Shown: positions 1-55,820 of the stretch, one piece after another
Layout of the letters: each line of letters begins with the position of its first letter
Numbering within the stretch: position 1 is the stretch's first letter
Assembly (NCBI GenBank): GCA_030833185.1
Contig: JAURHQ010000005.1
Coordinates: 1-55,820 of the forward strand
Source: Gammaproteobacteria bacterium
Lineage (GTDB): Bacteria > Pseudomonadota > Gammaproteobacteria > Ga0077536
Direction of reading: 5' to 3'
Length of the DNA: 55,820 nucleotides
Notes under the pieces: model-generated
The model's database searches: none
Told to the model about the DNA's origin: nothing
The model's input: only the letters and a program-made list of their open reading frames with translations
Program-made: the position numbers and the translations under genes

Positions 1-1119
1 GAAGCGGCCGCGGAACAGCGGATGAAACTTCATGAAGCCGGCCCAGGCTTCGTCGAAAAGAATGTAGTCGCAGAGATGCCCAATGCGGCGTATGACTTCC
101 TCGGCCGAGTAGATGGTGCCGTCGTAGGTGCACTGTTCGACAACGGCGGCGCGAAACGGCCGCGGGCGATCGGCCATGGATTTGTCGGTGACCAGCGGGT
201 TGGCGCGAATTGCCTCGCGCAGGCGGTCTTCGTCCAGCGCTTCCAGCCGCATCGGCCCGATGAGGCCGTAGGCATTGCGCTCGGTTTCGACAAACACCGG
301 CACCGCGCCGCCCAGAAACAGCGCCCCGTGGTGCGCGGCCTTGTGATTGTTGCGGTCGAACAGCACCAGATCGCCTTCTGCCAGCAGCGCCGACAGCACC
401 ACCTTGTTGGAGGTCGAGGTGCCGTTCAACACGAAGTAGGTTCGCTCCGCGCCGAAGATGACGGCGGCCTCACGCTCGGCCCGCTCGGCCGGTCCTTCGT
501 GGGTCAGCAAGTCGCCGAGCTGCAGCACGGAGTTGTCCAGATCGTCGCGAAACACCGCCTCGCCCAGATGCTCGACAAAGATTCGCCCAATCGGGCTGCG
601 ACGATAGAACACGCCACCGTTATGGCCCGGACAGGTCCACAGCATATTGCCCTGCTCGGCGTAGTCGACCAGCGCGCCGAAGAACGGCGTCTTCAGGCTC
701 TCGGCGTATTGCCGCAGGCGCGAGACCAGATTCTTGGCGATGAAATCAGGCGTTTCCTCGGCCAGGAACATGAAGCCGTCGACGTCGTCCAGCACTTCGA
801 CCGGAATGTCTTCCAGCCGATGGCGGCCGCGCACCAGCACAATCACGGGCACGTCGAGCCCCCGCTTGCGGGTCAGCGAGATGAGCTGCGCCGCCTTGCC
901 CTGCAGGCCTTTGCGGCCCCAGTCGACGATCAGACAGCCAATGGCCGCGTCGGTCCGCACCACCAGTTCGGCGTCATCGTCGCGCCGCGCGCGCAGCACC
1001 TGATAACCGTCCTGCTCAATTTCCTGAATGATCTGGCTGAGGCGCGCGCCCTCCAGATCGGAATCACCCTCAAAGTTGCGGGCACAGACGAGGAATTTGA
1101 AACGACGGGAATATTCCAT
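1..1119 (-). CDS. Orn/Lys/Arg decarboxylase (fold-I PLP, wing domain), runs off the left edge
   Basis: Absent from the ORF track because it has no stop in the window. Hand translation from ATG 1119 (RBS CAGGAG): MEYSRRFKFLVC...WTCPGHNGG...LGDLLTHEGP...TYFVLNGTSTSNK...DRNNHK...CTYDG...LFDEAWAGF, the family signature motifs. Confidence 0.93.
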   Translation of the reverse strand, partial: MEYSRRFKFLVCARNFEGDSDLEGARLSQIIQEIEQDGYQVLRARRDDDAELVVRTDAAIGCLIVDWGRKGLQGKAAQLISLTRKRGLDVPVIVLVRGRHRLEDIPVEVLDDVDGFMFLAEETPDFIAKNLVSRLRQYAESLKTPFFGALVDYAEQGNMLWTCPGHNGGVFYRRSPIGRIFVEHLGEAVFRDDLDNSVLQLGDLLTHEGPAERAEREAAVIFGAERTYFVLNGTSTSNKVVLSALLAEGDLVLFDRNNHKAAHHGALFLGGAVPVFVETERNAYGLIGPMRLEALDEDRLREAIRANPLVTDKSMADRPRPFRAAVVEQCTYDGTIYSAEEVIRRIGHLCDYILFDEAWAGFMKFHPLFRGRF

Positions 1120-1242
1120 TGGGGCTCCTGTAGCGAGGACGGCCGGATGAGGCCAGCGTGAGAGAGACAGCAGGTCGCGGCCGCAGCCGCGAGGCGCGGA
1201 GTATAGAGGCTGACACGCGTTTGTTTAGTGACGAGGGGAAGA

Positions 1243-2535
1243 TCAGGCCGGATCCGGCCGGCGAACCGGCTGGCCGAAATCCGGGTCGCTGCTGAGCTTG
1301 CGGGCCACGGTGCCAGGCGGGTGGCTGAACCAGCCGGGATCGCGAAAATCACCCGCCGCCAAATCGTCGCGCACCTTCAGAACGGTGAACATCCCGCCCA
1401 TATCGAGCGGGCCGAACGGTCCTTTGCCGCCCATCATGGGCACGGTATTGGGCGGGCCTTTCATCATGCCCATCGCCACGTGTTCGCTGTGCTCCGCCAT
1501 CCCGGTCTGGCCCATGGGCATGTAGCCCGGCAGGGCCTCGCGCACGGCCTTGCCCAGGCCGCGCAAATCGGCGCCTACAAAATTGGGGAGGTCGTGGCCC
1601 ATCGCGTTCATCGCGTGATGCCCTTTGTGGCAGTGAAAGGCCCAGTCCCCGGCCACCGCCTCGAATTCGATGTCACGCACCTGGCCCACGCCGACCAGCG
1701 TGGTGACTTCGCTGTGCCATTGGCTTTCTGGCCAGCGCCCGCCGTCGCCGCCCGTCACCTGAAACCGCACGCCGTGCAAATGCATCGGGTGCTCGTGCAT
1801 CGAGAGATTGGCGATGCGAATCCGCACCCGCTCGCCGGTGCGCGCCACCATCGGCTCGATGGCTGGAAACATCCGGCTGTTCATGGTCCAGAGATTGAAG
1901 TCCGTCATCACCGACGGATCTGGCCGCCAGGTGCCGGGATGCAGCGCCCAGTTGGCGAGCAGCAGGGCGTAATCCCGGTGAATGGGCCGCGGCTCGCCGG
2001 CTCGCGGGTGAATAATGAACAAGCCCATCATGCCAAAGCTGACCTGCACCACTTCGTCGGCGTGCGGATGGTAGAAGTGAGAGCCGGCGTCCTGCAGGGT
2101 GAACTCATAGGCGTAGGTCTCGCCCGGCCGGATCGGCGGATGCGACAGACCGGCAACGCCGTCCATGCCGCTCGGCAGACGCAGACCGTGCCAGTGCACG
2201 GACGTCACTTCGGGCAGGCGATTGGTGACGAGTATGCGCACCCGGTCACCTTCTACCGCTTCGATAGTGGGGCCCGGCGTGCTGCCGTTATAGCCCCAGC
2301 ATTTCGCGGTACAGCCGGGCGCAAATTCGTGAGTGAGTTCCTCGGCGACCAGATGGAACTCCTTCACGCCGTCGCGCAGCCGGTAAGGCAGGGTCCAGCC
2401 GTTCAGGGTGCGCACCGGTGCCACGGCATGGCCCGCGTCGCCGGCCAGGGTGGCCGCCTCAACGGACCCTGATTTGAGCAGACCCAGCGCACTGCCCAGT
2501 GCGCCCAGCGACAACAGTCCACGTCGCGAGATCAC
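1243..2535 (-). CDS. Tat-exported multicopper oxidase (CopA-like)
   Basis: Twin-arginine signal SRRGLL; copper motifs HWH, HPH, HPMHLH, HCHKGHH; Met-rich C-terminal segment. Confidence 0.92.
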   Translation of the reverse strand: MISRRGLLSLGALGSALGLLKSGSVEAATLAGDAGHAVAPVRTLNGWTLPYRLRDGVKEFHLVAEELTHEFAPGCTAKCWGYNGSTPGPTIEAVEGDRVRILVTNRLPEVTSVHWHGLRLPSGMDGVAGLSHPPIRPGETYAYEFTLQDAGSHFYHPHADEVVQVSFGMMGLFIIHPRAGEPRPIHRDYALLLANWALHPGTWRPDPSVMTDFNLWTMNSRMFPAIEPMVARTGERVRIRIANLSMHEHPMHLHGVRFQVTGGDGGRWPESQWHSEVTTLVGVGQVRDIEFEAVAGDWAFHCHKGHHAMNAMGHDLPNFVGADLRGLGKAVREALPGYMPMGQTGMAEHSEHVAMGMMKGPPNTVPMMGGKGPFGPLDMGGMFTVLKVRDDLAAGDFRDPGWFSHPPGTVARKLSSDPDFGQPVRRPDPA

Positions 2536-3902
2536 GGCTGCCCCTTTGCGGCCGGTGCGCGCCGGGCGCCGATGGCCCGGGTCAACTCAACCCGCGCCAG
2601 CCAGTAGTCCCGCGCCGCCTCCAGCGCCTGTTGGCGGGCCTCAAGCAGCAGCTGGCGGGCGCGGATCAGTTCGAACGGACTTTGCAGCATGTAATTCACT
2701 TCCTCACGCGTGCGGTCGTATACGGCCTGACGGGCAGGAATCAATTCGTTGTGGAGGGCGTCGCTGCGCCGGTAGGCCTCGACCACCCGTTGGCTGGCCT
2801 GACGCACCGCAAGCTGCACGGCAAGTTCGAGCGAGCGCAGCTCGCTTTGCGCCAGCGCGAGCTGCGCCTCGGCCCGCGTCAGCTTGCCCTTGCCCTGATT
2901 AAAAATGGGCAGCTCCAGCGCAAGGCTGGGACCGGTGATCCGCGTGCGGTCGGTGCCGCGTTCGGTTTCTACGCCCACCGTGGTCTCGCCGAGGTAGCGC
3001 CAGCGGTGGGCCTCCTTGAGGCTATCCGCCAGCAGCGCTGCCTCACGTCGGCGCGAATCCAGATCGAGCCGGGTATTCAAGGCCTCGGTGGTAAGTGCAT
3101 CGGCGTCGGGGCTCATGGGCTCCGGCTGCGGCAACTCGCCCGCCGTCTGCCAGGCGACGCCTGCCGCAGGCGCCCCCAGCAGGGCCTCAAGCTCGGCGCG
3201 AGCTTGCCTCACCGCGCTGGCCGCCGTCGCCGCCGCCAGCGCTTCGCTGCCGGCTGCGGCCCGGGTTTCCGCGAGCTCACGTGCACTGACGTTGCCGGCC
3301 TTGAACAAGCGCCCGGACAGTTCAAACGCCAGACCTGCCGCATCCGCCTGCTCGGCGCGGAGCGCAGCAACCTGCTCGGCCCCGCGCAAGCTGTACCAGG
3401 CCGCTTCGGCATCGGCGGCCAGCTTGAGGATAGCCTGCGCCGCATCGGCCTGTGCCCGCGCGAACTCGCCGCCGGCCAAGCGTCGACGCGCTGGCAACAG
3501 CAAGAGATCGCTCAGCCGCTGCGCCACCCCGAAGGTCACCTGGTTGGCGGCCCCGGCGGCGTCCGGCGTCATCACCGCGACTGAGAACTGCGGGTTGCTG
3601 AGACGGCCGGCGTCGTAGACCTCGGCGGCTGCCAAACCGAGCCGCGCGTACTCGCCCTGAACCTGCGGGTTATAGCGCAGCGTCAGCGCGACCGCACGTG
3701 CCGCATCTATCGGCTCGTCCAGCAGCAGGGAGGCTTCCGGGGTTTCAGCCTCCGTGAGCGCTGCCGGCGCGGTGACGCCGCGGGCTTCAGTCAGTGCCTG
3801 CACCTCGGCGACGCCGCGCCCGGCGGGGAGATTGGCGCACGCCGTGAGCAGGCTCAGACCGAGCGCGCCGAACGTCCGTCGCCAAATATCAGTCACGCTC
3901 AT
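2532..3902 (-). CDS. TolC-family outer membrane lipoprotein (copper-resistance associated)
   Basis: Likely start ATG 3902 (MSVTDIWRR); lipobox LLTAC; helical OEP repeats, LELPIFNQG; 4-bp overlap with the oxidase gene. Confidence 0.88.
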   Translation of the reverse strand: MSVTDIWRRTFGALGLSLLTACANLPAGRGVAEVQALTEARGVTAPAALTEAETPEASLLLDEPIDAARAVALTLRYNPQVQGEYARLGLAAAEVYDAGRLSNPQFSVAVMTPDAAGAANQVTFGVAQRLSDLLLLPARRRLAGGEFARAQADAAQAILKLAADAEAAWYSLRGAEQVAALRAEQADAAGLAFELSGRLFKAGNVSARELAETRAAAGSEALAAATAASAVRQARAELEALLGAPAAGVAWQTAGELPQPEPMSPDADALTTEALNTRLDLDSRRREAALLADSLKEAHRWRYLGETTVGVETERGTDRTRITGPSLALELPIFNQGKGKLTRAEAQLALAQSELRSLELAVQLAVRQASQRVVEAYRRSDALHNELIPARQAVYDRTREEVNYMLQSPFELIRARQLLLEARQQALEAARDYWLARVELTRAIGARRAPAAKGQP

Positions 3903-3930
3903 TACAGGCCCTCGTTCCGGTCTCGTTTGT

Positions 3931-3963
3931 ACCTTGGACCCTTGCGCCGAGGGTGGCAAGGTT
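3931..3963 (-). promoter_or_regulatory. Possible MerR/CueR-like dyad upstream of the copper operon
   Basis: Minus strand ACCTTGCCACCCTCGGCGCAAGGGT; arms resemble CueR boxes but the spacing is longer than canonical. Confidence 0.25.
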
Positions 3964-4107
3964 TCCCGTGAAAGGTGTGCTTCTGGGCACATTACGCGGG
4001 GTATGGATGCCCAGATTAGCGCGCTCGAGACGGGTCGGATCAAATCCTTCTCAGGGCATGTCAGACTGCCCGCTCGTTGATAAAAATCTGCTGAGGGGGA
4101 GACACAG

Positions 4108-4983
4108 ATGGAAATCGGATTCTTGCTGCCAGCGACTAATCAATCTGGCGACTTGCCCACCCTGGCCCGCCGCGTCGAGGCGCTGGGCTTCGACTCGCTG
4201 TGGATTCCGGAACATCCCATCATTCCTCGAGGCGAACATACGCCCTACCCCTTTGGTGGCCCGCTGCCCGAACACTACGGCCGCTGGTGGGATCCTTTCG
4301 TCGCCCTGACGGTCGCCGCCGCGGTGACCAACCGCATCAAACTCGCCACCGGCATCTGCCTGCTGCCGGAGCGCGAGCCGATGGTCACCGCCAAAGTCAT
4401 TGCCAGTCTTGATGTGTATTCCGCCGGTCGCGTAATTCTGGGGATCGGGGCTGGCTGGCTGCGCGAGGAAACGGAGATCATGGGCGCCAATTTTGCGACC
4501 CGTTGGCAGCGCACCCGCGAGATGACCGAAGCCATGCGCGTGCTGTGGACCGAGGAGAACGCGAGCTATCAGGGCAAGCAGATCAGCTTTCCGGCGGTGC
4601 GCAGCGAGCCAAAACCCCTGCAGGCCGGCGGGCCGCCGGTGGTGCTGGGCGGGCACGGCGAGAAGTCCCTGCGCCGCATTGCCAAGCACTACGACGGCTG
4701 GTGCCCGCTGACCAACGATCCGGTCGAGTTCGCGCGCGAAGCGAAAGAACTGAAAGAGATGTTCCGCGCTGAAGGCCGCGACCCGGCCAAGCTGATGCTT
4801 ACCCCGTTCGTCGACCCCGAAAACGGCAAGCTGTCGGACGCGTCGCTGAAGGCCTTCCGCGACGCCGGCGCGCAGCGGCTGGTGATGTTCTACGCCTGGC
4901 AGACGCAGGAACTGGCCGACGGCGCTGCGCCGTTCATTGAGATGGCGGCCAATATCGTCGAACGCGCCCGCGCGCTGAGCTAG
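4108..4983 (+). CDS. LLM-class, probably F420-dependent, oxidoreductase
   Basis: GFDSLWIPEH, DPFVALTVAAAVT, AKVIASLD, LGIGAGWLREE motifs. Confidence 0.85.
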   Translation: MEIGFLLPATNQSGDLPTLARRVEALGFDSLWIPEHPIIPRGEHTPYPFGGPLPEHYGRWWDPFVALTVAAAVTNRIKLATGICLLPEREPMVTAKVIASLDVYSAGRVILGIGAGWLREETEIMGANFATRWQRTREMTEAMRVLWTEENASYQGKQISFPAVRSEPKPLQAGGPPVVLGGHGEKSLRRIAKHYDGWCPLTNDPVEFAREAKELKEMFRAEGRDPAKLMLTPFVDPENGKLSDASLKAFRDAGAQRLVMFYAWQTQELADGAAPFIEMAANIVERARALS

Positions 4984-5447
4984 AGGAAGCGCTCCAGAAA
5001 CCGGCGGCTCCGCGCGTCGAGCGCCGCGGGGTCGTCGATCATCAACTGAAGGCCGTGGCTGTCGCTGATCAGGAGGCGGCCACGGTCGATACGGCGGATA
5101 TCCTCCTCCGCTTTCAGCGTCATGCTGGTCGGCCCACGGTCGGTGCTGAGCTGCCAGACGCTGGGCGTCGCAAACGTAGAGACGGATTCAATCGCGAGAA
5201 TTCGCGGCATGAATTCACGCGGGGCGAGCTCTTCCAGAATCAACGCCCGCGCCGGTTCCGGTACCTCGTCCAGACGGTCGATCGACAGCAACTCCTTGCC
5301 GAAAGCGGAGACCAGCGCCAGAAACTCGTTCGGCGCGCTGAGCGGGAAGGCCCGCACCGGCTGCACGCCTTCGTGGACGGTGCCATCAGCCAGCGTCAGT
5401 ACCAGTCGGCCGCGCGGCGTACGCGTGAGGCTGAACGTTTTGGTCAT
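4980..5447 (-). CDS. DUF1854-family protein (cyanophycin-locus associated)
   Basis: PVRAFP, REFMP, TDRG, SRRFLERFL; 4-bp overlap with the ABC exporter. Confidence 0.85.
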   Translation of the reverse strand: MTKTFSLTRTPRGRLVLTLADGTVHEGVQPVRAFPLSAPNEFLALVSAFGKELLSIDRLDEVPEPARALILEELAPREFMPRILAIESVSTFATPSVWQLSTDRGPTSMTLKAEEDIRRIDRGRLLISDSHGLQLMIDDPAALDARSRRFLERFL

Positions 5448-7681
5448 GCCTGCGCCTCCTCAGCCTGCTGGCGGGTCTGGGCCTCGTAGAGCCTGGCGTA
5501 AATGCCGTCTTTGGCGATCAAGGCGTCGTGGTTGCCGACTTCCACCACCCGCCCGCGCTCCAGCACCACCAGGCGGTCGGCCTTGCGCAAGGTGGACAGC
5601 CGATGCGCCACCGCGATTGTGGTCCGGCCCCGCACCAGATTTTCCAGCGCCTTCTGGATTTCCTTTTCGGTCTCCGTATCCACCGAGGAGGTCGCCTCGT
5701 CGAGGATGAGAATGCGCGGGTCGATCAGCAGCGCGCGCGCAATGGAAATCCGCTGGCGCTCGCCGCCCGACAGTCCCTGCCCCCGCTCGCCAACCAGCGA
5801 GTCGTAGGCGTGCGGCAGCCGCAGGATGAAGTCATGCGCGTGGGCGGCGCGGGCGGCGGCGACGATTTCATCCCGGGTGGCGCCGGGTTTGCCGTAGGCG
5901 ATGTTGTCGGCCACGGTGCCAAAGAACAGGAAGGGTTCCTGCAGCACAAGGCCAATGTGTTTACGGAACCCGTGCAGGGAAAGCTCGCGGATATCCACGC
6001 CCTCAAGCTGGATTTCGCCCTCGGCCACGTCGTAGAAACGACACATGAGGTTAACCAGCGTGCTCTTGCCGGAGCCGCTCTGGCCGACGAGCCCGATCAT
6101 TTCGCCCGGCGCAATCTCCAGCGACACGTCGCGCAGCACCTGCCGGTTGCCATAGCGAAAGCCGACGTTGCGCAGCGCGATGCGCCCGGTGACGGTGGGC
6201 AGCGTGACCGGATGCTGCGGTTCCGGCACCGAGGAGACGTGGTCCAGCACGTCGAAAATCCGCTTCGCGGCGGCGGCCGCCTTCTGGGTATGCGCGACAA
6301 TCCGGCTCATGGAATCGAGCCGGGTGTAGAAGCGCCCGATGTAGGCGAGGAAGGCCGTCAACACGCCGACCGTGATTTCGTGATGCGCAATCTGGGTGAT
6401 GCCGAAGGCCCACACCACCAGCAGGCCAACCTCGGTTAGCAGGGTCACGGTCGGCGAGAACAGGCCCCAGAGCTTGTTAAGCCGGTCGTTCAGCGCGAGG
6501 TTGTACTGATTGGCAGCCAGAAAGCGCTTGCTCTCGCGGTCCTCCTGGGCGAAGGCTTTCACCACGCGGATGCCCGGGATGGTATCCGACAGGACGTTGG
6601 TCACTTCCGACCAGACCCGCATCAGCTTGTCGAAGCCGGTACGCAGCCGGTCCCGCACCACGTGGATCATCCAGCCGATAATCGGCAGCGGCAGCAGCGT
6701 GGTCAGCGCCAGCCAGGGATTGATGCTGAACAGGATGGCGGCGGTCATCATGATGACCAGCACGTCGGTCAGAAACTCCAGCGCGTGCAGCGACAGGAAC
6801 AGACAGATCCGGTCGGACTCCGAACCCAGCCGGCTGATTAAGTCCCCGGTGCGCTTGCCGCCGAAGTATTCCAGCGACAGCCCCAGCAGGTGGTTAAACG
6901 TGGTGGTCCGCAGGTCTGCCCCGATCCGCTCGGACACCAGCGCCAGCAGATAGGTCTTGGCCCAGCCCAACACCCAGGCCAGCAGGGCGGCACAAAGCAG
7001 CCCGCCCAGATATAGAATCACCTTGTTGACGTCGATGGGCGTCCCGTTCTGGAAGGGAATCAGCACCTCGTCCATCAAGGGCATGGTGAGATACGGCGGG
7101 ATCAAGGTGGCGAACGTCGCCAACAACGTAAAAACGAATCCAGAAAAAAGCTGTAAACGATAGGGCCGGGCAAAGCGCCAGAGCCGGAGCAGCGTTCGGG
7201 AAGAGGGGGGAGCGGCGAGTTCCCGGGCACACACCGGGCACACGCCAGAGACGGGATCGAGCGGACCGAGGCACTCAGGGCAGAGCGCCACGGGTTCTTG
7301 CTCGGTATCGCCGTCAGCGCGTAAACGCGCCAGTTCGGACACAAAATGTGTGGCGGCGACCGCCCTGCCCAAGGTAAATCGCAGCAGGTCGGTGCGCGTG
7401 TCGCCACGCATGAACTCCAACTGGCCCACGCCTGCGTGGTCGGTCTGCCGCAGGCTTAATGTGTCGTCCAGCCCCCACTCCCGCGTCTGTTCATCCTGCG
7501 TTAAATGAAGGATGCGGATATTGCTCAGCACAGCCAGTCCGTCCGCATAGCGGAGGTCGGGCGTGAGGTCGGTTTCGAAGCAGGCGCGCACGGATTCGTC
7601 GGGACCCAGCAGGGCATCAATCCGCTGCCGCCATACCGTGGGCAGTAAATTCAATGAGACAGCATGCTTATTTTCAGCCAT
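5444..7681 (-). CDS. Cyanophycin-associated ABC exporter (fused TMD+NBD) with N-terminal extension
   Basis: Walker A GQSGSGKS, signature LSGGERQR, Walker B ILILDEATS, H-loop AHRLST; transmembrane domain; N-terminal CxxC-x10-CxxC. Confidence 0.92.
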   Translation of the reverse strand: MAENKHAVSLNLLPTVWRQRIDALLGPDESVRACFETDLTPDLRYADGLAVLSNIRILHLTQDEQTREWGLDDTLSLRQTDHAGVGQLEFMRGDTRTDLLRFTLGRAVAATHFVSELARLRADGDTEQEPVALCPECLGPLDPVSGVCPVCARELAAPPSSRTLLRLWRFARPYRLQLFSGFVFTLLATFATLIPPYLTMPLMDEVLIPFQNGTPIDVNKVILYLGGLLCAALLAWVLGWAKTYLLALVSERIGADLRTTTFNHLLGLSLEYFGGKRTGDLISRLGSESDRICLFLSLHALEFLTDVLVIMMTAAILFSINPWLALTTLLPLPIIGWMIHVVRDRLRTGFDKLMRVWSEVTNVLSDTIPGIRVVKAFAQEDRESKRFLAANQYNLALNDRLNKLWGLFSPTVTLLTEVGLLVVWAFGITQIAHHEITVGVLTAFLAYIGRFYTRLDSMSRIVAHTQKAAAAAKRIFDVLDHVSSVPEPQHPVTLPTVTGRIALRNVGFRYGNRQVLRDVSLEIAPGEMIGLVGQSGSGKSTLVNLMCRFYDVAEGEIQLEGVDIRELSLHGFRKHIGLVLQEPFLFFGTVADNIAYGKPGATRDEIVAAARAAHAHDFILRLPHAYDSLVGERGQGLSGGERQRISIARALLIDPRILILDEATSSVDTETEKEIQKALENLVRGRTTIAVAHRLSTLRKADRLVVLERGRVVEVGNHDALIAKDGIYARLYEAQTRQQAEEAQA

Positions 7682-7743
7682 TGCCCATCTTATCCCGTGA
7701 GCCGCCTCCTGCGGTCGCTTTGTATGACAAAAGTGAACCTGCC

Positions 7744-9888
7744 ATGAGCCGGCACGACATCCGTATCCTCGACATCACGGTGCTGCGCGGCCCCAATCGC
7801 TGGTCGTATAAAAGCGCCATCGAAGCGCTGGTCGACATCGGCGACCTTGAAGAATGTCCTTCCAATACCCTGCCCGGCTTCGTCGAGCGGCTGACCGCCT
7901 GGCTCCCGGGTCTGTACAAGCATGAGTGCAGCTATGAAGCCCCCGGCGGCTTTGTGCGGCGCCTCGAAGAAGGCACCTGGGTTGGGCACATTCTTGAACA
8001 CGTCACGCTGGAAATTCAGACCCGCATCGGACACCCCGTCGGCTTTGGCCGCGCCCGCAGCACGGCCACCGTGGGCGTCTACCACGTGGTGGTGCGCATT
8101 GCGCAGGAAGACCTGACCCGCGCCTGTCTGTTGAAGGCCCGTGAACTCATTCTGGCCGCCATCCACGACGAGTCTTTTGATCTGCCGGGTACGCTGGCCG
8201 AACTGCGTGCGCTGGCGGATGAAAAAACCCTCGGCCCGACCACCGCCACCATCGTGGAAGCGGCGCGCGCCGCGCGCATCCCGGTGGCGCCGCTGGAGCA
8301 TGGCAATCTGGTGCTGTTTGGCTTTGGCGCGCGTCAGCGTCGCATCTGGACCGCCGAAACCGACCGCACCTCGGCGATCGCGGAGAGCATCGCGCAGGAC
8401 AAGGATCTGGCCAAGGAAATGCTGGTCCGCTACGGCATTCCGGTGCCCGAAGGCCGCATCGTGCGCAAGGTCGACCCCACATGGGAGGCCGCGCAGGATT
8501 TAGGTCTGCCGGTCGTGATTAAACCGGCCGAGGGCAGTCGCGGCGTGGCCGTCTCGCTCGCGCTGAGTACTTATGAGGAGGTGGCGAGCGCCTTCAAGCT
8601 GTCGCAGACCATCCAGAACGCCGTCATCGTCGAACGCTTCATCGAAGGCACAGAGTATCGCTTGCTGGTGGTCGACAACCGCGTGGTTGCCGCGACCGGC
8701 GCGGTGGAATTCACGGTGACCGGCAATGGTCGCTACAGCCTGCGCGCGCTGGTTGCAGCCACCGTGGGCGGCGATGACGCCGACCTGTGGATGGCCGATA
8801 CCGTTGCCGACCACCCGACCTTCAAGCTCGCTCTGCTGCGGCAAGGCGTGGAACTGGATGCCGTGTTGCCGGCCGGCAAAACGGTCACCCTGCCCCGCGC
8901 CGCCAAGATGGGCGAAGACGTGCTGGCCCGGGTGCACCCGGACACGCTGGATATGGCGCGCCTTGCGGTGCGCGTGGTGGGTCTGGACATCGCCGGCGTC
9001 GACATCGTGGCGAAAGACATCAGCCAGCCCCTGACCGCGCAGGACGGCGCGATTATCGAAGTGAACGCCGGCCCCTCCTTGCCGACGCACTTGCGCACGC
9101 CCGGCGACGCGGCCAACGAAGCCGGCACGGCAATCGTTCGGCATCTCTTTCCGGAAGGCGAAACCGGCCGCATTCCAATCATTGGCATCACGGGCTGCTC
9201 TGACACCAACAGCGTGGCCGGCATGCTGGGCTTCCTGCTGCATCTCCACGGGCAGTCGGTGGGCGTTGCCTGCGGCAGCGGTACGTTCCTCGGCCAGCGC
9301 TGCATTCGCCGCGGCGATGGCGCCAACTGGACGGCCGGTCAGCGGGTGCTGATCAACCGCACGGTGAATGCGGCCGTACTCGAAACCTCACCCGCCAGCC
9401 TGCTGCGCGAAGGCCTGCCCTACGACCGCTGTCAGGTGGGGGTGGTGACTGGCGTTAGCGTGCCGGCGGCGCTGAATCGCTACGGCATCAACGAGCCGGC
9501 GCAAATGGCGCATGTGCTGCGCACCCAGATCGATGTGGTGCTGGGCGACGGCGTGGCGGTGCTCAACGCCGACGACCCGCTGGTGTTGGCGATGGCTGAA
9601 CACGCCGACGGCGAGGTGATGCTCTACGCCCGCGACGGCGCGAATGCCGCCATTGCGGAAAGCCTTGCCCGCGGCGCCCGCGCGGTGTTTCTGGAAGGGG
9701 ATGCGCTGGTATTTGCGAGCGGCAGCGAACACCACCGTCACCTGCTGGCGCCGTGCGTCAACGCCGGGGACTGTCTGCCGGCGGCAGCTGCCGCTTGGGC
9801 GCTCGAGATTCCCTTTGACCTTATCGTCGGCGCGATCATCGGCTATCCGTCGGCGCTTATTGATCTGGCCGTCCCGGCCGCCGGCTGA
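7744..9888 (+). CDS. cphA: Cyanophycin synthetase-like paralogue (short, CphA'-type)
   Basis: Likely start ATG 7744; LRGPN, HEC..GHILEH, ATP-grasp remnants (VIKP, EVNAGP); Mur-ligase P-loop degenerate (GCSDTNS); C-terminus truncated. Confidence 0.88.
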   Translation: MSRHDIRILDITVLRGPNRWSYKSAIEALVDIGDLEECPSNTLPGFVERLTAWLPGLYKHECSYEAPGGFVRRLEEGTWVGHILEHVTLEIQTRIGHPVGFGRARSTATVGVYHVVVRIAQEDLTRACLLKARELILAAIHDESFDLPGTLAELRALADEKTLGPTTATIVEAARAARIPVAPLEHGNLVLFGFGARQRRIWTAETDRTSAIAESIAQDKDLAKEMLVRYGIPVPEGRIVRKVDPTWEAAQDLGLPVVIKPAEGSRGVAVSLALSTYEEVASAFKLSQTIQNAVIVERFIEGTEYRLLVVDNRVVAATGAVEFTVTGNGRYSLRALVAATVGGDDADLWMADTVADHPTFKLALLRQGVELDAVLPAGKTVTLPRAAKMGEDVLARVHPDTLDMARLAVRVVGLDIAGVDIVAKDISQPLTAQDGAIIEVNAGPSLPTHLRTPGDAANEAGTAIVRHLFPEGETGRIPIIGITGCSDTNSVAGMLGFLLHLHGQSVGVACGSGTFLGQRCIRRGDGANWTAGQRVLINRTVNAAVLETSPASLLREGLPYDRCQVGVVTGVSVPAALNRYGINEPAQMAHVLRTQIDVVLGDGVAVLNADDPLVLAMAEHADGEVMLYARDGANAAIAESLARGARAVFLEGDALVFASGSEHHRHLLAPCVNAGDCLPAAAAAWALEIPFDLIVGAIIGYPSALIDLAVPAAG

Positions 9889-9933
9889 ACCCGCTTACGC
9901 CATACGACCCGAAATTAAAGGGCTTGAACGCTG

Positions 9934-12513
9934 ATGCAAGTTGACCGTGTAAGGGCCCTTCGCGGTCCTAATCTCTGGACCCGCCGTACCGCCATCGAAG
10001 CCATCGTGACCTGCGGTGAAGGCGAGCGCGACATCGCCCGTTTTCAGGGCTTTGAAGAACGTCTCCGCGCGCTCTATCCGCGGCTGCAATCGCTGAGCCC
10101 GCCGCCGGAAGGCCAGACCAACGGGATGGCGAAAGTGCTGGAGATCACCACCCTGAGCCTGCAGGCAGACATCGGCTGCCCGGTGACCTTCAGCCGCACC
10201 GCGCTAGCGCCCGACCCCGGTGTTTTTCAGGTGGTGGTGGAGTACGACGAGGAAGACGTTGGCCGCAACGCGATCGACATCGCGGAACGCCTTATTCAGG
10301 CCGCCCGCGACGGCGCCGGGTTTGACGTGGAGGGCGAAATTAATCGTCTGCGCGAAATCTATGAGGACGTGCGGCTGGGACCTTCGACCGGCGCGATCGT
10401 GGCCGCCGGTCTGGAGCGCGGCATTCCGTTCTATCGCCTGAGTGAAGGCAGCCTGATCCAGTTTGGCTGGGGCAGCCGTCAGCGGCGCATCCAGGCCGCC
10501 GAAATGGACCGCACCAGCGCGATTGCGCAGTCCATCGCACAGGACAAACAACTCAGCAAACAGCTGCTGGCCGCCGCCGGGGTGCCCGTACCCGAAGGGC
10601 AAACCGTAGATGACGTCGACGAAGCCTGGGAAGTGGCCTGCGCACTGGGGCTGCCAGTCGTCGTTAAACCGCAGGACGGTAACCACGGGCGCGGCGTGAC
10701 GGTGAACGTTGAGACCCGCGAGCAGCTTGAAGCGGGCTTCCGCTCGGCGGCCGAAGCGGGATCGCGCGTCATCGTCGAGCGCTATATCCCCGGCAGCGAC
10801 TACCGGATGCTGGTGATCGGCGACAAACTGATCGCCGCCGCGCGGCGCGAGCCGCCGCTGGTGACGGGCGACGGCGTGCAGACCATTCAGGCGCTGGTCG
10901 ACGAAGTAAACCGCGACCCGCGACGCGGCTCGGGCCATGCCACCTCACTCACCCGCATCCCGATCGACGACATCGCGCTGGCCTGCCTTGCCAATCAGAA
11001 CCTGACGCTCGACGCCGTGCCGGCGCTGGGTCAGCCGGTCGTACTGCGGAATAACGCGAATCTCTCCACCGGCGGCACGGCCACCGATGTGACGGATCAG
11101 GTGCACCCCGAACTCGCCGCCAGAGCGGTCACCGCGGCGCAGATGGTCGGTCTCGAAATCTGCGGGGTCGACGTCGTCTGCCAGTCGGTGCTGCGGCCGC
11201 TGGAAGAACAGTCAGGCGGGGTGGTTGAAGTCAACGCCGCGCCCGGACTGCGGATGCACCTGTCACCCTCCTACGGCACCGGCCGGCGGGTGGGCGAGGC
11301 CATCATCAACGAAATGTTTGCGCCGGGAGAAGACGGCCGGATTCCGGTGATCGCGGTCACCGGCACCAATGGCAAAACCACCACCGTGCGGCTGATTGCC
11401 CACTTGCTGGAGCAGCACGGCCTGCGCACCGGCCTGACCACCACCGACGGCGTCTATGCCGGCGGGCGACAGCTAGACTCCGGCGATTGCAGCGGCCCCC
11501 GCTCTGGCAAGACCATCCTGATGCATCCCGACGTTGACGCCGCGGTGCTCGAAACTGCACGCGGCGGCATCCTGCGCGAAGGGCTGGCCTTTGATCGCTG
11601 TCAGGTCGCGGTCGTCACCAATATCGGCAGCGGCGACCACCTCGGCCTCAACTACATCACCACGCTGGAAGATCTGGCGGTCCTGAAGCGCGTCATCGTG
11701 CAGAACGTGGCGCCGAACGGCTACGCCGTGCTGAATGCGGACGACCCGATTTCCGCCCGCTTCGGCGCGGTGGCAACAGGCAACGTCGTCTACTTCTCAC
11801 GCGACCGCACCAACCCCTTGCTGGTCACCCACCGCGCCCAGGGCCGGGCGGTGGTGTTTGTGGATGGCGACGACATCAGCATCGTCAATCAGGGCGAAGA
11901 AGTCTGTCGCTTCGCGCTCGCCGACATCCCTTTAACGCTGGGCGGCAAGCTCGGCTTTCAGGTCGACAACGTGATGGCGGCGGTGGCGGCGGCCTGGGCC
12001 GTGAACGTGAGCGCAGAAGCCCTGCGACGCGGCCTTGCCAGCTTTAGATCAGACGTGGCGTCGACCCCCGGCCGCTTCAACGTGCTGGACTATAAGGGCG
12101 CGACGGTCATCGCCGACTACGGCCATAACCCGGACGCCATGAAGGCGCTGGTCGAAGCGGTATCGGCGTTGCCTGCGAAGCAGCGCACCGTGGTCATCAG
12201 CGGCGCTGGCGACCGACGTGACGAAGACATTCGCGATCAGACCCGCATTCTGGGCGCGGCCTTCGACAATGTGCTGCTGTATCAGGACGCTTGCCAGCGA
12301 GGTCGAGAGGACGGCGAAGTGCTGGCCCTGCTACAGGAAGGACTGGTCGGTGCCAGCCGCACCCGTCATGTGGAAGAAATCCGCGGCGAATTCGTGGCCA
12401 TCGACCACGCACTCGCCTCGCTGGCGCCCGGCGACCTCTGCCTCATTCTGATTGACCAGGTGCAGGAAGCGCTTGACCATCTGGGTCAACGGGTGGCCGC
12501 CGCCAACGCCTAA
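9934..12513 (+). CDS. cphA: Cyanophycin synthetase
   Basis: LRGPN, KPQDGNHGRGV, NANLSTGG, EVNAAPGLRMH, GTNGKTTT, ETARGG, DYGHN. Confidence 0.95.
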   Translation: MQVDRVRALRGPNLWTRRTAIEAIVTCGEGERDIARFQGFEERLRALYPRLQSLSPPPEGQTNGMAKVLEITTLSLQADIGCPVTFSRTALAPDPGVFQVVVEYDEEDVGRNAIDIAERLIQAARDGAGFDVEGEINRLREIYEDVRLGPSTGAIVAAGLERGIPFYRLSEGSLIQFGWGSRQRRIQAAEMDRTSAIAQSIAQDKQLSKQLLAAAGVPVPEGQTVDDVDEAWEVACALGLPVVVKPQDGNHGRGVTVNVETREQLEAGFRSAAEAGSRVIVERYIPGSDYRMLVIGDKLIAAARREPPLVTGDGVQTIQALVDEVNRDPRRGSGHATSLTRIPIDDIALACLANQNLTLDAVPALGQPVVLRNNANLSTGGTATDVTDQVHPELAARAVTAAQMVGLEICGVDVVCQSVLRPLEEQSGGVVEVNAAPGLRMHLSPSYGTGRRVGEAIINEMFAPGEDGRIPVIAVTGTNGKTTTVRLIAHLLEQHGLRTGLTTTDGVYAGGRQLDSGDCSGPRSGKTILMHPDVDAAVLETARGGILREGLAFDRCQVAVVTNIGSGDHLGLNYITTLEDLAVLKRVIVQNVAPNGYAVLNADDPISARFGAVATGNVVYFSRDRTNPLLVTHRAQGRAVVFVDGDDISIVNQGEEVCRFALADIPLTLGGKLGFQVDNVMAAVAAAWAVNVSAEALRRGLASFRSDVASTPGRFNVLDYKGATVIADYGHNPDAMKALVEAVSALPAKQRTVVISGAGDRRDEDIRDQTRILGAAFDNVLLYQDACQRGREDGEVLALLQEGLVGASRTRHVEEIRGEFVAIDHALASLAPGDLCLILIDQVQEALDHLGQRVAAANA

Positions 12514-12544
12514 GCCCGTCCCTGCAAGCCACCGGAGGTCGTCT

Positions 12545-13342
12545 ATGAGCGTTGTCAGCTACGTGGTCGAAGACCACATCGCCATCATCACCCTGAACCG
12601 TCCGGAGGCGCGTAATGCGCTGAACCCGGAAGTCGCCTGCCGTCTGGCAGACGCCTGGGCGAGCGTGCGCGATGACGACAACGTGCGGGTCGCGATCCTC
12701 ACCGGCACCGGCAGCGCCTTCTGCGCGGGTGCTGACCTCGGCCAGCTGATTCCGCTGTATTCCGGCGCACGCCAACCGCAAAACGAATGGGACGAGCGCA
12801 TTGTCGCCGACCGCAACACCACGCGCCGCGCGCTGCTGCGCAACTTCGATCCCGAGAAACCGATCATCGCCGCCATCAACGGGCACGCCATCGCCGGCGG
12901 CATGGAAATCGTGCAGGGCACCGATCTTCGCGTGTCGGTCCCGGAAGCCAAGTTCGGCGTTCAGGAAGTGAAGTGGGCGATTTTCCCGGCGGGCGGATCT
13001 ACCGTGCGCTTGCCCGCGCAGTTGCCCTACGCCAAAGCCATGGAACTGCTGCTGACGGGCGATCTCATCACCGCCGACGAAGCCCTGCAGCTGGGTTTCC
13101 TGAACTACGTGGATGCAGACCCGCTGACCAGGGCGCGCCAGTTAGCGGCCCGCATTGCCGCCAACGGACCGCTGGCGGTCAAGGCGATCCGTCGCTCGGT
13201 GAAAGCCTGTCTCGGCAAGCCTGAAGCCGAGGCGCTCGAGATTGAGGTCGAGATTTCAAGCCCGGTATTTCTGACCGAAGATGCCAAGGAAGGTCCGCGT
13301 GCCTTCATGGAAAAACGCAGCCCGGTCTATCACGGGCGTTAG
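12545..13342 (+). CDS. Enoyl-CoA hydratase/crotonase (EchA19-like)
   Basis: Start ATG 12545 after GGAGG; LNRPEARNAL, FCAGADL, AIAGGMEIVQGTD, FGVQE. Confidence 0.92.
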   Translation: MSVVSYVVEDHIAIITLNRPEARNALNPEVACRLADAWASVRDDDNVRVAILTGTGSAFCAGADLGQLIPLYSGARQPQNEWDERIVADRNTTRRALLRNFDPEKPIIAAINGHAIAGGMEIVQGTDLRVSVPEAKFGVQEVKWAIFPAGGSTVRLPAQLPYAKAMELLLTGDLITADEALQLGFLNYVDADPLTRARQLAARIAANGPLAVKAIRRSVKACLGKPEAEALEIEVEISSPVFLTEDAKEGPRAFMEKRSPVYHGR

Positions 13343-13363
13343 ACCACGTTGCGCCTGAGGCGC

Positions 13364-16300
13364 TCAGCTCGCCACCGAGCCGATCACCGCCGCCACTGAA
13401 CGCAGCAGGGCGTCGGGTGCCACGGGCTTGCGCACGAACTCGCGGATGCCCAGAGCCAAAGCGCCCTGCTCGTCGACGGCGTCGCTGTAGCCGGTACACA
13501 GGATGATGGGCAAATCTGGCTGCACGCTGCGTAGACGGGTGATCAACTCGGTGCCCGTCATGCGCGGCATCGTCTGATCGGTCAAGAGGAGACCATAGCG
13601 CTGGTCGGTCTTATCGATCCGCTCCAGCGCTTCCACGCCGTCAGCTGCCGTATCGACGGTGTAGCCGTTCAGACTGAATAGCTCCGACAAATAAGACGCC
13701 ACGAGCGGTTCATCGTCGACGACCAGAATGCGCTGCCCCTGACCGCGCGGGGCTTCGGCCGGCACGAGCTGTTGGGCAGGGAGGTCGCCAATCGACACCG
13801 GCGCCGGCGGGAACAACAAGCGGAAACGCGTGCCCTGTCCGGGGCGGGACTCGACCAGCACGTGTCCTCGTCCGCGATGCAGGATTCCGTGGACCACCGA
13901 CAGGCCCATGCCGGTGCCTTTGCCCGGGCTCTTGGTGCTGAAGAAGGGGTCGAAGACACGCGACAACACCTCGGGCTCAATGCCGCTGCCGTTGTCTTCT
14001 ACCTCGATGACCAGATAGTGGCCGTTGACGCTGCCGTGGCAGCCCGAGCACACGCCGCGCACCCGGTGCGGGCTGAGGAGCCGAACATCGATTTGACCGT
14101 GCGGTCCCAACGCGTCGCGCGCGTTAACGATGAGATTAACCAGCAGTTGATGCAGATCCGAGGGGTCCAGCAGGGCAAAAGTTGGCGCCGCCGCATGATG
14201 CACCACGAGTTGCATGCTGGACGGGATGATCGCCTTCATCATCCGCGCTACCTCTTCGATCAGCGGCGCCGGATCGACCGGATGCAAGTCCTCGCGGGGC
14301 GCGTTGCGGCTGAACTCGAGCATCTTGGCCACCAGTTCCCGCGCCCGCTCACCGGCCGACATCACCGCGGCCAGATAGTTTGCGATGCGTTCGGTGCCTT
14401 CCGGCGGCAGCATGGTCTGCGCCAAAGAGACATACCCCAGAATGCTCGCCAGAATATTGTTGAAGTCGTGCGCGATACCGCCCGTCAACTGACCCAGCGC
14501 ATCCATCTTCTGGGACTGCTGCAGTTCCCGTTGCAGACGCTCGCGTTCGTCGGCCGTGCGGGTCCATTCGGTCAGGTCGTTGAAGGCGCCGACTAGCCCG
14601 ATGACCCGACCGTCCAGTCGAATGGCAGCCACCTGCACCCTCACCACGCGTAGACCCGAGGACGCGCGCTCGAAGCGATACTCGACTTCGTAAGTGCCCT
14701 CGGGCGCATCCAGAAACGCGCGCCAGCCGGCGCTGATTTGGGCGCGGGGGCCTTCATCCAGCAACATCGTCCAGGCCTCGTTCAGGCAAGCGTCGGCGCT
14801 GCGCCCGACCAGTTCGCAGAGCAGCGGATTGACGTAAATGATGGTCCCTGCCGGGTCGGAGAGGAAAATCCCGACCGGCGAATGCTCAACCACCGTGCGG
14901 AGCTTGGCTTCGCTAGTTTCGAGCGCCGAGACCGCTTCGCGACGGGCCGCCACGTCCTGAAATACACCGGCCGCACGGACCGGGCGCCCCGCGCTGTCGC
15001 GGGCCGCCACCTGCCCCGAACTGTGGATCCAGAGCCACTGCCCGTTGGCGATCCGCACCCGCATTTCAGCCTCGAAAAATGGCGTTATGCCCGCGCAATG
15101 GGCATCCAGCGCCGCTTCCATGGCAGGTAAATCATCCGGGTGAAAATAAGTCGCCCACTCAGCACGCTCGAATGCGCGGTCGGGGCGAGCCTCGCCGATC
15201 AGATCGAGCACCCAATCGTTGACCACCGTCCGGCCGTTGAGCAGATCCAGATCCCACAAGCCCAGGCGGGCAGCGGCCACCACGCGCGCCAGACGTTCCT
15301 GTTCGACCTTAAGGCTATCTTCCGCTTCCTTGCGTGCGGTAATGTCGACGTTCACGCCAGACAGACGCAGCGCCCGACCGCTCGGGTCGCGCTCGATCAC
15401 GCGCCCCCGATGATTGATCCACTTCCAGTGGCCTGCGACGTCACGGATCCGGGTTTCGACCTGCAGTAACTCGTCAGCCGCGTCGAGCTTATCGGCAATG
15501 AAGCGGTTGAAACGTTCACGTTCCTCGCCCTCCAGCCAGCCCAATAGCCAGCCCTCGCGACCGGCCTGCTCGGCCGGCCGAAAACCCAGCGTGCGTTCGA
15601 GCCAGGCGTTGGTTTCGAGCTTGCCGGTCTCGCGGTCCCATTCCCAGACGCCCAGATCGGCCGCCTCGACCGTCACCTGCAAGCGTTGCGCGGCATCTCG
15701 CCCGCTGGCTTCCGCCAGCCGCAGTTGGGTGATGTCCAGATGCGTACCGACCAGCCGGCGGGCCCGGCCGTCCTCACCGCGCGCCACGACCTGACCGTTC
15801 ACCAGCTGCCAGCGCCAGCCGTCGTGAGCCCGGAAGCGCGCTTCCATACTGAAATACGGGGTTTCGCCCTTCAGATGTTTTTGCCCAGCCAGAATGAAGC
15901 GGTCGTAGTCTTCGGGGTGGATCAGCTTCAGCCATTCCTTCACGTCGCGCTGCCCGCCGGGCGCCACGTCCAGCAAATCGGCGACCGCAGAGGTCACGTC
16001 GGTGCGGGCGGCGACCAGATCCCATTCCCAGAACCCGACGTTGCCCGCACGAATCAGCATGTCGAATCGCGCACGCTCATCCCGCACTTCGAGTTCGGCC
16101 AGTTTGCGCTCGGTGATGTCAAGGTGAACGCCTGCCATCCGCAGGGGCTGACCCTGCGCATCGCGTTCGGTGACCCGGCCGCGATCGAGCACCCAGACCC
16201 AGCTGCCATCCTTCGCCCGCAAGCGATGTTCGGTCATGTAGGAAGGGGTAAGTCCGTTCTTGTGCGCAGCGACTGCCTCGGTCGCCATGGTGTAGTCGTC

Positions 16301-18121
16301 TGGATGGATAAGCCCGCTCCAGGCGGTCGTCGCGTTGTTGAAGTCGTCTGGCGCGTAGCCAAGCATGGTGGCGAAGCGTTCATTGAAGTGCAGCACATCG
16401 GCAACGATATCCCAGTCCCAGACAGCCAGACGCGCGCCCTCCACCACGGCACTCAGGCGCTCGCGTTGCTCGTCCAGCACCCGGCTAGTCAACATGCGCA
16501 TGAACTCGCCGCCCGCCCGCCGGGCGGCCAGTGCCAGCAAGACCTCATCGTCTTCATGGCCGGAACAGGGTTTGTCGTCGAGAACCCAAACCAGTCCCAG
16601 AGTTTGGTCGTCCTGACCGGTAATGGGAAACGCACGGTAACTTTCGACGCCGGCGCCGTGAAAACGCGTTGGCAAATGAAACCGCGCGCCAACGCCCGAC
16701 GCGACCCGGAAGACCTCGCCAGCCACCAGTGGGATGGCGAAGGGTGTGTTGGCCACCGCCAGGCGGAAACCCGTCGAAGGCATGCCATCTTCCCAGTACG
16801 CCATCACATCGACGGTCGCCTGATCGGGCATCAAACGACCAATTCCCGCCCAGCGCGCGCCAAGTCCAAGGCACACCGCTTCCACAATGCGGTCCAGCAG
16901 ATCCTGGCCTGCATCGGCCTCGGCCAGCATTTCCAGACCACGACGCTGGCGCTCGCGCTCGGTCACATCGGTGCGAATCGAAAGGTATTGGTGGATAGCG
17001 CCCTCATCGTCAAACACCGGCACGATGGTGGATTGCACCCAATAAAGTTCGCCGCTGCGACGGCGATTCTGAATCAGCCCTCGCCACACCTTGCCTGAGG
17101 ACACGGTGTGCCAGAGATCGGTGTAGAAGGCGTCGCCGTGGGTGAATGACTTCAGGAGCCGATGGTTTTGTCCCAGCAGTTCCTCACGCGAGTACCCGCT
17201 GACCTCGCAGAACTTGTCGTTCACAAACCGGATATCGCCCTTCAGGTCGGCGACAGAGACAATGGCGTGATGGTCGACCGCCATACGCAGGGCCTGCAAG
17301 GAGGCATTGCGTTGTCGGAGATCCTGCTCGCGCAGCATCAGCCTCGCGCGGTCGACCTCCTGGCGTGACATCGTGCGGTTGAACGCCCGGGTGATGTCGG
17401 TGAGTTCATCGTTGCCGGACAGCACCACGCGCACGCCAAGCTCGCCCGCGCTGACTTTCTCAAAACCGGCTTTCAGCGCAGCCAGCCGCCGGCTGAACAC
17501 CCGGTCAAAAAAAACCCACAGGGCAAGCCCGCAGAGGATGGAAAAACCCGCGGAGATCAGCGCGCGCTGGTAGCGCAAACGCGACGCCGAGGCGAGCAAA
17601 GGCGCCAGATCCTGCCGCACCAGCAACCAGGCGTCAGGGGCTGGCTGGGCGTCGGTATCCGAAAACTTCACCGGCTCGAGCATCAGGGCGAAACGCTCCC
17701 CTCCCAGCAGCTTAGGCTCCGGGGTCTGCAAGGCGGTCGCGGTCAAGCCGGGGAAACGCTGGAAATCGAGCGCCTCGAGGGTCTGGCCCGGGGTCTCGAT
17801 CAGGCGGTATTGGCCGTCGATCAGGGCCGTTTCAACGACCTGCGGATCCTCGCGCAGCGCGGCCAAGCGCCGCGCCACCGCCCGCGTATCACCGTCGCGT
17901 AGATGGTGGGCGATGTGCATCGCCGTGGTAGCGACGCTGAGTTGCCGCGCCTGTTTGGCGTCGGCCAGTTCTCGCCCGCGGTCAAGGCCGGTATGGGCAA
18001 CAGCGCCCAGCAGGGCCGCCAACACCCCGGACAGCAGGATTGCCAGCGGAACCGTGCGTCTGAGCGGCCAGCGGGTCAGAAATTCACCGACCGCGGAAGC
18101 CCAGCCGCGGCGCGGAATCAC
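13364..18121 (-). CDS. Hybrid sensor histidine kinase (2TM-HAMP-PAS-GAF-multiple PAS-HisKA-HATPase-REC)
   Basis: HAMP (GNDEL), repeated PAS/PAC (WEWD, IHPDD, GxHLDITERK), AHDFNNIL, FDPFFSTK..GTGMGLS, REC (VDDE, DQTMP, KP). Confidence 0.93.
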   Translation of the reverse strand: MIPRRGWASAVGEFLTRWPLRRTVPLAILLSGVLAALLGAVAHTGLDRGRELADAKQARQLSVATTAMHIAHHLRDGDTRAVARRLAALREDPQVVETALIDGQYRLIETPGQTLEALDFQRFPGLTATALQTPEPKLLGGERFALMLEPVKFSDTDAQPAPDAWLLVRQDLAPLLASASRLRYQRALISAGFSILCGLALWVFFDRVFSRRLAALKAGFEKVSAGELGVRVVLSGNDELTDITRAFNRTMSRQEVDRARLMLREQDLRQRNASLQALRMAVDHHAIVSVADLKGDIRFVNDKFCEVSGYSREELLGQNHRLLKSFTHGDAFYTDLWHTVSSGKVWRGLIQNRRRSGELYWVQSTIVPVFDDEGAIHQYLSIRTDVTERERQRRGLEMLAEADAGQDLLDRIVEAVCLGLGARWAGIGRLMPDQATVDVMAYWEDGMPSTGFRLAVANTPFAIPLVAGEVFRVASGVGARFHLPTRFHGAGVESYRAFPITGQDDQTLGLVWVLDDKPCSGHEDDEVLLALAARRAGGEFMRMLTSRVLDEQRERLSAVVEGARLAVWDWDIVADVLHFNERFATMLGYAPDDFNNATTAWSGLIHPDDYTMATEAVAAHKNGLTPSYMTEHRLRAKDGSWVWVLDRGRVTERDAQGQPLRMAGVHLDITERKLAELEVRDERARFDMLIRAGNVGFWEWDLVAARTDVTSAVADLLDVAPGGQRDVKEWLKLIHPEDYDRFILAGQKHLKGETPYFSMEARFRAHDGWRWQLVNGQVVARGEDGRARRLVGTHLDITQLRLAEASGRDAAQRLQVTVEAADLGVWEWDRETGKLETNAWLERTLGFRPAEQAGREGWLLGWLEGEERERFNRFIADKLDAADELLQVETRIRDVAGHWKWINHRGRVIERDPSGRALRLSGVNVDITARKEAEDSLKVEQERLARVVAAARLGLWDLDLLNGRTVVNDWVLDLIGEARPDRAFERAEWATYFHPDDLPAMEAALDAHCAGITPFFEAEMRVRIANGQWLWIHSSGQVAARDSAGRPVRAAGVFQDVAARREAVSALETSEAKLRTVVEHSPVGIFLSDPAGTIIYVNPLLCELVGRSADACLNEAWTMLLDEGPRAQISAGWRAFLDAPEGTYEVEYRFERASSGLRVVRVQVAAIRLDGRVIGLVGAFNDLTEWTRTADERERLQRELQQSQKMDALGQLTGGIAHDFNNILASILGYVSLAQTMLPPEGTERIANYLAAVMSAGERARELVAKMLEFSRNAPREDLHPVDPAPLIEEVARMMKAIIPSSMQLVVHHAAAPTFALLDPSDLHQLLVNLIVNARDALGPHGQIDVRLLSPHRVRGVCSGCHGSVNGHYLVIEVEDNGSGIEPEVLSRVFDPFFSTKSPGKGTGMGLSVVHGILHRGRGHVLVESRPGQGTRFRLLFPPAPVSIGDLPAQQLVPAEAPRGQGQRILVVDDEPLVASYLSELFSLNGYTVDTAADGVEALERIDKTDQRYGLLLTDQTMPRMTGTELITRLRSVQPDLPIILCTGYSDAVDEQGALALGIREFVRKPVAPDALLRSVAAVIGSVAS

Positions 18122-19224
18122 TGACCGGGTTCTCTCAGCGGGGTGGGCAGATTGAGTTCCTCCTTGCTGCGCTGAATGCCTTCAAACAGCGACAGGCCAA
18201 GGTCTTCCCCCATATCACCCTGAACCATGAAGGTCTCGCGTTCACGTTCCACCAGATCAAGGAACACGTTGGTCAACGCCGGATCGCGCCAACCGCGCTC
18301 GGCCTCCTTGCGCATGATGCGAACCACTTCGTGGGTCGGCAGGGCCGGTTTATAGGGGCGGGCAAAGCTGAGCGCGTCGTAGATATCGCAGATCTGGAAA
18401 ACCCGCGCGAGCAGCGGAATTTCCTCGCCGTGCAGGCCATCGGGGTAGCCGCTACCGTCCCAACGCTCGTGGTGGGAGCGAATGATTTGCACCGTCTGAC
18501 GAAAACTTTTCAGCCCGCTACACAAGCGCTCGCCAATGATGGTGTGAGTTTTCATCACCGCCCACTCATCCGGCGTGAACCCACCCGGCTTCAGCAGAAT
18601 CTGTTCGGGGATGCCCAGCTTGCCGATGTCGTGCAGCACACCGCCGCGGCGTAGTGCCAATAAATCGCTGCCGCTCAAGCCGAGGGTTTCCCCGAAGCGC
18701 ACCGAGTACTGCGCCAGTCGCGTGCAATGGTCGCCGGTATTGCCATCTTTGGCTTCCACCATGCGGGCCAGCGCAAAAAGGACTGATTCGGCACTTTCCA
18801 ACTGGTCGGTCAAGCGCTTGCGATTAATGGCGGAGTCGATTCGGGCCACAAACTCCTGCGCGCTATAGGGCTTGTGGATGAAATCGGAGGCGCCGGCCCG
18901 CAAGCCCGACGTCAGCACGCTGGTGCTCCCCCCACCGCCCGTCACCATGATGATAGGCAGCAGCAGATTGCCGATGTCATCCCGGATCCGGCGACAAACC
19001 TCTTCGCCGTCGATGCCGGGCAGGCGCTTGTCGAGCACCATGACGTCGAAATCCTGGGTCGTCACGATATCCAGCGCCGTCATGCCATCAGCGGCTTCGA
19101 AGACTTCGTACTTGGGCGGTTGGAGAATGGCCTGGACCAGGGCGCGCTGGTCAGGTTCATCGTCGACGATCAGCACCTTGAAAGGCGCAGCGCCCTGATT
19201 GAGATAGTCAAACATCGACCGCAT
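18118..19224 (-). CDS. Response regulator with HD-GYP c-di-GMP phosphodiesterase domain (RpfG-like architecture)
   Basis: Start ATG 19224 with AGGAG RBS; REC domain then LHDIGK, HHERWDGSGYP, RPYK; 4-bp overlap with the kinase. Confidence 0.92.
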   Translation of the reverse strand: MRSMFDYLNQGAAPFKVLIVDDEPDQRALVQAILQPPKYEVFEAADGMTALDIVTTQDFDVMVLDKRLPGIDGEEVCRRIRDDIGNLLLPIIMVTGGGGSTSVLTSGLRAGASDFIHKPYSAQEFVARIDSAINRKRLTDQLESAESVLFALARMVEAKDGNTGDHCTRLAQYSVRFGETLGLSGSDLLALRRGGVLHDIGKLGIPEQILLKPGGFTPDEWAVMKTHTIIGERLCSGLKSFRQTVQIIRSHHERWDGSGYPDGLHGEEIPLLARVFQICDIYDALSFARPYKPALPTHEVVRIMRKEAERGWRDPALTNVFLDLVERERETFMVQGDMGEDLGLSLFEGIQRSKEELNLPTPLREPGQ

Positions 19225-19431
19225 CGTGATTACTCCTGCGACCCGCTGATGGCGGTCGGAGGTCTTGGGAACATCCGGCCTGCGCCCGGGAGTAACCCGA
19301 ACGACAGGGTTCAATCATAGCCGTGTGTATCGGGCCGAAGACAGCCTGTGTCGGGGTATCGGCCGCGCCCGCCTCCAACCGTAGGGCTTTTTGGTGCAAA
19401 TTTCCGCAGCCTGCCGGTAGCATGGCGTCTT

Positions 19432-20280
19432 ATGAGAATGAGCGCTGAACAATTTGCCCGATGGGACGCGAAATCCATCACCCTGCTGGGCATGTCCGGG
19501 GTGGGCAAAACGCACCTGTCTGGCCGCCTGCGGGCCGCTAACTGGTTTCACTATTCGGCCGACTACCGAATAGGTACCCGCTACCTCAGCGAACCGATTC
19601 TGGACAACATCAAGCGGCAGGTGATGCAGGTGCCGTTCCTGCGCGAGCTGCTGCGGACCGACTCCATCTACATTTCTAATAACATTACGGTCGACAACCT
19701 CACGGCCGTGCTGACCTTTCTGGGCAAACTCGGGCGGCCGGCGCAGGCCGGACTGGATCTGCAGGAATTCAAAAGACGCCAGAAGCTGTACCGGGACGCC
19801 GAAGTGGCCGCCATGCTGGATGTGCCGGAATTCATCGCCAAAGCCCACGAAATCTACGGCTACCAGCATTTCGTGAACGATTCCGCGGGCAGCCTGTGCG
19901 AGCTTGATGACCCGAGCGCCCTCGAAGTGTTGGCCGAGCACACGCTCATCATCTACATCGAGGCGACCGCCGAGAATGGCCGGCAGTTGCTGGCCCGCGC
20001 GGAGGCAGACCCCAAGCCCCTGTATTACCGGCCCGCGTTTCTGGACGAGCAACTTGCGGTTTACATCGCCGAAAAGGGCTTGACCAGCGTCGCCGATATT
20101 GCGCCCGACGACTTCGTGCTGTGGATGTTTCCGCGCCTGTTCGCTGCGCGGGTGCCTCGATACGAGGCTATCGCGCGGCAGTACGGGTACACCATTCGCG
20201 CCGATGTGCTGGCCGCAGCCCATAGCGAAGCGGCATTCCTCGCCTGCATCGGGGATGCACTCCGCCAGTCGGCCGTCTAA
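19432..20280 (+). CDS. Uncharacterised P-loop ATPase/kinase
   Basis: GMSGVGKT Walker A; WFHYSADYRIGTRYL; likely start 19432 or 19438. Confidence 0.8.
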   Translation: MRMSAEQFARWDAKSITLLGMSGVGKTHLSGRLRAANWFHYSADYRIGTRYLSEPILDNIKRQVMQVPFLRELLRTDSIYISNNITVDNLTAVLTFLGKLGRPAQAGLDLQEFKRRQKLYRDAEVAAMLDVPEFIAKAHEIYGYQHFVNDSAGSLCELDDPSALEVLAEHTLIIYIEATAENGRQLLARAEADPKPLYYRPAFLDEQLAVYIAEKGLTSVADIAPDDFVLWMFPRLFAARVPRYEAIARQYGYTIRADVLAAAHSEAAFLACIGDALRQSAV

Positions 20281-20325
20281 TCACCACCGCAAAAGCACGA
20301 ACGCAGTCACGCAAGGCCCTTATCC

Positions 20326-21393
20326 ATGTCTTACCCGCCTTCCTCTGGTTTGCAACTCGGCCTGTTCATGCCGAACTGCAGCAACATGTACGCCATCAGC
20401 ACCTACCGCACGGTGCCCGACGAGTGGCCCTATGAGTCGAACAAGCGCATCGCGCTGGCGGCCGAGGCGGCTGGCTTTGACTTTCTGTTCCCGGTCAGCC
20501 GCTGGCGCGGATTCGGCGGGCCCACCGACTACCTGGGTACCTCGCTGGAAACCATGACCTGGGCCTCGGCCCTGCTCGCGGTGACCTCGCGAATCAAGGT
20601 CTTCTCGACCGTCCACGTGCCGGTATTTCACCCGGTGGTCGTCGCCAAAATGGGCGCCACGCTGGACCACATCGGGCAAGGCCGCTGGGGCATCAACCTG
20701 GTTAGTGGCTGGAGCAAGGAAGAGTTCGGGATGATGGGGGTGGATCTCCTGCCGCATGCCGAGCGTTATCAACGCACCACCGCCTTCGTCGAAATCCTGC
20801 GCGGCCTGTGGACCGAACCGCCGGGCAGCTTCAATTATGAAAGCCCGTGGTATCAGGTTCGCGGGGGGTATTCGCTGCCCCAACCGACCACCCCACCGCC
20901 GATCGCCAATGCGGGCGGATCGGCAGACGCGCAGGCCATGGTGGCCCGGCTTTGCGACTGGGCCTTCCTCAGCCCGCCGTCGATCGAAGCCACTCCCGGC
21001 ATCACCAGTCAAATCCGCTCGCGCGCGGCGGCGCATGGGCGTAGCGTGAAGTGCGCCGGCTTTCCGTTTGTCTTGTGGCGCGACTCCGAAGAAGAAGCCG
21101 CAGCGGAAGTCGCAAAAATCATCGCCCACAAGGACAGCATCGCCGCCGGGAACTGGCTGGAGGGCGTAGGGCTGGGCAGCGGTTCATTCGACCAGTTCAC
21201 GCTGGACATGATGGTTTTGGGCGCGGGCGCGCTGCCGGTCGTCGGCACCGCGCGTCAGGTTGCCGAGAAACTGGCCGCCCTCCACGCCGGCGGCCTGGAC
21301 GGGTTGTTGATGGTCTTTCAGGCCTATTACGAAGACACGCTGCGCTTCGAGCGAGAAGTACTACCGATCCTGCGCGAAATGGGCGTGCGCTAG
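20326..21393 (+). CDS. LLM-class flavin-dependent monooxygenase (RutA/SsuD/SfnG-like)
   Basis: AEAAGFDF, RWRGFGG, HPVVVAKMGATLDHIGQGRWGINLVSGW. Confidence 0.88.
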   Translation: MSYPPSSGLQLGLFMPNCSNMYAISTYRTVPDEWPYESNKRIALAAEAAGFDFLFPVSRWRGFGGPTDYLGTSLETMTWASALLAVTSRIKVFSTVHVPVFHPVVVAKMGATLDHIGQGRWGINLVSGWSKEEFGMMGVDLLPHAERYQRTTAFVEILRGLWTEPPGSFNYESPWYQVRGGYSLPQPTTPPPIANAGGSADAQAMVARLCDWAFLSPPSIEATPGITSQIRSRAAAHGRSVKCAGFPFVLWRDSEEEAAAEVAKIIAHKDSIAAGNWLEGVGLGSGSFDQFTLDMMVLGAGALPVVGTARQVAEKLAALHAGGLDGLLMVFQAYYEDTLRFEREVLPILREMGVR

Positions 21394-22667
21394 GCCCAGC
21401 GCACGCGGACGGGGACTGACTTAGGCCCGGACACAAATTCCGAATGGACCAGCCGGGGCTCGCCGGCCAGTTCGACGGCCGCCAGACGCGGCACGATGCG
21501 CTCCCATAACTCACGCATCTCGAGCCGCGCCAGGTGCTGCCCCAGACACACATGCCCGCCATGCCCAAAGCTGATCTGACGACTGGGCTGACGGTCCAGT
21601 CGAAACTCGAAAGGCGACGGAAACACCGTTTCATCACGATTTGCCGAAGGATAAGACAGATACAGGCGGTCGCCCTTGGCAATGGCCCGCCCGGCGATCG
21701 TGCAGTCTGCCGTGGCATGTCTCACAAACTGCTTCACCGGCGTTGCCCAGCGGATGGCCTCGTCCACGAAGGCTGGAATGAGCGACAAATCGGCTTTGAG
21801 TGCCTTGAGCAAGGCAGGCTGCTCGGCCAGCATCCACATCGCCCAGGCCGTGGAATGCGCGGTCGAATCGTGACCGGCGGTCGACAGAATGGCGTAGTAC
21901 GAAATGGCGGCCACGTGCTCCAGCGGCGCACCGTCGACTTCTGCATTGGCTATTAGCGAGGCAATGTCGTCGCGAGGCGAGGCCCGGCGATCCGCCATGA
22001 CCGCGCTGTAGTACTCATTGAATTCGTCGAAGACGATTTTCCACGTCCGGGTCTGATGGGTAGGGTCGGCGGGGTTGGTCTCGGGTCGCTTGAGGTCCGG
22101 ATCGGCCCAGCAAAACAGCCACTGGGTCAGGCGCAGCATCTTGGCGTGGTCAGCCCGTGGCACGCCGACCAGATCCAGCACGATACCCAGGGGATACGGC
22201 ATGGCCAGTTCGTGCGCCCAGTCGAATTCCGGCCCCAACTGCTGCAAGCCGGCGATGCGCTCGGCGGCTACCATCCCGATGTGTTCGCGCAGTTTCGCGA
22301 TGTTTTGCGGCGAAAACGCCTTTACGGTGACCTGCCGATAGGGTCCGTGTTCGGGATTATCGAGTTGCACCAGTGAGCGAAAAAGATTCCACGAGCCGCC
22401 GGTGAATTCGCGCACCAGCGCCTCACCGTCGCGGGTGATGAGTGTGGCCGCGCGGTCGGCGTTGTGAAACAGCTCGTTTTGCCTGCTGATTTCGACGACG
22501 TCGGCGTGTCGGGTGACGACCCAGTAGGGGTCGAAACCCGGCACCTCGGCCCGCGCCAAGGGGTAGCGCGCGCGAAGCTCGCGCAATAACTCATCCACCA
22601 GACCACGGGTGGCAAAACTTGAGGGGTCAAAAAGCGGCGCAACCAGTTCTACCGGAATAACAGTCAT
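21390..22667 (-). CDS. Cytochrome P450
   Basis: Start ATG 22667; I-helix AGHDST, ExxR (EAIR), heme motif FGHGGHVCLG. Confidence 0.95.
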   Translation of the reverse strand: MTVIPVELVAPLFDPSSFATRGLVDELLRELRARYPLARAEVPGFDPYWVVTRHADVVEISRQNELFHNADRAATLITRDGEALVREFTGGSWNLFRSLVQLDNPEHGPYRQVTVKAFSPQNIAKLREHIGMVAAERIAGLQQLGPEFDWAHELAMPYPLGIVLDLVGVPRADHAKMLRLTQWLFCWADPDLKRPETNPADPTHQTRTWKIVFDEFNEYYSAVMADRRASPRDDIASLIANAEVDGAPLEHVAAISYYAILSTAGHDSTAHSTAWAMWMLAEQPALLKALKADLSLIPAFVDEAIRWATPVKQFVRHATADCTIAGRAIAKGDRLYLSYPSANRDETVFPSPFEFRLDRQPSRQISFGHGGHVCLGQHLARLEMRELWERIVPRLAAVELAGEPRLVHSEFVSGPKSVPVRVRWA

Positions 22668-22701
22668 CGGGGTTTCATCCTGTGAAAACGCTAACCTGCA
22701 C

Positions 22702-25137
22702 TTAAGCCATCTTCGCCGGCACAGCCTCATCGGCCATCGTGAACAGCGCCGGGTCGACGCCTTCGCCCACCAGCAGATCGCGCCGCGCGGCGAATCGCGG
22801 CTTCACCAGCCACACGATCAGCGGCAGCACCACCAGCGACAGCACCATGTTGATGGCCATGATGACGATCAACAGCAGCCCCATGTCGGCGACAAACTTC
22901 AGGCCCGACATGAAATACCACGGCGCGATCCCCAGCCCCATGATAGTGGCCGTAAACAGGATGGCCTTACCGGTCGTGCGCAGCGCGCGCACGATGGCGA
23001 GCGCCCAGTCGCCATCGGCGCTGTGGTATTCCTCGCAAATACGCGACAACAGATAAATGCCGTAATCGATGCCAACGCCAAGCCCGATGGCCGCCACGAT
23101 CAGCGAGTTCACATCCAGCCCCACGCCCAGCAGGTGCATGGCGGCGTAAAGCACTTCATTGGCTAGATTCACGGGTACCAGCAGGATGAGCCCCGCCACC
23201 AGCGAGCGATAGGCCACGCTGCAGGTAATGAGGATGAAGAAGTTCAGCACCAGCACGACCACCCAGTGGTAACGCTCGACCACGTGATTCACCGCCTGTT
23301 GCAGGGGAATCGTGCCGGTGGCTAGCCGGATGGTGAAGCGCTCGTGGTCAGCGCCCACCTGCTCAACTGCCGCGCGGGCGGCTGCCAGCGCCTTGTCGAC
23401 GGTGTCCTGCTTGTTGTCGCGATACCAGAGCGAGACGGTGCCATCCAGCCAGGTCTCATTGACCACATGACCAAAGTTCTTGGCGCTGGTCCCCATGGTC
23501 ACCGCGAACGAAGCGGCGCTAGAGGCCTGGTCGTTGGGGTCGAGGAACATCCACTTGGGACTGCCCCCATTGAACAGACGGTTGCCCTCGCTGACGTAAT
23601 CCGCGAACGACAGCGTCGCGCGCGGCGGGTCTTCGCCAGACTCCATGATGCGCTGTAGCGCCCGCATGGTTTCCTGCATGTCGGACTTTTGGACCATCAG
23701 TTCGAGCGTCTTCCGTTCCTTCGACTCCAACACGATTTCCAGCGTGTTTACCCCAGGGAAATGCGCATTGATCTGGCGCACGGCGGTGTTGAATTCGGAG
23801 TCGTGCCAGAAGAGACCCGAGCCCTCCACCGGATTGCCGATTCGGATCTGGCCGGCGGTGTAGATGGCGAGCACGCTGAATACCAGCACCACGGCCGAGG
23901 TGAGGCGCGCGGTGCGGCCTACCGACAGGCTGGCCACCGCCCCCAGTGTGGCCTGTAGCCGCCGGTGAAAGCCCGACACCTTGCCGCGCCCGGTCAGACG
24001 CTCCACGTTGCGGGGCGGAGGCAAAGTTGCAAGCAACAGTGAAATCAGCACGACCCCGGTCGGGATCAGCCACACGGCCCACATGCCGCAAAAGATGGCG
24101 TGTCGCACCATGGCCGGAATGGGCGCCGCGACGACGATAAAAATGCCGAGGATGTCGGTGATAATGCCGAGGATGCTGGGCGCCATCATCACGCCCATGG
24201 TGATTTCGGCGGCTTTCACCCGGTCACCGACCTGCGCGTAAACCTCGTAGAAGCGCTCCGTGAACTGCACGCAGTGCGAAAATGAGCGCGCGGTCAGCAG
24301 CAAGGGCACGACCATGAGCAGCGGCTCGATCGAGATATCCAGCCACCCCACCAGACCAAACGCCCAAATGCCGGCCGTCGCGCTGGTAATAATGGGCGTG
24401 ATGACGCCAACCACATTGCGCATGTAGAGGATCAGCGCGCCGATCAAGGCGCCAAGCGTCACGGTGAAGATCATCACCATCTGCCATTCGTACTGATACA
24501 CCCAGCCGATAAGCACCGGCTGGCCGGCGAGATAGACGTCGTGATGCTCATCGCGAGCGGCCTTGACCAGCCGCTGCAAGTGCTCGAAGGCCACGCCGTA
24601 ATCCAGCCGATGTTCGATGAAGGTTGCGGTAATCAGCGTCGCGGTATCGTCGCGCGATACCAGAAACACCCGGGCGTTCGGCGCCTTGTCCAGCAAGTTG
24701 CGGAACTTGCTGATTTCTTCTTCATCCCGCGGCGCGTGATCGGTCATCAAAGGCCGCATATCGATGCCGTTGGCGGTCGATTCGCTGTAGCGCGCCTTGC
24801 TGCTCGCCAGCGAGAGAATCATGTCGTGATCGACACCCGGCACCAGATCGATATCGCGCGTGAACTGCCAGATTTTGGCCAGCGTGTCGGCGTGAAAAAG
24901 ATCGCCGTCCTTACGCTTGATCATCACCGCGACCGTCAGCGGGTTACCAAATCCCGGATGGTCCTTGTAGACCTGCACAAACGGGTCATCCGTGGGTAGC
25001 AGGTCAGAAAAAATGGTCTGCAACTGGACCTTGGGGAGTCCTGCGGCAAAGAACGCGGTAATGGCGATGAAGAGCGCCCAGGCGGGCTTGCGGTTGGCCA
25101 GAACCCAGCGAGCAATCCGGTAACGGAGCGAGTACAT
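22702..25137 (-). CDS. MMPL/RND-family membrane transporter
   Basis: Two repeated TM blocks with periplasmic loops; GLGVGIDYGIYL, TTGKAILFTA; start ATG 25137. Confidence 0.88.
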   Translation of the reverse strand: MYSLRYRIARWVLANRKPAWALFIAITAFFAAGLPKVQLQTIFSDLLPTDDPFVQVYKDHPGFGNPLTVAVMIKRKDGDLFHADTLAKIWQFTRDIDLVPGVDHDMILSLASSKARYSESTANGIDMRPLMTDHAPRDEEEISKFRNLLDKAPNARVFLVSRDDTATLITATFIEHRLDYGVAFEHLQRLVKAARDEHHDVYLAGQPVLIGWVYQYEWQMVMIFTVTLGALIGALILYMRNVVGVITPIITSATAGIWAFGLVGWLDISIEPLLMVVPLLLTARSFSHCVQFTERFYEVYAQVGDRVKAAEITMGVMMAPSILGIITDILGIFIVVAAPIPAMVRHAIFCGMWAVWLIPTGVVLISLLLATLPPPRNVERLTGRGKVSGFHRRLQATLGAVASLSVGRTARLTSAVVLVFSVLAIYTAGQIRIGNPVEGSGLFWHDSEFNTAVRQINAHFPGVNTLEIVLESKERKTLELMVQKSDMQETMRALQRIMESGEDPPRATLSFADYVSEGNRLFNGGSPKWMFLDPNDQASSAASFAVTMGTSAKNFGHVVNETWLDGTVSLWYRDNKQDTVDKALAAARAAVEQVGADHERFTIRLATGTIPLQQAVNHVVERYHWVVVLVLNFFILITCSVAYRSLVAGLILLVPVNLANEVLYAAMHLLGVGLDVNSLIVAAIGLGVGIDYGIYLLSRICEEYHSADGDWALAIVRALRTTGKAILFTATIMGLGIAPWYFMSGLKFVADMGLLLIVIMAINMVLSLVVLPLIVWLVKPRFAARRDLLVGEGVDPALFTMADEAVPAKMA

Positions 25138-25374
25138 CGTCGTTAAACCTGTCTGATAAAAAGATGATTTGAGGGCAGCCACCAACCTGGTGATGCTGCG
25201 CAAAGTACCCCATTCGGGGGCATTCCGGACAGACGTCCCGGGCAGCGACGCGCCTGTCCAAGCAAGACCATGGGCCGTAAACTGCGGGCCTGTCTTTTAC
25301 GGCCCCACGGCCCCGCCGGTTTCACCTTTGATCACTTGCCATCGCTATCCCGCGTCGCGCCTCGGTGCGCCGAT

Positions 25375-26316
25375 ATGAAAAATTCCTTCGCCGCGGGCCT
25401 ACTGGCCGCGTTTCTGGCGGTCGCCCTGTGGGGCGCCCAATTACCCATCGCCAAGGACAGCTTCGCGCACGTCGACCCGTTCAGCTCCACCGCTTTGCGC
25501 TATCTCTTCGCCTTGCTGGTGATAGTGCCCGCGCTGATCTGGCAGGAAGGACGCGGGGCGCTCCGTTACGGGCGGCAATGGAAAACGGCCTGTCTGCTCG
25601 GATTCATCGGCATGGCGGCCTCGCCCTGCCTGGTCTTTCTCGGCATGTCAATGTCGCGCGCCGAATATGCGGTGGTGATCGTCGCGCTGCAGCCTTCGAT
25701 GGCGGCCATTTTGCACTGGATCCTGCAATCCCGACGCCCCTCCGCCTTCACCTTGGCCTGCATTGCGATGGCGCTGGCCGGGGTGGTGCTGGTGGTGACC
25801 AAGGGCGAGTTGGCTTTCCATGAGAGCGCCCGCGAACTGCTCGGTAGTTTTTGCGTCCTGCTGGGCGCACTCGCCTGGGTGATCTACACGATGGGAACCG
25901 GCAAGCTGGCGGGCTGGTCAATATGGCGCGTCACCACGCTGACCATGTTGCCTGGCGGGGTGGCCAACATGCTGCTCGCGGCCGGCCTGATTGCCACCGG
26001 GATCGTGCCGCTACCCACCGCTGAGGCCCTGTGGGCCATCCGCTGGCCGCTGGCCTATCTCAGCTTTGCCGGCGTGTTGGTCTCCATGCTGGCGTGGAAC
26101 TTCGGCAACCAGCGCATCGGCCCTTTGAACGCAACGCTGTTCATCAACTTCATGCCGGTCATGACCTTCGGCTTTCGGAGCCTGCAGGGCTATCAGTTCT
26201 CGCCGATCGAACTGCTCGGCGCGGGATTGGTTGTCGCCGCACTGGTAGCTAACAACGTGTATCTACGCGTGGTTTTTCTGGCGGCGCAGCGCCGCGCCGC
26301 CGTGGCTGCGGGCTAG
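25375..26316 (+). CDS. DMT/EamA-family transporter
   Basis: About 10 hydrophobic helices in two EamA repeats; likely start ATG 25375. Confidence 0.87.
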   Translation: MKNSFAAGLLAAFLAVALWGAQLPIAKDSFAHVDPFSSTALRYLFALLVIVPALIWQEGRGALRYGRQWKTACLLGFIGMAASPCLVFLGMSMSRAEYAVVIVALQPSMAAILHWILQSRRPSAFTLACIAMALAGVVLVVTKGELAFHESARELLGSFCVLLGALAWVIYTMGTGKLAGWSIWRVTTLTMLPGGVANMLLAAGLIATGIVPLPTAEALWAIRWPLAYLSFAGVLVSMLAWNFGNQRIGPLNATLFINFMPVMTFGFRSLQGYQFSPIELLGAGLVVAALVANNVYLRVVFLAAQRRAAVAAG

Positions 26317-26321
26317 ACGAA

Positions 26322-27275
26322 TCAGGGCACGTCTACGACATCGCCCGCCGGCCCTTCATGATGCGGATGGAGATCATGCGCCGGTTTAACCGGGAGCCCT
26401 GCGACCGGCACCGTTCGGCGCAGGAAATCGATCACGGCGCGTCCGAACACATCGTTGCGATCACCGGCCACCATGTGGCCGGCCTCGGTAATATTGACGT
26501 ACTCGCTATGCCTGCAGAGTTCAAGAAACGCAGCCGCGCCTTCTTCGCTGAGCACGTCTGACAGCCCCCCACGCACCAGCAGGGTCGGCAGGGCAAGCGC
26601 GCTGGCGCAGGCTTCGAGTCGGATCAGACGTTTATCCATTTCCCGGCGCAGGGTCATGAAGCGCGGGTCCCAGTGCCAGCGGTATTTGCCGTCCGCCGTG
26701 AGTCGTAAATTCTTCGCCAGACCGGCTAAATCCTTGGGTGGCTTGCGGTGTGGCTGATAGGCCCCAATCGCCTGCGCCACTTCCTCCAGCGAGTTAAAGC
26801 CCTCGGGTCGCTGGTCCATGAAGGCCTGAATTTTCTGCACGCCTTCCGGCTCGATACGGGGTGCGATGTCAACCAGCACCAGCGCAGTGGCATCGACGCG
26901 ATCTTCACCCACCGCGACCAGACTGGTGCCGCCGCCCATGGACGCCCCGACCAGCACCGGCCGGCGTCCGCCGAGCGCTGCGATCACGCAGCGCAGGTCC
27001 TCCACCATGATGTCCTGCCCATACACGCCATCGGGTGCCCAGTCAGAATCACCGTGGCCACGGGCGTCGAAACTCACCGCGTGATAGCCGGCCGCACCCA
27101 GCTGCTCACCCACATTCTTCCACGCATGACGGGTCTGCCCACCCCCATGCTGGAGCAAGACGAGCGGCCCTTGCGGGTCACCCCAACTGTCACCGGCGAT
27201 GCTCACGCCCTGCGCCCCCGACCAACGATGCATGGGGATAGGCGTACCTGGAAGTCTTTCGCCGGCGTTGCTCAT
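26322..27275 (-). CDS. Alpha/beta hydrolase (BpoB/Rv1123c-like)
   Basis: HGGGQ, RGHGDS, nucleophile elbow GASMGG, WHWDP, AGHMVAGD. Confidence 0.88.
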   Translation of the reverse strand: MSNAGERLPGTPIPMHRWSGAQGVSIAGDSWGDPQGPLVLLQHGGGQTRHAWKNVGEQLGAAGYHAVSFDARGHGDSDWAPDGVYGQDIMVEDLRCVIAALGGRRPVLVGASMGGGTSLVAVGEDRVDATALVLVDIAPRIEPEGVQKIQAFMDQRPEGFNSLEEVAQAIGAYQPHRKPPKDLAGLAKNLRLTADGKYRWHWDPRFMTLRREMDKRLIRLEACASALALPTLLVRGGLSDVLSEEGAAAFLELCRHSEYVNITEAGHMVAGDRNDVFGRAVIDFLRRTVPVAGLPVKPAHDLHPHHEGPAGDVVDVP

Positions 27276-27366
27276 GGGGCTTCGATCCTGTTCAGTGCAG
27301 GCTGCATTGTCGGGGCATGGGGAATCGCGTCAAGCGCTGGTCTTTCGCGACTCACCATCAGGGGCT

Positions 27367-27471
27367 TGGACAGGCGCGATTGACTAGCTCATTGAACACG
27401 GCGTAGCGACCGTCATTTTTACCAACCCGTCCAAAGGCTTTTTTACCGCCGACGCGCTCGCCCAGCTGGGC
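27367..27471 (+). pseudogene. Remnant of an enoyl-CoA hydratase N-terminus
   Basis: Frame reads AID*LIEHGVATVIFTNPSKGFFTADALAQL with in-frame TAG at 27385-27387; similarity ends after about 30 codons. Confidence 0.5.
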
Positions 27472-27526
27472 GGAAGGATGCATTGGCACGCGGGCGGTGG
27501 GCACCCGCGCGAGCAAGGCCGAGGCT

Positions 27527-28042
27527 TCAGGCTTTCAGCATTTCAGCCAGCGCAAGGCGCGTGGATTCAAAGGCAATTCGGCCCGGGTCCACCGCCGCAG
27601 GCGCCAGCCAATCGAGCGCGGCCGCTTCGTCGTTAGGCTGGAATTCGGTGGCATCCGCCAGCGTGCAGCCGAAGAACACGTCGACCGTGCTGTAGCGTAC
27701 GCCGTGAAATACATACCGATTGGGAATGGAAAAAAGATAGCGCGGCGCGAGGAGCTTGAATCCGGTTTCCTCAAAGGTTTCGCGCATCACGGCGGCTTCC
27801 AGCGACTCATCGCGCTCGACAAAGCCACCCGGCAAATCAAGCAAGCCGGCGCCGGGCTCGCGGGCGCGCGTAATCCACGCGATTTTGCCGGCGCGCTCGA
27901 TAACGGCCGACACCGCAACCGCCGTGTTATGGAAATACGTATGACCACAACGCGAGCAGCCGTAGAGCTTGTTGTCTACGCTTTCCAACGCATCTACCCC
28001 GCACTGGGGGCAGAAATACCGGCGGTTGCTTGCCGATGTCAT
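27527..28042 (-). CDS. NUDIX hydrolase with N-terminal zinc ribbon
   Basis: CPQC...CSRC; Nudix box PGGFVERDESLEAAVMRETFEETG. Confidence 0.9.
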   Translation of the reverse strand: MTSASNRRYFCPQCGVDALESVDNKLYGCSRCGHTYFHNTAVAVSAVIERAGKIAWITRAREPGAGLLDLPGGFVERDESLEAAVMRETFEETGFKLLAPRYLFSIPNRYVFHGVRYSTVDVFFGCTLADATEFQPNDEAAALDWLAPAAVDPGRIAFESTRLALAEMLKA

Positions 28043-28053
28043 CGCCTTGATGC

Positions 28054-28836
28054 TCAGGCGCGAGCCGTTGAGCCGCCGTCAACGGTGAGTACGGTACCGG
28101 TGCAATAAGAGGCTTCGTCCGAGGCCAGAAACAGGCAGGCATAGGCCACTTCTTCCGGCGTGGCAGGACGCCCCATCGGCGAAATGAGTTTCGGGTTCTC
28201 GGGCGAAAACAGCATGGGGGTCACGCTCTCCACCATCTGGGTTTGCACAAAGCCCGGTGCCACCACGTTGCAGCGAATATGGTCGTCGACGTAGGCGACC
28301 GACATGGAACGCGTGAGATTGATGATGGCGCCTTTGGTGGCCGTGTAGGTGTGGGCATCCGGCGCACCGCCCAGCCCGAAAATACTGGCAACGTTGACGA
28401 TCGATCCCTTGCCCTGCTGCTTCATCTGGCGGATCACGAGGCGCGACACGTAGAACACGCTGTCGAGATTGAGGGCCATCACCTCACGCCATTTGTCGAT
28501 CGGGGTGCTGTGCACCGGATCCATCGAGCCTGCGCTGGTCTCGCGCAGGTTGTAACCCACACCGGCCGCGTTCAGCAGGATGTCAATGCGGCCGTAGGTC
28601 TCAACGCAGCGGTTGACGGCGGCTTCGACCGGGTCGGGTTGCGACAGGTCGGCGCTGAACACGCTGCCTTTGCCGCCGGCCGCAACGGCCTGACGCAGTG
28701 ATTCATCCAGATTGGCCTGCGTGCGCGAGACCCCGAAAACGGTGGCGCCTTCTTTCGCAAACATCACCATGCAAGCCCGGCCAATGCCGGTGCCCGCACC
28801 GGTTACAAAGGCTATTTTTCCATCCAGACGTCCCAT
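28054..28836 (-). CDS. Short-chain dehydrogenase/reductase
   Basis: TGAGTGIG, catalytic YTATK, PGF. Confidence 0.93.
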   Translation of the reverse strand: MGRLDGKIAFVTGAGTGIGRACMVMFAKEGATVFGVSRTQANLDESLRQAVAAGGKGSVFSADLSQPDPVEAAVNRCVETYGRIDILLNAAGVGYNLRETSAGSMDPVHSTPIDKWREVMALNLDSVFYVSRLVIRQMKQQGKGSIVNVASIFGLGGAPDAHTYTATKGAIINLTRSMSVAYVDDHIRCNVVAPGFVQTQMVESVTPMLFSPENPKLISPMGRPATPEEVAYACLFLASDEASYCTGTVLTVDGGSTARA

Positions 28837-28885
28837 ACCTGTTCCCCTTCTCGGCTCGTTTACCCTGAAACGAGGCTGTTCGTGA

Positions 28886-29491
28886 TTATTCTTCGCGCTG
28901 GCGTCCCATCAGACGCAGCAGGTCCTCATGTAACTCAAACCAGACGGTGTGATAGCTGTCGCTACGCGCATCGCTGACTGCCGCAGTCTCGCCATTTTCC
29001 GCCTGATCGAGGGCGGCCAGCAGCTTTTCCTGATACACCTTGAGCCGCGGCGCCCCGCCGACCAATGCCTTCAACACCGGCTCGAAGCGTTCATGCAAAT
29101 CGCCGAGGCGGTCGACGATGCGCTGGTCGTAGTCGCGGTCGCTGTGGTCGTTGGGTACGCGTTTACCGCCTAGTTCAAGCGTTTGCCAATCGGTGATGAG
29201 TTGCTTGAGCTCGACATTGATGCGCTCGAAGCGTTCGTAGGCGGCAACAAATGCAGCGTTGGCGCGCAACCCATCACAGAATCGCGAGTATTCGCTGGCC
29301 AGGATCAACTGGCCGGCTGGTGACAGCAGATAACGCCCGTTGGCTTCCAGCACCCGCCCACCGGCGACCGCCGAGGCCAGTAGCTCGGCGGTGCGTGCGA
29401 GCGGGACGCTTGCGATCGCAGCGATGTCTTCGGCAGCGCCGTGCTTGCGAATCGCGATAGCGTGCATGACCAGATGGAGATCGGTATTCAT
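28886..29491 (-). CDS. Conserved hypothetical with wHTH-like N-terminus (Rv1126c-like)
   Basis: TDWQ, PNDHSDRDYD, DSYHTVWFELHE match my recollection of mycobacterial Rv1126c. Confidence 0.75.
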   Translation of the reverse strand: MNTDLHLVMHAIAIRKHGAAEDIAAIASVPLARTAELLASAVAGGRVLEANGRYLLSPAGQLILASEYSRFCDGLRANAAFVAAYERFERINVELKQLITDWQTLELGGKRVPNDHSDRDYDQRIVDRLGDLHERFEPVLKALVGGAPRLKVYQEKLLAALDQAENGETAAVSDARSDSYHTVWFELHEDLLRLMGRQREE

Positions 29492-29515
29492 CGGTATAGC
29501 TCCGTCAGGGGTGCG

Positions 29516-31066
29516 TCAGGCCTTGCCCCGACGTGCTTCGATATCGTCACGACGCAAGGCGGCACCGGCATCCTGCAGGGTGCGCGAGTGCCGCTGTTCG
29601 AGCTTGAAAAGCTCATCAGCGCGCGGCGTATGCGCGTGATACTTCACCCAGTCCTGGCAGAGGTAGCGGTAAGCGGGCTGGCAGATTTCAGGAACGAACT
29701 CACGACTACGCTGCATGAACTCCGCCAGCGACAGCACGCCCTGCGTGGTGCGGTAGCGGTCGTTCTTGCGCGGCAAGTTACTGACGCCTGAGCGTAGCGG
29801 CCCCACCGACGGCGTGTAATCGCCGTCATCCAGAATGGAATACGGAATGTAAGAAAGCGATCGGGTGGGAGCATCCGTGTGCTGCATCATGGTGTAGTCG
29901 TGCATCCGCTGGCTTGGCGTGCTGATGTAGCCCACCAGTTCGCCGAGAAACAAATTGCCGTATTCGTCGTTCAGCAAGGGCCGGAAGCGTTCGGCGCGTT
30001 CGTCGATCATCATCCAGTCTTCCATCTCATAACAGCCGGCAATCATGGCGAACTCTTTGATGACGGCGTAGTAGGTCAAGGCGCCAGCATCAAGTTGCTG
30101 GTCGCGGGTCCAGCCCGCCATCTCGCGCCACAGCTTGGCGGTCGCTACCTTGATCCGGTCGGTGAGGTCGAGAAAGGTGGCCGTAAGTTCTTCGACGCTG
30201 CCCATCCCGACCGGGAGGTGTCCTTCCGACAGGGTATCTGCCGTATAGAGGCCGACGCCCACCATATGCTCGGCGCGCATCTCGGGCTCGGATTCAAACG
30301 AGCCCCAGTCGTCGAGCAGGTTGATGTGACAGCCCTCGAGGATCATCGTCACGGTCAGGTTGTTATAGGGGATTTCACCCCCGACGCCATCGAGCCAGGG
30401 CACGCCGGATTCGGACAGTTCAAGGAAGTCCCGCACCAGCATCTCGCGTTTGTCCGAAACTCGATACGGCCCGTGGTTATGCAGCGTCAGGCGGCTCTCA
30501 CAGGACACCAGAAACCCGTACTGCGCGGCGGCGGCCAAAAACGACTGAGCAGCACGGTGCAGCGGATCGCCGTCACGACATTCAAAGGCGTCGGCATGGA
30601 AAACCTGCAAGCGCTGCTCAGGCAGCACCTGCGCGCGATGACCGGCCTGGCGATTGATCAGATTGCCGTTGTTACGATGCCAGGACAGCTGAAAGCGCTT
30701 CCAGAAATCCATGGTGTAGATGAGGTCAAGCACGCCGTCGCTGGGTTTAATAACGCCCCAGTTAATGAGCATCTCGCGCCCCAGCAGGTAGAAGCAGGGC
30801 ATGCACCAGGCCACGATTTTGATGCCTTGATTCCGCGCCCGGTCGCCGATTTCCTCTGCCGACATGTGCTGCTCAATTTTGCGGAGCAGCGCCGGGTAGC
30901 GATACCAACAGTTGAGATACGAGAAAAGGATGTAGGCAGAGACCGGGAAAATCTTTGATTCCTGAACGGTGCGCGTGGCGCAAAGCCAGTAGGTTTCATC
31001 CGCGTTTTGCTGGATGAGGTTGTTGGTTTCCAGTAGCTGGGCGTAGGTCAGGGTCGGCTGAGACAT
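29516..31066 (-). CDS. Hypothetical 516-aa soluble protein
   Basis: Long ORF with coding-like composition, tightly packed in an operon; no motif I recognise. Confidence 0.85.
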   Translation of the reverse strand: MSQPTLTYAQLLETNNLIQQNADETYWLCATRTVQESKIFPVSAYILFSYLNCWYRYPALLRKIEQHMSAEEIGDRARNQGIKIVAWCMPCFYLLGREMLINWGVIKPSDGVLDLIYTMDFWKRFQLSWHRNNGNLINRQAGHRAQVLPEQRLQVFHADAFECRDGDPLHRAAQSFLAAAAQYGFLVSCESRLTLHNHGPYRVSDKREMLVRDFLELSESGVPWLDGVGGEIPYNNLTVTMILEGCHINLLDDWGSFESEPEMRAEHMVGVGLYTADTLSEGHLPVGMGSVEELTATFLDLTDRIKVATAKLWREMAGWTRDQQLDAGALTYYAVIKEFAMIAGCYEMEDWMMIDERAERFRPLLNDEYGNLFLGELVGYISTPSQRMHDYTMMQHTDAPTRSLSYIPYSILDDGDYTPSVGPLRSGVSNLPRKNDRYRTTQGVLSLAEFMQRSREFVPEICQPAYRYLCQDWVKYHAHTPRADELFKLEQRHSRTLQDAGAALRRDDIEARRGKA

Positions 31067-31087
31067 GCGAGTGCTTCCTTGGAATCT

Positions 31088-31825
31088 TCAGAGCGGCGGC
31101 AGCCGGAACACGCGCGCCGAGACGTCGGCGCCAGTCTGGTAGTCATCGGCGGTCTTGGCGCGGGCGGTGACTTCGAGTTCCAGCCGGTCGCCGTCCTTGA
31201 TCCCGGAAAGTCTGGCGTTCATCAAACAGGGAATCCCGTATTCCCGCGTCAGAATCGCCAAGTGAGAGCGGGTAGTGCCGCCGGCACACAGCACACCGGC
31301 GAACTTCTCCAGCACCGGCGCGGTCAGCGTTCCGCCGGAGTCCTCCACAATAGCGATGGTGTTAGCCGGCACGCCGTGAGTGAGGTATTCCAGCACCTTG
31401 TCGCTGGTGCGGACGTAGCGCGCAATCCCAAGCAGATTGGCTTTGCGCGACACCACATTGTCGCCGACGCCGCGCAGTTCGCGACCTTCGGCATCGGGCG
31501 CGGCAGTGGGCGCAGCCGGGTGCTCAAAGGAGAAGTTTTCCAACTGCAGTCCCGAATCCCGATAGGCCTCCGGACGTTCGGCCGCCGACGACATCGCGGA
31601 AGGCTCAAAGCGGTAGCCGTTTGCCAGCAACTGGGCCTCGATCTTCGCAATGTCTTCCTTGGTAATGCTGTCGTACGCAGGGCCCGCCACGAACGCCTGC
31701 CAGCTGCCGTTGAATTCTGCAAAGCGGCGGCGAACCAGATCTTTCATTGCCGCGTTGTAGGCTTCGACGATCGCGAAAGTCGACTGCCAAGCGTGTTTGT
31801 CGTGGTCGGTATAAAGCGTGCTCAT
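31088..31825 (-). CDS. Stand-alone PEP-utilising enzyme mobile (phospho-His swivel) domain protein
   Basis: GGTTRSHLAILTREYGIPC matches the GGxTSHAAIxARExGIP phospho-His motif; unknown N-terminal ~110 aa. Confidence 0.85.
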   Translation of the reverse strand: MSTLYTDHDKHAWQSTFAIVEAYNAAMKDLVRRRFAEFNGSWQAFVAGPAYDSITKEDIAKIEAQLLANGYRFEPSAMSSAAERPEAYRDSGLQLENFSFEHPAAPTAAPDAEGRELRGVGDNVVSRKANLLGIARYVRTSDKVLEYLTHGVPANTIAIVEDSGGTLTAPVLEKFAGVLCAGGTTRSHLAILTREYGIPCLMNARLSGIKDGDRLELEVTARAKTADDYQTGADVSARVFRLPPL

Positions 31826-31847
31826 GGGTACTTTGCCTCTCTCTCCT

Positions 31848-32858
31848 TCAAGCCGTATAGCGATCGCGAAGCGCCGCGCGGGCAGCTGGCGTCAAACCCA
31901 GCGCCTGCTGCAGGAAATCAGCGTCGCTGGCGTAGTGCTGGTCGATTTCTGCGAGCACGACCTCAAGGTAGGACTCGCGCGTCACCAGCAGGGGTTCCAT
32001 CAAGGCGACCACATCACGGCCCGGCCGCGCCTTGACCGCGTATTTTTCCAGCGCGCGGGGCAGTTCGGTTTGTGCCGGAAAGTAACGTCGCGACAGGGTG
32101 AAATCGTACAAGATCGTCTCACGCGGAACGCCTAGCGCCAGCAGCAGCAGGGCCGCCCCGACGCCGGTGCGCTCCTTGCCCGCTGAACAGTTCATCAACA
32201 CGCTGCCGGCCGCAGCTTGTTGGAGCACTGCGAACAGACGTGCGTAATGCGGCGCCGATTCCCCAATCAGCGAGCGCATCAGTTCGTGCATGGCATCGAC
32301 CACGACCGCGGGATCGTCGGTCTGTTCAAACAGGCGATGGAAAAAGAAGCGGTCTTTCAGACCCGGCGGAATGCCCAGCGTTTCGAGCACCGGGGCGCAG
32401 GCAATGGTCGCATTTTCGGTGGCCCGCTCTTCCGCCATGCGGAAGTCACAGACGGTACGAATCTCCAGCGCGTCAAGGCGGTCCTGGTCGCCGGCGGTCA
32501 GCTTCGATAAATGCCCGGACCGAAAGAGCTTGCCCCAGCGCACGCGGCGTCCGTCGTCCGTTCGGTAACCGCCCAAATCCCTGAAGTTAACCCCGCCTGC
32601 CAGCGGGACCTGGCGTTCGGCCACCCACATCGGCGAGCCAGCGGTCGGCTCAAGGCAAAAGAAAGGGCGAAACCAGTCGGTCGGCAGGTCGACTTCGGCC
32701 CAGCCGCCGACAGCCTCAAGCGGTGAGAGATCACCCATCGCGTCTGGCGAGCGCGCCGCCCGGATACGGACTGGCTCGATTAGACAGTCGGCGTCCCAGG
32801 CAACGCGCCATCGACCTGCGCCAATCTGCTCTACCGAAATCTGTGTTATTGGGTCCAT
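31848..32858 (-). CDS. Cys-dependent protein-tyrosine/lipid phosphatase (IphP/MptpB-like)
   Basis: NFRDLGGY, LFRSG, DFR, P-loop NCSAGKERTG (CX5R). Confidence 0.9.
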   Translation of the reverse strand: MDPITQISVEQIGAGRWRVAWDADCLIEPVRIRAARSPDAMGDLSPLEAVGGWAEVDLPTDWFRPFFCLEPTAGSPMWVAERQVPLAGGVNFRDLGGYRTDDGRRVRWGKLFRSGHLSKLTAGDQDRLDALEIRTVCDFRMAEERATENATIACAPVLETLGIPPGLKDRFFFHRLFEQTDDPAVVVDAMHELMRSLIGESAPHYARLFAVLQQAAAGSVLMNCSAGKERTGVGAALLLLALGVPRETILYDFTLSRRYFPAQTELPRALEKYAVKARPGRDVVALMEPLLVTRESYLEVVLAEIDQHYASDADFLQQALGLTPAARAALRDRYTA

Positions 32859-33004
32859 CACAAGCTCCGCGAGTCCCCGCCCCGTTGGCGGCCGGGCGCA
32901 TACGGTGGCGTATTTGTGGCGCGGACGCTAGACGTAAGACCCGCTTTGGAGACGTCGATTGCAGGTTTCGGCGATGACGGTTCGGCACTACACTGCGGGC
33001 GACC

Positions 33005-33826
33005 ATGAACACCCCTGCGCCGGCTTCCCAACCCATCGTTCGCATTCGCGATCTGCATTTCCGACGGGGTGCGCGCGCGATTTTCAACGGCGTGAACCTG
33101 GAAATCCCGCGGGGCAAGGTCACCGCCATTCTGGGCCCCAGCGGCACCGGCAAAACGACCCTCCTGCGTCTGATTGGGGCCCAAATCGCGCCCACCAGCG
33201 GTACGGTCGAAGTCGACGGGGTGAACGTGCAGTCGCTGGCGGTCAAGCCGCTTTATGAGCTCCGGAAACGCATGGGCATGCTGTTTCAGAGCGGTGCCCT
33301 GCTGACTGACCTGACCGTCTTTGAAAACGTGGCGTTTCCGCTCCGCGAACATACCGACCTGCCGGCCTCGCTTTTGCGCAGTCTGGTGTTGATGAAGCTG
33401 GAAATGGTGGGCTTGCGCGGGGCGCGCGACCTCTATCCCCGGGAACTATCCGGCGGGATGGCGCGCCGGGCAGCGCTGGCGCGTGCGATCGCACTTGATC
33501 CATCGATGATTCTCTACGATGAGCCGTTTTCCGGGCAGGACCCGATCTCGATGGGCATCCTGGTCCGCCTCATCCGCGAGCTGAACGACGCGCTGGGCCT
33601 GACCAGCGTGCTCGTCTCCCACGACGTCGCGGAAACCAGTTCAATCGCGGACTACCTGTTCATTCTTGCCGGCGCGACGATCGTCGGAGCCGGCACACCG
33701 GCGGAGTTGCGCGAGTCGGATTCGCCGATCATCCGCCAGTTCATGGGTGGCCTGCCGGACGGCCCGGTGCCCTTCCACTTCCCGGCACCGCCCTTGCTCG
33801 ACGACCTGCTGGACGCCGGCCCGTGA
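33005..33826 (+). CDS. mlaF: Mla ABC transporter ATP-binding subunit
   Basis: [26 protein letters not shown]; operon context. Confidence 0.95.
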
Positions 33827-34602
33827 TCGAGTTGCTGGCCAAGCTCGGACGGGCAAGTCTCGGCGTCTTCGAACGCCTCGGACGCGGCCACCTGTTTCTG
33901 CTGGCGGTGCTCGGGCGCCTGCCAGGGCTAGCCCTGCGACCGCGACTGCTGTTGCAGCAAATGTGGTCGGTCGGCGTGCAATCGCTGCTGATTATTGTGG
34001 TTTCCGGCAGCTTTGTGGGGATGGTGCTCGGCCTGCAGGGCTACAACACGCTGGTGACCTTCGGCGCCGAAGAATCTTTGGGCGTGGTGGTCGCCAAGTC
34101 GCTGCTGCGCGAGCTCGGCCCGGTTATCGCGGCCCTCCTGTTCGCCGGTCGCGCGGGTTCCGCGCTCACCGCTGAGATCGGCTTCATGAAAGCGACCGAG
34201 CAACTGAGCGCGATGGAAATGATGGCTGTCGACCCGCTGGGCCGGGTGGTCGCGCCGCGCTTCGTGGCGGGCCTGCTGTCGATGCCACTGCTGGCTGCCA
34301 TCTTCACCGCCATCGGCGTGCTGGGCGGTTACTTCTGCGGCGTCGGCCTGCTTGGTGTAGACGAGGGTGCGTTCTGGTCGCAAATGCAGGCCAAGGTCAC
34401 GCTGGTGCAGGACGTGGTAAACGGCGTGGTGATCAAGAGTCTCGCTTTTGGTCTGGTGGTGAGCTGGATCGCCGTCTTCGAGGGCTACGACGCAGTGCCG
34501 ACCTCAGAGGGCGTCAGCGCGGCGACAACGCGCACGGTGGTACATTCATCGCTCGCCATCCTCGGACTCGACTTTGTGCTCACCGGTTTGATGTTTAACT
34601 GA
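33823..34602 (+). CDS. mlaE: Mla permease
   Basis: [29 protein letters not shown]. Confidence 0.95.
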
Positions 34603-34609
34603 GGACGCC

Positions 34610-35089
34610 ATGAAAGACCCTCGCCTGATTGAAATTTCCGTCGGCGCATTTGTTGCGCTGGGGCTGGCCGCCCTGCTGATGCTGGCCATGAAAGTGGCCA
34701 ATCTGGCCGAGTTTTCTGCCCCTCAGGGTTACGAAGTCCGCGCCTATTTCGACAACATCGGCGGCCTGCAGGTACGTTCGCCGGTGAAAATGGGCGGCGT
34801 CGTGGTTGGACGAGTCACCGCAATCAGCTACGACTCCGAGCGCTATCAGGCCAAGGTGACGCTCCGCATCGAACGGGGTTATGACCACATCCCGAACGAC
34901 ACCGCCGCCAACATCTACACCGCAGGGCTGCTGGGCGAACAGTACGTGGGACTCGAAGCCGGCGGCGAAGAAAATTACCTGAGGGAGAACAGCGAAATCA
35001 CCATTACGCAATCGGCGGTGGTGCTTGAAAAGGCCATGCAGGAGTTTCTTTACAACAAGACCGCCAAATCGAGCGGGCCGAAATCGTGA
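34610..35089 (+). CDS. mlaD: MCE-domain lipid asymmetry protein
   Basis: FDNIGGL, GVVVGRV, GLLGEQY. Confidence 0.95.
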   Translation: MKDPRLIEISVGAFVALGLAALLMLAMKVANLAEFSAPQGYEVRAYFDNIGGLQVRSPVKMGGVVVGRVTAISYDSERYQAKVTLRIERGYDHIPNDTAANIYTAGLLGEQYVGLEAGGEENYLRENSEITITQSAVVLEKAMQEFLYNKTAKSSGPKS

Positions 35090-35703
35090 GGCTCTGGCTG
35101 CTGGCAGCCGCACTGTTTGGCGTGCTGGGGGGTGAGCCTGCCGCCGCTGAAGCGCAATCGCCGGCACAACTGCTGGTCGAGACCACCAGCACGCAGGTGC
35201 TCACCGAGCTCCGGGCCGAAAGCGCCGCCATTTCCAACAACCCCGCCCTGCTCGATACGATCGCGCAGAAAGCTGTGCTGCCTCATTTTGACTTCGAGCG
35301 CATGTCGCAGCGCGTGCTCGGACAGCATTGGCGCAAGGCGACTCCCGAGCAGCGCGGGCGCTTCATGGCCGAATTCACCACCCTGCTGGTCCGCACTTAT
35401 GCCACCGCCGTTTTTGAATATCGGGAATCGGAAGTGCGGTTCATGCCGGCGCGCGAGCTAGGTGACAAAATTCAGCGCATTCGAAGTCTGGTCGACCGTC
35501 GCGACGGGCGCGCGCCCCTGCAGGTCGACTATGACGTCTTCGAGCGTGCGGATGGCTGGAAGGTGATGGATGTGGCGATCAACGGCATCAGTCTGGTGGT
35601 GAGTTATCGCAGCGGGTTTAACACCGACGTGGCTAAACTCGGCATGGATGGACTGATCGACCAGATTGCCCAACACAACGCGGCCAGAGCGGCCCTTCAG
35701 TAG
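35086..35703 (+). CDS. mlaC: Periplasmic phospholipid-binding protein
   Basis: Signal peptide, PHFDF, WKVMDV..GISLV..YR. Confidence 0.92.
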   Translation: MRLWLLAAALFGVLGGEPAAAEAQSPAQLLVETTSTQVLTELRAESAAISNNPALLDTIAQKAVLPHFDFERMSQRVLGQHWRKATPEQRGRFMAEFTTLLVRTYATAVFEYRESEVRFMPARELGDKIQRIRSLVDRRDGRAPLQVDYDVFERADGWKVMDVAINGISLVVSYRSGFNTDVAKLGMDGLIDQIAQHNAARAALQ

Positions 35704-35706
35704 CGT

Positions 35707-36039
35707 TTGCGCTTGGCCACGCCCTCGCTCATCGCGGTATTGCCCCGCCCGGACGGCGGTCTTGCGCTGGAAGGCGCGCTGTCTTTTTCGACCGTCACCG
35801 CCGCGCTGGCCGCGCTTCAGCCGCATTTGACCGGTGGTGCGCGCTATCTGGACTTGTCCGGCGTAGACCACGCGGACAGCGCCGGACTCGCCTTGCTGGT
35901 GGAGTGCGCGAAAACCGCTCGCCAACGCGGGTACACGCTTCGCTTTGAAAAACTGCCGGTGCAACTCGCCGCGCTTGCTGCCGCCTGCGGGCTGACGCGA
36001 TTGCTAATCGCGGACCAAGAGGCCTCGCCTACCGGCTAG
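35707..36039 (+). CDS. mlaB: STAS-domain protein
   Basis: DLSGV..ADSAGLALL; last gene of the mla operon. Confidence 0.85.
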   Translation: MRLATPSLIAVLPRPDGGLALEGALSFSTVTAALAALQPHLTGGARYLDLSGVDHADSAGLALLVECAKTARQRGYTLRFEKLPVQLAALAAACGLTRLLIADQEASPTG

Positions 36040-38504
36040 TGGTGAAAACCACCGAGCCTGCGACGTAAATCGCGAATCGCCACCGGATCGGTCAACGCCG
36101 CAGCCTGAAGCCGACGGTCGAAACGAGCGGCCAATTCCTCCGGCTTGCGCGCCACCGAGGCGCGGTAGCGGGCTAGAATCATGGCATCCGACAGTTCTGA
36201 AGCCCCCGGATGCTGCGCCAGTAAAGCGAGATGAAGGCTGCCGGCGGGCAGGTCGTGGGTAACGCGTGCCAGCCCACTGCCGGCGAGCAAGGCTTCGCTG
36301 GCCGGCGGCTCGTTAAGCAGCGGCAACGGGGAAGCCTCTTCGGGAATGATGAACAAGCCGCGCTCGCGCGCCTTCAGTCCTACCGCCAAACGTGCCCCCA
36401 GCCAGGAAACTGGCGCGGCAATCAGCATGCCGAGCAGCGCCGGCATCATCCAGGCGAGCAGCGCGGGGTATACCGTCCAGGCCGCCACGCCCAAGGTGAC
36501 GCCTGCCACCATGTGCGCGCGGTGCCGATGCCAGCATTCGGCGAACGGCATCCCACGGTCGTCGCGCGTCTGGGTTTTCCAGCCGCTATCCCGTCCTACC
36601 AGCACGTCAAAAACGAACTGGCTTTGGAGCAGCATCTGCACGGGTGCGATCAGCGCTGAAAAAAGCGTTTCGGCCATTACGCTTATCAGGGCGCGGCGGC
36701 GCCCCCCGAAGCCTGCGACGGCATCCGGGTTTACAGCCACCGCGATCCAACCAAAGAACTTGGGCGCGAGGAGCACCAGCATGGTGACGCCAAACAGCCG
36801 CGCCGCGAGTTCGGGGTTGATGACTTGCCAGACCGGGTAAGGGGTGCGATCCGGAAAAAAATACACCGGCAACTGCAGGCTCCCCTGAAGCGCCGCAAAG
36901 ATGCCGACCAACAAGAACAGAAACCACAGGGGAGAGGCCAGATAGGACATGATTCCGGAGAGCAGGTGAAAACGGCTCAGGGGATGCAGACCGGCGGTGC
37001 CTAAAAGCGCCATGTGCTGCAGATTGCCCTGACACCAGCGACGGTCACGCATCGCGTGATCCAGCAGCGAGGGTGGCGATTCCTCGTAACTGCCGCCAAG
37101 TTCGGTCAGTAGATGGGAGCGCCAACCGGCGCGCCGCATTAGCGCCGCCTCGACGAAATCGTGGCTGAGAATATGCCCGCCGAACGGGGCCTTACCGGGC
37201 AGCACCGGCATCCCCGCGCAGGATGCAAAGGCGGCCACGCGAATAATGGCGTTATGTCCCCAGTAGTTGCTGTCCCCGCCGTACCAGAACCCGAAGCCGC
37301 GCGCGAGCACCGGACCGTACATCGCCGCCGCGAACTGCTGGGCACGCGCAAACAGCGTATTGCGGTTTACCAGTCTGGGGACTGTTTGCAGGATGCCCAC
37401 ATCGGGATTGGTGGCCATCTGCCGGGCCAGCGTTAGCACCGTCTCGGCGCTCATTACGCTGTCGGCATCCAGCACAAGCATGTTTTCGTACCGTGCGCCC
37501 CAGCGTTCACAGAAGTCCGCAATATTGCCGGCCTTGCGGCCGGTATTCTCAAAACGTCGGCGATAAAACAGACGCCCGGTCGCCCCCAGGCGCCGCCGGC
37601 ACGCATCCCAGGCGAGTTCTTCGGCGACCCAGCAGTCGGGGTCGGTGGTGTCGCTCAGAATGAAAAACTCGAAGTGCTCCAGCGCGCCAGCGGCCGCCAG
37701 ACCCAGATAGATCTTCTCAATGGCCGCGAGCACCCGCAGCGGGTCTTCGTTATAGGTCGGCATCAGCACCGCCGTTCGCTCGGTCAAGGGCGCAGAAGCG
37801 GGCAACCCGGGCTTTAGCCCCGGCAAGGGGGATGGGCGCAATCCGCTCCACAGGCCTGCCAATGCACTGCAGAAGGTCAGCGCAATCCACACGAAATTGG
37901 CCGCAAACAACACCATCAGCAGCACTTCGATCGCGCTGATCCCGCCCGGGGAGAAGACTCGCCCCATTTCCAGCGTGGCCAACGCCGTGCCGAATGCGGT
38001 GCCGCCCAGCACTGCAAAGCGCCGGCGCAACAAGACGTCGGGCGTGGTTGATTCGACCGCTGCGGCCGGGGCGGTCCCCAACGACTGCGCGGGCATGGCA
38101 AGCCGCGCCTCCGGCGGGGTCGCGACCGGCAGGGCGTCCAAAAAAGCGGTGAGCAGCGCCGGTGGCGGATCGGCAGCCAGCAAGGCGTCGGGCCAGTCGC
38201 GTCCCGGCTGGATGGCCAGCAGGGCCGCGCGCCGGGTGTAGACATCGGGCGTCGGCCCGGACCGGCATTGCTTGACGACGTTCAGGGTCCAGCGATCGAG
38301 CCGGCGACGCAGGTGCCGAAGCGCGAGTTCGGGCCCAGCGCCGGCTGGCAGTCGCTCACTGAGATGCCGGATCAAGGCTTTGCCGGCCGCATCGTCCGTA
38401 TAGCCCAGACTGGCAAGGTAGTGCTGAAGAATGCGTTCGACGGCTGCCCGCAGGGGCGGTGCCGTAACCCGGCTTACCGCTTCCTCGGTGGTCAGGACCG
38501 CCAT
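36036..38504 (-). CDS. mdoH: Glucans biosynthesis glucosyltransferase OpgH/MdoH
   Basis: MPTYNED, RKAGNI, LDADS, YWGHNAIIR, SHDFVEAA, RDRRWCQGNLQH; likely start ATG 38504. Confidence 0.95.
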   Translation of the reverse strand: MAVLTTEEAVSRVTAPPLRAAVERILQHYLASLGYTDDAAGKALIRHLSERLPAGAGPELALRHLRRRLDRWTLNVVKQCRSGPTPDVYTRRAALLAIQPGRDWPDALLAADPPPALLTAFLDALPVATPPEARLAMPAQSLGTAPAAAVESTTPDVLLRRRFAVLGGTAFGTALATLEMGRVFSPGGISAIEVLLMVLFAANFVWIALTFCSALAGLWSGLRPSPLPGLKPGLPASAPLTERTAVLMPTYNEDPLRVLAAIEKIYLGLAAAGALEHFEFFILSDTTDPDCWVAEELAWDACRRRLGATGRLFYRRRFENTGRKAGNIADFCERWGARYENMLVLDADSVMSAETVLTLARQMATNPDVGILQTVPRLVNRNTLFARAQQFAAAMYGPVLARGFGFWYGGDSNYWGHNAIIRVAAFASCAGMPVLPGKAPFGGHILSHDFVEAALMRRAGWRSHLLTELGGSYEESPPSLLDHAMRDRRWCQGNLQHMALLGTAGLHPLSRFHLLSGIMSYLASPLWFLFLLVGIFAALQGSLQLPVYFFPDRTPYPVWQVINPELAARLFGVTMLVLLAPKFFGWIAVAVNPDAVAGFGGRRRALISVMAETLFSALIAPVQMLLQSQFVFDVLVGRDSGWKTQTRDDRGMPFAECWHRHRAHMVAGVTLGVAAWTVYPALLAWMMPALLGMLIAAPVSWLGARLAVGLKARERGLFIIPEEASPLPLLNEPPASEALLAGSGLARVTHDLPAGSLHLALLAQHPGASELSDAMILARYRASVARKPEELAARFDRRLQAAALTDPVAIRDLRRRLGGFHH

Positions 38505-38511
38505 CGGACGG

Positions 38512-40059
38512 TCACTCGGTCCACTGATAGCACCAGGTTTCAGTGATGGCTTGCCCGCCGGCCTCCAGATGACAACGGAGTTCGATGGGGTCGTAGCCTT
38601 CCGGCACCAACTCGAACTGGGTGCGCCACACCTTGCTGTCGGGGACAAAGTGGGTGCTCGCGCTCGACAGGGTGCCGCGTGAAGTGAACAGTCGCGCCTC
38701 TGGCGCACGCTCTCGCCCTTGCATCGCCTCGCCCCCAAAATCGACCACAAACCGGCGCGCGGTCTCGCTACTGCCCCGCCCGATTCGGGTCTCTCCGACG
38801 GTGCCCAGTTCGCGATTTACGAACGGTAATACCTTGCCCCAGTGCAGGCGGTAGGTGGCCTGCCATTCCGAGCCTGCGGCGAGCGGGTTCTGGGGGCGCC
38901 AGAAAGCGACGATGTTGTCGTTGCTTTCCAGATCGCTGGGAATCTCCACCAGCATCACCGCGCCCGCGCCCCAATCGCCGACCGGTTCGACCCATGCGCT
39001 GGGCCGATGATCGTAGCGAGCCTCGGCATCGGAGTAGTCGTCGAACTTCCGCTTGCGTTGAAGCAGACCAAACCCTTTCGGATTGCGGTCCACGAAGTAG
39101 CTGATACGCAAGCGTTGCGGGTTGACCAGCGGCCGCCACAGCCATTCAGCGGCGCCGTTCCAGATCAGCAAACCGTCAGAATCGTGGGCCGCCGCCCGGT
39201 AGTCATCGACTCCCTGACGGTCGTTGGCGCCAAAGAAAAACATGCTCGTCAGCGGGCCGATGCCGACGGTATCGACCTTGACTCGCATGTACAGCGCGAG
39301 ATTGACGTCGACGATGGTGGTGTCGCCCGGCCTGACGGTAAAGGTGTAGACGCCGGTACAACTGCGGCTGTTGAGCAGCGCGTGAATGACGAGGCTGTTC
39401 GCGTCGACCGGGCGTTCAAGGTAGAACTCGGAGAAAAATGGAAATTCTTCGCCCCGTTCGGACGCGGTGCCGATCGCCAGCCCGCGTGCGGAGAGGCCAT
39501 AGCGCATGTCGCGCCCCAAGGCACGAAAATAGCTTCCACCCAGAAAAGAGACCAATTCATCCAGGTAATTCGCGCTGTTCAGCGCGTAGTGGACCCGAAA
39601 ACCGGCAAAGCCGTTGGTTTGTGCAAGTGCCCCGCTGCCCAGATTATTGGCGCCGAAGTCAAACAAGTCGGGCGAGTAGTGCAACTCGCGAGCCTTGCCC
39701 TCGGTCACGTCGAAAATCCGAACAGCGTGCTGGTAATAGTATCCAGGATGGAAGAACTGGGCGGTGAACGGCGCCTCTCCCATCCAGAGGGCATCCTGCG
39801 GGCGATAGCGGATGTCGTGGTACTGCTGTTGGGTTAGTTCGCGCAGCGCCTCGGAGGCACTGCGGCGCGGTGCCTGAAACGGCCGTGCGGCGAGTTGCCT
39901 CGCCCGGGTGCGCAAAATATCAAGTGTGAACGGTCGAGGGTCAGCAGGCGCCGGCGCGGCGCTGCCCGGCAACGCTGGCCATGCGCCGGCGAGCGCGGCC
40001 AAAGTGCCTAAAAAACGTCTACGGTTGAGGTGCTGGCTCGGCGGCAGCGAATCGGGCAT
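38512..40059 (-). CDS. Periplasmic glucan biosynthesis protein (OpgG/OpgD family), Tat signal
   Basis: NRRRFL Tat motif; FLGGSYFRA, YGLSARGLA, HDSDGL, DNIVAFW; likely start ATG 40059. Confidence 0.93.
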   Translation of the reverse strand: MPDSLPPSQHLNRRRFLGTLAALAGAWPALPGSAAPAPADPRPFTLDILRTRARQLAARPFQAPRRSASEALRELTQQQYHDIRYRPQDALWMGEAPFTAQFFHPGYYYQHAVRIFDVTEGKARELHYSPDLFDFGANNLGSGALAQTNGFAGFRVHYALNSANYLDELVSFLGGSYFRALGRDMRYGLSARGLAIGTASERGEEFPFFSEFYLERPVDANSLVIHALLNSRSCTGVYTFTVRPGDTTIVDVNLALYMRVKVDTVGIGPLTSMFFFGANDRQGVDDYRAAAHDSDGLLIWNGAAEWLWRPLVNPQRLRISYFVDRNPKGFGLLQRKRKFDDYSDAEARYDHRPSAWVEPVGDWGAGAVMLVEIPSDLESNDNIVAFWRPQNPLAAGSEWQATYRLHWGKVLPFVNRELGTVGETRIGRGSSETARRFVVDFGGEAMQGRERAPEARLFTSRGTLSSASTHFVPDSKVWRTQFELVPEGYDPIELRCHLEAGGQAITETWCYQWTE

Positions 40060-40122
40060 GGGATGACAACAAGTCCTGCTCGGTTGAAACGACACGGTTG
40101 GGACCAAGCATAGAGTGGTCCC

Positions 40123-40139
40123 GTGCAAAAATCTTGCAC
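40123..40139. promoter_or_regulatory. Palindromic candidate operator upstream of opgG/H
   Basis: GTGCAA-aaatc-TTGCAC, a perfect 6-5-6 dyad. Confidence 0.3.
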
Positions 40140-40244
40140 TGCCACATAGTTGTCCTGAAAGTCTGAATAGCGGCTGAATTTCAGCCCTGAAAACAGCGGG
40201 CGGGTGCCCCTGTCGGTCACCCGCCCTCCGCATTGGCTGAGACC

Positions 40245-41684
40245 TTAACCCAGGGTCACCGGCAGGAAAATCTCGGCGTCTTCACGGCGTACCAGCAAAG
40301 CCACGCGCTGGTCGGCTCGCGAAACGAGTTTCCTGAGATCGTCCGGGCTTTTAACCGGGTTGGCGTTCACCGCGAGGATGACATCACCCGGCCGAATCCC
40401 GGCCTTGGCTGCCGCGCCCGACGCCTCGGTCACCATGACGCCGCGGCCATCGCCCTGTTGCTGACGCGCCTCCTCGTCAAGCGGTTGGACGACAACCCCC
40501 AGGCGCCCCGACTTGGCCGATGAGGGCTGCTCATCGCTGGCCGCCACCAACTGGGACATTTCCCCCAGGGTGACCGCAATTTCCTTCGGCTTGCCGGCCC
40601 GTTGGAGTTCAACCGCCACGTGCTGGCCCGGTTTCTTGCTGGCGATCAGCCGCGACAGCATCGCCGAATCTTCGACGTCCTGACCATCGACCTTCAGGAT
40701 GATGTCTCCGGCCTCAATGCCCGCCTTGGCCGCCGGCATGTTGTCCTGCACCTGATTGACCAAAGCGCCGCGTGGCGTTTCCATGCCGAAAGAGCGTGCG
40801 AGATCCTGATCGAGCGTTTGAACCGAGACGCCAAGGCGACCCCGCTGCACCTTGCCCCCGTGCGCGAGTTGGGTTTGCACATCCATCGCCAGATCAATGG
40901 GAATTGCGAAGGACAAGCCCATGTAGCCGCCGCTTTCGCTGTAAATCTGCGAATTAATTCCGACCACCTCACCATTCAGATTGAGCAAGGGCCCGCCCGA
41001 GTTACCCGGATTAATCGCCACGTCGGTCTGAATGAAAGGCACGTAGTTGCCGTTCGGCAAGGACCGCATCTTGGCGCTCACCACGCCGGCGCTAACCGTA
41101 TTGTCGAAGCCGAAGGGTGAACCAATCGCGATTACCCACTCACCCACATTCAAGCGCGCAGGGTCACCTACCTTAAGCGTGGGCAAGCCGGTGGCATCGA
41201 CCTTGATCAGGGCGACGTCACTGACCTCATCGACGCCAATCACCTTGGCGGTGTACTGGCGTTTGTCGCTGAGGCGGACCGTCACCTCTTCAGCGCCCGC
41301 AACCACGTGTGCGTTGGTCACGATGTGGCCATCGGCAGAAATGATGAATCCGGAACCGCCGCTACGCTGGCTCGGACCGCCGCCATCGCCGCCCGGCGGG
41401 GCGAAGCGCTTGAAAAACTCGGGGACCTGCTCACCGCGTCCCGGAAAGTCGCCGGGCTGTCTGCGACTCACGGGCTTTTCACGGACCACGCTGATATTGA
41501 CCACCGCCGGCGCAGTCTGGCGAACGAGTTCGGTAAAGTCCGGCAAGCCCAATCGGGCACTCGTGGTCCCGACCGGCTCAGCAACGGCGCCGGGCACCAG
41601 CAGCGAGGAAATTTTTTGGTGACCCAGCGCCACCGCCACAACGGCAGCGGCCAAGGTCGGTGCGATAAGTCTGTTGCGTTTCAT
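40245..41684 (-). CDS. DegP/DegQ (Do) family serine endoprotease with two PDZ domains
   Basis: GSGFII, TNAHVV, GNSGGPL, two PDZ domains. Confidence 0.95.
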   Translation of the reverse strand: MKRNRLIAPTLAAAVVAVALGHQKISSLLVPGAVAEPVGTTSARLGLPDFTELVRQTAPAVVNISVVREKPVSRRQPGDFPGRGEQVPEFFKRFAPPGGDGGGPSQRSGGSGFIISADGHIVTNAHVVAGAEEVTVRLSDKRQYTAKVIGVDEVSDVALIKVDATGLPTLKVGDPARLNVGEWVIAIGSPFGFDNTVSAGVVSAKMRSLPNGNYVPFIQTDVAINPGNSGGPLLNLNGEVVGINSQIYSESGGYMGLSFAIPIDLAMDVQTQLAHGGKVQRGRLGVSVQTLDQDLARSFGMETPRGALVNQVQDNMPAAKAGIEAGDIILKVDGQDVEDSAMLSRLIASKKPGQHVAVELQRAGKPKEIAVTLGEMSQLVAASDEQPSSAKSGRLGVVVQPLDEEARQQQGDGRGVMVTEASGAAAKAGIRPGDVILAVNANPVKSPDDLRKLVSRADQRVALLVRREDAEIFLPVTLG

Positions 41685-41760
41685 CGTCTGAGCCTCTCGT
41701 TTTGGCTGACGGGCACCACCCTTTGTGGTTCCCTATGGCTGCAGACTGTGCACGTGCAAG

Positions 41761-41777
41761 CTTAAGCCGGTCTTAAG
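41761..41777 (-). promoter_or_regulatory. PmrA/QseB-type binding box upstream of the protease gene
   Basis: CTTAAG-N5-CTTAAG direct repeat (11-bp period), 77-93 bp upstream of the protease start and next to a QseB/PmrA-like regulator pair. Confidence 0.65.
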
Positions 41778-43090
41778 CCAGCCCTCTGTTCGTACAACGG
41801 CGGGAAATCGACTGTGATGAGCGCCCCGCCGCCCGGCGCGTCGTCGATGTTGACCGACGCCCGGTGCAAATCGGCGACCCGTTTGACGATCGCAAGACCC
41901 AGCCCGCTGCCCGGTGCCTTGGTGCCTGGTACGCGATGAAAGCGTTCAAAGACCCGGGTGCGCTCGGACGCAGGAATGCCAGGGCCAGTATCGATAACCG
42001 TCAGGCGTGCCCCGTTTCGCGTCGCGCTTACACTGGCGAACACGCGCCCGCCCTCCGGGGTATAGCGCAGCGCATTTTCTAGCAGATTGACGACCAGACT
42101 ACTCAGGCTGCGAGCCTCACCCAAGACGTTTATCGGAGCCTCCACTTCAACGTGCAGCTCGATACCGCGCTCCCGCGCCAGCGTTGCGACCTCCTGACGT
42201 GCCCGCTCCAGCAGACCAGTAAGCTCAACCGACTCCTGCGCACCGCCTACCGCAGAGGAATCAAGTCGCGCGATCGCGAGCAGGCGCTCAACCAGTGTGG
42301 TCGTGCGTGCCATTCCCAGTTTGAGTTCTACCATTGCCTCAGTCCGCTCCTGCTCGCTGCTGGCTCGCTCAAGCAGTTGCAATTGCAGGCGAATGGCCAT
42401 CAGAGGGGTTCGCAATTCGTGCGCAGCGTCAGCCATGAAATCTTGCTGGCCGGCAAGCAACGCTCTTTGGCGCGCAATCAGTTCGTTAAGCGCATCGACC
42501 ATCAGGCCCACTTCCTGCGGCGGATTTGCCAGCGAAAACGGCTCCAGGGCCGCGGGATCCCGACGACCAATGGTCTGCGCCAACGACGACAGCGGCGCCA
42601 GCACCCTGCCCACTGCCCACCAGATCAAAAGGGCGAGCAAGGGCAAAACCGCCATCGCCGGATAGAGCAGGCGCAAGGCGGCCTTGGTGGCGATGATCCG
42701 TCGCGTTGACAAGGGCTGGGCCAGTTGCACGACCCATGGCCCAAGTTCCATCGCATAGATCCGCCAGTCCTCTTGTTCTGTACTGACGCTGTCATACCCG
42801 TTGTGCCGGGGCCGCTCCAGAATTACGCCGTGATGCGACTGATAGCGCAGTACACCACGCCGGTCCCATAACTGGGTCACGATGTGCTGCTCCGGGTCCG
42901 GTTCCACTACTGCGACCTGCCCTAGCAGATAAGCCTTATCTTCCAGAGACAGCGCCTGTTGGCGCAGTTGGTAGTCCAGCAATTCGTCAATCTCACGGCG
43001 CGCCCAATACCAGGTCGCCCCCGTGGCGGTGAGTGTGGTGACCATCGCCGCGAGTAGCAGGAGTAGCAGCAGTCGGTGACGCAGCGACAT
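41762..43090 (-). CDS. QseC/PmrB-like sensor histidine kinase
   Basis: Two TM helices, ADAAHELRTP, NLLENALRY, GSGLGLAIV. Confidence 0.92.
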   Translation of the reverse strand: MSLRHRLLLLLLLAAMVTTLTATGATWYWARREIDELLDYQLRQQALSLEDKAYLLGQVAVVEPDPEQHIVTQLWDRRGVLRYQSHHGVILERPRHNGYDSVSTEQEDWRIYAMELGPWVVQLAQPLSTRRIIATKAALRLLYPAMAVLPLLALLIWWAVGRVLAPLSSLAQTIGRRDPAALEPFSLANPPQEVGLMVDALNELIARQRALLAGQQDFMADAAHELRTPLMAIRLQLQLLERASSEQERTEAMVELKLGMARTTTLVERLLAIARLDSSAVGGAQESVELTGLLERARQEVATLARERGIELHVEVEAPINVLGEARSLSSLVVNLLENALRYTPEGGRVFASVSATRNGARLTVIDTGPGIPASERTRVFERFHRVPGTKAPGSGLGLAIVKRVADLHRASVNIDDAPGGGALITVDFPPLYEQRAGLRPA

Positions 43091-43752
43091 CAGCGCTCCC
43101 CGCCCAGGCTATAGCCAAGCCCACGCACGGTTTTTATGCGGTGTTCGCCAAGCTTTCTACGAAGATTGTGGATGTGTACCTCGACCGCATTGCTGGCAAC
43201 CTCTTCATCCCAGCCGTACAAGCGCTCTTCAAGTTGCGCGCGCGACACCACCGCGGTTGGGCGCTCCAGCAAGGCCTGCAAGATATTGAATTCTCGCGCA
43301 GACAGGGCGACGGGCTTGCCGTCGCAGGAGACCTCGTGGGTGGCTACCTCGAGCGAGAGTCCTGCCCAGGACATACGGTTATCGGGGTGACCCGTTCGGC
43401 GCCTGACAACTGCCCTGATCCGGGCCGACAGTTCGTCCAGATCGTAGGGTTTGACGAGATAGTCGTCGGCGCCCAGATCAAGACCTCGAACACGGTCGGC
43501 CACCGCATCCCGGGCAGTCGAAATAATCACCGGGACCGGGCTTTGGGCTCGGCGAAGCGCCGCGAGCAGGGACAGCCCATCCCGATCGGGCAGGCCTAAG
43601 TCCAGCAAGACCAGCTCATAAAGTTGCGCGGCAAGGGCGGCCTCTGCATTGCGCGCGTCGTGCACCCAATCGACAGAATGCCCCTCTTGCTGGAGACCCC
43701 GGCGCAGCGCGGCCCCAATCATGCTGTCATCCTCTACCAGCAGTAAGCGCAT
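43090..43752 (-). CDS. QseB/PmrA-like OmpR-family response regulator
   Basis: LLVEDD, LDLGLP, GADDYLVKP, VEVHIHNLRRKLG, TVRGLGY. Confidence 0.93.
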   Translation of the reverse strand: MRLLLVEDDSMIGAALRRGLQQEGHSVDWVHDARNAEAALAAQLYELVLLDLGLPDRDGLSLLAALRRAQSPVPVIISTARDAVADRVRGLDLGADDYLVKPYDLDELSARIRAVVRRRTGHPDNRMSWAGLSLEVATHEVSCDGKPVALSAREFNILQALLERPTAVVSRAQLEERLYGWDEEVASNAVEVHIHNLRRKLGEHRIKTVRGLGYSLGGER

Positions 43753-43877
43753 CGATCGAATCCCCTACCGGCCCCTATTCTTGAACGAGCAAGTTGAACG
43801 CGTTACCACTGCCCGTAGTTCTAGCATCACAGGTTAGGATGCTAACCATATCACCCGATGGCTGCAGGAGTTTCCCC

Positions 43878-45224
43878 ATGAATGAGCCGATGTCGCCCGC
43901 CCTAATCCCCCAAGCAGGTCTGGATCTCGAATCCCTATGGATGCCGTTCACGCACAACCGGCTGTTCAAAAAGCAACCACGGGTGGTCACCCAAGGGGAC
44001 GGGATGCATTACACAACAGCGGACGGTCGCCGGATTTTGGACGGTTTATCCGGTCTTTGGTGCTGTAATGCCGGTCACCGACACCCCGCCATCGTTGAAG
44101 CTGTTCGACAGCAGCTGGACACTCTGGACTACGCGCCACCGTTCCAGACCATGCACGACCGCGCCTTCGAATTGGCTGCCAAGCTGGCGAAACTCGCGCC
44201 AGAAGGCCTGGATCGCGTCTTTTTCAGCAATTCGGGCTCCGAAGCGGTAGATACCGCGCTAAAAATCGCACTTGCCTACCATCGAGCCCGAGGAGAGGGG
44301 TCGCGGTTCAGGTTCATCGGGCGTGCCAAGGGCTACCACGGCGTTGGGTTTGGCGGCATTTCGGTCGGCGGAATGCCTGCCAACCGCAAAGCCTTCGCGC
44401 CAGCGATGATCCCGGGTGTTGACCATCTGCCTCACACCCACGACCTGGAGCAGATGGCGTTCAGTCACGGCATGCCCATCTGGGGTGCGCATCTCGCGGA
44501 CGAATTGGAGCGTCTCGTTCAGCTACACGATGCGTCGACTATTGCCGCCGTGATCGTCGAGCCAATGCAGGGCTCCGCAGGCGTCATTGTCCCTCCGCAG
44601 GGATATTTGCAGCGTCTCCGTGAAATCTGCTCCAAGCACGGCATCCTGCTTATTTTTGACGAAGTCATCACTGGCTTCGGGCGTCTCGGGCATTACTTCG
44701 CGAGCGATCGGTTCGGCGTCTCGCCAGACATCATCACCTTCGCAAAAGGCGTCAACAGCGGCATGGTGCCCCTGGGTGGCGCCATCGTTCACCAAAAAAT
44801 CTACGACGCCTTCATGACCGGCCCGGAGCATCTGGTGGAGTTCTTTCACGGTTATACCTATTCCGGTCACCCGCTGGCCTGTGCAGCCGGGGTCGCTGCA
44901 CTAGAGGTCTATGAGGATGCGAATCTCATGGCGCGGGCACGGGAGTTGGAACCAGTACTGGAAACGCTGATGCACAGCCTCCGCGATGAACCGAACGTGG
45001 TTGATATCCGCAATCTCGGCCTTGCTGCAGCGGTCGAACTGGCGCCACGCGCCGGCGAACCAAGTAAACGTGCCATGGAGGTGTTCCACTACTGCTTTGA
45101 CCATGGCGCGCTGGTTCGCTACACCAGTGACATCATCGCGGTTGGCCCCGCTCTTATTGCCAGTGAAAGTCAGTTGGAGGAGATCGTGGAGCTGATTCGT
45201 CGGGGAATCCGCGCTGTCGCCTGA
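43878..45224 (+). CDS. Class III aminotransferase (omega-amino acid/beta-alanine:pyruvate type)
   Basis: WMPFT, SGLWC, SGSEAVDTALK, FDEVITGFGR, PLP lysine in TFAKG; start ATG 43878 after AGGAG. Confidence 0.92.
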   Translation: MNEPMSPALIPQAGLDLESLWMPFTHNRLFKKQPRVVTQGDGMHYTTADGRRILDGLSGLWCCNAGHRHPAIVEAVRQQLDTLDYAPPFQTMHDRAFELAAKLAKLAPEGLDRVFFSNSGSEAVDTALKIALAYHRARGEGSRFRFIGRAKGYHGVGFGGISVGGMPANRKAFAPAMIPGVDHLPHTHDLEQMAFSHGMPIWGAHLADELERLVQLHDASTIAAVIVEPMQGSAGVIVPPQGYLQRLREICSKHGILLIFDEVITGFGRLGHYFASDRFGVSPDIITFAKGVNSGMVPLGGAIVHQKIYDAFMTGPEHLVEFFHGYTYSGHPLACAAGVAALEVYEDANLMARARELEPVLETLMHSLRDEPNVVDIRNLGLAAAVELAPRAGEPSKRAMEVFHYCFDHGALVRYTSDIIAVGPALIASESQLEEIVELIRRGIRAVA

Positions 45225-45308
45225 GCAGGCAAGGATTTTTGGCGCCATCTTGACCAGCACCATGGCGGGGTGAAATAAAGTACCCCCCCCTGTTTGACGA
45301 GAAACGCG

Positions 45309-45830
45309 ATGAACTTCTGTCCCCAATGCGCCACGCCTTTGACCTGGGTCGAAACTGGCGGTCGTCACCGGGCTGCCTGCCCTCAGCAACGCTGTGGCTA
45401 TGTCCACTGGGACAACCCGGTGCCGGTGGTTGGCGGCATAGTTGAATGGGAAAACCAGATCGTGCTCGTCCGTAACGTCGGATGGCCCGAAAACTGGTAC
45501 GGGCTAGTGACCGGCTTCTTGGAGGCCGGTGAGATGCCTGAGGAAGCGGTGGTTCGCGAAGTTCGAGAAGAAATCGGGGTAGATGCAAGCATCGAATCGT
45601 TTATCGGGATGTACGAGTTTCACCGCAAAAATCAGTTGCTGATCATCTATCACCTGCGGGCGCATTCAGGTGACGTGGTTGTACCCGCCGACGAGATCGC
45701 AGGTTACAAATGGGTTCCGATCGAAAAGGTCCAACCGTGGACAGCAGGCACCGGCCGAGCCTTACGCGATTGGCTTAGAACGCGAGGAATCGAGCGTGAA
45801 ATGCTCGATTTTAGCGAGGTCAACAACTAG
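45309..45830 (+). CDS. NUDIX hydrolase with zinc ribbon
   Basis: MNFCPQC, WDNPVP, GFLEAGE..EEAVVREVREE. Confidence 0.88.
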   Translation: MNFCPQCATPLTWVETGGRHRAACPQQRCGYVHWDNPVPVVGGIVEWENQIVLVRNVGWPENWYGLVTGFLEAGEMPEEAVVREVREEIGVDASIESFIGMYEFHRKNQLLIIYHLRAHSGDVVVPADEIAGYKWVPIEKVQPWTAGTGRALRDWLRTRGIEREMLDFSEVNN

Positions 45831-45841
45831 GCATTGCGGTG

Positions 45842-46111
45842 TTAGGGCACCGGATCGTAACCCGACGTCCCCCACGGATGGCACCGCGCTAAACGCTTAA
45901 GCGTGAGCCAAACACCCCTCCGGGCACCGTGTCTGTCGATAGCCTCCAGACAGTACTCCGAGCAGGTGGGCAGATGCCTGCAACGGGGCGGTATCCAAGG
46001 GGACAGGACGTACCTGTAAAACTGAATGGCACCGCGGAGAAGCGCCCGCAACGCATGCCCTGTCCACTGCAGCACGTACCGAGAATATTCAGACGGCGGC
46101 TTGTTCGCCAT
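45842..46111 (-). CDS. yidD: Membrane protein insertion efficiency factor YidD
   Basis: [24 protein letters not shown]. Confidence 0.9.
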
Positions 46112-46280
46112 CACGCTGGGCCGAGGGTTTGGCGTAACGCCGGCTGCAGTAGTAGCAATCGACACTCGGCTTACCGTTAAACCGCAAGTAGACGAGGGGG
46201 TGACCAAGCGCGCCGCCGCCGCCGTCACAGCCAGCGACCTCTTCAGATTCTTTCACCGCGATGATTTCTGTTGGCTCCAT
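46089..46280 (-). CDS. zf-CHCC zinc-finger protein (NDUFS6-like)
   Basis: [15 protein letters not shown]...CYYC; start ATG 46280. Confidence 0.85.
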
Positions 46281-46396
46281 CGGACGTAATCTCCAGAAAA
46301 TCTCAAGACTAGCGTGGCTCATGACCACGCAATGTATGTGTCTTATAGTAGCAAACTGATGCGGGAATTCTGCCGCCATCCTTAAGGAGTACGCCC

Positions 46397-46813
46397 GTGG
46401 CCAAAGTCAGTATGAATTCGGTGTTTGCGATCTCCCCGGATGAAATCTGGAAGCTGATCGGCAAGTTCAATGCGTTGCCGGATTGGCATCCGGCCGTTCA
46501 AAGCAGCAAGTTGGAAGACAATGGGCGTCTACGTCGCTTATCACTCCTGGGGGGCGGCGAAATCGTTGAGCGGCTTGAAACCATCGATGAAAAAGACCGG
46601 CTCTATCGGTACAGCATCATCAGTGGGCCACTTCCGGTAGCAAATTACACCGCGACCCTGCGTGTCAGGGACGATGGCAAAGGCCAATCCCTGGTTGAGT
46701 GGTCCAGTGAGTTTGAACCCGCGACTGGCGCGCCCGAACCGGACGCTATCCGAGCCGTCCAAACCATCTATCAGACCGGTTTCGACAGCCTCAAAAAAAT
46801 GTTTGGCATGTGA
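46397..46813 (+). CDS. SRPBCC/polyketide cyclase family protein (MxaD-like)
   Basis: FNALPDWHP, YRYSIISGPLPVANY; RBS AAGGAG. Confidence 0.85.
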   Translation: MAKVSMNSVFAISPDEIWKLIGKFNALPDWHPAVQSSKLEDNGRLRRLSLLGGGEIVERLETIDEKDRLYRYSIISGPLPVANYTATLRVRDDGKGQSLVEWSSEFEPATGAPEPDAIRAVQTIYQTGFDSLKKMFGM

Positions 46814-46847
46814 CTATTTTTCACAGCCCGAAAGAGATCCAGCAGCA

Positions 46848-47228
46848 ATGAGCGAAATGCGTTTCACCGAAGACCACGCGTGGGTTCGGATGGAAGAAGA
46901 CGGCATAGCCGTTATTGGGGTGTCTGACTACGCTCAGGAACAACTGGGCGACGTGGTTTATGTCCAACTTCCGGACATCGGTCGAGACCTCCGGCAAGGC
47001 GAGGACTGCTCAACGATTGAATCCGTCAAGACCACCAGCGACGTTAAATGCCCGATGAGTGGTCGAGTACTGGAGATCAACGAGGCCCTGTTGGAGGCCC
47101 CCGAAAAATTGAACGAATCCCCTCTGCAGGAAGGCTGGCTGTTCAAACTAGAGCCCGTTCACGAAGCGGAATTCGAAGATTTAATGGACGATGAAGACTA
47201 CGAAGACTTCGTGGACTCTGCTGGCTGA
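46848..47228 (+). CDS. gcvH: Glycine cleavage system H protein
   Basis: FTEDHAW, YAQEQLGDVVYV, lipoyl lysine in ESVK. Confidence 0.93.
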   Translation: MSEMRFTEDHAWVRMEEDGIAVIGVSDYAQEQLGDVVYVQLPDIGRDLRQGEDCSTIESVKTTSDVKCPMSGRVLEINEALLEAPEKLNESPLQEGWLFKLEPVHEAEFEDLMDDEDYEDFVDSAG

Positions 47229-47238
47229 ACTGTCTCGG

Positions 47239-47365
47239 TCAGGCCACAGAGAAACGACTGGCAAAGGCGCTTGTCGGTCGCTTGAAGGCACCATGGTCAT
47301 CGGCGTGTAGAAGGCTACCGCATGACCAGCGACGTTAAGTCCTGCCATAGCACTTGGCGGCCTGA
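47239..47365. ncRNA. Candidate structured ncRNA (long imperfect hairpin)
   Basis: Nested complementary arms: TCAGGCC/GGCCTGA, TGGCA/TGCCA, GTCGCT/AGCGAC, GGTCAT/ATGACC, CGG/CCG. Confidence 0.55.
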
Positions 47366-47405
47366 GCAATCGCCGCATGAAACAATGATTTGAAAGGCTG
47401 AACAC

Positions 47406-47675
47406 GTGCTAAGCACAAATTTCCGGCGCGAACTAAAAGCCAAGGCCCATAGCTTGAAACCGGTGGTGATCATCGGCCAACGTGGTGTAACTGATAGCGT
47501 GCTCGCTTCCATCACGGAAGCACTGGATGCGCACGAGTTAATCAAAATCCGTTTGCCGGTAGGCGACCGACAAGAACAACCAGCCCAAATTGAGCACATC
47601 GCGTCCAGCCTCGGGGCCGACGTCGTCGGAGCGATAGGACGGGTGGCGATTCTTTATCGCAAAGCGCTCAAATGA
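47406..47675 (+). CDS. yhbY: YhbY/CRM-domain RNA-binding protein
   Basis: AHSLKPVVIIG, LDAHELIK, IGRVAILYR. Confidence 0.9.
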   Translation: MLSTNFRRELKAKAHSLKPVVIIGQRGVTDSVLASITEALDAHELIKIRLPVGDRQEQPAQIEHIASSLGADVVGAIGRVAILYRKALK

Positions 47676-47700
47676 TTTTCATCAACATGGAATAGCACGC

Positions 47701-49482
47701 ATGGTTGAAGGCGACTCAGGGCCTGCTGCATCAGGCACACAGTCAATTGCATCCGCAGTAGAGCATGCGGTGACCAAGAGTCAGGAGTTGTTTGAACAAT
47801 TCGCAGCCCGCAGTCAGGAGTTGACTGGCATCGTCGACCCGCTGGGGATTGGCGCAAGTTTTCAGCGCTTCGCCCTTCAACTTGCTCGAAACCCGCTACC
47901 TCTGTGGGAGACCCAGTGGCGTATCTGGATCGATGGCCTGAGCGTGCTACAGCAATCATTCATTCTCAGGGAAGATGCTGGGGCCGGCCGTGCCCAGACA
48001 TCGGAGGACCGAAGATTTCGGGACAGGGAGTGGACAAGCAATCCGCTTTTCGACTTTATCCGACATACCTATCTAATCTTGGCGAACAGCCTGATCCAGT
48101 TGACCTCGCATGCCGATGGGCTGGAGCCCAAAGACGCTCAGAAGGTCGCCTTCTACACCAGGCAGTTTGTCGATGCGATCTCTCCGAGCAATTTCGCATT
48201 GACTAACCCGGAGGTCGTACGCGCTACGCTCGAGCGTGGCGGTGCCAATCTGGTAGAAGGACTCAGAAATTTTCTTGACGATATCGACCTCGCAAGCGGG
48301 CAACTGCGCACGAAGATGGTGGACTCGTCGGCATTTGAACTCGGCAGAAACATTGCCACGAGCCTGGGCTCAGTCGTTTTTCAAAATGACTTGATGCAAC
48401 TCATTCAGTACGCGCCGACAACTGAGCGTGTTTACAGGCGCCCGCTGCTGATCATTCCGCCTTGGATTAACAAGTACTACGTGCTTGATTTGAAGCCAGA
48501 AAACTCTTTTATTCGCTGGGCGGTTAGCGAGGGCCACACCGTCTTCGTCATTTCCTGGGTTAATCCTGACGCAAAGCTAAGAGAAAAGGATTTCGCCGAC
48601 TATCTAAAAGAGGGTCCCCTCGCGGCCATGGATGCCATGGAGGCGGCGACTGGCGAGCGTAGTTTCAACCTGATCGGCTACTGTCTAGGCGGGACCTTGC
48701 TTGGTGCAATGCTGGCTTATCTGCGGCAGAAACAAGATGAGCGAATAAACGCTGCTACGTTTTTTACGGCGATGCTTGATTTTTCAGACCCTGGAGAACT
48801 CGGGGTATTCATCGATGAAAAGCAAGTGTGTCAACTTGAAAAGGAAATGGAGACACGCGGTTATCTTGATGGCAAGGAGATGGCCGCGACATTCAATTTG
48901 ATGCGCGCTAGTGACCTTATTTGGTCTTTCGTCATCAACAACTATCTTCTCGGTAAGACACCCGCCCCTTTCGACCTGCTTTATTGGAATTCCGACTCAA
49001 CGAGAATGCCCGCCCGAATGCACAGCACATACCTGCGAAAAATGTATATGCAGAACTTGCTGTGCAAGCCGGGCCAGTTCCGCATTGATGATGTTGCTCT
49101 CGATTTGAGTCGTGTCTCGGTCCCCTGTTGCTTCGTATCCGCCTTGGAAGACCACATCGCGCCCTGGAAATCTACGTTTGAGGGCGCAAAACTGTTCGGC
49201 GGCCCAGTCGAGTTTATCCTTGGGAAAGCCGGCCACATTGCGGGAATCATTAATCCCCCTGGACCGAAAGCTTATGGCCATTACACCGGACCAGAACCAG
49301 CAGGGGAGGCAGACGATTGGCTGCACGCCGCCACTTTTCATCAAGGGTCGTGGTGGCTTGCATGGGCGAAGTGGATAGAGCCACACGGTGGCGGACGGGT
49401 GCAGGCCAGAAAGCCGGGCGATCGCGCCCTGCCGCGACTAGAAGCGGCGCCGGGCAGTTACGCAAAAGTCAGGCTGGTATAG
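47701..49482 (+). CDS. phaC: Class I poly(R)-hydroxyalkanoate synthase
   Basis: PPWINKYY, lipase box GYCLGG, YWNSD, DHIAPW, GHIAG, APGSY. Confidence 0.96.
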   Translation: MVEGDSGPAASGTQSIASAVEHAVTKSQELFEQFAARSQELTGIVDPLGIGASFQRFALQLARNPLPLWETQWRIWIDGLSVLQQSFILREDAGAGRAQTSEDRRFRDREWTSNPLFDFIRHTYLILANSLIQLTSHADGLEPKDAQKVAFYTRQFVDAISPSNFALTNPEVVRATLERGGANLVEGLRNFLDDIDLASGQLRTKMVDSSAFELGRNIATSLGSVVFQNDLMQLIQYAPTTERVYRRPLLIIPPWINKYYVLDLKPENSFIRWAVSEGHTVFVISWVNPDAKLREKDFADYLKEGPLAAMDAMEAATGERSFNLIGYCLGGTLLGAMLAYLRQKQDERINAATFFTAMLDFSDPGELGVFIDEKQVCQLEKEMETRGYLDGKEMAATFNLMRASDLIWSFVINNYLLGKTPAPFDLLYWNSDSTRMPARMHSTYLRKMYMQNLLCKPGQFRIDDVALDLSRVSVPCCFVSALEDHIAPWKSTFEGAKLFGGPVEFILGKAGHIAGIINPPGPKAYGHYTGPEPAGEADDWLHAATFHQGSWWLAWAKWIEPHGGGRVQARKPGDRALPRLEAAPGSYAKVRLV

Positions 49483-49534
49483 TCGACGGCGACAGATTTA
49501 GATGTAGGGCCCGCACTTATCGCTGGGCGAATGC

Positions 49535-49563
49535 TTTGAGGGCAGCCCTCGTTGGGCTACACT
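49535..49563 (+). promoter_or_regulatory. Possible sigma70 promoter for tRNA-Ser
   Basis: TTGAGG-N16-TACACT followed by a GC-rich discriminator. Confidence 0.35.
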
Positions 49564-49619
49564 CCCGGCTACGTAAATGATGGCTGTTAGCGATGCTTTT
49601 AGCCGTCCGCGTCAAACTC

Positions 49620-49711
49620 GGAGAGGTGCCGGAGTGGCCGATCGGGACTGACTCGAAATCAGTTGTGCCCTTTGCTGGGCACCGGGGGTTCGAATCCCTC
49701 CCTCTCCGCCA
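49620..49711 (+). tRNA. tRNA-Ser (anticodon CGA)
   Basis: GGAGAGG/CCTCTCC acceptor stem, ACTGA-CTCGAAA-TCAGT anticodon arm, long variable arm, GGTTCGAATCC, encoded CCA. Confidence 0.97.
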
Positions 49712-49718
49712 ATTTCCT

Positions 49719-52301
49719 TCACTCATGTGCTGAACCTTCTTTGCCGCCTTGGCAGGTGCAGGCCGCGCGGTCCAAGCGCTGATTGAACCCTGTCATCGCC
49801 GCGCCTAATGCCTCCTCCAACTCAGAGGCAAAAGTCCGGCAGTTGAAACGCTCATCCCTTTCGCTTGTGTACTCAATTTGGCGTGACAGCGACGCGAGCC
49901 GGCATGCGCCGACAGTGCGCGAGGCCCCGCACAGCGAGTGCATTGCGTTTCGCATTTTCGTCGCGCCTATGCCGCCGTCCATGGCGCGCCGGACAACATC
50001 GATAAAACCATGAGCGTCTTCTTCAAATTCTTTGTAGAAACCCCGGGCTTCGTCTAGCTCCATATAGCCGAGCAGTTCTTCAAATAACTCGTCATCCACG
50101 TCGGGTTCCGCTGCCAGGGTTTGGCCGCCCTCGCCAGCAGAGGGCTTGGTAGTCTTTTCCAGCGTGGCGTTCTGCCGCTTCCCCATCAGCTCTTGCACAG
50201 TTTGAATGAGCTGTGAGGGGCGGAGCGGCTTAATCGCAAATTTGGCGATTCCTACCAAATCAGCATCTGCAACCAAGTCAGGACGGTTGTCGGCGGTCAC
50301 CATGACTATTGGGGTTCGCGCAGGGTCATTAGCCGCTGCAAAATTATAAATACGCGCAACGTCGAGGCCGTCCAGCTCAGGCATGTGCATGTCGATCATG
50401 GCCAAGTCGTAAGCGCCTGTCTGAAGTTCATCAAGCGCGCGCTCTCCGTCGCTGACCACATGACAGCGATAACCCGCCCGCTCGAGCGTCATTCGAGCTA
50501 TCAACTGATTGGTACTGTTGTCTTCCGCGATCAGAATTAGCCCCTCCATCGGTGGGCTTTCAGGCTCAACCACCGTCTCTTCATCTGAGAAGAGTTGTGC
50601 TGCCAAGTGGAACGCGCGATGTAGCTCATGCCTGTCAGAGGCAGCCGTTAGAAATGAGGTCAGACCCTCACGAAATGCAATCGGTCGCTGGTCCTCCGTT
50701 CCAAAGCCAAAAACTATCGGAATTGCTTGGCGGCCAGTTCGTGCGATGTGTTCCCTTAGCATTGGCATGACCGTTTCGGCGATCCGACAGTCAATAACGA
50801 AACAGGTCTTTGACGTCAGCAAGTTGAGTTGCCGGTGTAACTCCCCGATGCCAACCTCAATAATCTCCAAGCTTGGAAAGGTTTTGAGAAGAGCGCGAAC
50901 CGGCCCGCTCTCGTAGCCAAACCCCGTAACAACCACTTGGTGCGGCAAACGAAAATCAGGGGTCGGGAGGGGCGGTTGGTGGGGCAGTCTCAGCTCTACG
51001 TCGATACGAGTACCAACGCCGGGCGCCGACTTGATAACGATACTACCGTCCATTAGCTGAATGAGGTCGCGCGCAATCGTTGTGCCGAGCCCAGACCCGT
51101 CGTGCTGTCTGGTTACGCTGTCATCGGCCTGCGAGAACGGGTCGAACACACGCGTAAGATAGTCCTGTTCCATTCCGGGTCCGGTATCAACCACGCTAAG
51201 CACGATAGCTTCACGGTCCCGCGGTGTGCCCGCGGCGAGGGCGGCAATTCGCACGCCCCCTTCGCTAGTAAATTTCACCGCGTTCCCCGCCAAATTTATG
51301 ATCACTTCCTGAATTTGCCTGGGCGACCCCATAAGTTGATGTTCAATTCGCGGATCTACGAAGAGGCTCAAAGAAAGTCCCTTCGCGCTCGCCTGTGGCA
51401 GCAGGATATCCAGCGTTTCGGCCATCGTACGATGGAGTTCCATTTCCTCAATTTGCAGCACGAAGGAGCCCGACTCATATTTGCTGCTATCGAGAATTCG
51501 GTTGATCAGATCGAGTAGCGTATTGGATGAAGAGCGGATCAGCCGCGTCATATCGAGACGCTGGTCTTCAGACATATCGTTGGTGAGGAGTTCGGTCAGC
51601 GCAATTACCCCGTGTAGCGGAGTGCGAAGTTCGTGGCTCATTTTGGCGACAAAATCGGCCTTCGCACGCGCCGCAGATTCGGCTCGCGCAAGCGCGCCGT
51701 ACAGGAGCCGGATTAAATACCCGGCGTAGAGCGGCACCACCAACAGTCCTCCGCTGAGGCCGAGTGCAAGAGCTGGAAACGCCTGCCAAAAATCGGACGC
51801 CCAGATAACGATGGCAAAACCCACCAAAGAGGCGCTTACACCCGCGTAAAGGTAACGCGGACCATAGCGTACGCCGTAGCCAATTGTGGTCCACAGATAG
51901 AGTGCGAAAACACCCGCCAGCGTTTGGTCTCCAAAATAGAGAATCCAACTGATCCCGACGTTGTCCAAGATGATGCTGGCTACTCGTTGACCGACCCTCC
52001 AGGGATCCGTCGCCGGGCGCCTTGCAATAAACCTCGCCCAGACTAAGAGTGTGATGGCTGAAAGAGACGTAAAAAGGAAGGTGTAGCCGACAAGGCGAAG
52101 TTCAAGCGTGGGTTGAAGATGGCAGGCAAGCAAAGCCAGCGCCACCAGCGCGAGGTTCATTGCGCAGCGGATTTTAGCCTGTGCTAGCTCGCCCAAAGGG
52201 GCTGCAGAGTAGGTCCGACTCTGGACTCGGATACTGGGCTCGATGGAGTCGGGGGTTTTAGGTTTCCCGCCAGAGAAGCTAACCGTCTGCGTATCGGACA
52301 T
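49719..52301 (-). CDS. rpfC: RpfC-like hybrid sensor kinase (5TM-HisKA-HATPase-REC-HPt)
   Basis: ExAQxxIR, WTTIGYGVRYG and VPLY as in recalled RpfC; MSHELRTP; REC DMHMP; HPt HSLCGAS. Confidence 0.82.
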   Translation of the reverse strand: MSDTQTVSFSGGKPKTPDSIEPSIRVQSRTYSAAPLGELAQAKIRCAMNLALVALALLACHLQPTLELRLVGYTFLFTSLSAITLLVWARFIARRPATDPWRVGQRVASIILDNVGISWILYFGDQTLAGVFALYLWTTIGYGVRYGPRYLYAGVSASLVGFAIVIWASDFWQAFPALALGLSGGLLVVPLYAGYLIRLLYGALARAESAARAKADFVAKMSHELRTPLHGVIALTELLTNDMSEDQRLDMTRLIRSSSNTLLDLINRILDSSKYESGSFVLQIEEMELHRTMAETLDILLPQASAKGLSLSLFVDPRIEHQLMGSPRQIQEVIINLAGNAVKFTSEGGVRIAALAAGTPRDREAIVLSVVDTGPGMEQDYLTRVFDPFSQADDSVTRQHDGSGLGTTIARDLIQLMDGSIVIKSAPGVGTRIDVELRLPHQPPLPTPDFRLPHQVVVTGFGYESGPVRALLKTFPSLEIIEVGIGELHRQLNLLTSKTCFVIDCRIAETVMPMLREHIARTGRQAIPIVFGFGTEDQRPIAFREGLTSFLTAASDRHELHRAFHLAAQLFSDEETVVEPESPPMEGLILIAEDNSTNQLIARMTLERAGYRCHVVSDGERALDELQTGAYDLAMIDMHMPELDGLDVARIYNFAAANDPARTPIVMVTADNRPDLVADADLVGIAKFAIKPLRPSQLIQTVQELMGKRQNATLEKTTKPSAGEGGQTLAAEPDVDDELFEELLGYMELDEARGFYKEFEEDAHGFIDVVRRAMDGGIGATKMRNAMHSLCGASRTVGACRLASLSRQIEYTSERDERFNCRTFASELEEALGAAMTGFNQRLDRAACTCQGGKEGSAHE

Positions 52302-52363
52302 AAGCCTCGCGCCGTGTTCGGTAGAAATTGCTGTGGGTCTAAGCGCTTTTTTTTGCGTTTCAG

Positions 52364-53746
52364 TTAACCCAGCGCACCGTCGTAATGTTTAAGAACCAGT
52401 GCGGCGTTGTGGCCACCGAACCCAAAGTTCTGGCTTAGTGCATACCTCAGTGGTGCCTCCGTCGTCTCCAATGCAAAATTCAGCTTCGCAATTGGCTTAC
52501 TAAGGTTCCTTGAGGCATGAACCGTCTGATGTTTTAGGGACAGTGCCGTAACGACAAACTCAAGCGCTCCGGCGGCGCCAATCGAATGCCCAAGAATAGA
52601 CTTTGTGCTGTTTAGCAATGGCTTGTCACCGAATGTATTTTCGATGAATGACGCCTCAGTCGCATCATTGAGAACGGTGCCGGTTCCGTGGGTATTGATG
52701 TAATCAATCGAATCCGGCGTGAGGGCAGCGTCAACTAAAGCTGCCCGCAGCATCTGCGTGAATGCATTGTGCTGCGGGGAAATAGCTGCGATCGAGAATG
52801 CATCATTGCTCTGACCAAAGCCTACCAGCTCTGCAATGATTTGTTTCTCCGCGCCGCGCCGCTTAACAGATGCGCCGGTCTCCAGCACCGCCATCCCGGC
52901 GCCGCCTTCACTGAAGAGGAATCCGCTTCGGTCTGCGTCGAAAGGGCGGTTCTCGGTTCCTACGCCTGTAAATGGACTAGCAAGTGTCTGCAATCTATCG
53001 AAGCCCATGAACACCCCACCAGCGCGATCGCTCAAATGCTCTATTCCGCCGGCCAGGGCAATGTCTACCTCGCCGGCCAGAAGGGCACGATAGGCCTTAC
53101 CGATCGCAACCGTCCCAGAGGCGCAGGCCGCGCAAAATGTCTCTGCCACCGCTTGCGCGCCGATGCGGAGAGCAATGTTTGCCGCAAGTGCATTAGGCAT
53201 CGTCTGACAGATCACCATGGGATTAACGCGCGGATGCGCGCCCAGAGCGTCTGCTAACTCTTGAACGAGCAAATCATCGGGGCGCTCATCCCTGAGTGCT
53301 TTTAGCGTATCTTTCATTCCCGCCAGAAGGTGGGCCGCGTAGTTGTCGAAGGGGCTTCTGGCGCCACCGAGACCAGTGCCAACAAACACACCTACTCGCT
53401 CGGGCGCCACATCGGTAAAAGCATAGCCTCCACCGGGCGTTGCGCTCGTCGCACGGGCTAAACCTGCCGAATTGGAGGCCATTTCCGTAGAGACAACGCC
53501 AAGCAACGCCGGCCGGGACAGTAATAGTTCCTCTGATCGCCGGATGCCGAACGAGCGATAATCGGGCTCTACTAGAGGCGCCCAGACCCGACTAGTGGAG
53601 TTGTAGTAGCGTTCCCAACGCGACGGTACGTCAGTGGCTAGACTGCGACTCTCAACACAGGCGTCCCACAAGACATCTGCGCCCACACCTGCGGCCGACA
53701 CTGCACCGAGCCCGGTGACGAAAACCCTATCCGCGTATTTTCCCAC
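52364..53746 (-). CDS. Beta-ketoacyl-ACP synthase (FabF-like, divergent)
   Basis: Catalytic triad ACAS, THGTGT, LGHSIGAAG; NFGFGGHNA. Confidence 0.93.
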   Translation of the reverse strand: MGKYADRVFVTGLGAVSAAGVGADVLWDACVESRSLATDVPSRWERYYNSTSRVWAPLVEPDYRSFGIRRSEELLLSRPALLGVVSTEMASNSAGLARATSATPGGGYAFTDVAPERVGVFVGTGLGGARSPFDNYAAHLLAGMKDTLKALRDERPDDLLVQELADALGAHPRVNPMVICQTMPNALAANIALRIGAQAVAETFCAACASGTVAIGKAYRALLAGEVDIALAGGIEHLSDRAGGVFMGFDRLQTLASPFTGVGTENRPFDADRSGFLFSEGGAGMAVLETGASVKRRGAEKQIIAELVGFGQSNDAFSIAAISPQHNAFTQMLRAALVDAALTPDSIDYINTHGTGTVLNDATEASFIENTFGDKPLLNSTKSILGHSIGAAGALEFVVTALSLKHQTVHASRNLSKPIAKLNFALETTEAPLRYALSQNFGFGGHNAALVLKHYDGALG

Positions 53747-53748
53747 TC

Positions 53749-54015
53749 CTACGCCTTCTGTTCGGCTAGCGCGGTCGCAATAAAGTCACGTAGCCATCCC
53801 ATAGTGACACCAGAAGCGGGGATAGCGTCCGCATTAAATTCAACATCAAACTCAGCGTCGAAGGCGATCATCAAAGCGATCACTTGCATCGAATCCGCAC
53901 CGAGATCTTCCCTTATCAACAAGTCCTCATTGAACGTGGCAGTTGGCGTTTGCAACACCTCATGCACGACAGCTGCGATACGAGATTCTAAAAGCGCAAC
54001 CGACTGGTCCGACAT
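53749..54015 (-). CDS. Acyl carrier protein
   Basis: 88-aa acidic protein, DLGADSM phosphopantetheine motif; start ATG 54015 after GGAG. Confidence 0.9.
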   Translation of the reverse strand: MSDQSVALLESRIAAVVHEVLQTPTATFNEDLLIREDLGADSMQVIALMIAFDAEFDVEFNADAIPASGVTMGWLRDFIATALAEQKA

Positions 54016-54360
54016 AGTTGCTGTGCTCCAACACAAAGTCCAAGAAAACGTAATCTGACGCCAAGCACGAAAGTCTTGCGATAGCGACCATGCTAGAGCA
54101 TCGGTGGCAAACGCCCAAGCGCGGTTCCGAAGTCGAGAATCACCCAAAAGATCTAGGTGGTCTAAATCACAGACAGGACAGTAAAGGTGCCTCGGACGCG
54201 TAAGTAATTCATTTGAGTGATGCGCAGCATTGCAGCTGCCCGCTTACGGTCTGAACTCGCTGGGATGATACGAAGTTCCATTGTCTTATTCACGAGTTCT
54301 GGCCCCGGGTAGAGAGAGCCTCAAAGGCCGATGCCGCGAGCCAGCCATCAGGAGGGTGTA

Positions 54361-55197
54361 ATGAACCGTTCAGCATTCGGCAATTCCAATGCCGCTTTCA
54401 AAATAAAGCAACTAGTAAACACTAGCGCTCCATTTTCAGTGCGCCGAACCGGCACCGCCGTTTGGTGTCACAGGTCGGCTACCACCCAAAGCTTTGTAAC
54501 GTTCGAGCAGTTGAGCGCAATGCGAGACATTGATGCCCAGTTGATGACCGCTGGGCTGGGGGACGTAAGTTACAAGGTCCTTTGTTCTGACCATCCCCGT
54601 TTCTTTTCGCTCGGGGGTGACCTGAGCCTATTCATCCGCTGTGTCGAAGAACAGGATGAGCAATCACTTAGCGAGTATGCAATCCTGGCGATCAGAGCCA
54701 TTTGGGCCAACGCGTCCGGGCTCGGCGCGCGACAAATCAATACAATCGCGCTGGTCGCAGGCGAGGCTCAAGGCGGCGGTTTTGAGGCGGCCCTTTCATG
54801 CGACTTGTTAGTCGCTGAGGTTGGTACATCGTTCGGCTTCCCCGAAACGCTTTTTGGCATGTTCCCGGGCATGGGGGGGGAACTTCTTCTCAGGGGGCGC
54901 GTGGATAACGATTTGGCTAAGAAGCTGGTAACGAGCGCGCACCGCTATCCAGCTGAGATGTTGTTCGAAATGGGCATCGTCGACTACTTAGCACCCAAGG
55001 GCACTGGCCCAGAGACGGTGCAGGAGGCAATACGGACTCAGAACCAAGCGGACCTGTTCGAACGGCGACAGAAGCGGCTTGAAACAGTTAGGTACACCGA
55101 ACTTTTGGATTCAGTTGACGTGTGGGTGGCGCAAGCGATGTCGCTTTCAGCGAGACAGTTGCGGGCGATGAAGTACATCTGTAGCGCTCAAAACTGA
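54361..55197 (+). CDS. rpfF: RpfF-like DSF synthase (crotonase fold)
   Basis: FSLGGDL, GGGFEAALSC, FPETLFGMFPGMG (both catalytic Glu present), RpfF-type C-terminal helix WVAQAMSL..RAM; start ATG 54361 after GGAGG. Confidence 0.82.
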   Translation: MNRSAFGNSNAAFKIKQLVNTSAPFSVRRTGTAVWCHRSATTQSFVTFEQLSAMRDIDAQLMTAGLGDVSYKVLCSDHPRFFSLGGDLSLFIRCVEEQDEQSLSEYAILAIRAIWANASGLGARQINTIALVAGEAQGGGFEAALSCDLLVAEVGTSFGFPETLFGMFPGMGGELLLRGRVDNDLAKKLVTSAHRYPAEMLFEMGIVDYLAPKGTGPETVQEAIRTQNQADLFERRQKRLETVRYTELLDSVDVWVAQAMSLSARQLRAMKYICSAQN

Positions 55198-55256
55198 GCA
55201 GACCCGAACGTTGACACGCACCCGGTGCAGCTGGGTAAGCGTCCTTCTTGCTATAG

Positions 55257-55290
55257 AAAAAAAACCCCGGGAGCGGCTCCCGGGGTTTTT
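55257..55290. terminator. Bidirectional intrinsic terminator (rrn on minus, rpfF on plus)
   Basis: A8-CCCCGGGAG-CGG-CTCCCGGGG-T5. Confidence 0.93.
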
Positions 55291-55298
55291 GGGTTTGA

Positions 55299-55415
55299 AC
55301 CTGGCGATGACCTACTTTCGCATGGTTGAGCCCACACTATCATCGGCGCAGAGCGGTTTCACTTCTGAGTTCGAGATGGATTCAGGTGGTTCCCGCTCGC
55401 TATTGTCGCCAGGCA
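55299..55415 (-). rRNA. rrf: 5S rRNA
   Basis: Minus strand TGCCTGGCGAC...GAACTCAGAAGTGAAAC...GCCGATGATAGT...GAAAGTAGGTCATCGCCAGG. Confidence 0.97.
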
Positions 55416-55495
55416 ATTCGGTTTTCCGTCGGTTGAACACAACCGGCGGTTGGGTAAGTCGATTCGTTTGGCTTTGAAAGCGCTTGAGCGTTATA

Positions 55496-55820
<325 letters not shown>

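Follow-up and report, generated by a model that had tools for sequence, protein, structure and literature searches.

The window, a 55,820-nt stretch of a gammaproteobacterial contig, carries on its minus strand six co-directional genes (27527-32861) separated by gaps of 22, 21, 24, 49 and 11 bp, as calculated from their coordinates, so that the six-gene operon with 11-49 bp gaps delimited in the sequence-only reading stands as described. The first gene (31848..32861, minus strand) codes for a 337-aa tyrosine-phosphatase-like enzyme of the Y_phosphatase3 type (CX5R; PF13350, 204 bits, E = 4.6e-60), the P-loop of which, NCSAGKERTG (C225-R231), is invariant in 50/50 homologues. It is followed on the same strand by SW, a free-standing phosphohistidine swivel protein of 245 aa (31088..31825); p516, which is 516 aa long and belongs to no known family or fold (29516..31066); p201, a 201-aa winged-helix plus helical protein (28886..29491); a 260-aa SDR oxidoreductase (28054..28836; PF13561/PF00106, 5.5e-58); and a 171-aa Zn-ribbon plus NUDIX hydrolase (27527..28042; PF00293, 65.3 bits, 7.4e-18). 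PPDK_N and PEP-utilizers_C domains are absent from the operon and from the other window ORFs scanned, in line with the earlier claim that it contains neither an ATP-grasp nor a PEP-binding barrel. Between the operon and mlaF, which diverges from it, lies an intergenic region (32862..33004, not assigned to a strand) that is the probable promoter region; a consensus promoter sought within it was not found. The operon is covered, and its gene junctions are spanned, by contigs (95-99% alike) from four RNA libraries of river or freshwater origin, although such contigs may include DNA and cannot prove transcription; all of them break between 32810-32898 and 33001-33022, a weak hint at a promoter region.

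This gene arrangement is kept far more often than chance allows. Among 54 orthologous loci, with each count limited to loci having sufficient flank, SW was present in 51/51, the phosphatase in 49/50 (each time directly upstream of SW), p201 in 46/47, and the SDR, at most 4 kb downstream, in 39/40. Since the NUDIX gene was found in just 6/44 loci, we regard it as a lineage-specific addition and count five genes, phosphatase, SW, p516, p201 and SDR, as the conserved core, of which the window cassette is one copy belonging to clade 1. Co-occurrence of the core genes elsewhere, on which the sequence-only reading had depended, is thus borne out; of the three accessory enzymes it had assigned to the system, the phosphatase and the SDR are retained and the NUDIX hydrolase is not.

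SW begins with an anchoring domain (approximately residues 1-90), which a conserved linker connects to a swivel domain, in which residues 156-215 match PF00391 (PEP-utilizers; 33.0 bits vs. a cut-off of 23.1). The codon at 31262-31264, previously singled out as that of the phospho-accepting histidine, does specify His188, within the motif GGTTRSH, and both His188 and CAGGTxRSH are invariant in 41/41 aligned homologues. In NCBIfam, SW weakly matches the swivel parts of enzymes of the rifampin phosphotransferase and prodigiosin ligase PigC type. Its neighbor p516 had been called an unknown, and remains one: it yielded no match in Pfam or NCBIfam at E<=0.01 or among PDB sequences, and its AF2 model (pLDDT 89.0, pTM 0.91) found no solved structural relative, with nothing in the PDB at E<=0.001 by Foldseek and a best VIA-align Z of 5.4. 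It is nevertheless strongly constrained, with 121/516 residues invariant over 43 sequences that extend down to 60% identity.

The third member, p201, likewise had no match in Pfam or NCBIfam at E<=0.01, and its AF2 model (pLDDT 96.1) gave only weak winged-helix matches by Foldseek (E>=0.02, TM<=0.36), the best of them to GntR, IclR and MarR regulators. Its earlier designation as Rv1126c-like receives indirect support from a Mycobacterium avium plasmid, where a 201-aa homologue (35% identical) lies directly 3′ of a truncated PPDK; in clade 2, p201 also adjoins a truncated PPDK. The N-terminal winged helix of p201, together with the labels “MarR family” and “transcriptional regulator” given to its homologues in plasmid records and Atlas clusters, invites a regulatory interpretation, in which p516 would be a ligand sensor and p201 the DNA-binding output of a phosphorelay: phosphorylated SW, charged by a VadK-type protein and reset by the phosphatase, would control transcription or enzyme activity of a carboxylase pathway, and no metabolite would be phosphorylated. 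The usual annotation of Y_phosphatase3 enzymes is as protein phosphatases, and VadK has been published as a regulatory histidine kinase interacting with methylcitrate-cycle enzymes (PMC13400623). We consider this interpretation unlikely, in view of the weakness of the p201 fold matches, the enzyme-like conservation of p516, the divergent GntR/FCD regulator already present in clade-2 clusters, the location of the triad within a catabolic operon, amid enzyme genes and translationally close to them, and the occurrence of as many as three paralogous triads in one genome, each beside its own carboxylase parts.

SW, p516 and p201 are best read as parts of a single protein machine, as suggested by natural fusions and by modeling. 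The p201 sequence is found at the C-terminus of p516 in proteins of 722-728 aa; SW is joined to p516-like sequences, e.g. in Gordonia otitidis WP_007239118.1, whose swivel is 37% identical to that of SW, including GTTRSH, and which matches p516 with 27% identity over 362 aa (E = 7e-29); and in Rhodococcus opacus B4 the swivel, the p516 core and p201 are combined in one 793-aa CDS, followed by a phosphatase homologue. Phosphatase homologues in Rhodococcus come after such fused systems or after complete ones. By the criterion of gene fusion, with and without p201, p516 appears to be functionally welded to SW. Complex prediction, proposed earlier as a check on the docking of the histidine, places His188 at the SW-p516 interface, with ipSAE of 0.86, 0.87 and 0.88, a mark attained by 58/80 solved complexes and 2/110 mismatched pairs, against 0.00 for the best control, the score being the model's own confidence and not a measurement. 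The runs agreed in at least 79% of contacts, with partner pLDDT of at least 87, and the SW side of the predicted interface includes residues 4-88, 161-170 and 186-188 (R186-S187-H188). Invariant residues are modestly enriched there, both in p516 (27 vs. 18.5 expected, p = 0.013) and in SW (27 vs. 19 expected, p = 0.01). Our literature search found no paper describing this triad.

Genes for an ATP-grasp protein, a carboxylase, a CoA ligase or a thiolase are missing from clade-1 loci (0/37, 0/30 and 0/45, respectively), and the window operon, lacking all of these, would therefore have to act in trans. The truncated PPDK/ATP-grasp partner for which a genome search had been proposed does exist, at a different locus: contig C332 carries a second triad in the order GntR | SW - p516 - AMP-binding - p201 - truncated PPDK. 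The last gene scores 637.7 bits (cut-off 456), despite being cut by the contig end, against NF004531/PRK05878, an NCBIfam equivalog model for truncated PPDKs of ~534 aa to which we take VadK (Rv1127c) to belong; its orthologue at locus L062 reaches 724 bits, in a match that spans positions 7-531 of the 534 in the model. Among 81 genomes of the order, which are not independent because all belong to one family, over-cut-off PRK05878 matches occur in 59/70 p516-bearing and in 0/11 p516-less genomes. A single p516 match is found in 24 genomes, and all 10 of those examined have the clade-1 triad alone; in each of these (10/10) the truncated PPDK is the first gene of a separate operon without SW, p516 or p201, organized as PPDK-BCCP-(BC in 9/10)-CT-thiolase-SDR.

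The sequence-only reading had left p516 as either an acceptor or a donor module, and co-occurrence of the VadK-type ATP-grasp protein makes the acceptor role much likelier. Were p516 the phosphoryl donor, it would bind PEP or another high-energy phosphate and charge His188 without an ATP-grasp domain, and phosphorylated SW would hand its phosphate to another enzyme. Such a role would agree with the lack of an ATP-grasp dikinase domain in clade-1 and clade-3 operons (present in 0/37 and 0/6 loci, respectively), and with the 11/70 p516-bearing genomes that gave no over-cut-off match (G001, G017-G019, G021, G022, G024, G028, G058, G070 and G073); two of the latter hold fragments at contig ends and several are 71-92% complete, while G024 (99%) and G073 (98%) show no clear sign of being incomplete. 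It is, however, quite improbable given the genome distribution described above, the adjacency of p516 and the truncated PPDK gene in 15/15 clade-2 loci with sufficient flank, as well as in Rhodococcus and Novosphingobium, and the fact that, the carboxylase aside, no separate acceptor protein is conserved beside the triad.

The related clusters place the module with a biotin carboxylase, a CoA ligase and a thiolase, a refinement beyond the earlier reading. In them, a CoA ligase, BCCP, biotin carboxylase (BC), PycB-type carboxyltransferase (CT), thiolase and SDR accompany the second SW-p516-p201 triad, and contig C221 of the same genome has the order BCCP-BC-CT-thiolase-SDR. In another phylum, all parts including the phosphatase are in one operon: plasmid pRB98 of Rhodococcus oxybenzonivorans encodes on one strand SW, p516 (47%), an AMP-binding protein, p201, PPDK (57%), BCCP, BC, CT, an OB-fold protein, a thiolase and a tyrosine phosphatase 34% identical to that in the window. 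Less readily reconciled with a PPDK-dependent acceptor role are the clade-3 clusters, where p516-like proteins accompany two carboxyltransferases and enoyl-CoA hydratases in operons that lack a PPDK.

Overall, we somewhat favor the view that the cassette supplies the acceptor half of a PPDK-derived dikinase split into separate parts and serving a phosphorylate, carboxylate, dephosphorylate route. The split dikinase-like system proposed earlier is partly supported, as regards unity of the triad, the ATP-grasp partner and the phosphatase and SDR, with the NUDIX hydrolase falling outside it. While gene content, conservation, fusions, co-occurrence and the predicted fold and complex were observed, we infer all of the phosphotransfers, the nature of the substrate and the sequence of events as follows. 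Phosphate from ATP would be passed on by the VadK-type truncated PPDK (ATP-grasp plus its own His domain, with no PEP/pyruvate barrel), encoded outside the window operon, to which p201 is the likely adaptor on behalf of p516. SW, anchored on p516 through its N-terminal domain, would insert the phosphate on His188 of its swivel into a pocket of p516, the proposed substrate-binding module, where a small molecule would be phosphorylated. The phosphorylated compound, for which a phenolic or otherwise enolisable ketone is the likeliest candidate, would then be carboxylated by BCCP, BC and the PycB-type carboxyltransferase; the tyrosine-phosphatase-like enzyme would take off the phosphate tag, the CoA ligase and thiolase would split the beta-keto acid, and the SDR may interconvert alcohol and ketone.

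The same machine could perform a different chemistry, with His188 acting on an aliphatic or aryl ketone and phosphorylating, in a PEP synthase-like manner, its enol oxygen instead of a phenolic hydroxyl, so that the enol phosphate is carboxylated and the phosphatase merely corrects mis-phosphorylated or leftover intermediates. The donor derives from PPDK, a maker of enol phosphate, and the carboxyltransferase is of the enolate-acting pyruvate-carboxylase subunit B type. Genes for Hydantoinase_A and _B (Pfam), members of the family that includes the acetone and acetophenone carboxylases, lie beside the cassette in 7 clade-1 loci and are weakly matched beside the PPDK operon in 4/10 loci, and no ring-cleavage genes for aromatics were seen beside the clusters examined. 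Carboxylation of an enol phosphate would, however, need no biotin enzyme, as exemplified by PEP carboxylase; the constant partner, found in 49/50 loci, is of the tyrosine-phosphatase type, built for aryl phosphates; and the only characterised precedents have the phosphate on a phenol, with the biotin enzyme carboxylating a methyl ketone (PMC9618137). We give enol phosphorylation a minor share of the probability.

The closest route logic and gene set are provided by Hpe of Rhodococcus rhodochrous GD02 (hpeHICBADEF), Acv of Sphingobium SYK-6 (acvABCDEF) and Xcc of Aromatoleum aromaticum EbN1, which share with the related clusters described here an ATP-driven His-dikinase-type kinase, BCCP, AccC-like BC, PycB-like CT, phosphatase, CoA ligase and an enzyme that cleaves a C-C bond (PMC9618137; bioRxiv 10.1101/2022.04.28.489975). 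In these systems, HpeHI/AcvAB is the kinase, HpeCBA/AcvCDE the biotin carboxylase, acting on the phosphorylated ketone only, and HpeD/AcvF the phosphatase (PMC9618137; bioRxiv 10.1101/2022.04.28.489975). Their kinase is composed of PpsA-like 71-kDa and PpsB-like 41-kDa subunits, as opposed to a VadK-type truncated PPDK plus SW, p516 and p201, of which p516 has neither a PPDK_N domain nor a known fold; HpeD/AcvF are HAD phosphatases, not homologous to the PTP-like enzyme found here; and in the genome studied here the parts are divided between two loci, with the triad duplicated. The route is thus best read as analogous to Hpe/Acv, with a kinase acceptor and a phosphatase not homologous to theirs.

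The donor in the related clusters fits, at 724 bits, the model to which we take VadK (Rv1127c) of Mycobacterium tuberculosis to belong. VadK is autophosphorylated at a swivel His, His422, co-purifies with its operonic partner Rv1126c and binds it tightly; published work reads it as a regulator of the methylcitrate cycle and describes for it neither a small-molecule substrate nor a p516 or SW partner (PMC13400623). The window p201, unlike Rv1126c, sits with p516 and not with PPDK. PPDK, PEP synthase and phenylphosphate synthase (PpsABC) share the PF00391 swivel (GGxTxH) and shuttle phosphate from an ATP-grasp to an acceptor site, PpsABC also dividing its functions among several polypeptides; here, neither a PEP/pyruvate TIM barrel (PF02896) nor a PpsA-like large subunit is present, the acceptor would be the new protein p516, and there are two swivel domains, that of the ATP-grasp protein and free-standing SW. 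The VadK-type protein already has its own swivel His, and the role of a second carrier is left unexplained by the split-dikinase reading. Rifampin phosphotransferase (ATP-grasp, drug-binding domain, swivel His domain) and PigC are also PPDK-derived, with the barrel swapped for another small-molecule-binding domain, but they are single polypeptides, and the PDB searches with p516 described above were general ones that did not single out their entries. MarK, a UPF0261 aromatic kinase of Novosphingobium aromaticivorans, illustrates that unrelated protein families can occupy the kinase slot of a route in which phosphorylation precedes carboxylation (PMC12624787); it is a single-protein, direct ATP-dependent kinase without a phosphohistidine relay and is unrelated to p516. 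If our reading is true, the cassette would constitute the substrate-handling half of one more, hitherto undescribed small-molecule kinase, placing a phosphate tag before carboxylation by a biotin enzyme.

Six minus-strand ORFs, with intergenic gaps of 22, 21, 24, 49 and 11 bp, occupy positions 27527-32861 of the window, which comes from a proteobacterium of ~62% G+C and also carries mla and opgGH genes. The ORFs code, in order, for a 337-aa phosphatase (PF13350, Y_phosphatase3, 4.6e-60, 204 bits versus a cut-off of 22.2), a 245-aa free-standing phosphohistidine swivel protein designated SW (PF00391, PEP-utilizers, at residues 156-215; 33.0 bits versus 23.1), two proteins of 516 and 201 aa without any Pfam or NCBIfam match at E≤0.01 (p516 and p201), a 260-aa SDR and a 171-aa Zn-ribbon NUDIX hydrolase (65.3 bits versus 21.1). 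Recomputation of the ORFs, gaps, domain assignments and histidine codon agreed with the description of the operon in the sequence-only reading. The phosphatase P-loop NCSAGKERTG, with C225-x5-R231, is invariant in 50/50 homologues. No PPDK_N or PEP-utilizers_C domain was detected in the six operon genes or in 31 other window ORFs scanned, and the ATP-grasp domain PF01326 is absent from the same set; the PEP/pyruvate TIM barrel PF02896 has no match in any operon protein at E≤0.01. With neither ATP-grasp nor barrel present, the operon does not encode a complete dikinase such as PPDK or PEP synthase. A 164-aa ORF at 32858-33352 (-) was taken as spurious, having no family match and overlapping mlaF on the opposite strand.

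A complete mlaFEDCB operon, divergent from the cassette, lies at 33005-36039 (+), and is followed at 36036-40233 (-) by an opgH-like gene (GT2, 904 aa) and opgG (MdoG). Immediately upstream of the EamA and alpha/beta-hydrolase genes flanking the operon, the interval 20326-25203 holds adjoining genes for a luciferase-like monooxygenase, a cytochrome P450 and an 833-aa MMPL-family transporter. Farther away are two adjacent cyanophycin-synthetase-like genes at 7654-12513 (+), the first of which (744 aa) is limited to the N-terminal and ATP-grasp parts and the second (859 aa) has the Mur-ligase domains as well; a 1585-aa hybrid histidine kinase that combines HAMP, GAF and no fewer than five PAS domains at 13364-19314 (-) and, after it, a response regulator whose output domain is of the HD type (HD_5); and, 17 kb from the first NUDIX gene, a second NUDIX hydrolase of 178 aa beside a class-III aminotransferase at 45294-45830 (+).

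Contigs with 95-99% identity to the window, from four river or freshwater metatranscriptome libraries, span the operon including its gene junctions (RNA contigs X1, 26289-29558 and 29788-32723; X2, 28031-30869 and 31298-32898; X3, 27521-29602 and 30207-32879), and the contigs of all four libraries break between 32810-32898 and 33001-33022, in the gap between the operon and mlaF. DNA may be present in libraries of this type, and a contig that spans several genes does not equal one transcript, so the cover hints only weakly that the operon is expressed as a unit in close relatives. Scans of 26000-33300 for promoters (1 versus 1.9 expected from shuffled sequence) and terminators (5 versus 6.7) yielded nothing usable.

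The presumed phosphate-carrying residue of SW, His188, is encoded at 31262-31264 within GGTTRSH, which fits the G-G-x-T-x-H motif of PF00391; it is invariant in 41/41 homologues, and is aligned with the histidine of PEP synthase 8a8e. The resemblance to larger enzymes extends over the swivel part alone, both in the sequence search against PDB chains (E 0.19-0.29) and against PRK08296-type models (19.5 bits, far under the cut-off of 578). Neither p516 nor p201 matches PPDK_N or PEP synthase models, and SW, p516 and p201 do not have the two-subunit make-up of phenylphosphate-synthase-type enzymes (PpsAB, HpeHI, AcvAB, CreHI).

Relatives of p516 are not rare: among 8000 candidates scored, 970 proteins were found at E≤0.001, there are 421 representatives at 50% identity, and a scan of 185,579 species genomes, one genome per species, revealed a relative in 468 of 474 candidate stretches. 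The 120 matches listed are 60-91% identical to p516; none has a Pfam domain, and their sole name is “hypothetical protein”. Of the 516 residues, 121 are invariant across 43 sequences with identities as low as 60%, a level of constraint usual for enzymes. The AlphaFold2 model, with this alignment as input, reached a pLDDT of 89.0 and a pTM of 0.91. The fold search called for by the sequence-only reading turned up no solved relative of the whole model: Foldseek against 350,542 PDB chains gave nothing at E≤0.001 (best 0.068, TM 0.08, to TolC-like helices), and VIA-align against 48,161 representative chains gave a best Z of 5.4, with one chain at a Z of at least 5 and top rows aligning 57-107 residues that span residues 160-318 only. 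Sequence searches of PDB chains with p516 and p201 yielded no match at E≤1, and the ESM Atlas held no usable match to p516. As modeled, p516 is thus without a recognisable solved structural relative, a statement that applies to the model searched as one piece, because the fold searches used the entire chain.

That SW, p516 and p201 form one unit, hereafter called the triad, is indicated by four lines of evidence. Proteins of 722-728 aa consist of p516 followed by p201, their C-termini sharing the p201 ending SYHTVWFELHEDLLR..GRQREE. Among 22 distant p516 relatives scanned, 18 have no domain, one has a sub-threshold DUF match, and three carry an N-terminal PEP-utilizers domain; one of these three, WP_007239118.1 from Gordonia otitidis, named “PEP-utilizing enzyme”, matches SW residues 129-223 at 37% identity, GTTRSHLAI included, and p516 residues 32-385 at 27% (E 7e-29). 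Plasmid pROB02 of Rhodococcus opacus B4 has all three parts in one frame, a single 793-aa CDS with matches to the swivel (E 1e-12), the p516 core (E 3e-18) and p201 (E 3e-20), and this triple fusion is followed by a homologue of the window's phosphatase (30%, E 1.5e-15). Finally, complex prediction for p516 and SW gave scores of 0.86, 0.87 and 0.88, as opposed to 0.00 for all three controls; the mark used is attained by 58 of 80 solved complexes and 2 of 110 mismatched pairs, counts that apply just roughly here because our own alignments were fed into the prediction. At least 79% of contacts agree between runs, with a partner pLDDT of at least 87. The predicted interface involves, in SW, the N-terminal domain (4-88), the DDSGGTLTAP loop (161-170) and R186-S187-H188, and, in p516, residues 35-43, 101-111, 174-192, 256-265, 309-324, 356-389 and 416-425. 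Invariant residues are modestly enriched in it, both in p516 (27 versus 18.5 expected, p=0.013) and in SW (27 versus 19, p=0.01). The model supports an arrangement in which SW would bind p516 with His188 docked at p516.

How the triad is embedded was examined in the best 80 of the 468 p516 relatives, retained from the one-genome-per-species scan. A tree of 85 p516 sequences, built without matches under 1400 nt and without one row that contained a stop, resolves three clades (SH-aLRT 99 for clade 1, which includes the window, 85 for clade 2 and 100 for clade 3). Counting just the loci with enough flank, the 54 loci of clade 1 have SW in 51/51, the phosphatase in 49/50, p201 in 46/47 and the SDR in 39/40, so that the conserved unit consists of five genes (phosphatase, SW, p516, p201 and SDR), and the core genes do recur elsewhere. 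A PycB-type carboxyltransferase between p201 and the SDR is found in 6/42, a truncated PPDK in 0/37 and a biotin carboxylase in 0/30. The NUDIX gene, which the sequence-only reading had included in the system, occurs in 6/44 and drops out of it; together with the alpha/beta hydrolase and EamA genes past it, it is confined to the closest relatives of the window. Genes for hydantoinases A and B (Pfam Hydantoinase_A and _B), the family of acetone and acetophenone carboxylases, adjoin the cassette in seven clade-1 loci (L030, L031, L036, L038, L039, L041 and L044). Some cassette-bearing lake MAGs are titled “Klebsiella pneumoniae” (L002, L004, L021, L037, L055, L060 and L067) and two loci “Hydrogenophaga intermedia” (L022 and L059); these labels look wrong, because the p516 tree groups them with Gammaproteobacteria MAGs.

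In clade 2 (26 loci, counted on the same basis), a divergent GntR/FCD regulator is succeeded in order by SW (26/26), p516, an AMP-binding CoA ligase (15/20), p201 (18/19) and a 580-620-aa protein composed of PPDK_N and PEP-utilizers (15/15), followed by the three parts of a biotin carboxylase, namely BCCP, BC (14/14) and an HMGL-like/PYC_OADA carboxyltransferase (CT), then by a thiolase and sometimes an SDR; the phosphatase is found in 0/22. Clade 3 is deeper, with p516 at 46-49% identity, and in its six loci (L097-L102: G048:C8, G013:C20, G028:C1, G033:C16, G014:C105 and G018:C225) SW, p516 and p201 lie between BCCP-BC and genes for enoyl-CoA hydratase and carboxyltransferase (6/6), p516 and p201 often sharing one open frame (741-972 aa in at least some of the six). 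In these operons enoyl-CoA hydratase and PycB-type carboxyltransferase are each encoded twice and a PPDK not at all, a gene set that suggests a different substrate or another way of charging the carrier.

The clade-2 PPDK-like protein has the ATP-grasp domain that the window lacks. In locus L062 it is 619 aa long, has PPDK_N and PEP-utilizers only, and matches NF004531 (PRK05878, a 534-position model of truncated PPDKs) over positions 7-531 with 724 bits, the cut-off being 456. The search for a truncated PPDK or ATP-grasp partner proposed from the sequence succeeded in the window's own genome, where contig C332 carries GntR, SW (57%), p516 (64%), a CoA ligase, p201 (58%) and a truncated PPDK at 21519-22919, cut by the contig end (637.7 bits to NF004531); another contig, C221, carries the end of a BCCP, BC, CT (87%), a thiolase and the start of an SDR. 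The putative partner outside the window thus scores above the cut-off and combines ATP-grasp and His domain without the C-terminal barrel, as do truncated PPDKs of the VadK type.

Among 81 genomes of the window's order, all of one family, p516 is present in 70 and an over-cut-off PRK05878 match in 59, distributed as 59/70 p516-bearing and 0/11 p516-less genomes, a split that is not a statistical test because the genomes are kin. One of the 59 matches, in G014, is an 885-aa frame resembling full-length PPDK. Among the 11 p516-bearing genomes lacking such a match, G021 and G022 have fragments at contig ends, several are incomplete assemblies, and G024 and G073 are 99% and 98% complete. More telling for use of the PPDK in trans are genomes with a single p516 match, 24 in number, of which 10 with a clade-1 copy alone were examined: in 10/10 the truncated PPDK heads an operon of PPDK, BCCP, BC (in 9/10), CT, thiolase and SDR, and in 10/10 SW, p516 and p201 are absent beside it, so that in these genomes the window-type cassette is the sole triad available to the PPDK-carboxylase operon. 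Weak Hydantoinase A/B matches (20-34% identity) lie beside this operon in 4/10 loci (L087, L090, L093 and L094).

The same parts are united in another phylum. Four of 22 plasmid records with a p201 relative were looked at, and on pRB98 of R. oxybenzonivorans S2-17 every part is found on one strand, in the order SW (42%), p516 (47%), AMP-binding protein, p201 (42%), “pyruvate, phosphate dikinase” (57%), BCCP, BC, carboxyltransferase, OB-fold protein, thiolase, “tyrosine-protein phosphatase” (34% to the window's phosphatase, E 4.6e-16) and SRPBCC protein; on pSA1 of Novosphingobium resinovorum the parts are present in a different order. Upstream of the main pRB98 operon (L106, 1-4203) are two more “PEP-utilizing enzyme” genes, each followed by a hypothetical protein of ~380-400 aa with 26-28% identity to the p516 core, so that short (~375-aa) distant p516 relatives are also paired with swivel proteins.

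The p201 model (pLDDT 96.1) combines an N-terminal winged helix with a helical domain; the Foldseek matches were weak (E of at least 0.02) and fell on the winged-helix parts of regulators and methyltransferases, and the nearest Atlas clusters consist of 201-aa Actinomycetota proteins. On Mycobacterium avium pP7a, a 542-aa truncated PPDK (50% to the clade-2 protein) directly precedes a 201-aa p201 homologue (35%, E 5e-28), the gene order of Rv1127c-Rv1126c; by such adjacency to a truncated PPDK, present in clade 2 too, p201 is putatively Rv1126c-like. VadK (Rv1127c) undergoes ATP- and Mg-dependent autophosphorylation at His422, and Rv1126c raised its solubility and was removed only by a 2 M NaCl wash (PMC13400623). 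Downstream of the pP7a pair (L107, 10219-12620) are a 503-aa “PEP-utilizing enzyme”, with a tblastn match to the swivel part only, and a 296-aa hypothetical protein; p516 had no match at E≤0.001.

Taken together, the fusions, the complex model and the candidate PPDK partner largely sustain the proposal that p516 is a new phosphotransfer module of a split dikinase-like system, the NUDIX enzyme excepted, and the earlier choice between acceptor and donor narrows: p516 is most likely the acceptor half. Rather unlikely, and put forward tentatively, is a broader reading in which the truncated PPDK of the VadK type, charged by ATP, would act as a general “enzyme I” in a cytoplasmic phosphorelay and serve several interchangeable SW-p516-p201 acceptor triads, each for a different small molecule. 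Metabolite kinases would then have a PTS-like architecture, p516 would represent a new catalytic fold, and mycobacterial VadK/Rv1126c would likewise form the charging part of a small-molecule kinase of this kind, either instead of or in addition to acting as a histidine kinase that regulates proteins. Up to three triads are present per genome. Should the split-kinase reading hold, the few modules that accept phosphate from a swivel histidine would be joined by a new one, with a fold lacking a solved relative; the “phosphorylate, carboxylate, dephosphorylate” route for inert ketones, itself a recent discovery, would gain a third, non-homologous kinase type; and truncated PPDKs of the VadK type, which are widespread, would gain a concrete partner set. 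Such pathways are relevant to the breakdown of lignin-derived and pollutant aromatics, and experiments are feasible because the family occurs in cultured Rhodococcus and Novosphingobium strains.

Our literature search, which did not extend to the supplements of PMC9618137 (Fig. S5) and PMC12624787 (Datasets S2 and S3), found no description of the SW-p516-p201 triad or of a cluster of PPDK, biotin carboxylase and thiolase, and nothing on the pRB98 operon among the papers listed for R. oxybenzonivorans S2-17; the abstract of PMC13101465 deals with other enzymes. A lead from anaerobic steroid degradation, with 25-hydroxysteroid kinase and phosphosteroid lyase as dikinase-like enzymes, was dropped, as the abstract and discussion of PMC8449060 describe a sequential ternary-complex kinase and no such relation.

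Among published systems, the hydroxyphenylethanone (Hpe/Acv) route comes closest. As described for it (PMC9618137; bioRxiv 10.1101/2022.04.28.489975), the phenylphosphate-synthase-type kinases HpeHI/AcvAB phosphorylate the phenol group; HpeCBA/AcvCDE are BCCP, AccC-like BC and PycB-like CT, with the phosphorylated ketone as the sole carboxylation substrate; the HAD phosphatases HpeD/AcvF take the phosphate off, and a CoA ligase and a cleavage enzyme act next. In N. aromaticivorans, the kinase slot is occupied by the unrelated UPF0261 protein MarK (PMC12624787). The corresponding gene set (kinase, BCCP, BC and PycB-type CT, phosphatase, CoA ligase and cleavage enzyme) forms one operon in pRB98 and is spread across contigs C554, C332 and C221 in the window's genome. 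Judged from gene content, the logic and the carboxylase architecture are the same. The kinase differs: in place of a ~70-kDa His-bearing alpha and a ~40-kDa ATP-binding beta subunit, both PEP synthase-like, there is a truncated PPDK with SW, p516 and p201. So does the phosphatase, which is PTP-like (PF13350, with CX5R) as opposed to the NagD-like HAD enzymes HpeD/AcvF; a tyrosine-phosphatase fold being by nature that of an aryl-phosphate hydrolase, it would fit a phenolic phosphate intermediate.

What the first reader, a model, noticed from the sequence alone, without database searches (positions are those of the whole stretch)
49719..55197. DSF-type quorum-sensing module with its own ACP and ketosynthase
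Seen: an ACP-ketosynthase-rpfC run (gaps 2 and 62 bp) divergent from an rpfF-like gene, packed between tRNA-Ser (7 bp gap) and the rrn terminator; no rpfG, rpfB or rpfR. Known: RpfF dehydrates and releases 3-hydroxyacyl-ACP drawn from housekeeping fatty acid synthesis, and canonical clusters (rpfBFCG, rpfF-rpfR) have no dedicated ACP or KS. Inference: a private elongation branch builds a non-standard cis-2-enoic acid signal for a cognate sensor, i.e. a potentially new DSF-family system.
Basis: partly seen in the sequence, partly recalled or inferred. Interest (0 to 1): 0.86.

Follow-up and report, generated by a model that had tools for sequence, protein, structure and literature searches.

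The report
DSF-type signalling locus with private ACP and ketosynthase
A fatty-acid quorum-sensing gene set (RpfF-like signal synthase plus RpfC-like sensor) sits beside its own acyl carrier protein and chain-extending enzyme, a gene arrangement kept in many related aquatic bacteria but not found in the papers searched.

Summary
The genes are a hybrid kinase (49719-52301, -), a FabF-like ketosynthase (52364-53746, -), an ACP (53749-54015, -) and a divergent crotonase (54331-55197, +). They lie between tRNA-Ser and the rrn terminator.

The crotonase belongs to the RpfF/DSF-synthase family. Both catalytic Glu are kept, and solved DSF synthases are its best sequence and fold matches. It forms a deep, separate clade.

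The kinase carries an RpfC-type membrane input domain. Its REC domain matches RpfC's REC best.

The ketosynthase keeps its Cys-His-His triad and the ACP keeps its serine. Both are extra to a housekeeping acpP-fabF pair elsewhere in the genome.

The linkage is not unique. ECH, ACP and KS lie together in 13 of 15 fetched loci from the same bacterial family (9 genera). A second module type (ACP, KS, usually a CMAS methyltransferase, with RpfF/RpfC/RpfG) occurs in other Gammaproteobacteria, including cultured Sedimenticola selenatireducens. Tailoring genes (desaturase, TauD fusion) vary by lineage.

Six literature searches found no description. The product and the order of reactions remain inferred. 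Verdict: a real, conserved, new variant of DSF-family signalling.

The parts
49620..49711 (+). tRNA-Ser (CGA), left boundary of the module
   Evidence: ARAGORN and Rfam RF00005. The same tRNA lies beside the HK in relatives L113, L117 and L127.
49719..52301 (-). RpfC-type hybrid sensor histidine kinase. It has a membrane input domain (about residues 1-205), HisKA, HATPase_c, an unassigned 148-aa spacer, REC and Hpt.
   Evidence: Pfam domains. The N-terminal 205 aa hit 54 of 58 RpfF-adjacent kinases, including those of Lysobacteraceae, at E 1e-12 to 1e-22. The REC domain's best PDB match is the RpfC REC, 3m6m_D, E 3.4e-18. The spacer has no Pfam match.
52364..53746 (-). Dedicated FabF-like beta-ketoacyl-ACP synthase ('type A', with clade-specific insertions in the N-terminal half)
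   Evidence: Pfam KS N and C domains. The fabF equivalog scores 279 bits against a cut-off of 494. Cys208, His353, Lys382, His387 and F443-G-G are invariant in alignment A3. It is 36% identical to the housekeeping FabF on contig C133. It falls in a clade of RpfF-linked KS.
53749..54015 (-). Dedicated acyl carrier protein (88 aa), 2 bp upstream of the KS
   Evidence: PP-binding, 24.8 bits against a cut-off of 20.8. The LGADSM serine aligns with the serine of housekeeping AcpP. It is one of three PP-binding matches (ACPs) in the genome; another lies beside the housekeeping FabF.
54205..54223 (.). Conserved 19-nt element (TAATTCATTTGAGTGATGC) in the divergent ACP/crotonase intergenic region. It is a candidate operator or promoter element.
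   Evidence: It is the only conserved block in a MAFFT alignment of 8 type-A intergenic regions and is present in 8 of 8. A degenerate consensus hits the genome twice, against 0-1 hits in 5 shuffles, so the element is locus-specific and not a regulon motif.
54331..55197 (+). RpfF-family crotonase (putative DSF-type signal synthase); likely start at 54361
   Evidence: NF006452 scores 221.8 bits against a cut-off of 177; the RpfF equivalog scores 162 against 550. The best PDB sequence hit is Xcc RpfF 3m6m, E 3e-41, with the GGGFE and FPE motifs kept. The model has pLDDT 89.9 and its top 11 fold matches are all DSF synthases. It sits in clade A of the tree.
55260..55290 (.). Hairpin terminator shared by the crotonase (+) and the rrn operon (-), right boundary
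   Evidence: 14-pair stem with 8 GC pairs, flanked by A and T runs. The 5S rRNA is at 55299-55413 (-).

Best explanation
This is a DSF-family cell-cell signalling locus in which the signal's acyl chain is made on a private carrier.

Shown:
- an RpfF-family crotonase with intact catalytic residues;
- an RpfC-type sensor kinase;
- a catalytically intact elongating ketosynthase and a holo-competent ACP, both additional to the housekeeping acpP-fabF pair;
- co-inheritance of these genes across one bacterial family.

Inferred mechanism:
1. The KS condenses an acyl primer of defined length with malonyl on the dedicated ACP. Malonyl is loaded by housekeeping FabD.
2. Housekeeping FabG reduces the 3-oxoacyl-ACP.
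3. The RpfF-like enzyme dehydrates the 3-hydroxyacyl-ACP to a cis-2-enoyl thioester and hydrolyses it, releasing a free unsaturated fatty acid.
4. The membrane domain of the kinase senses that acid.
5. As in Xanthomonas, the kinase's REC domain may hold the synthase in check.

Using a private ACP would fix chain length and keep the RpfF thioesterase away from bulk acyl-AcpP. Lineage-specific tailoring genes (desaturase, TauD fusion, and CMAS in the second module type) suggest that the signal structure differs between lineages. The output response regulator is not encoded in the locus.
For: Crotonase:
- Xcc RpfF is the best PDB sequence hit at 144.7 bits. B. cenocepacia DfsA and Cronobacter RpfF score 96 bits, and generic crotonases score 53 bits or less.
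- G95-G96, G148-150, E152 and E172 are invariant in 41 relatives.
- The AF2 model has pLDDT 89.9. Its Foldseek ranks 1-11 are RpfF, RpF-1, DfsA and Cronobacter RpfF, with TM 0.79-0.82.
- All 81 RpfF-like proteins separate from the genome's own crotonases on a branch with 99* support.

Kinase:
- The input domain is homologous to that of 54 of 58 RpfF-adjacent kinases, including Lysobacteraceae RpfC.
- The REC domain's best PDB hit is the RpfC REC.

Complex model of crotonase + REC:
- The score is 0.80 and the best of 3 controls is 0.01. That mark was reached by 58 of 80 solved complexes and by 2 of 110 mismatched pairs.
- The runs share at least 94% of their contacts, and the partner's pLDDT is at least 84.
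- A like complex (3M6M) is solved, so this result shows likeness and does not show binding.

KS and ACP:
- The KS triad is intact and the ACP serine is present.
- A housekeeping acpP-fabF pair lies on contig C133.

Linkage:
- ECH+ACP+KS lie together in 13 of 15 fetched loci of the same family, with the HK in 12 of those 13.
- Across the 36 other genomes of the family, 14 have both the KS and an ECH, 1 has the KS only (at a contig cut), 4 have an ECH only (weaker matches), and 17 have neither.
- Among 80 RpfF-like loci from other species, 10 have a complete KS beside the ECH or its kinase. They fall in at least 3 ECH clades.
- All RpfF-linked KS group apart from housekeeping FabF, with 100* support.
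- Type B and L083 loci also carry an RpfG-like REC-HD-GYP gene.

Tailoring genes.

Weak hint of expression: contigs from 4 RNA-library runs cover the HK, the ACP plus the intergenic region, and small parts of the KS and ECH.
Against: - No product was measured, and the order of KS and crotonase action is assumed.
- The locus has no reductase, malonyl transferase, PPTase or response regulator. The genome shows one AcpS-type PPTase.
- Type-A crotonases are the most divergent branch of the family. They score 222-235 bits on NF006452, against 289-361 for the other seven loci scanned, and they lie far below the RpfF equivalog cut-off.
- Exceptions to the linkage exist. In G014 the ECH+HK pair lies 1.28 Mb from its type-A KS, and no ACP was found there. 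L057, a clade-A ECH, has no ACP-KS upstream, and its contig ends 0.8 kb downstream.
- The 13 linked loci come from one family with partly conserved chromosomal context (rrn, tRNA-Ser, PhaC). They are related, not independent.
- Only the best 80 of at least 592 RpfF-like loci were inspected.
- The KS outgroup in the tree is only two sequences.
- The complex model may be recalled from 3M6M.
- RNA-library contigs do not prove transcription, and no silent control stretch was laid.
Confidence: 0.6

Rival explanations
1. The ACP and KS are functionally unrelated neighbours, for example a lipid-remodelling pair. The RpfF-like enzyme draws 3-hydroxyacyl-ACP from housekeeping fatty acid synthesis, as in Xanthomonas.
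For: Canonical RpfF needs no private ACP or KS (passages of PMC5941067; introduction passage of PMC13711827). In G014 the ECH+HK pair stands without an adjacent ACP-KS. 69 of the 80 RpfF-like loci show no KS hit near the ECH or kinase (68 no hit at all; L017's is 8.7 kb away and groups with housekeeping FabF). Part of the conservation may be inherited chromosomal context beside the rrn operon.
Against: The genes stay together where the flanks differ (L122-L126, L011) and after a rearrangement (L113). KS and ECH are gained or lost together within the family. ACP-KS pairs of a related KS clade sit in RpfF/RpfC/RpfG loci of unrelated lineages in other gene orders.
Confidence: 0.12
2. The locus makes a specialised lipid or bioactive fatty acid that is not a quorum-sensing signal. 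The crotonase would serve as the dehydratase or isomerase of a small dedicated elongation system (FabM/FabA-FabB-like logic, recalled), and the kinase would only regulate it.
For: The locus looks like a biosynthetic cluster. Variable tailoring genes occur: an FA desaturase in L122, L125 and L126, a TauD fusion in L011, and CMAS in type B. In L125 an MMPL exporter replaces the kinase. No response regulator is present in the locus.
Against: The crotonase is nearest to enzymes shown to release cis-2 acids and keeps their residues. The partner kinase has the RpfC input domain and an RpfC-like REC that is modelled onto the synthase. Type B and L083 loci include RpfG-like regulators.
Confidence: 0.15
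3. The order is reversed. The RpfF-like enzyme first makes a cis-2-enoyl thioester, and the KS then extends it on the private ACP. This would give a dienoic or cis-4 and longer unsaturated acid, a NodE-like skipping of enoyl reduction (recalled).
For: The KS is a true condensing enzyme with clade-specific insertions in the N-terminal half. A dedicated ACP+KS pair making unusual unsaturated acyl chains for a signal is known for NodF/NodE (NodF named as a specialised ACP in passages of PMC9386255; the chemistry is recalled).
Against: No evidence bears on the order either way. RpfF-family enzymes are also thioesterases, so they would tend to release the chain before extension (established for Xcc RpfF; abstract of PMC13660987 in the listing).
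Confidence: 0.1

Closest known systems
Xanthomonas rpfB-rpfF / rpfC-rpfG DSF system (RpfF-RpfC REC complex, PDB 3M6M)
   Same: RpfF-family synthase with both catalytic Glu. Hybrid kinase with a homologous membrane input domain, HisKA, HATPase, REC and Hpt. REC most like RpfC's and modelled onto the synthase.
   Different: No rpfB or rpfG in the locus. The synthase is divergently paired with a dedicated ACP and KS. The kinase is transcribed with ACP-KS and is not convergent with rpfF. The crotonase forms a separate deep clade, and the kinase has an extra 148-aa spacer.
Burkholderia/Cronobacter RpfF-RpfR BDSF system (DfsA 5FUS, 6DGN)
   Same: Same synthase fold and family (fold ranks 9-11).
   Different: The sensor here is a membrane kinase, not a PAS-GGDEF-EAL protein. 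The sequence is closer to Xcc RpfF (144.7 bits against 96). One type-B locus (L020) does carry a GGDEF-EAL protein in place of the kinase.
Rhizobial NodF/NodE (specialised ACP + KS for the unsaturated acyl chain of Nod factors); also the AcpXL cluster
   Same: A private ACP and a FabF-like KS borrow the remaining steps from housekeeping fatty acid synthesis to build the acyl part of a signal. NodF and AcpXL are named as specialised ACPs in PMC9386255 (passages). The role of NodE is recalled.
   Different: No homology beyond the general ACP and KS families was tested. The release enzyme here is an RpfF-type crotonase, and the product is presumably a free acid.
Mesorhizobium three-gene AHL circuit (luxR-luxI plus a linked crotonase-superfamily gene), PMC10470506
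   Same: A quorum-sensing circuit that needs an extra linked acyl-chain enzyme to make an unusual, highly selective signal (abstract and outline read).
   Different: It uses AHL chemistry with an acyl-CoA-type LuxI. There the crotonase is the accessory enzyme. Here the crotonase is the synthase, and the ACP and KS are the accessories.

Membership tests
DSF synthase (RpfF family, crotonase superfamily) | Crotonase fold closest to solved DSF synthases | tested here: met
   Pfam ECH_1. The model has pLDDT 89.9. Foldseek ranks 1-11 are Xcc RpfF, RpF-1, DfsA and Cronobacter RpfF; generic crotonases follow.
DSF synthase (RpfF family, crotonase superfamily) | Two catalytic glutamates 20 residues apart (Xcc E141/E161) and oxyanion-hole glycines | tested here: met
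   E152 and E172, G95-G96 and G148-G150 are invariant in 41 sequences and align with GGGFE and PE of 3m6m. The residue roles come from a passage of PMC9040811.
DSF synthase (RpfF family, crotonase superfamily) | Curated family score | tested here: inconclusive
   The RpfF equivalog NF053515 scores 162 bits against a cut-off of 550, so it is not met. NF006452 scores 221.8 against 177, so it is met. NF006452 also covers the matched segments of the Lysobacteraceae RpfF genes at 338-361 bits; those segments (241-244 aa) score 317-415 on NF053515.
DSF synthase (RpfF family, crotonase superfamily) | Dehydratase plus thioesterase activity on 3-hydroxyacyl-ACP giving a cis-2 acid | not testable with these tools
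   Needs enzymology or metabolite analysis.
DSF synthase (RpfF family, crotonase superfamily) | Interaction with the sensor's REC domain (as in 3M6M) | tested here: met
   Model level only. The score is 0.80 and the best of 3 controls is 0.01. The mark was reached by 58 of 80 solved complexes and 2 of 110 mismatched pairs. A like complex is solved, so the pass shows likeness and does not show binding.
RpfC-type sensor kinase | Membrane input domain homologous to that of RpfC | tested here: met
   The N-terminal 205 aa match Lysobacteraceae RpfF-adjacent kinases at 30-37% identity, E 1e-11 to 1e-15. Overall they match 54 of 58 such kinases. Four or five hydrophobic segments were found by a hydropathy scan. 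No Pfam model exists for this domain.
RpfC-type sensor kinase | HisKA-HATPase-REC-Hpt phosphorelay architecture with acceptor residues | tested here: met
   Pfam domains. The H-box SHELRTP and the Hpt motif HSLCGAS are seen in the translation. The REC Asp is invariant in alignment A2.
RpfC-type sensor kinase | Cognate REC-HD-GYP regulator (RpfG) encoded beside it | tested here: not met
   None was found in the locus or in the fetched flanks of 15 family loci. Three REC-HD-GYP genes lie elsewhere in the genome at 32-36% identity to RpfG-like proteins.
Elongating beta-ketoacyl-ACP synthase (FabF/FabB type) | Cys-His-His triad, active-site Lys, GFGG loop | tested here: met
   Cys208, His353, Lys382, His387 and F443-G444-G445 are invariant in 22 sequences and align with T. 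thermophilus FabF 1j3n.
Elongating beta-ketoacyl-ACP synthase (FabF/FabB type) | Identity with housekeeping FabF | tested here: not met
   TIGR03150 scores 279 bits against a cut-off of 493.75. It is 36% identical to the genome's FabF on C133, which lies beside acpP. It falls in a separate clade.
Acyl carrier protein | PP-binding fold with the phosphopantetheine serine (DSx) | tested here: met
   PF00550 scores 24.8 bits against a cut-off of 20.8. The LGADSM serine aligns with the DSL serine of AcpP in 17 ACPs.
Canonical rpfBFCG cluster | rpfB (acyl-CoA ligase) and rpfG next to rpfF/rpfC | tested here: not met
   Neither is present at 47.5-55.8 kb. The canonical order is seen in Luteimonas L070 for comparison.

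The most novel reading that the evidence does not exclude
RpfF-family synthases coupled to a private ACP and ketosynthase form an unrecognised fourth architecture of DSF-type signalling. It behaves like a small biosynthetic gene cluster. Lineage-specific tailoring enzymes (membrane desaturase, a fused TauD dioxygenase, CMAS-type methyltransferase) would diversify the fatty-acid signal into private, species-selective channels in environmental Proteobacteria. The dedicated carrier would also remove the need for RpfB-type repair of thioesterase damage.
Probability: 0.4. Interest if true: 0.75.

Novelty: new variant of a known kind. Interest (0 to 1): 0.62.

Why it matters
DSF signals are thought to be skimmed from housekeeping fatty acid synthesis. 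A 2026 paper states that rpfF is known in three operon architectures (introduction passage of PMC13711827). A conserved architecture with its own carrier, condensing enzyme and variable tailoring genes would have three consequences.

- The chemical space of DSF-family signals would be wider than cis-2 acids of ordinary chain types.
- It would show how a promiscuous thioesterase can be insulated from lipid synthesis.
- It would give genome miners a recognisable 'DSF biosynthetic cluster' signature.

A cultured carrier of the related type-B module (Sedimenticola selenatireducens DSM 17993, L013) makes the idea testable at the bench.

Tried and rejected

- Six literature searches found no paper linking RpfF to a dedicated ACP or KS. 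These cover only the held library. Supplementary files were not opened, and the operon survey of PMC13711827 may list more architectures in figures or supplements that I could not see.

- I considered the HMG-CoA-synthase beta-branching cassette (ACP + decarboxylating KS + ECH) and rejected it. No HMGS is present, and the KS keeps its active-site Cys.

- I considered faster-than-background divergence of the module as a sign of diversifying selection and dropped it. Same-genus PhaC is only 65-68% identical, against ECH 47-50%, KS 55-58% and HK 50-60%, so the GTDB genus is simply deep.

- I considered that ACP-KS replaces RpfB. Acyl-CoA-ligase genes are near the ECH in 1 of 10 ACP-KS loci and in 11 of the other 70, so there is no clear contrast.

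- Pfam at E up to 10 found nothing for the kinase's 148-aa spacer and only two chance-level matches (E 0.12 and 5.9) for its membrane domain.

- My first degenerate motif pattern was mis-specified and matched nothing, not even the window's own site. A corrected regular expression was run. It gave 2 genome hits against 0-1 in 5 shuffles, so there is no regulon.

- The sigma-70 scan gave 1 site against 2.8 expected, which is uninformative.

- Parts of the KS and crotonase without RNA-library contigs are not interpretable. No silent control stretch was laid, so transcription is not shown.

- Not done: the KS was not folded, and the search of protein representatives, the protein-atlas search and the two remaining homologous-protein searches were not used.

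- L017's KS (8.7 kb away, groups with housekeeping FabF) and L050's KS fragment at a contig edge were not counted as linked.

- L009, L010 and L011 give the same matches as L116, L118 and L123 (identical identities and contig lengths). They were counted once in the KS tree and in the family counts.

This call adds that field and changes nothing else of substance.

Full report
**Observation.** The window is one whole contig (C554) of a 744-contig MAG that is 93% complete.

- tRNA-Ser(CGA) is at 49620-49711 (+).
- An 860-aa hybrid kinase is at 49719-52301 (-).
- A 460-aa ketosynthase is at 52364-53746 (-).
- An ACP ORF is at 53749-54147 (-). Its probable ATG start at 54015 gives 88 aa.
- A crotonase is at 54331-55197 (+). 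Its probable start is M11 at 54361.
- The 5S rRNA is at 55299-55413 (-), and the 23S runs off the contig.
- The gaps of 2, 62 and 7 bp are exact.
- A 14-pair hairpin with A and T runs at 55260-55290 is the rrn terminator and, by position, also the crotonase terminator.
- The locus itself has no rpfG, rpfB or rpfR. A REC-HD-GYP gene lies at 18118-19314 (-) in the same window, and two more lie elsewhere in the genome.

**The crotonase.**

- It passes NCBIfam NF006452 (221.8 bits, cut-off 177). It does not pass the narrow RpfF equivalog (162 bits, cut-off 550).
- NF006452 also covers the RpfF genes of Lysobacteraceae loci that have the canonical rpfB-rpfF/rpfC-rpfG order.
- Against PDB sequences, Xanthomonas RpfF is the best hit at 144.7 bits, E 3e-41. 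The Burkholderia and Cronobacter BDSF synthases follow at 96 bits. DspI and generic crotonases score 53 bits or less.
- The GGGFE and (F/L)PE motifs holding the two catalytic glutamates are kept, and they are invariant in 41 relatives.
- An AlphaFold model (pLDDT 89.9) has solved DSF synthases as its top 11 Foldseek matches.
- In a tree of 81 RpfF-like proteins rooted on three crotonases of the same genome, all RpfF-likes sit beyond a long branch with 99* support. The window's protein lies in a clade of five with 100* support (clade A), distinct from the Lysobacteraceae clade.
- It is therefore a member of the DSF-synthase family in the wide sense, on its most divergent branch.

**The kinase.**

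- Pfam finds HisKA, HATPase_c, REC and Hpt.
- The first 205 residues have four or five hydrophobic segments and no Pfam match.
- They are homologous to the N-terminal regions of 54 of 58 kinases that lie next to RpfF-like genes, including the Lysobacteraceae ones.
- The REC domain's best PDB hit out of all receiver domains is the RpfC REC of entry 3M6M.
- A complex model of crotonase plus REC scored 0.80, and the best of 3 controls scored 0.01. That mark was reached by 58 of 80 solved complexes and 2 of 110 mismatched pairs. The runs agreed in at least 94% of contacts, and the partner's pLDDT was at least 84.
- 3M6M is a solved RpfF-RpfC(REC) complex. The pass therefore shows that this pair looks like RpfF/RpfC. 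It does not show that the pair binds.

**The ACP and KS.**

- The KS aligns with FabF structures. It keeps Cys208, His353, Lys382, His387 and the FGG loop, so it is a true condensing enzyme and not a chain-length factor or a decarboxylase.
- It scores far below the fabF equivalog cut-off and carries clade-specific insertions in its N-terminal half.
- The ACP has the LGADSM serine.
- The genome has a normal acpP-fabF pair on contig C133, a third ACP, and one AcpS-type transferase. The pair in this locus is therefore extra to the housekeeping set.

**Is the linkage conserved?**

Among the 80 best RpfF-like loci in one-genome-per-species contigs (at least 592 matched), the counts are as follows:
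- 10 have a complete KS beside the crotonase or its kinase;
- one more has a KS fragment at a contig edge;
- one has a housekeeping-like KS 8.7 kb away.

The linked loci fall into three types.

- **Type A** (window, L009, L010, L011). ACP and a 454-460-aa KS are divergent from the crotonase.
- **Type B** (L012, L013 = Sedimenticola selenatireducens DSM 17993, L020, L026, L027, L044).
  - An ACP and a 401-407-aa KS lie beside RpfF/RpfC. A separate ACP ORF was found in five of the six; L044's was not resolved from its 441-aa KS ORF.
  - A CMAS-family methyltransferase is present in five of the six.
  - An RpfG-like gene is present in L012, L013 and L044.
  - L020 has a GGDEF-EAL protein in place of the kinase.
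- **L083** (Oxalobacteraceae). RpfG-like, a small ORF, KS, ECH and HK occur in another order.

Searching 60 relatives gave these results.

- The type-A KS is in 15 of 36 other genomes of the same family and in none of 24 other families of the class.
- In the 15 fetched loci, ECH+ACP+KS lie together in 13, with the kinase in 12 of those.
- One locus is cut by a contig end.
- One genome (G014) has the KS alone, 1.28 Mb from an ECH+HK pair.
- One locus (L113) is rearranged, with the tRNA between the ECH and the HK, yet it keeps all four genes within 6 kb.
- Across the family, 14 genomes have both genes, 1 has the KS only, 4 have only a weaker ECH, and 17 have neither.
- Several loci share the rrn/tRNA-Ser/PhaC context, so much of this conservation is vertical inheritance with losses. 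Others have quite different flanks.
- In a KS tree, all RpfF-linked KS (15 type A, 6 type B, L083) form one group with 100* support, apart from the genome's FabF and L017's KS. The outgroup is only two sequences.

**Tailoring and accessory genes.**

- In L011 the crotonase is fused to a TauD-family dioxygenase (652 aa).
- L122, L125 and L126 have a membrane fatty-acid desaturase directly after the crotonase.
- L125 has an MMPL transporter where the kinase usually sits.
- HDOD proteins lie nearby in three loci.
- This variability is what one expects of a small biosynthetic cluster whose product differs between lineages.

**Mechanism.** The best-supported reading is a DSF-type circuit whose acyl chain is handed to a private carrier.

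1. The KS condenses a primer with malonyl-ACP.
2. Housekeeping FabG reduces the product.
3. The RpfF-like enzyme dehydrates and hydrolyses it.
4. The RpfC-like kinase senses the released acid, and its REC domain may restrain the synthase.

Gene identities, intact catalytic residues, extra-copy status and co-inheritance are shown. The order of the steps, the product, the borrowed enzymes and the output regulator are inferred. Precedents for private ACP/KS pairs (NodF/NodE, AcpXL) and for a quorum-sensing circuit with an added acyl-chain enzyme (Mesorhizobium, PMC10470506) exist (the NodE chemistry is recalled).

**Other evidence.**

- A 19-nt element at 54205-54223 is the only conserved block in eight type-A divergent intergenic regions. 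It is essentially unique in the genome. It is a candidate operator for autoregulation.
- Contigs from four RNA-library runs cover most of the kinase (about 95% identity, so a related strain), the ACP plus the intergenic region (99%), and small parts of the KS and crotonase. This is a weak hint of expression only.
- Near-identical DNA occurs in aquatic metagenomes. Runs X2-X6, from four studies, hold 58-72% of the sampled words.

**Novelty.**

- Six full-text searches found no report of RpfF with a dedicated ACP or KS.
- A 2026 paper states that rpfF is known in three operon architectures (passage).
- Known work places DSF precursors in the housekeeping FAS cycle, with FabH and a lone FabG2 as modifiers (abstracts and passages).
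- I rate this a new variant of a known kind. It is real and conserved, and it is testable through a cultured carrier of the sister module.

Noticed in passing
L013:9785-19002 (Sedimenticola selenatireducens DSM 17993); also L012, L020, L026, L027, L044: A second module type. RpfF-like and RpfC-like genes lie with an ACP (77-83 aa), a 401-407-aa FabF-like KS and, in 5 of 6 loci, a CMAS-family (cyclopropane/methyl-branch) methyltransferase. L012, L013 and L044 also have an RpfG-like REC-HD-GYP gene. This suggests methylated or cyclopropanated DSF-type signals in a cultured organism.
   Followed up: partly
L011:9875-11833 (+): The RpfF-like crotonase is fused in one 652-aa ORF to a TauD/TfdA-family Fe/2OG dioxygenase. 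A GAF-GGDEF protein, an AMP-ligase and an HDOD protein lie nearby.
   Followed up: partly
L122:6489-7379, and the equivalent genes in L125 and L126: A membrane fatty-acid desaturase (PF00487, 294-296 aa) lies directly downstream of the type-A crotonase in three genomes. In L125 an MMPL-family transporter (790 aa) follows the KS where the kinase usually is.
   Followed up: partly
window 54205-54223: A conserved 19-nt element with a short inverted repeat (TCA-NN-TGA core) lies in the divergent ACP/crotonase intergenic region. It is present in 8 of 8 aligned type-A loci and is not repeated elsewhere in the genome beyond chance.
   Followed up: partly
window 18118-19314 (-): A REC-HD-GYP response regulator (RpfG-like architecture, 34-36% identical to RpfG-like proteins of canonical loci) lies 30 kb from the module. 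Two similar genes are on contigs C72 and C210. Any of them could be the missing output regulator.
   Followed up: partly
window 50538-50981 (-), kinase residues 441-588: A 148-aa stretch between HATPase_c and REC has no Pfam match. By eye its pattern of hydrophobic strands resembles a degenerate receiver domain.
   Followed up: partly
L121 and L132 (genome G014): The type-A KS stands alone, with no ACP found, between a malic-enzyme gene and a PEP carboxylase gene. The matching crotonase and kinase lie 1.28 Mb away. This is a natural 'split' variant of the module.
   Followed up: partly
window 47701-49482 (+): A class I PHA synthase (TIGR01838, 691.6 bits) lies just beyond the tRNA-Ser. The PhaC/tRNA-Ser/module/rrn order is shared by several same-family genomes.
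   Followed up: partly
L009 (record title): The public title of this MAG record names Klebsiella pneumoniae. Its locus shares the module and rrn-flanked synteny with the Gammaproteobacteria MAGs studied here, so the label looks doubtful.
   Followed up: no
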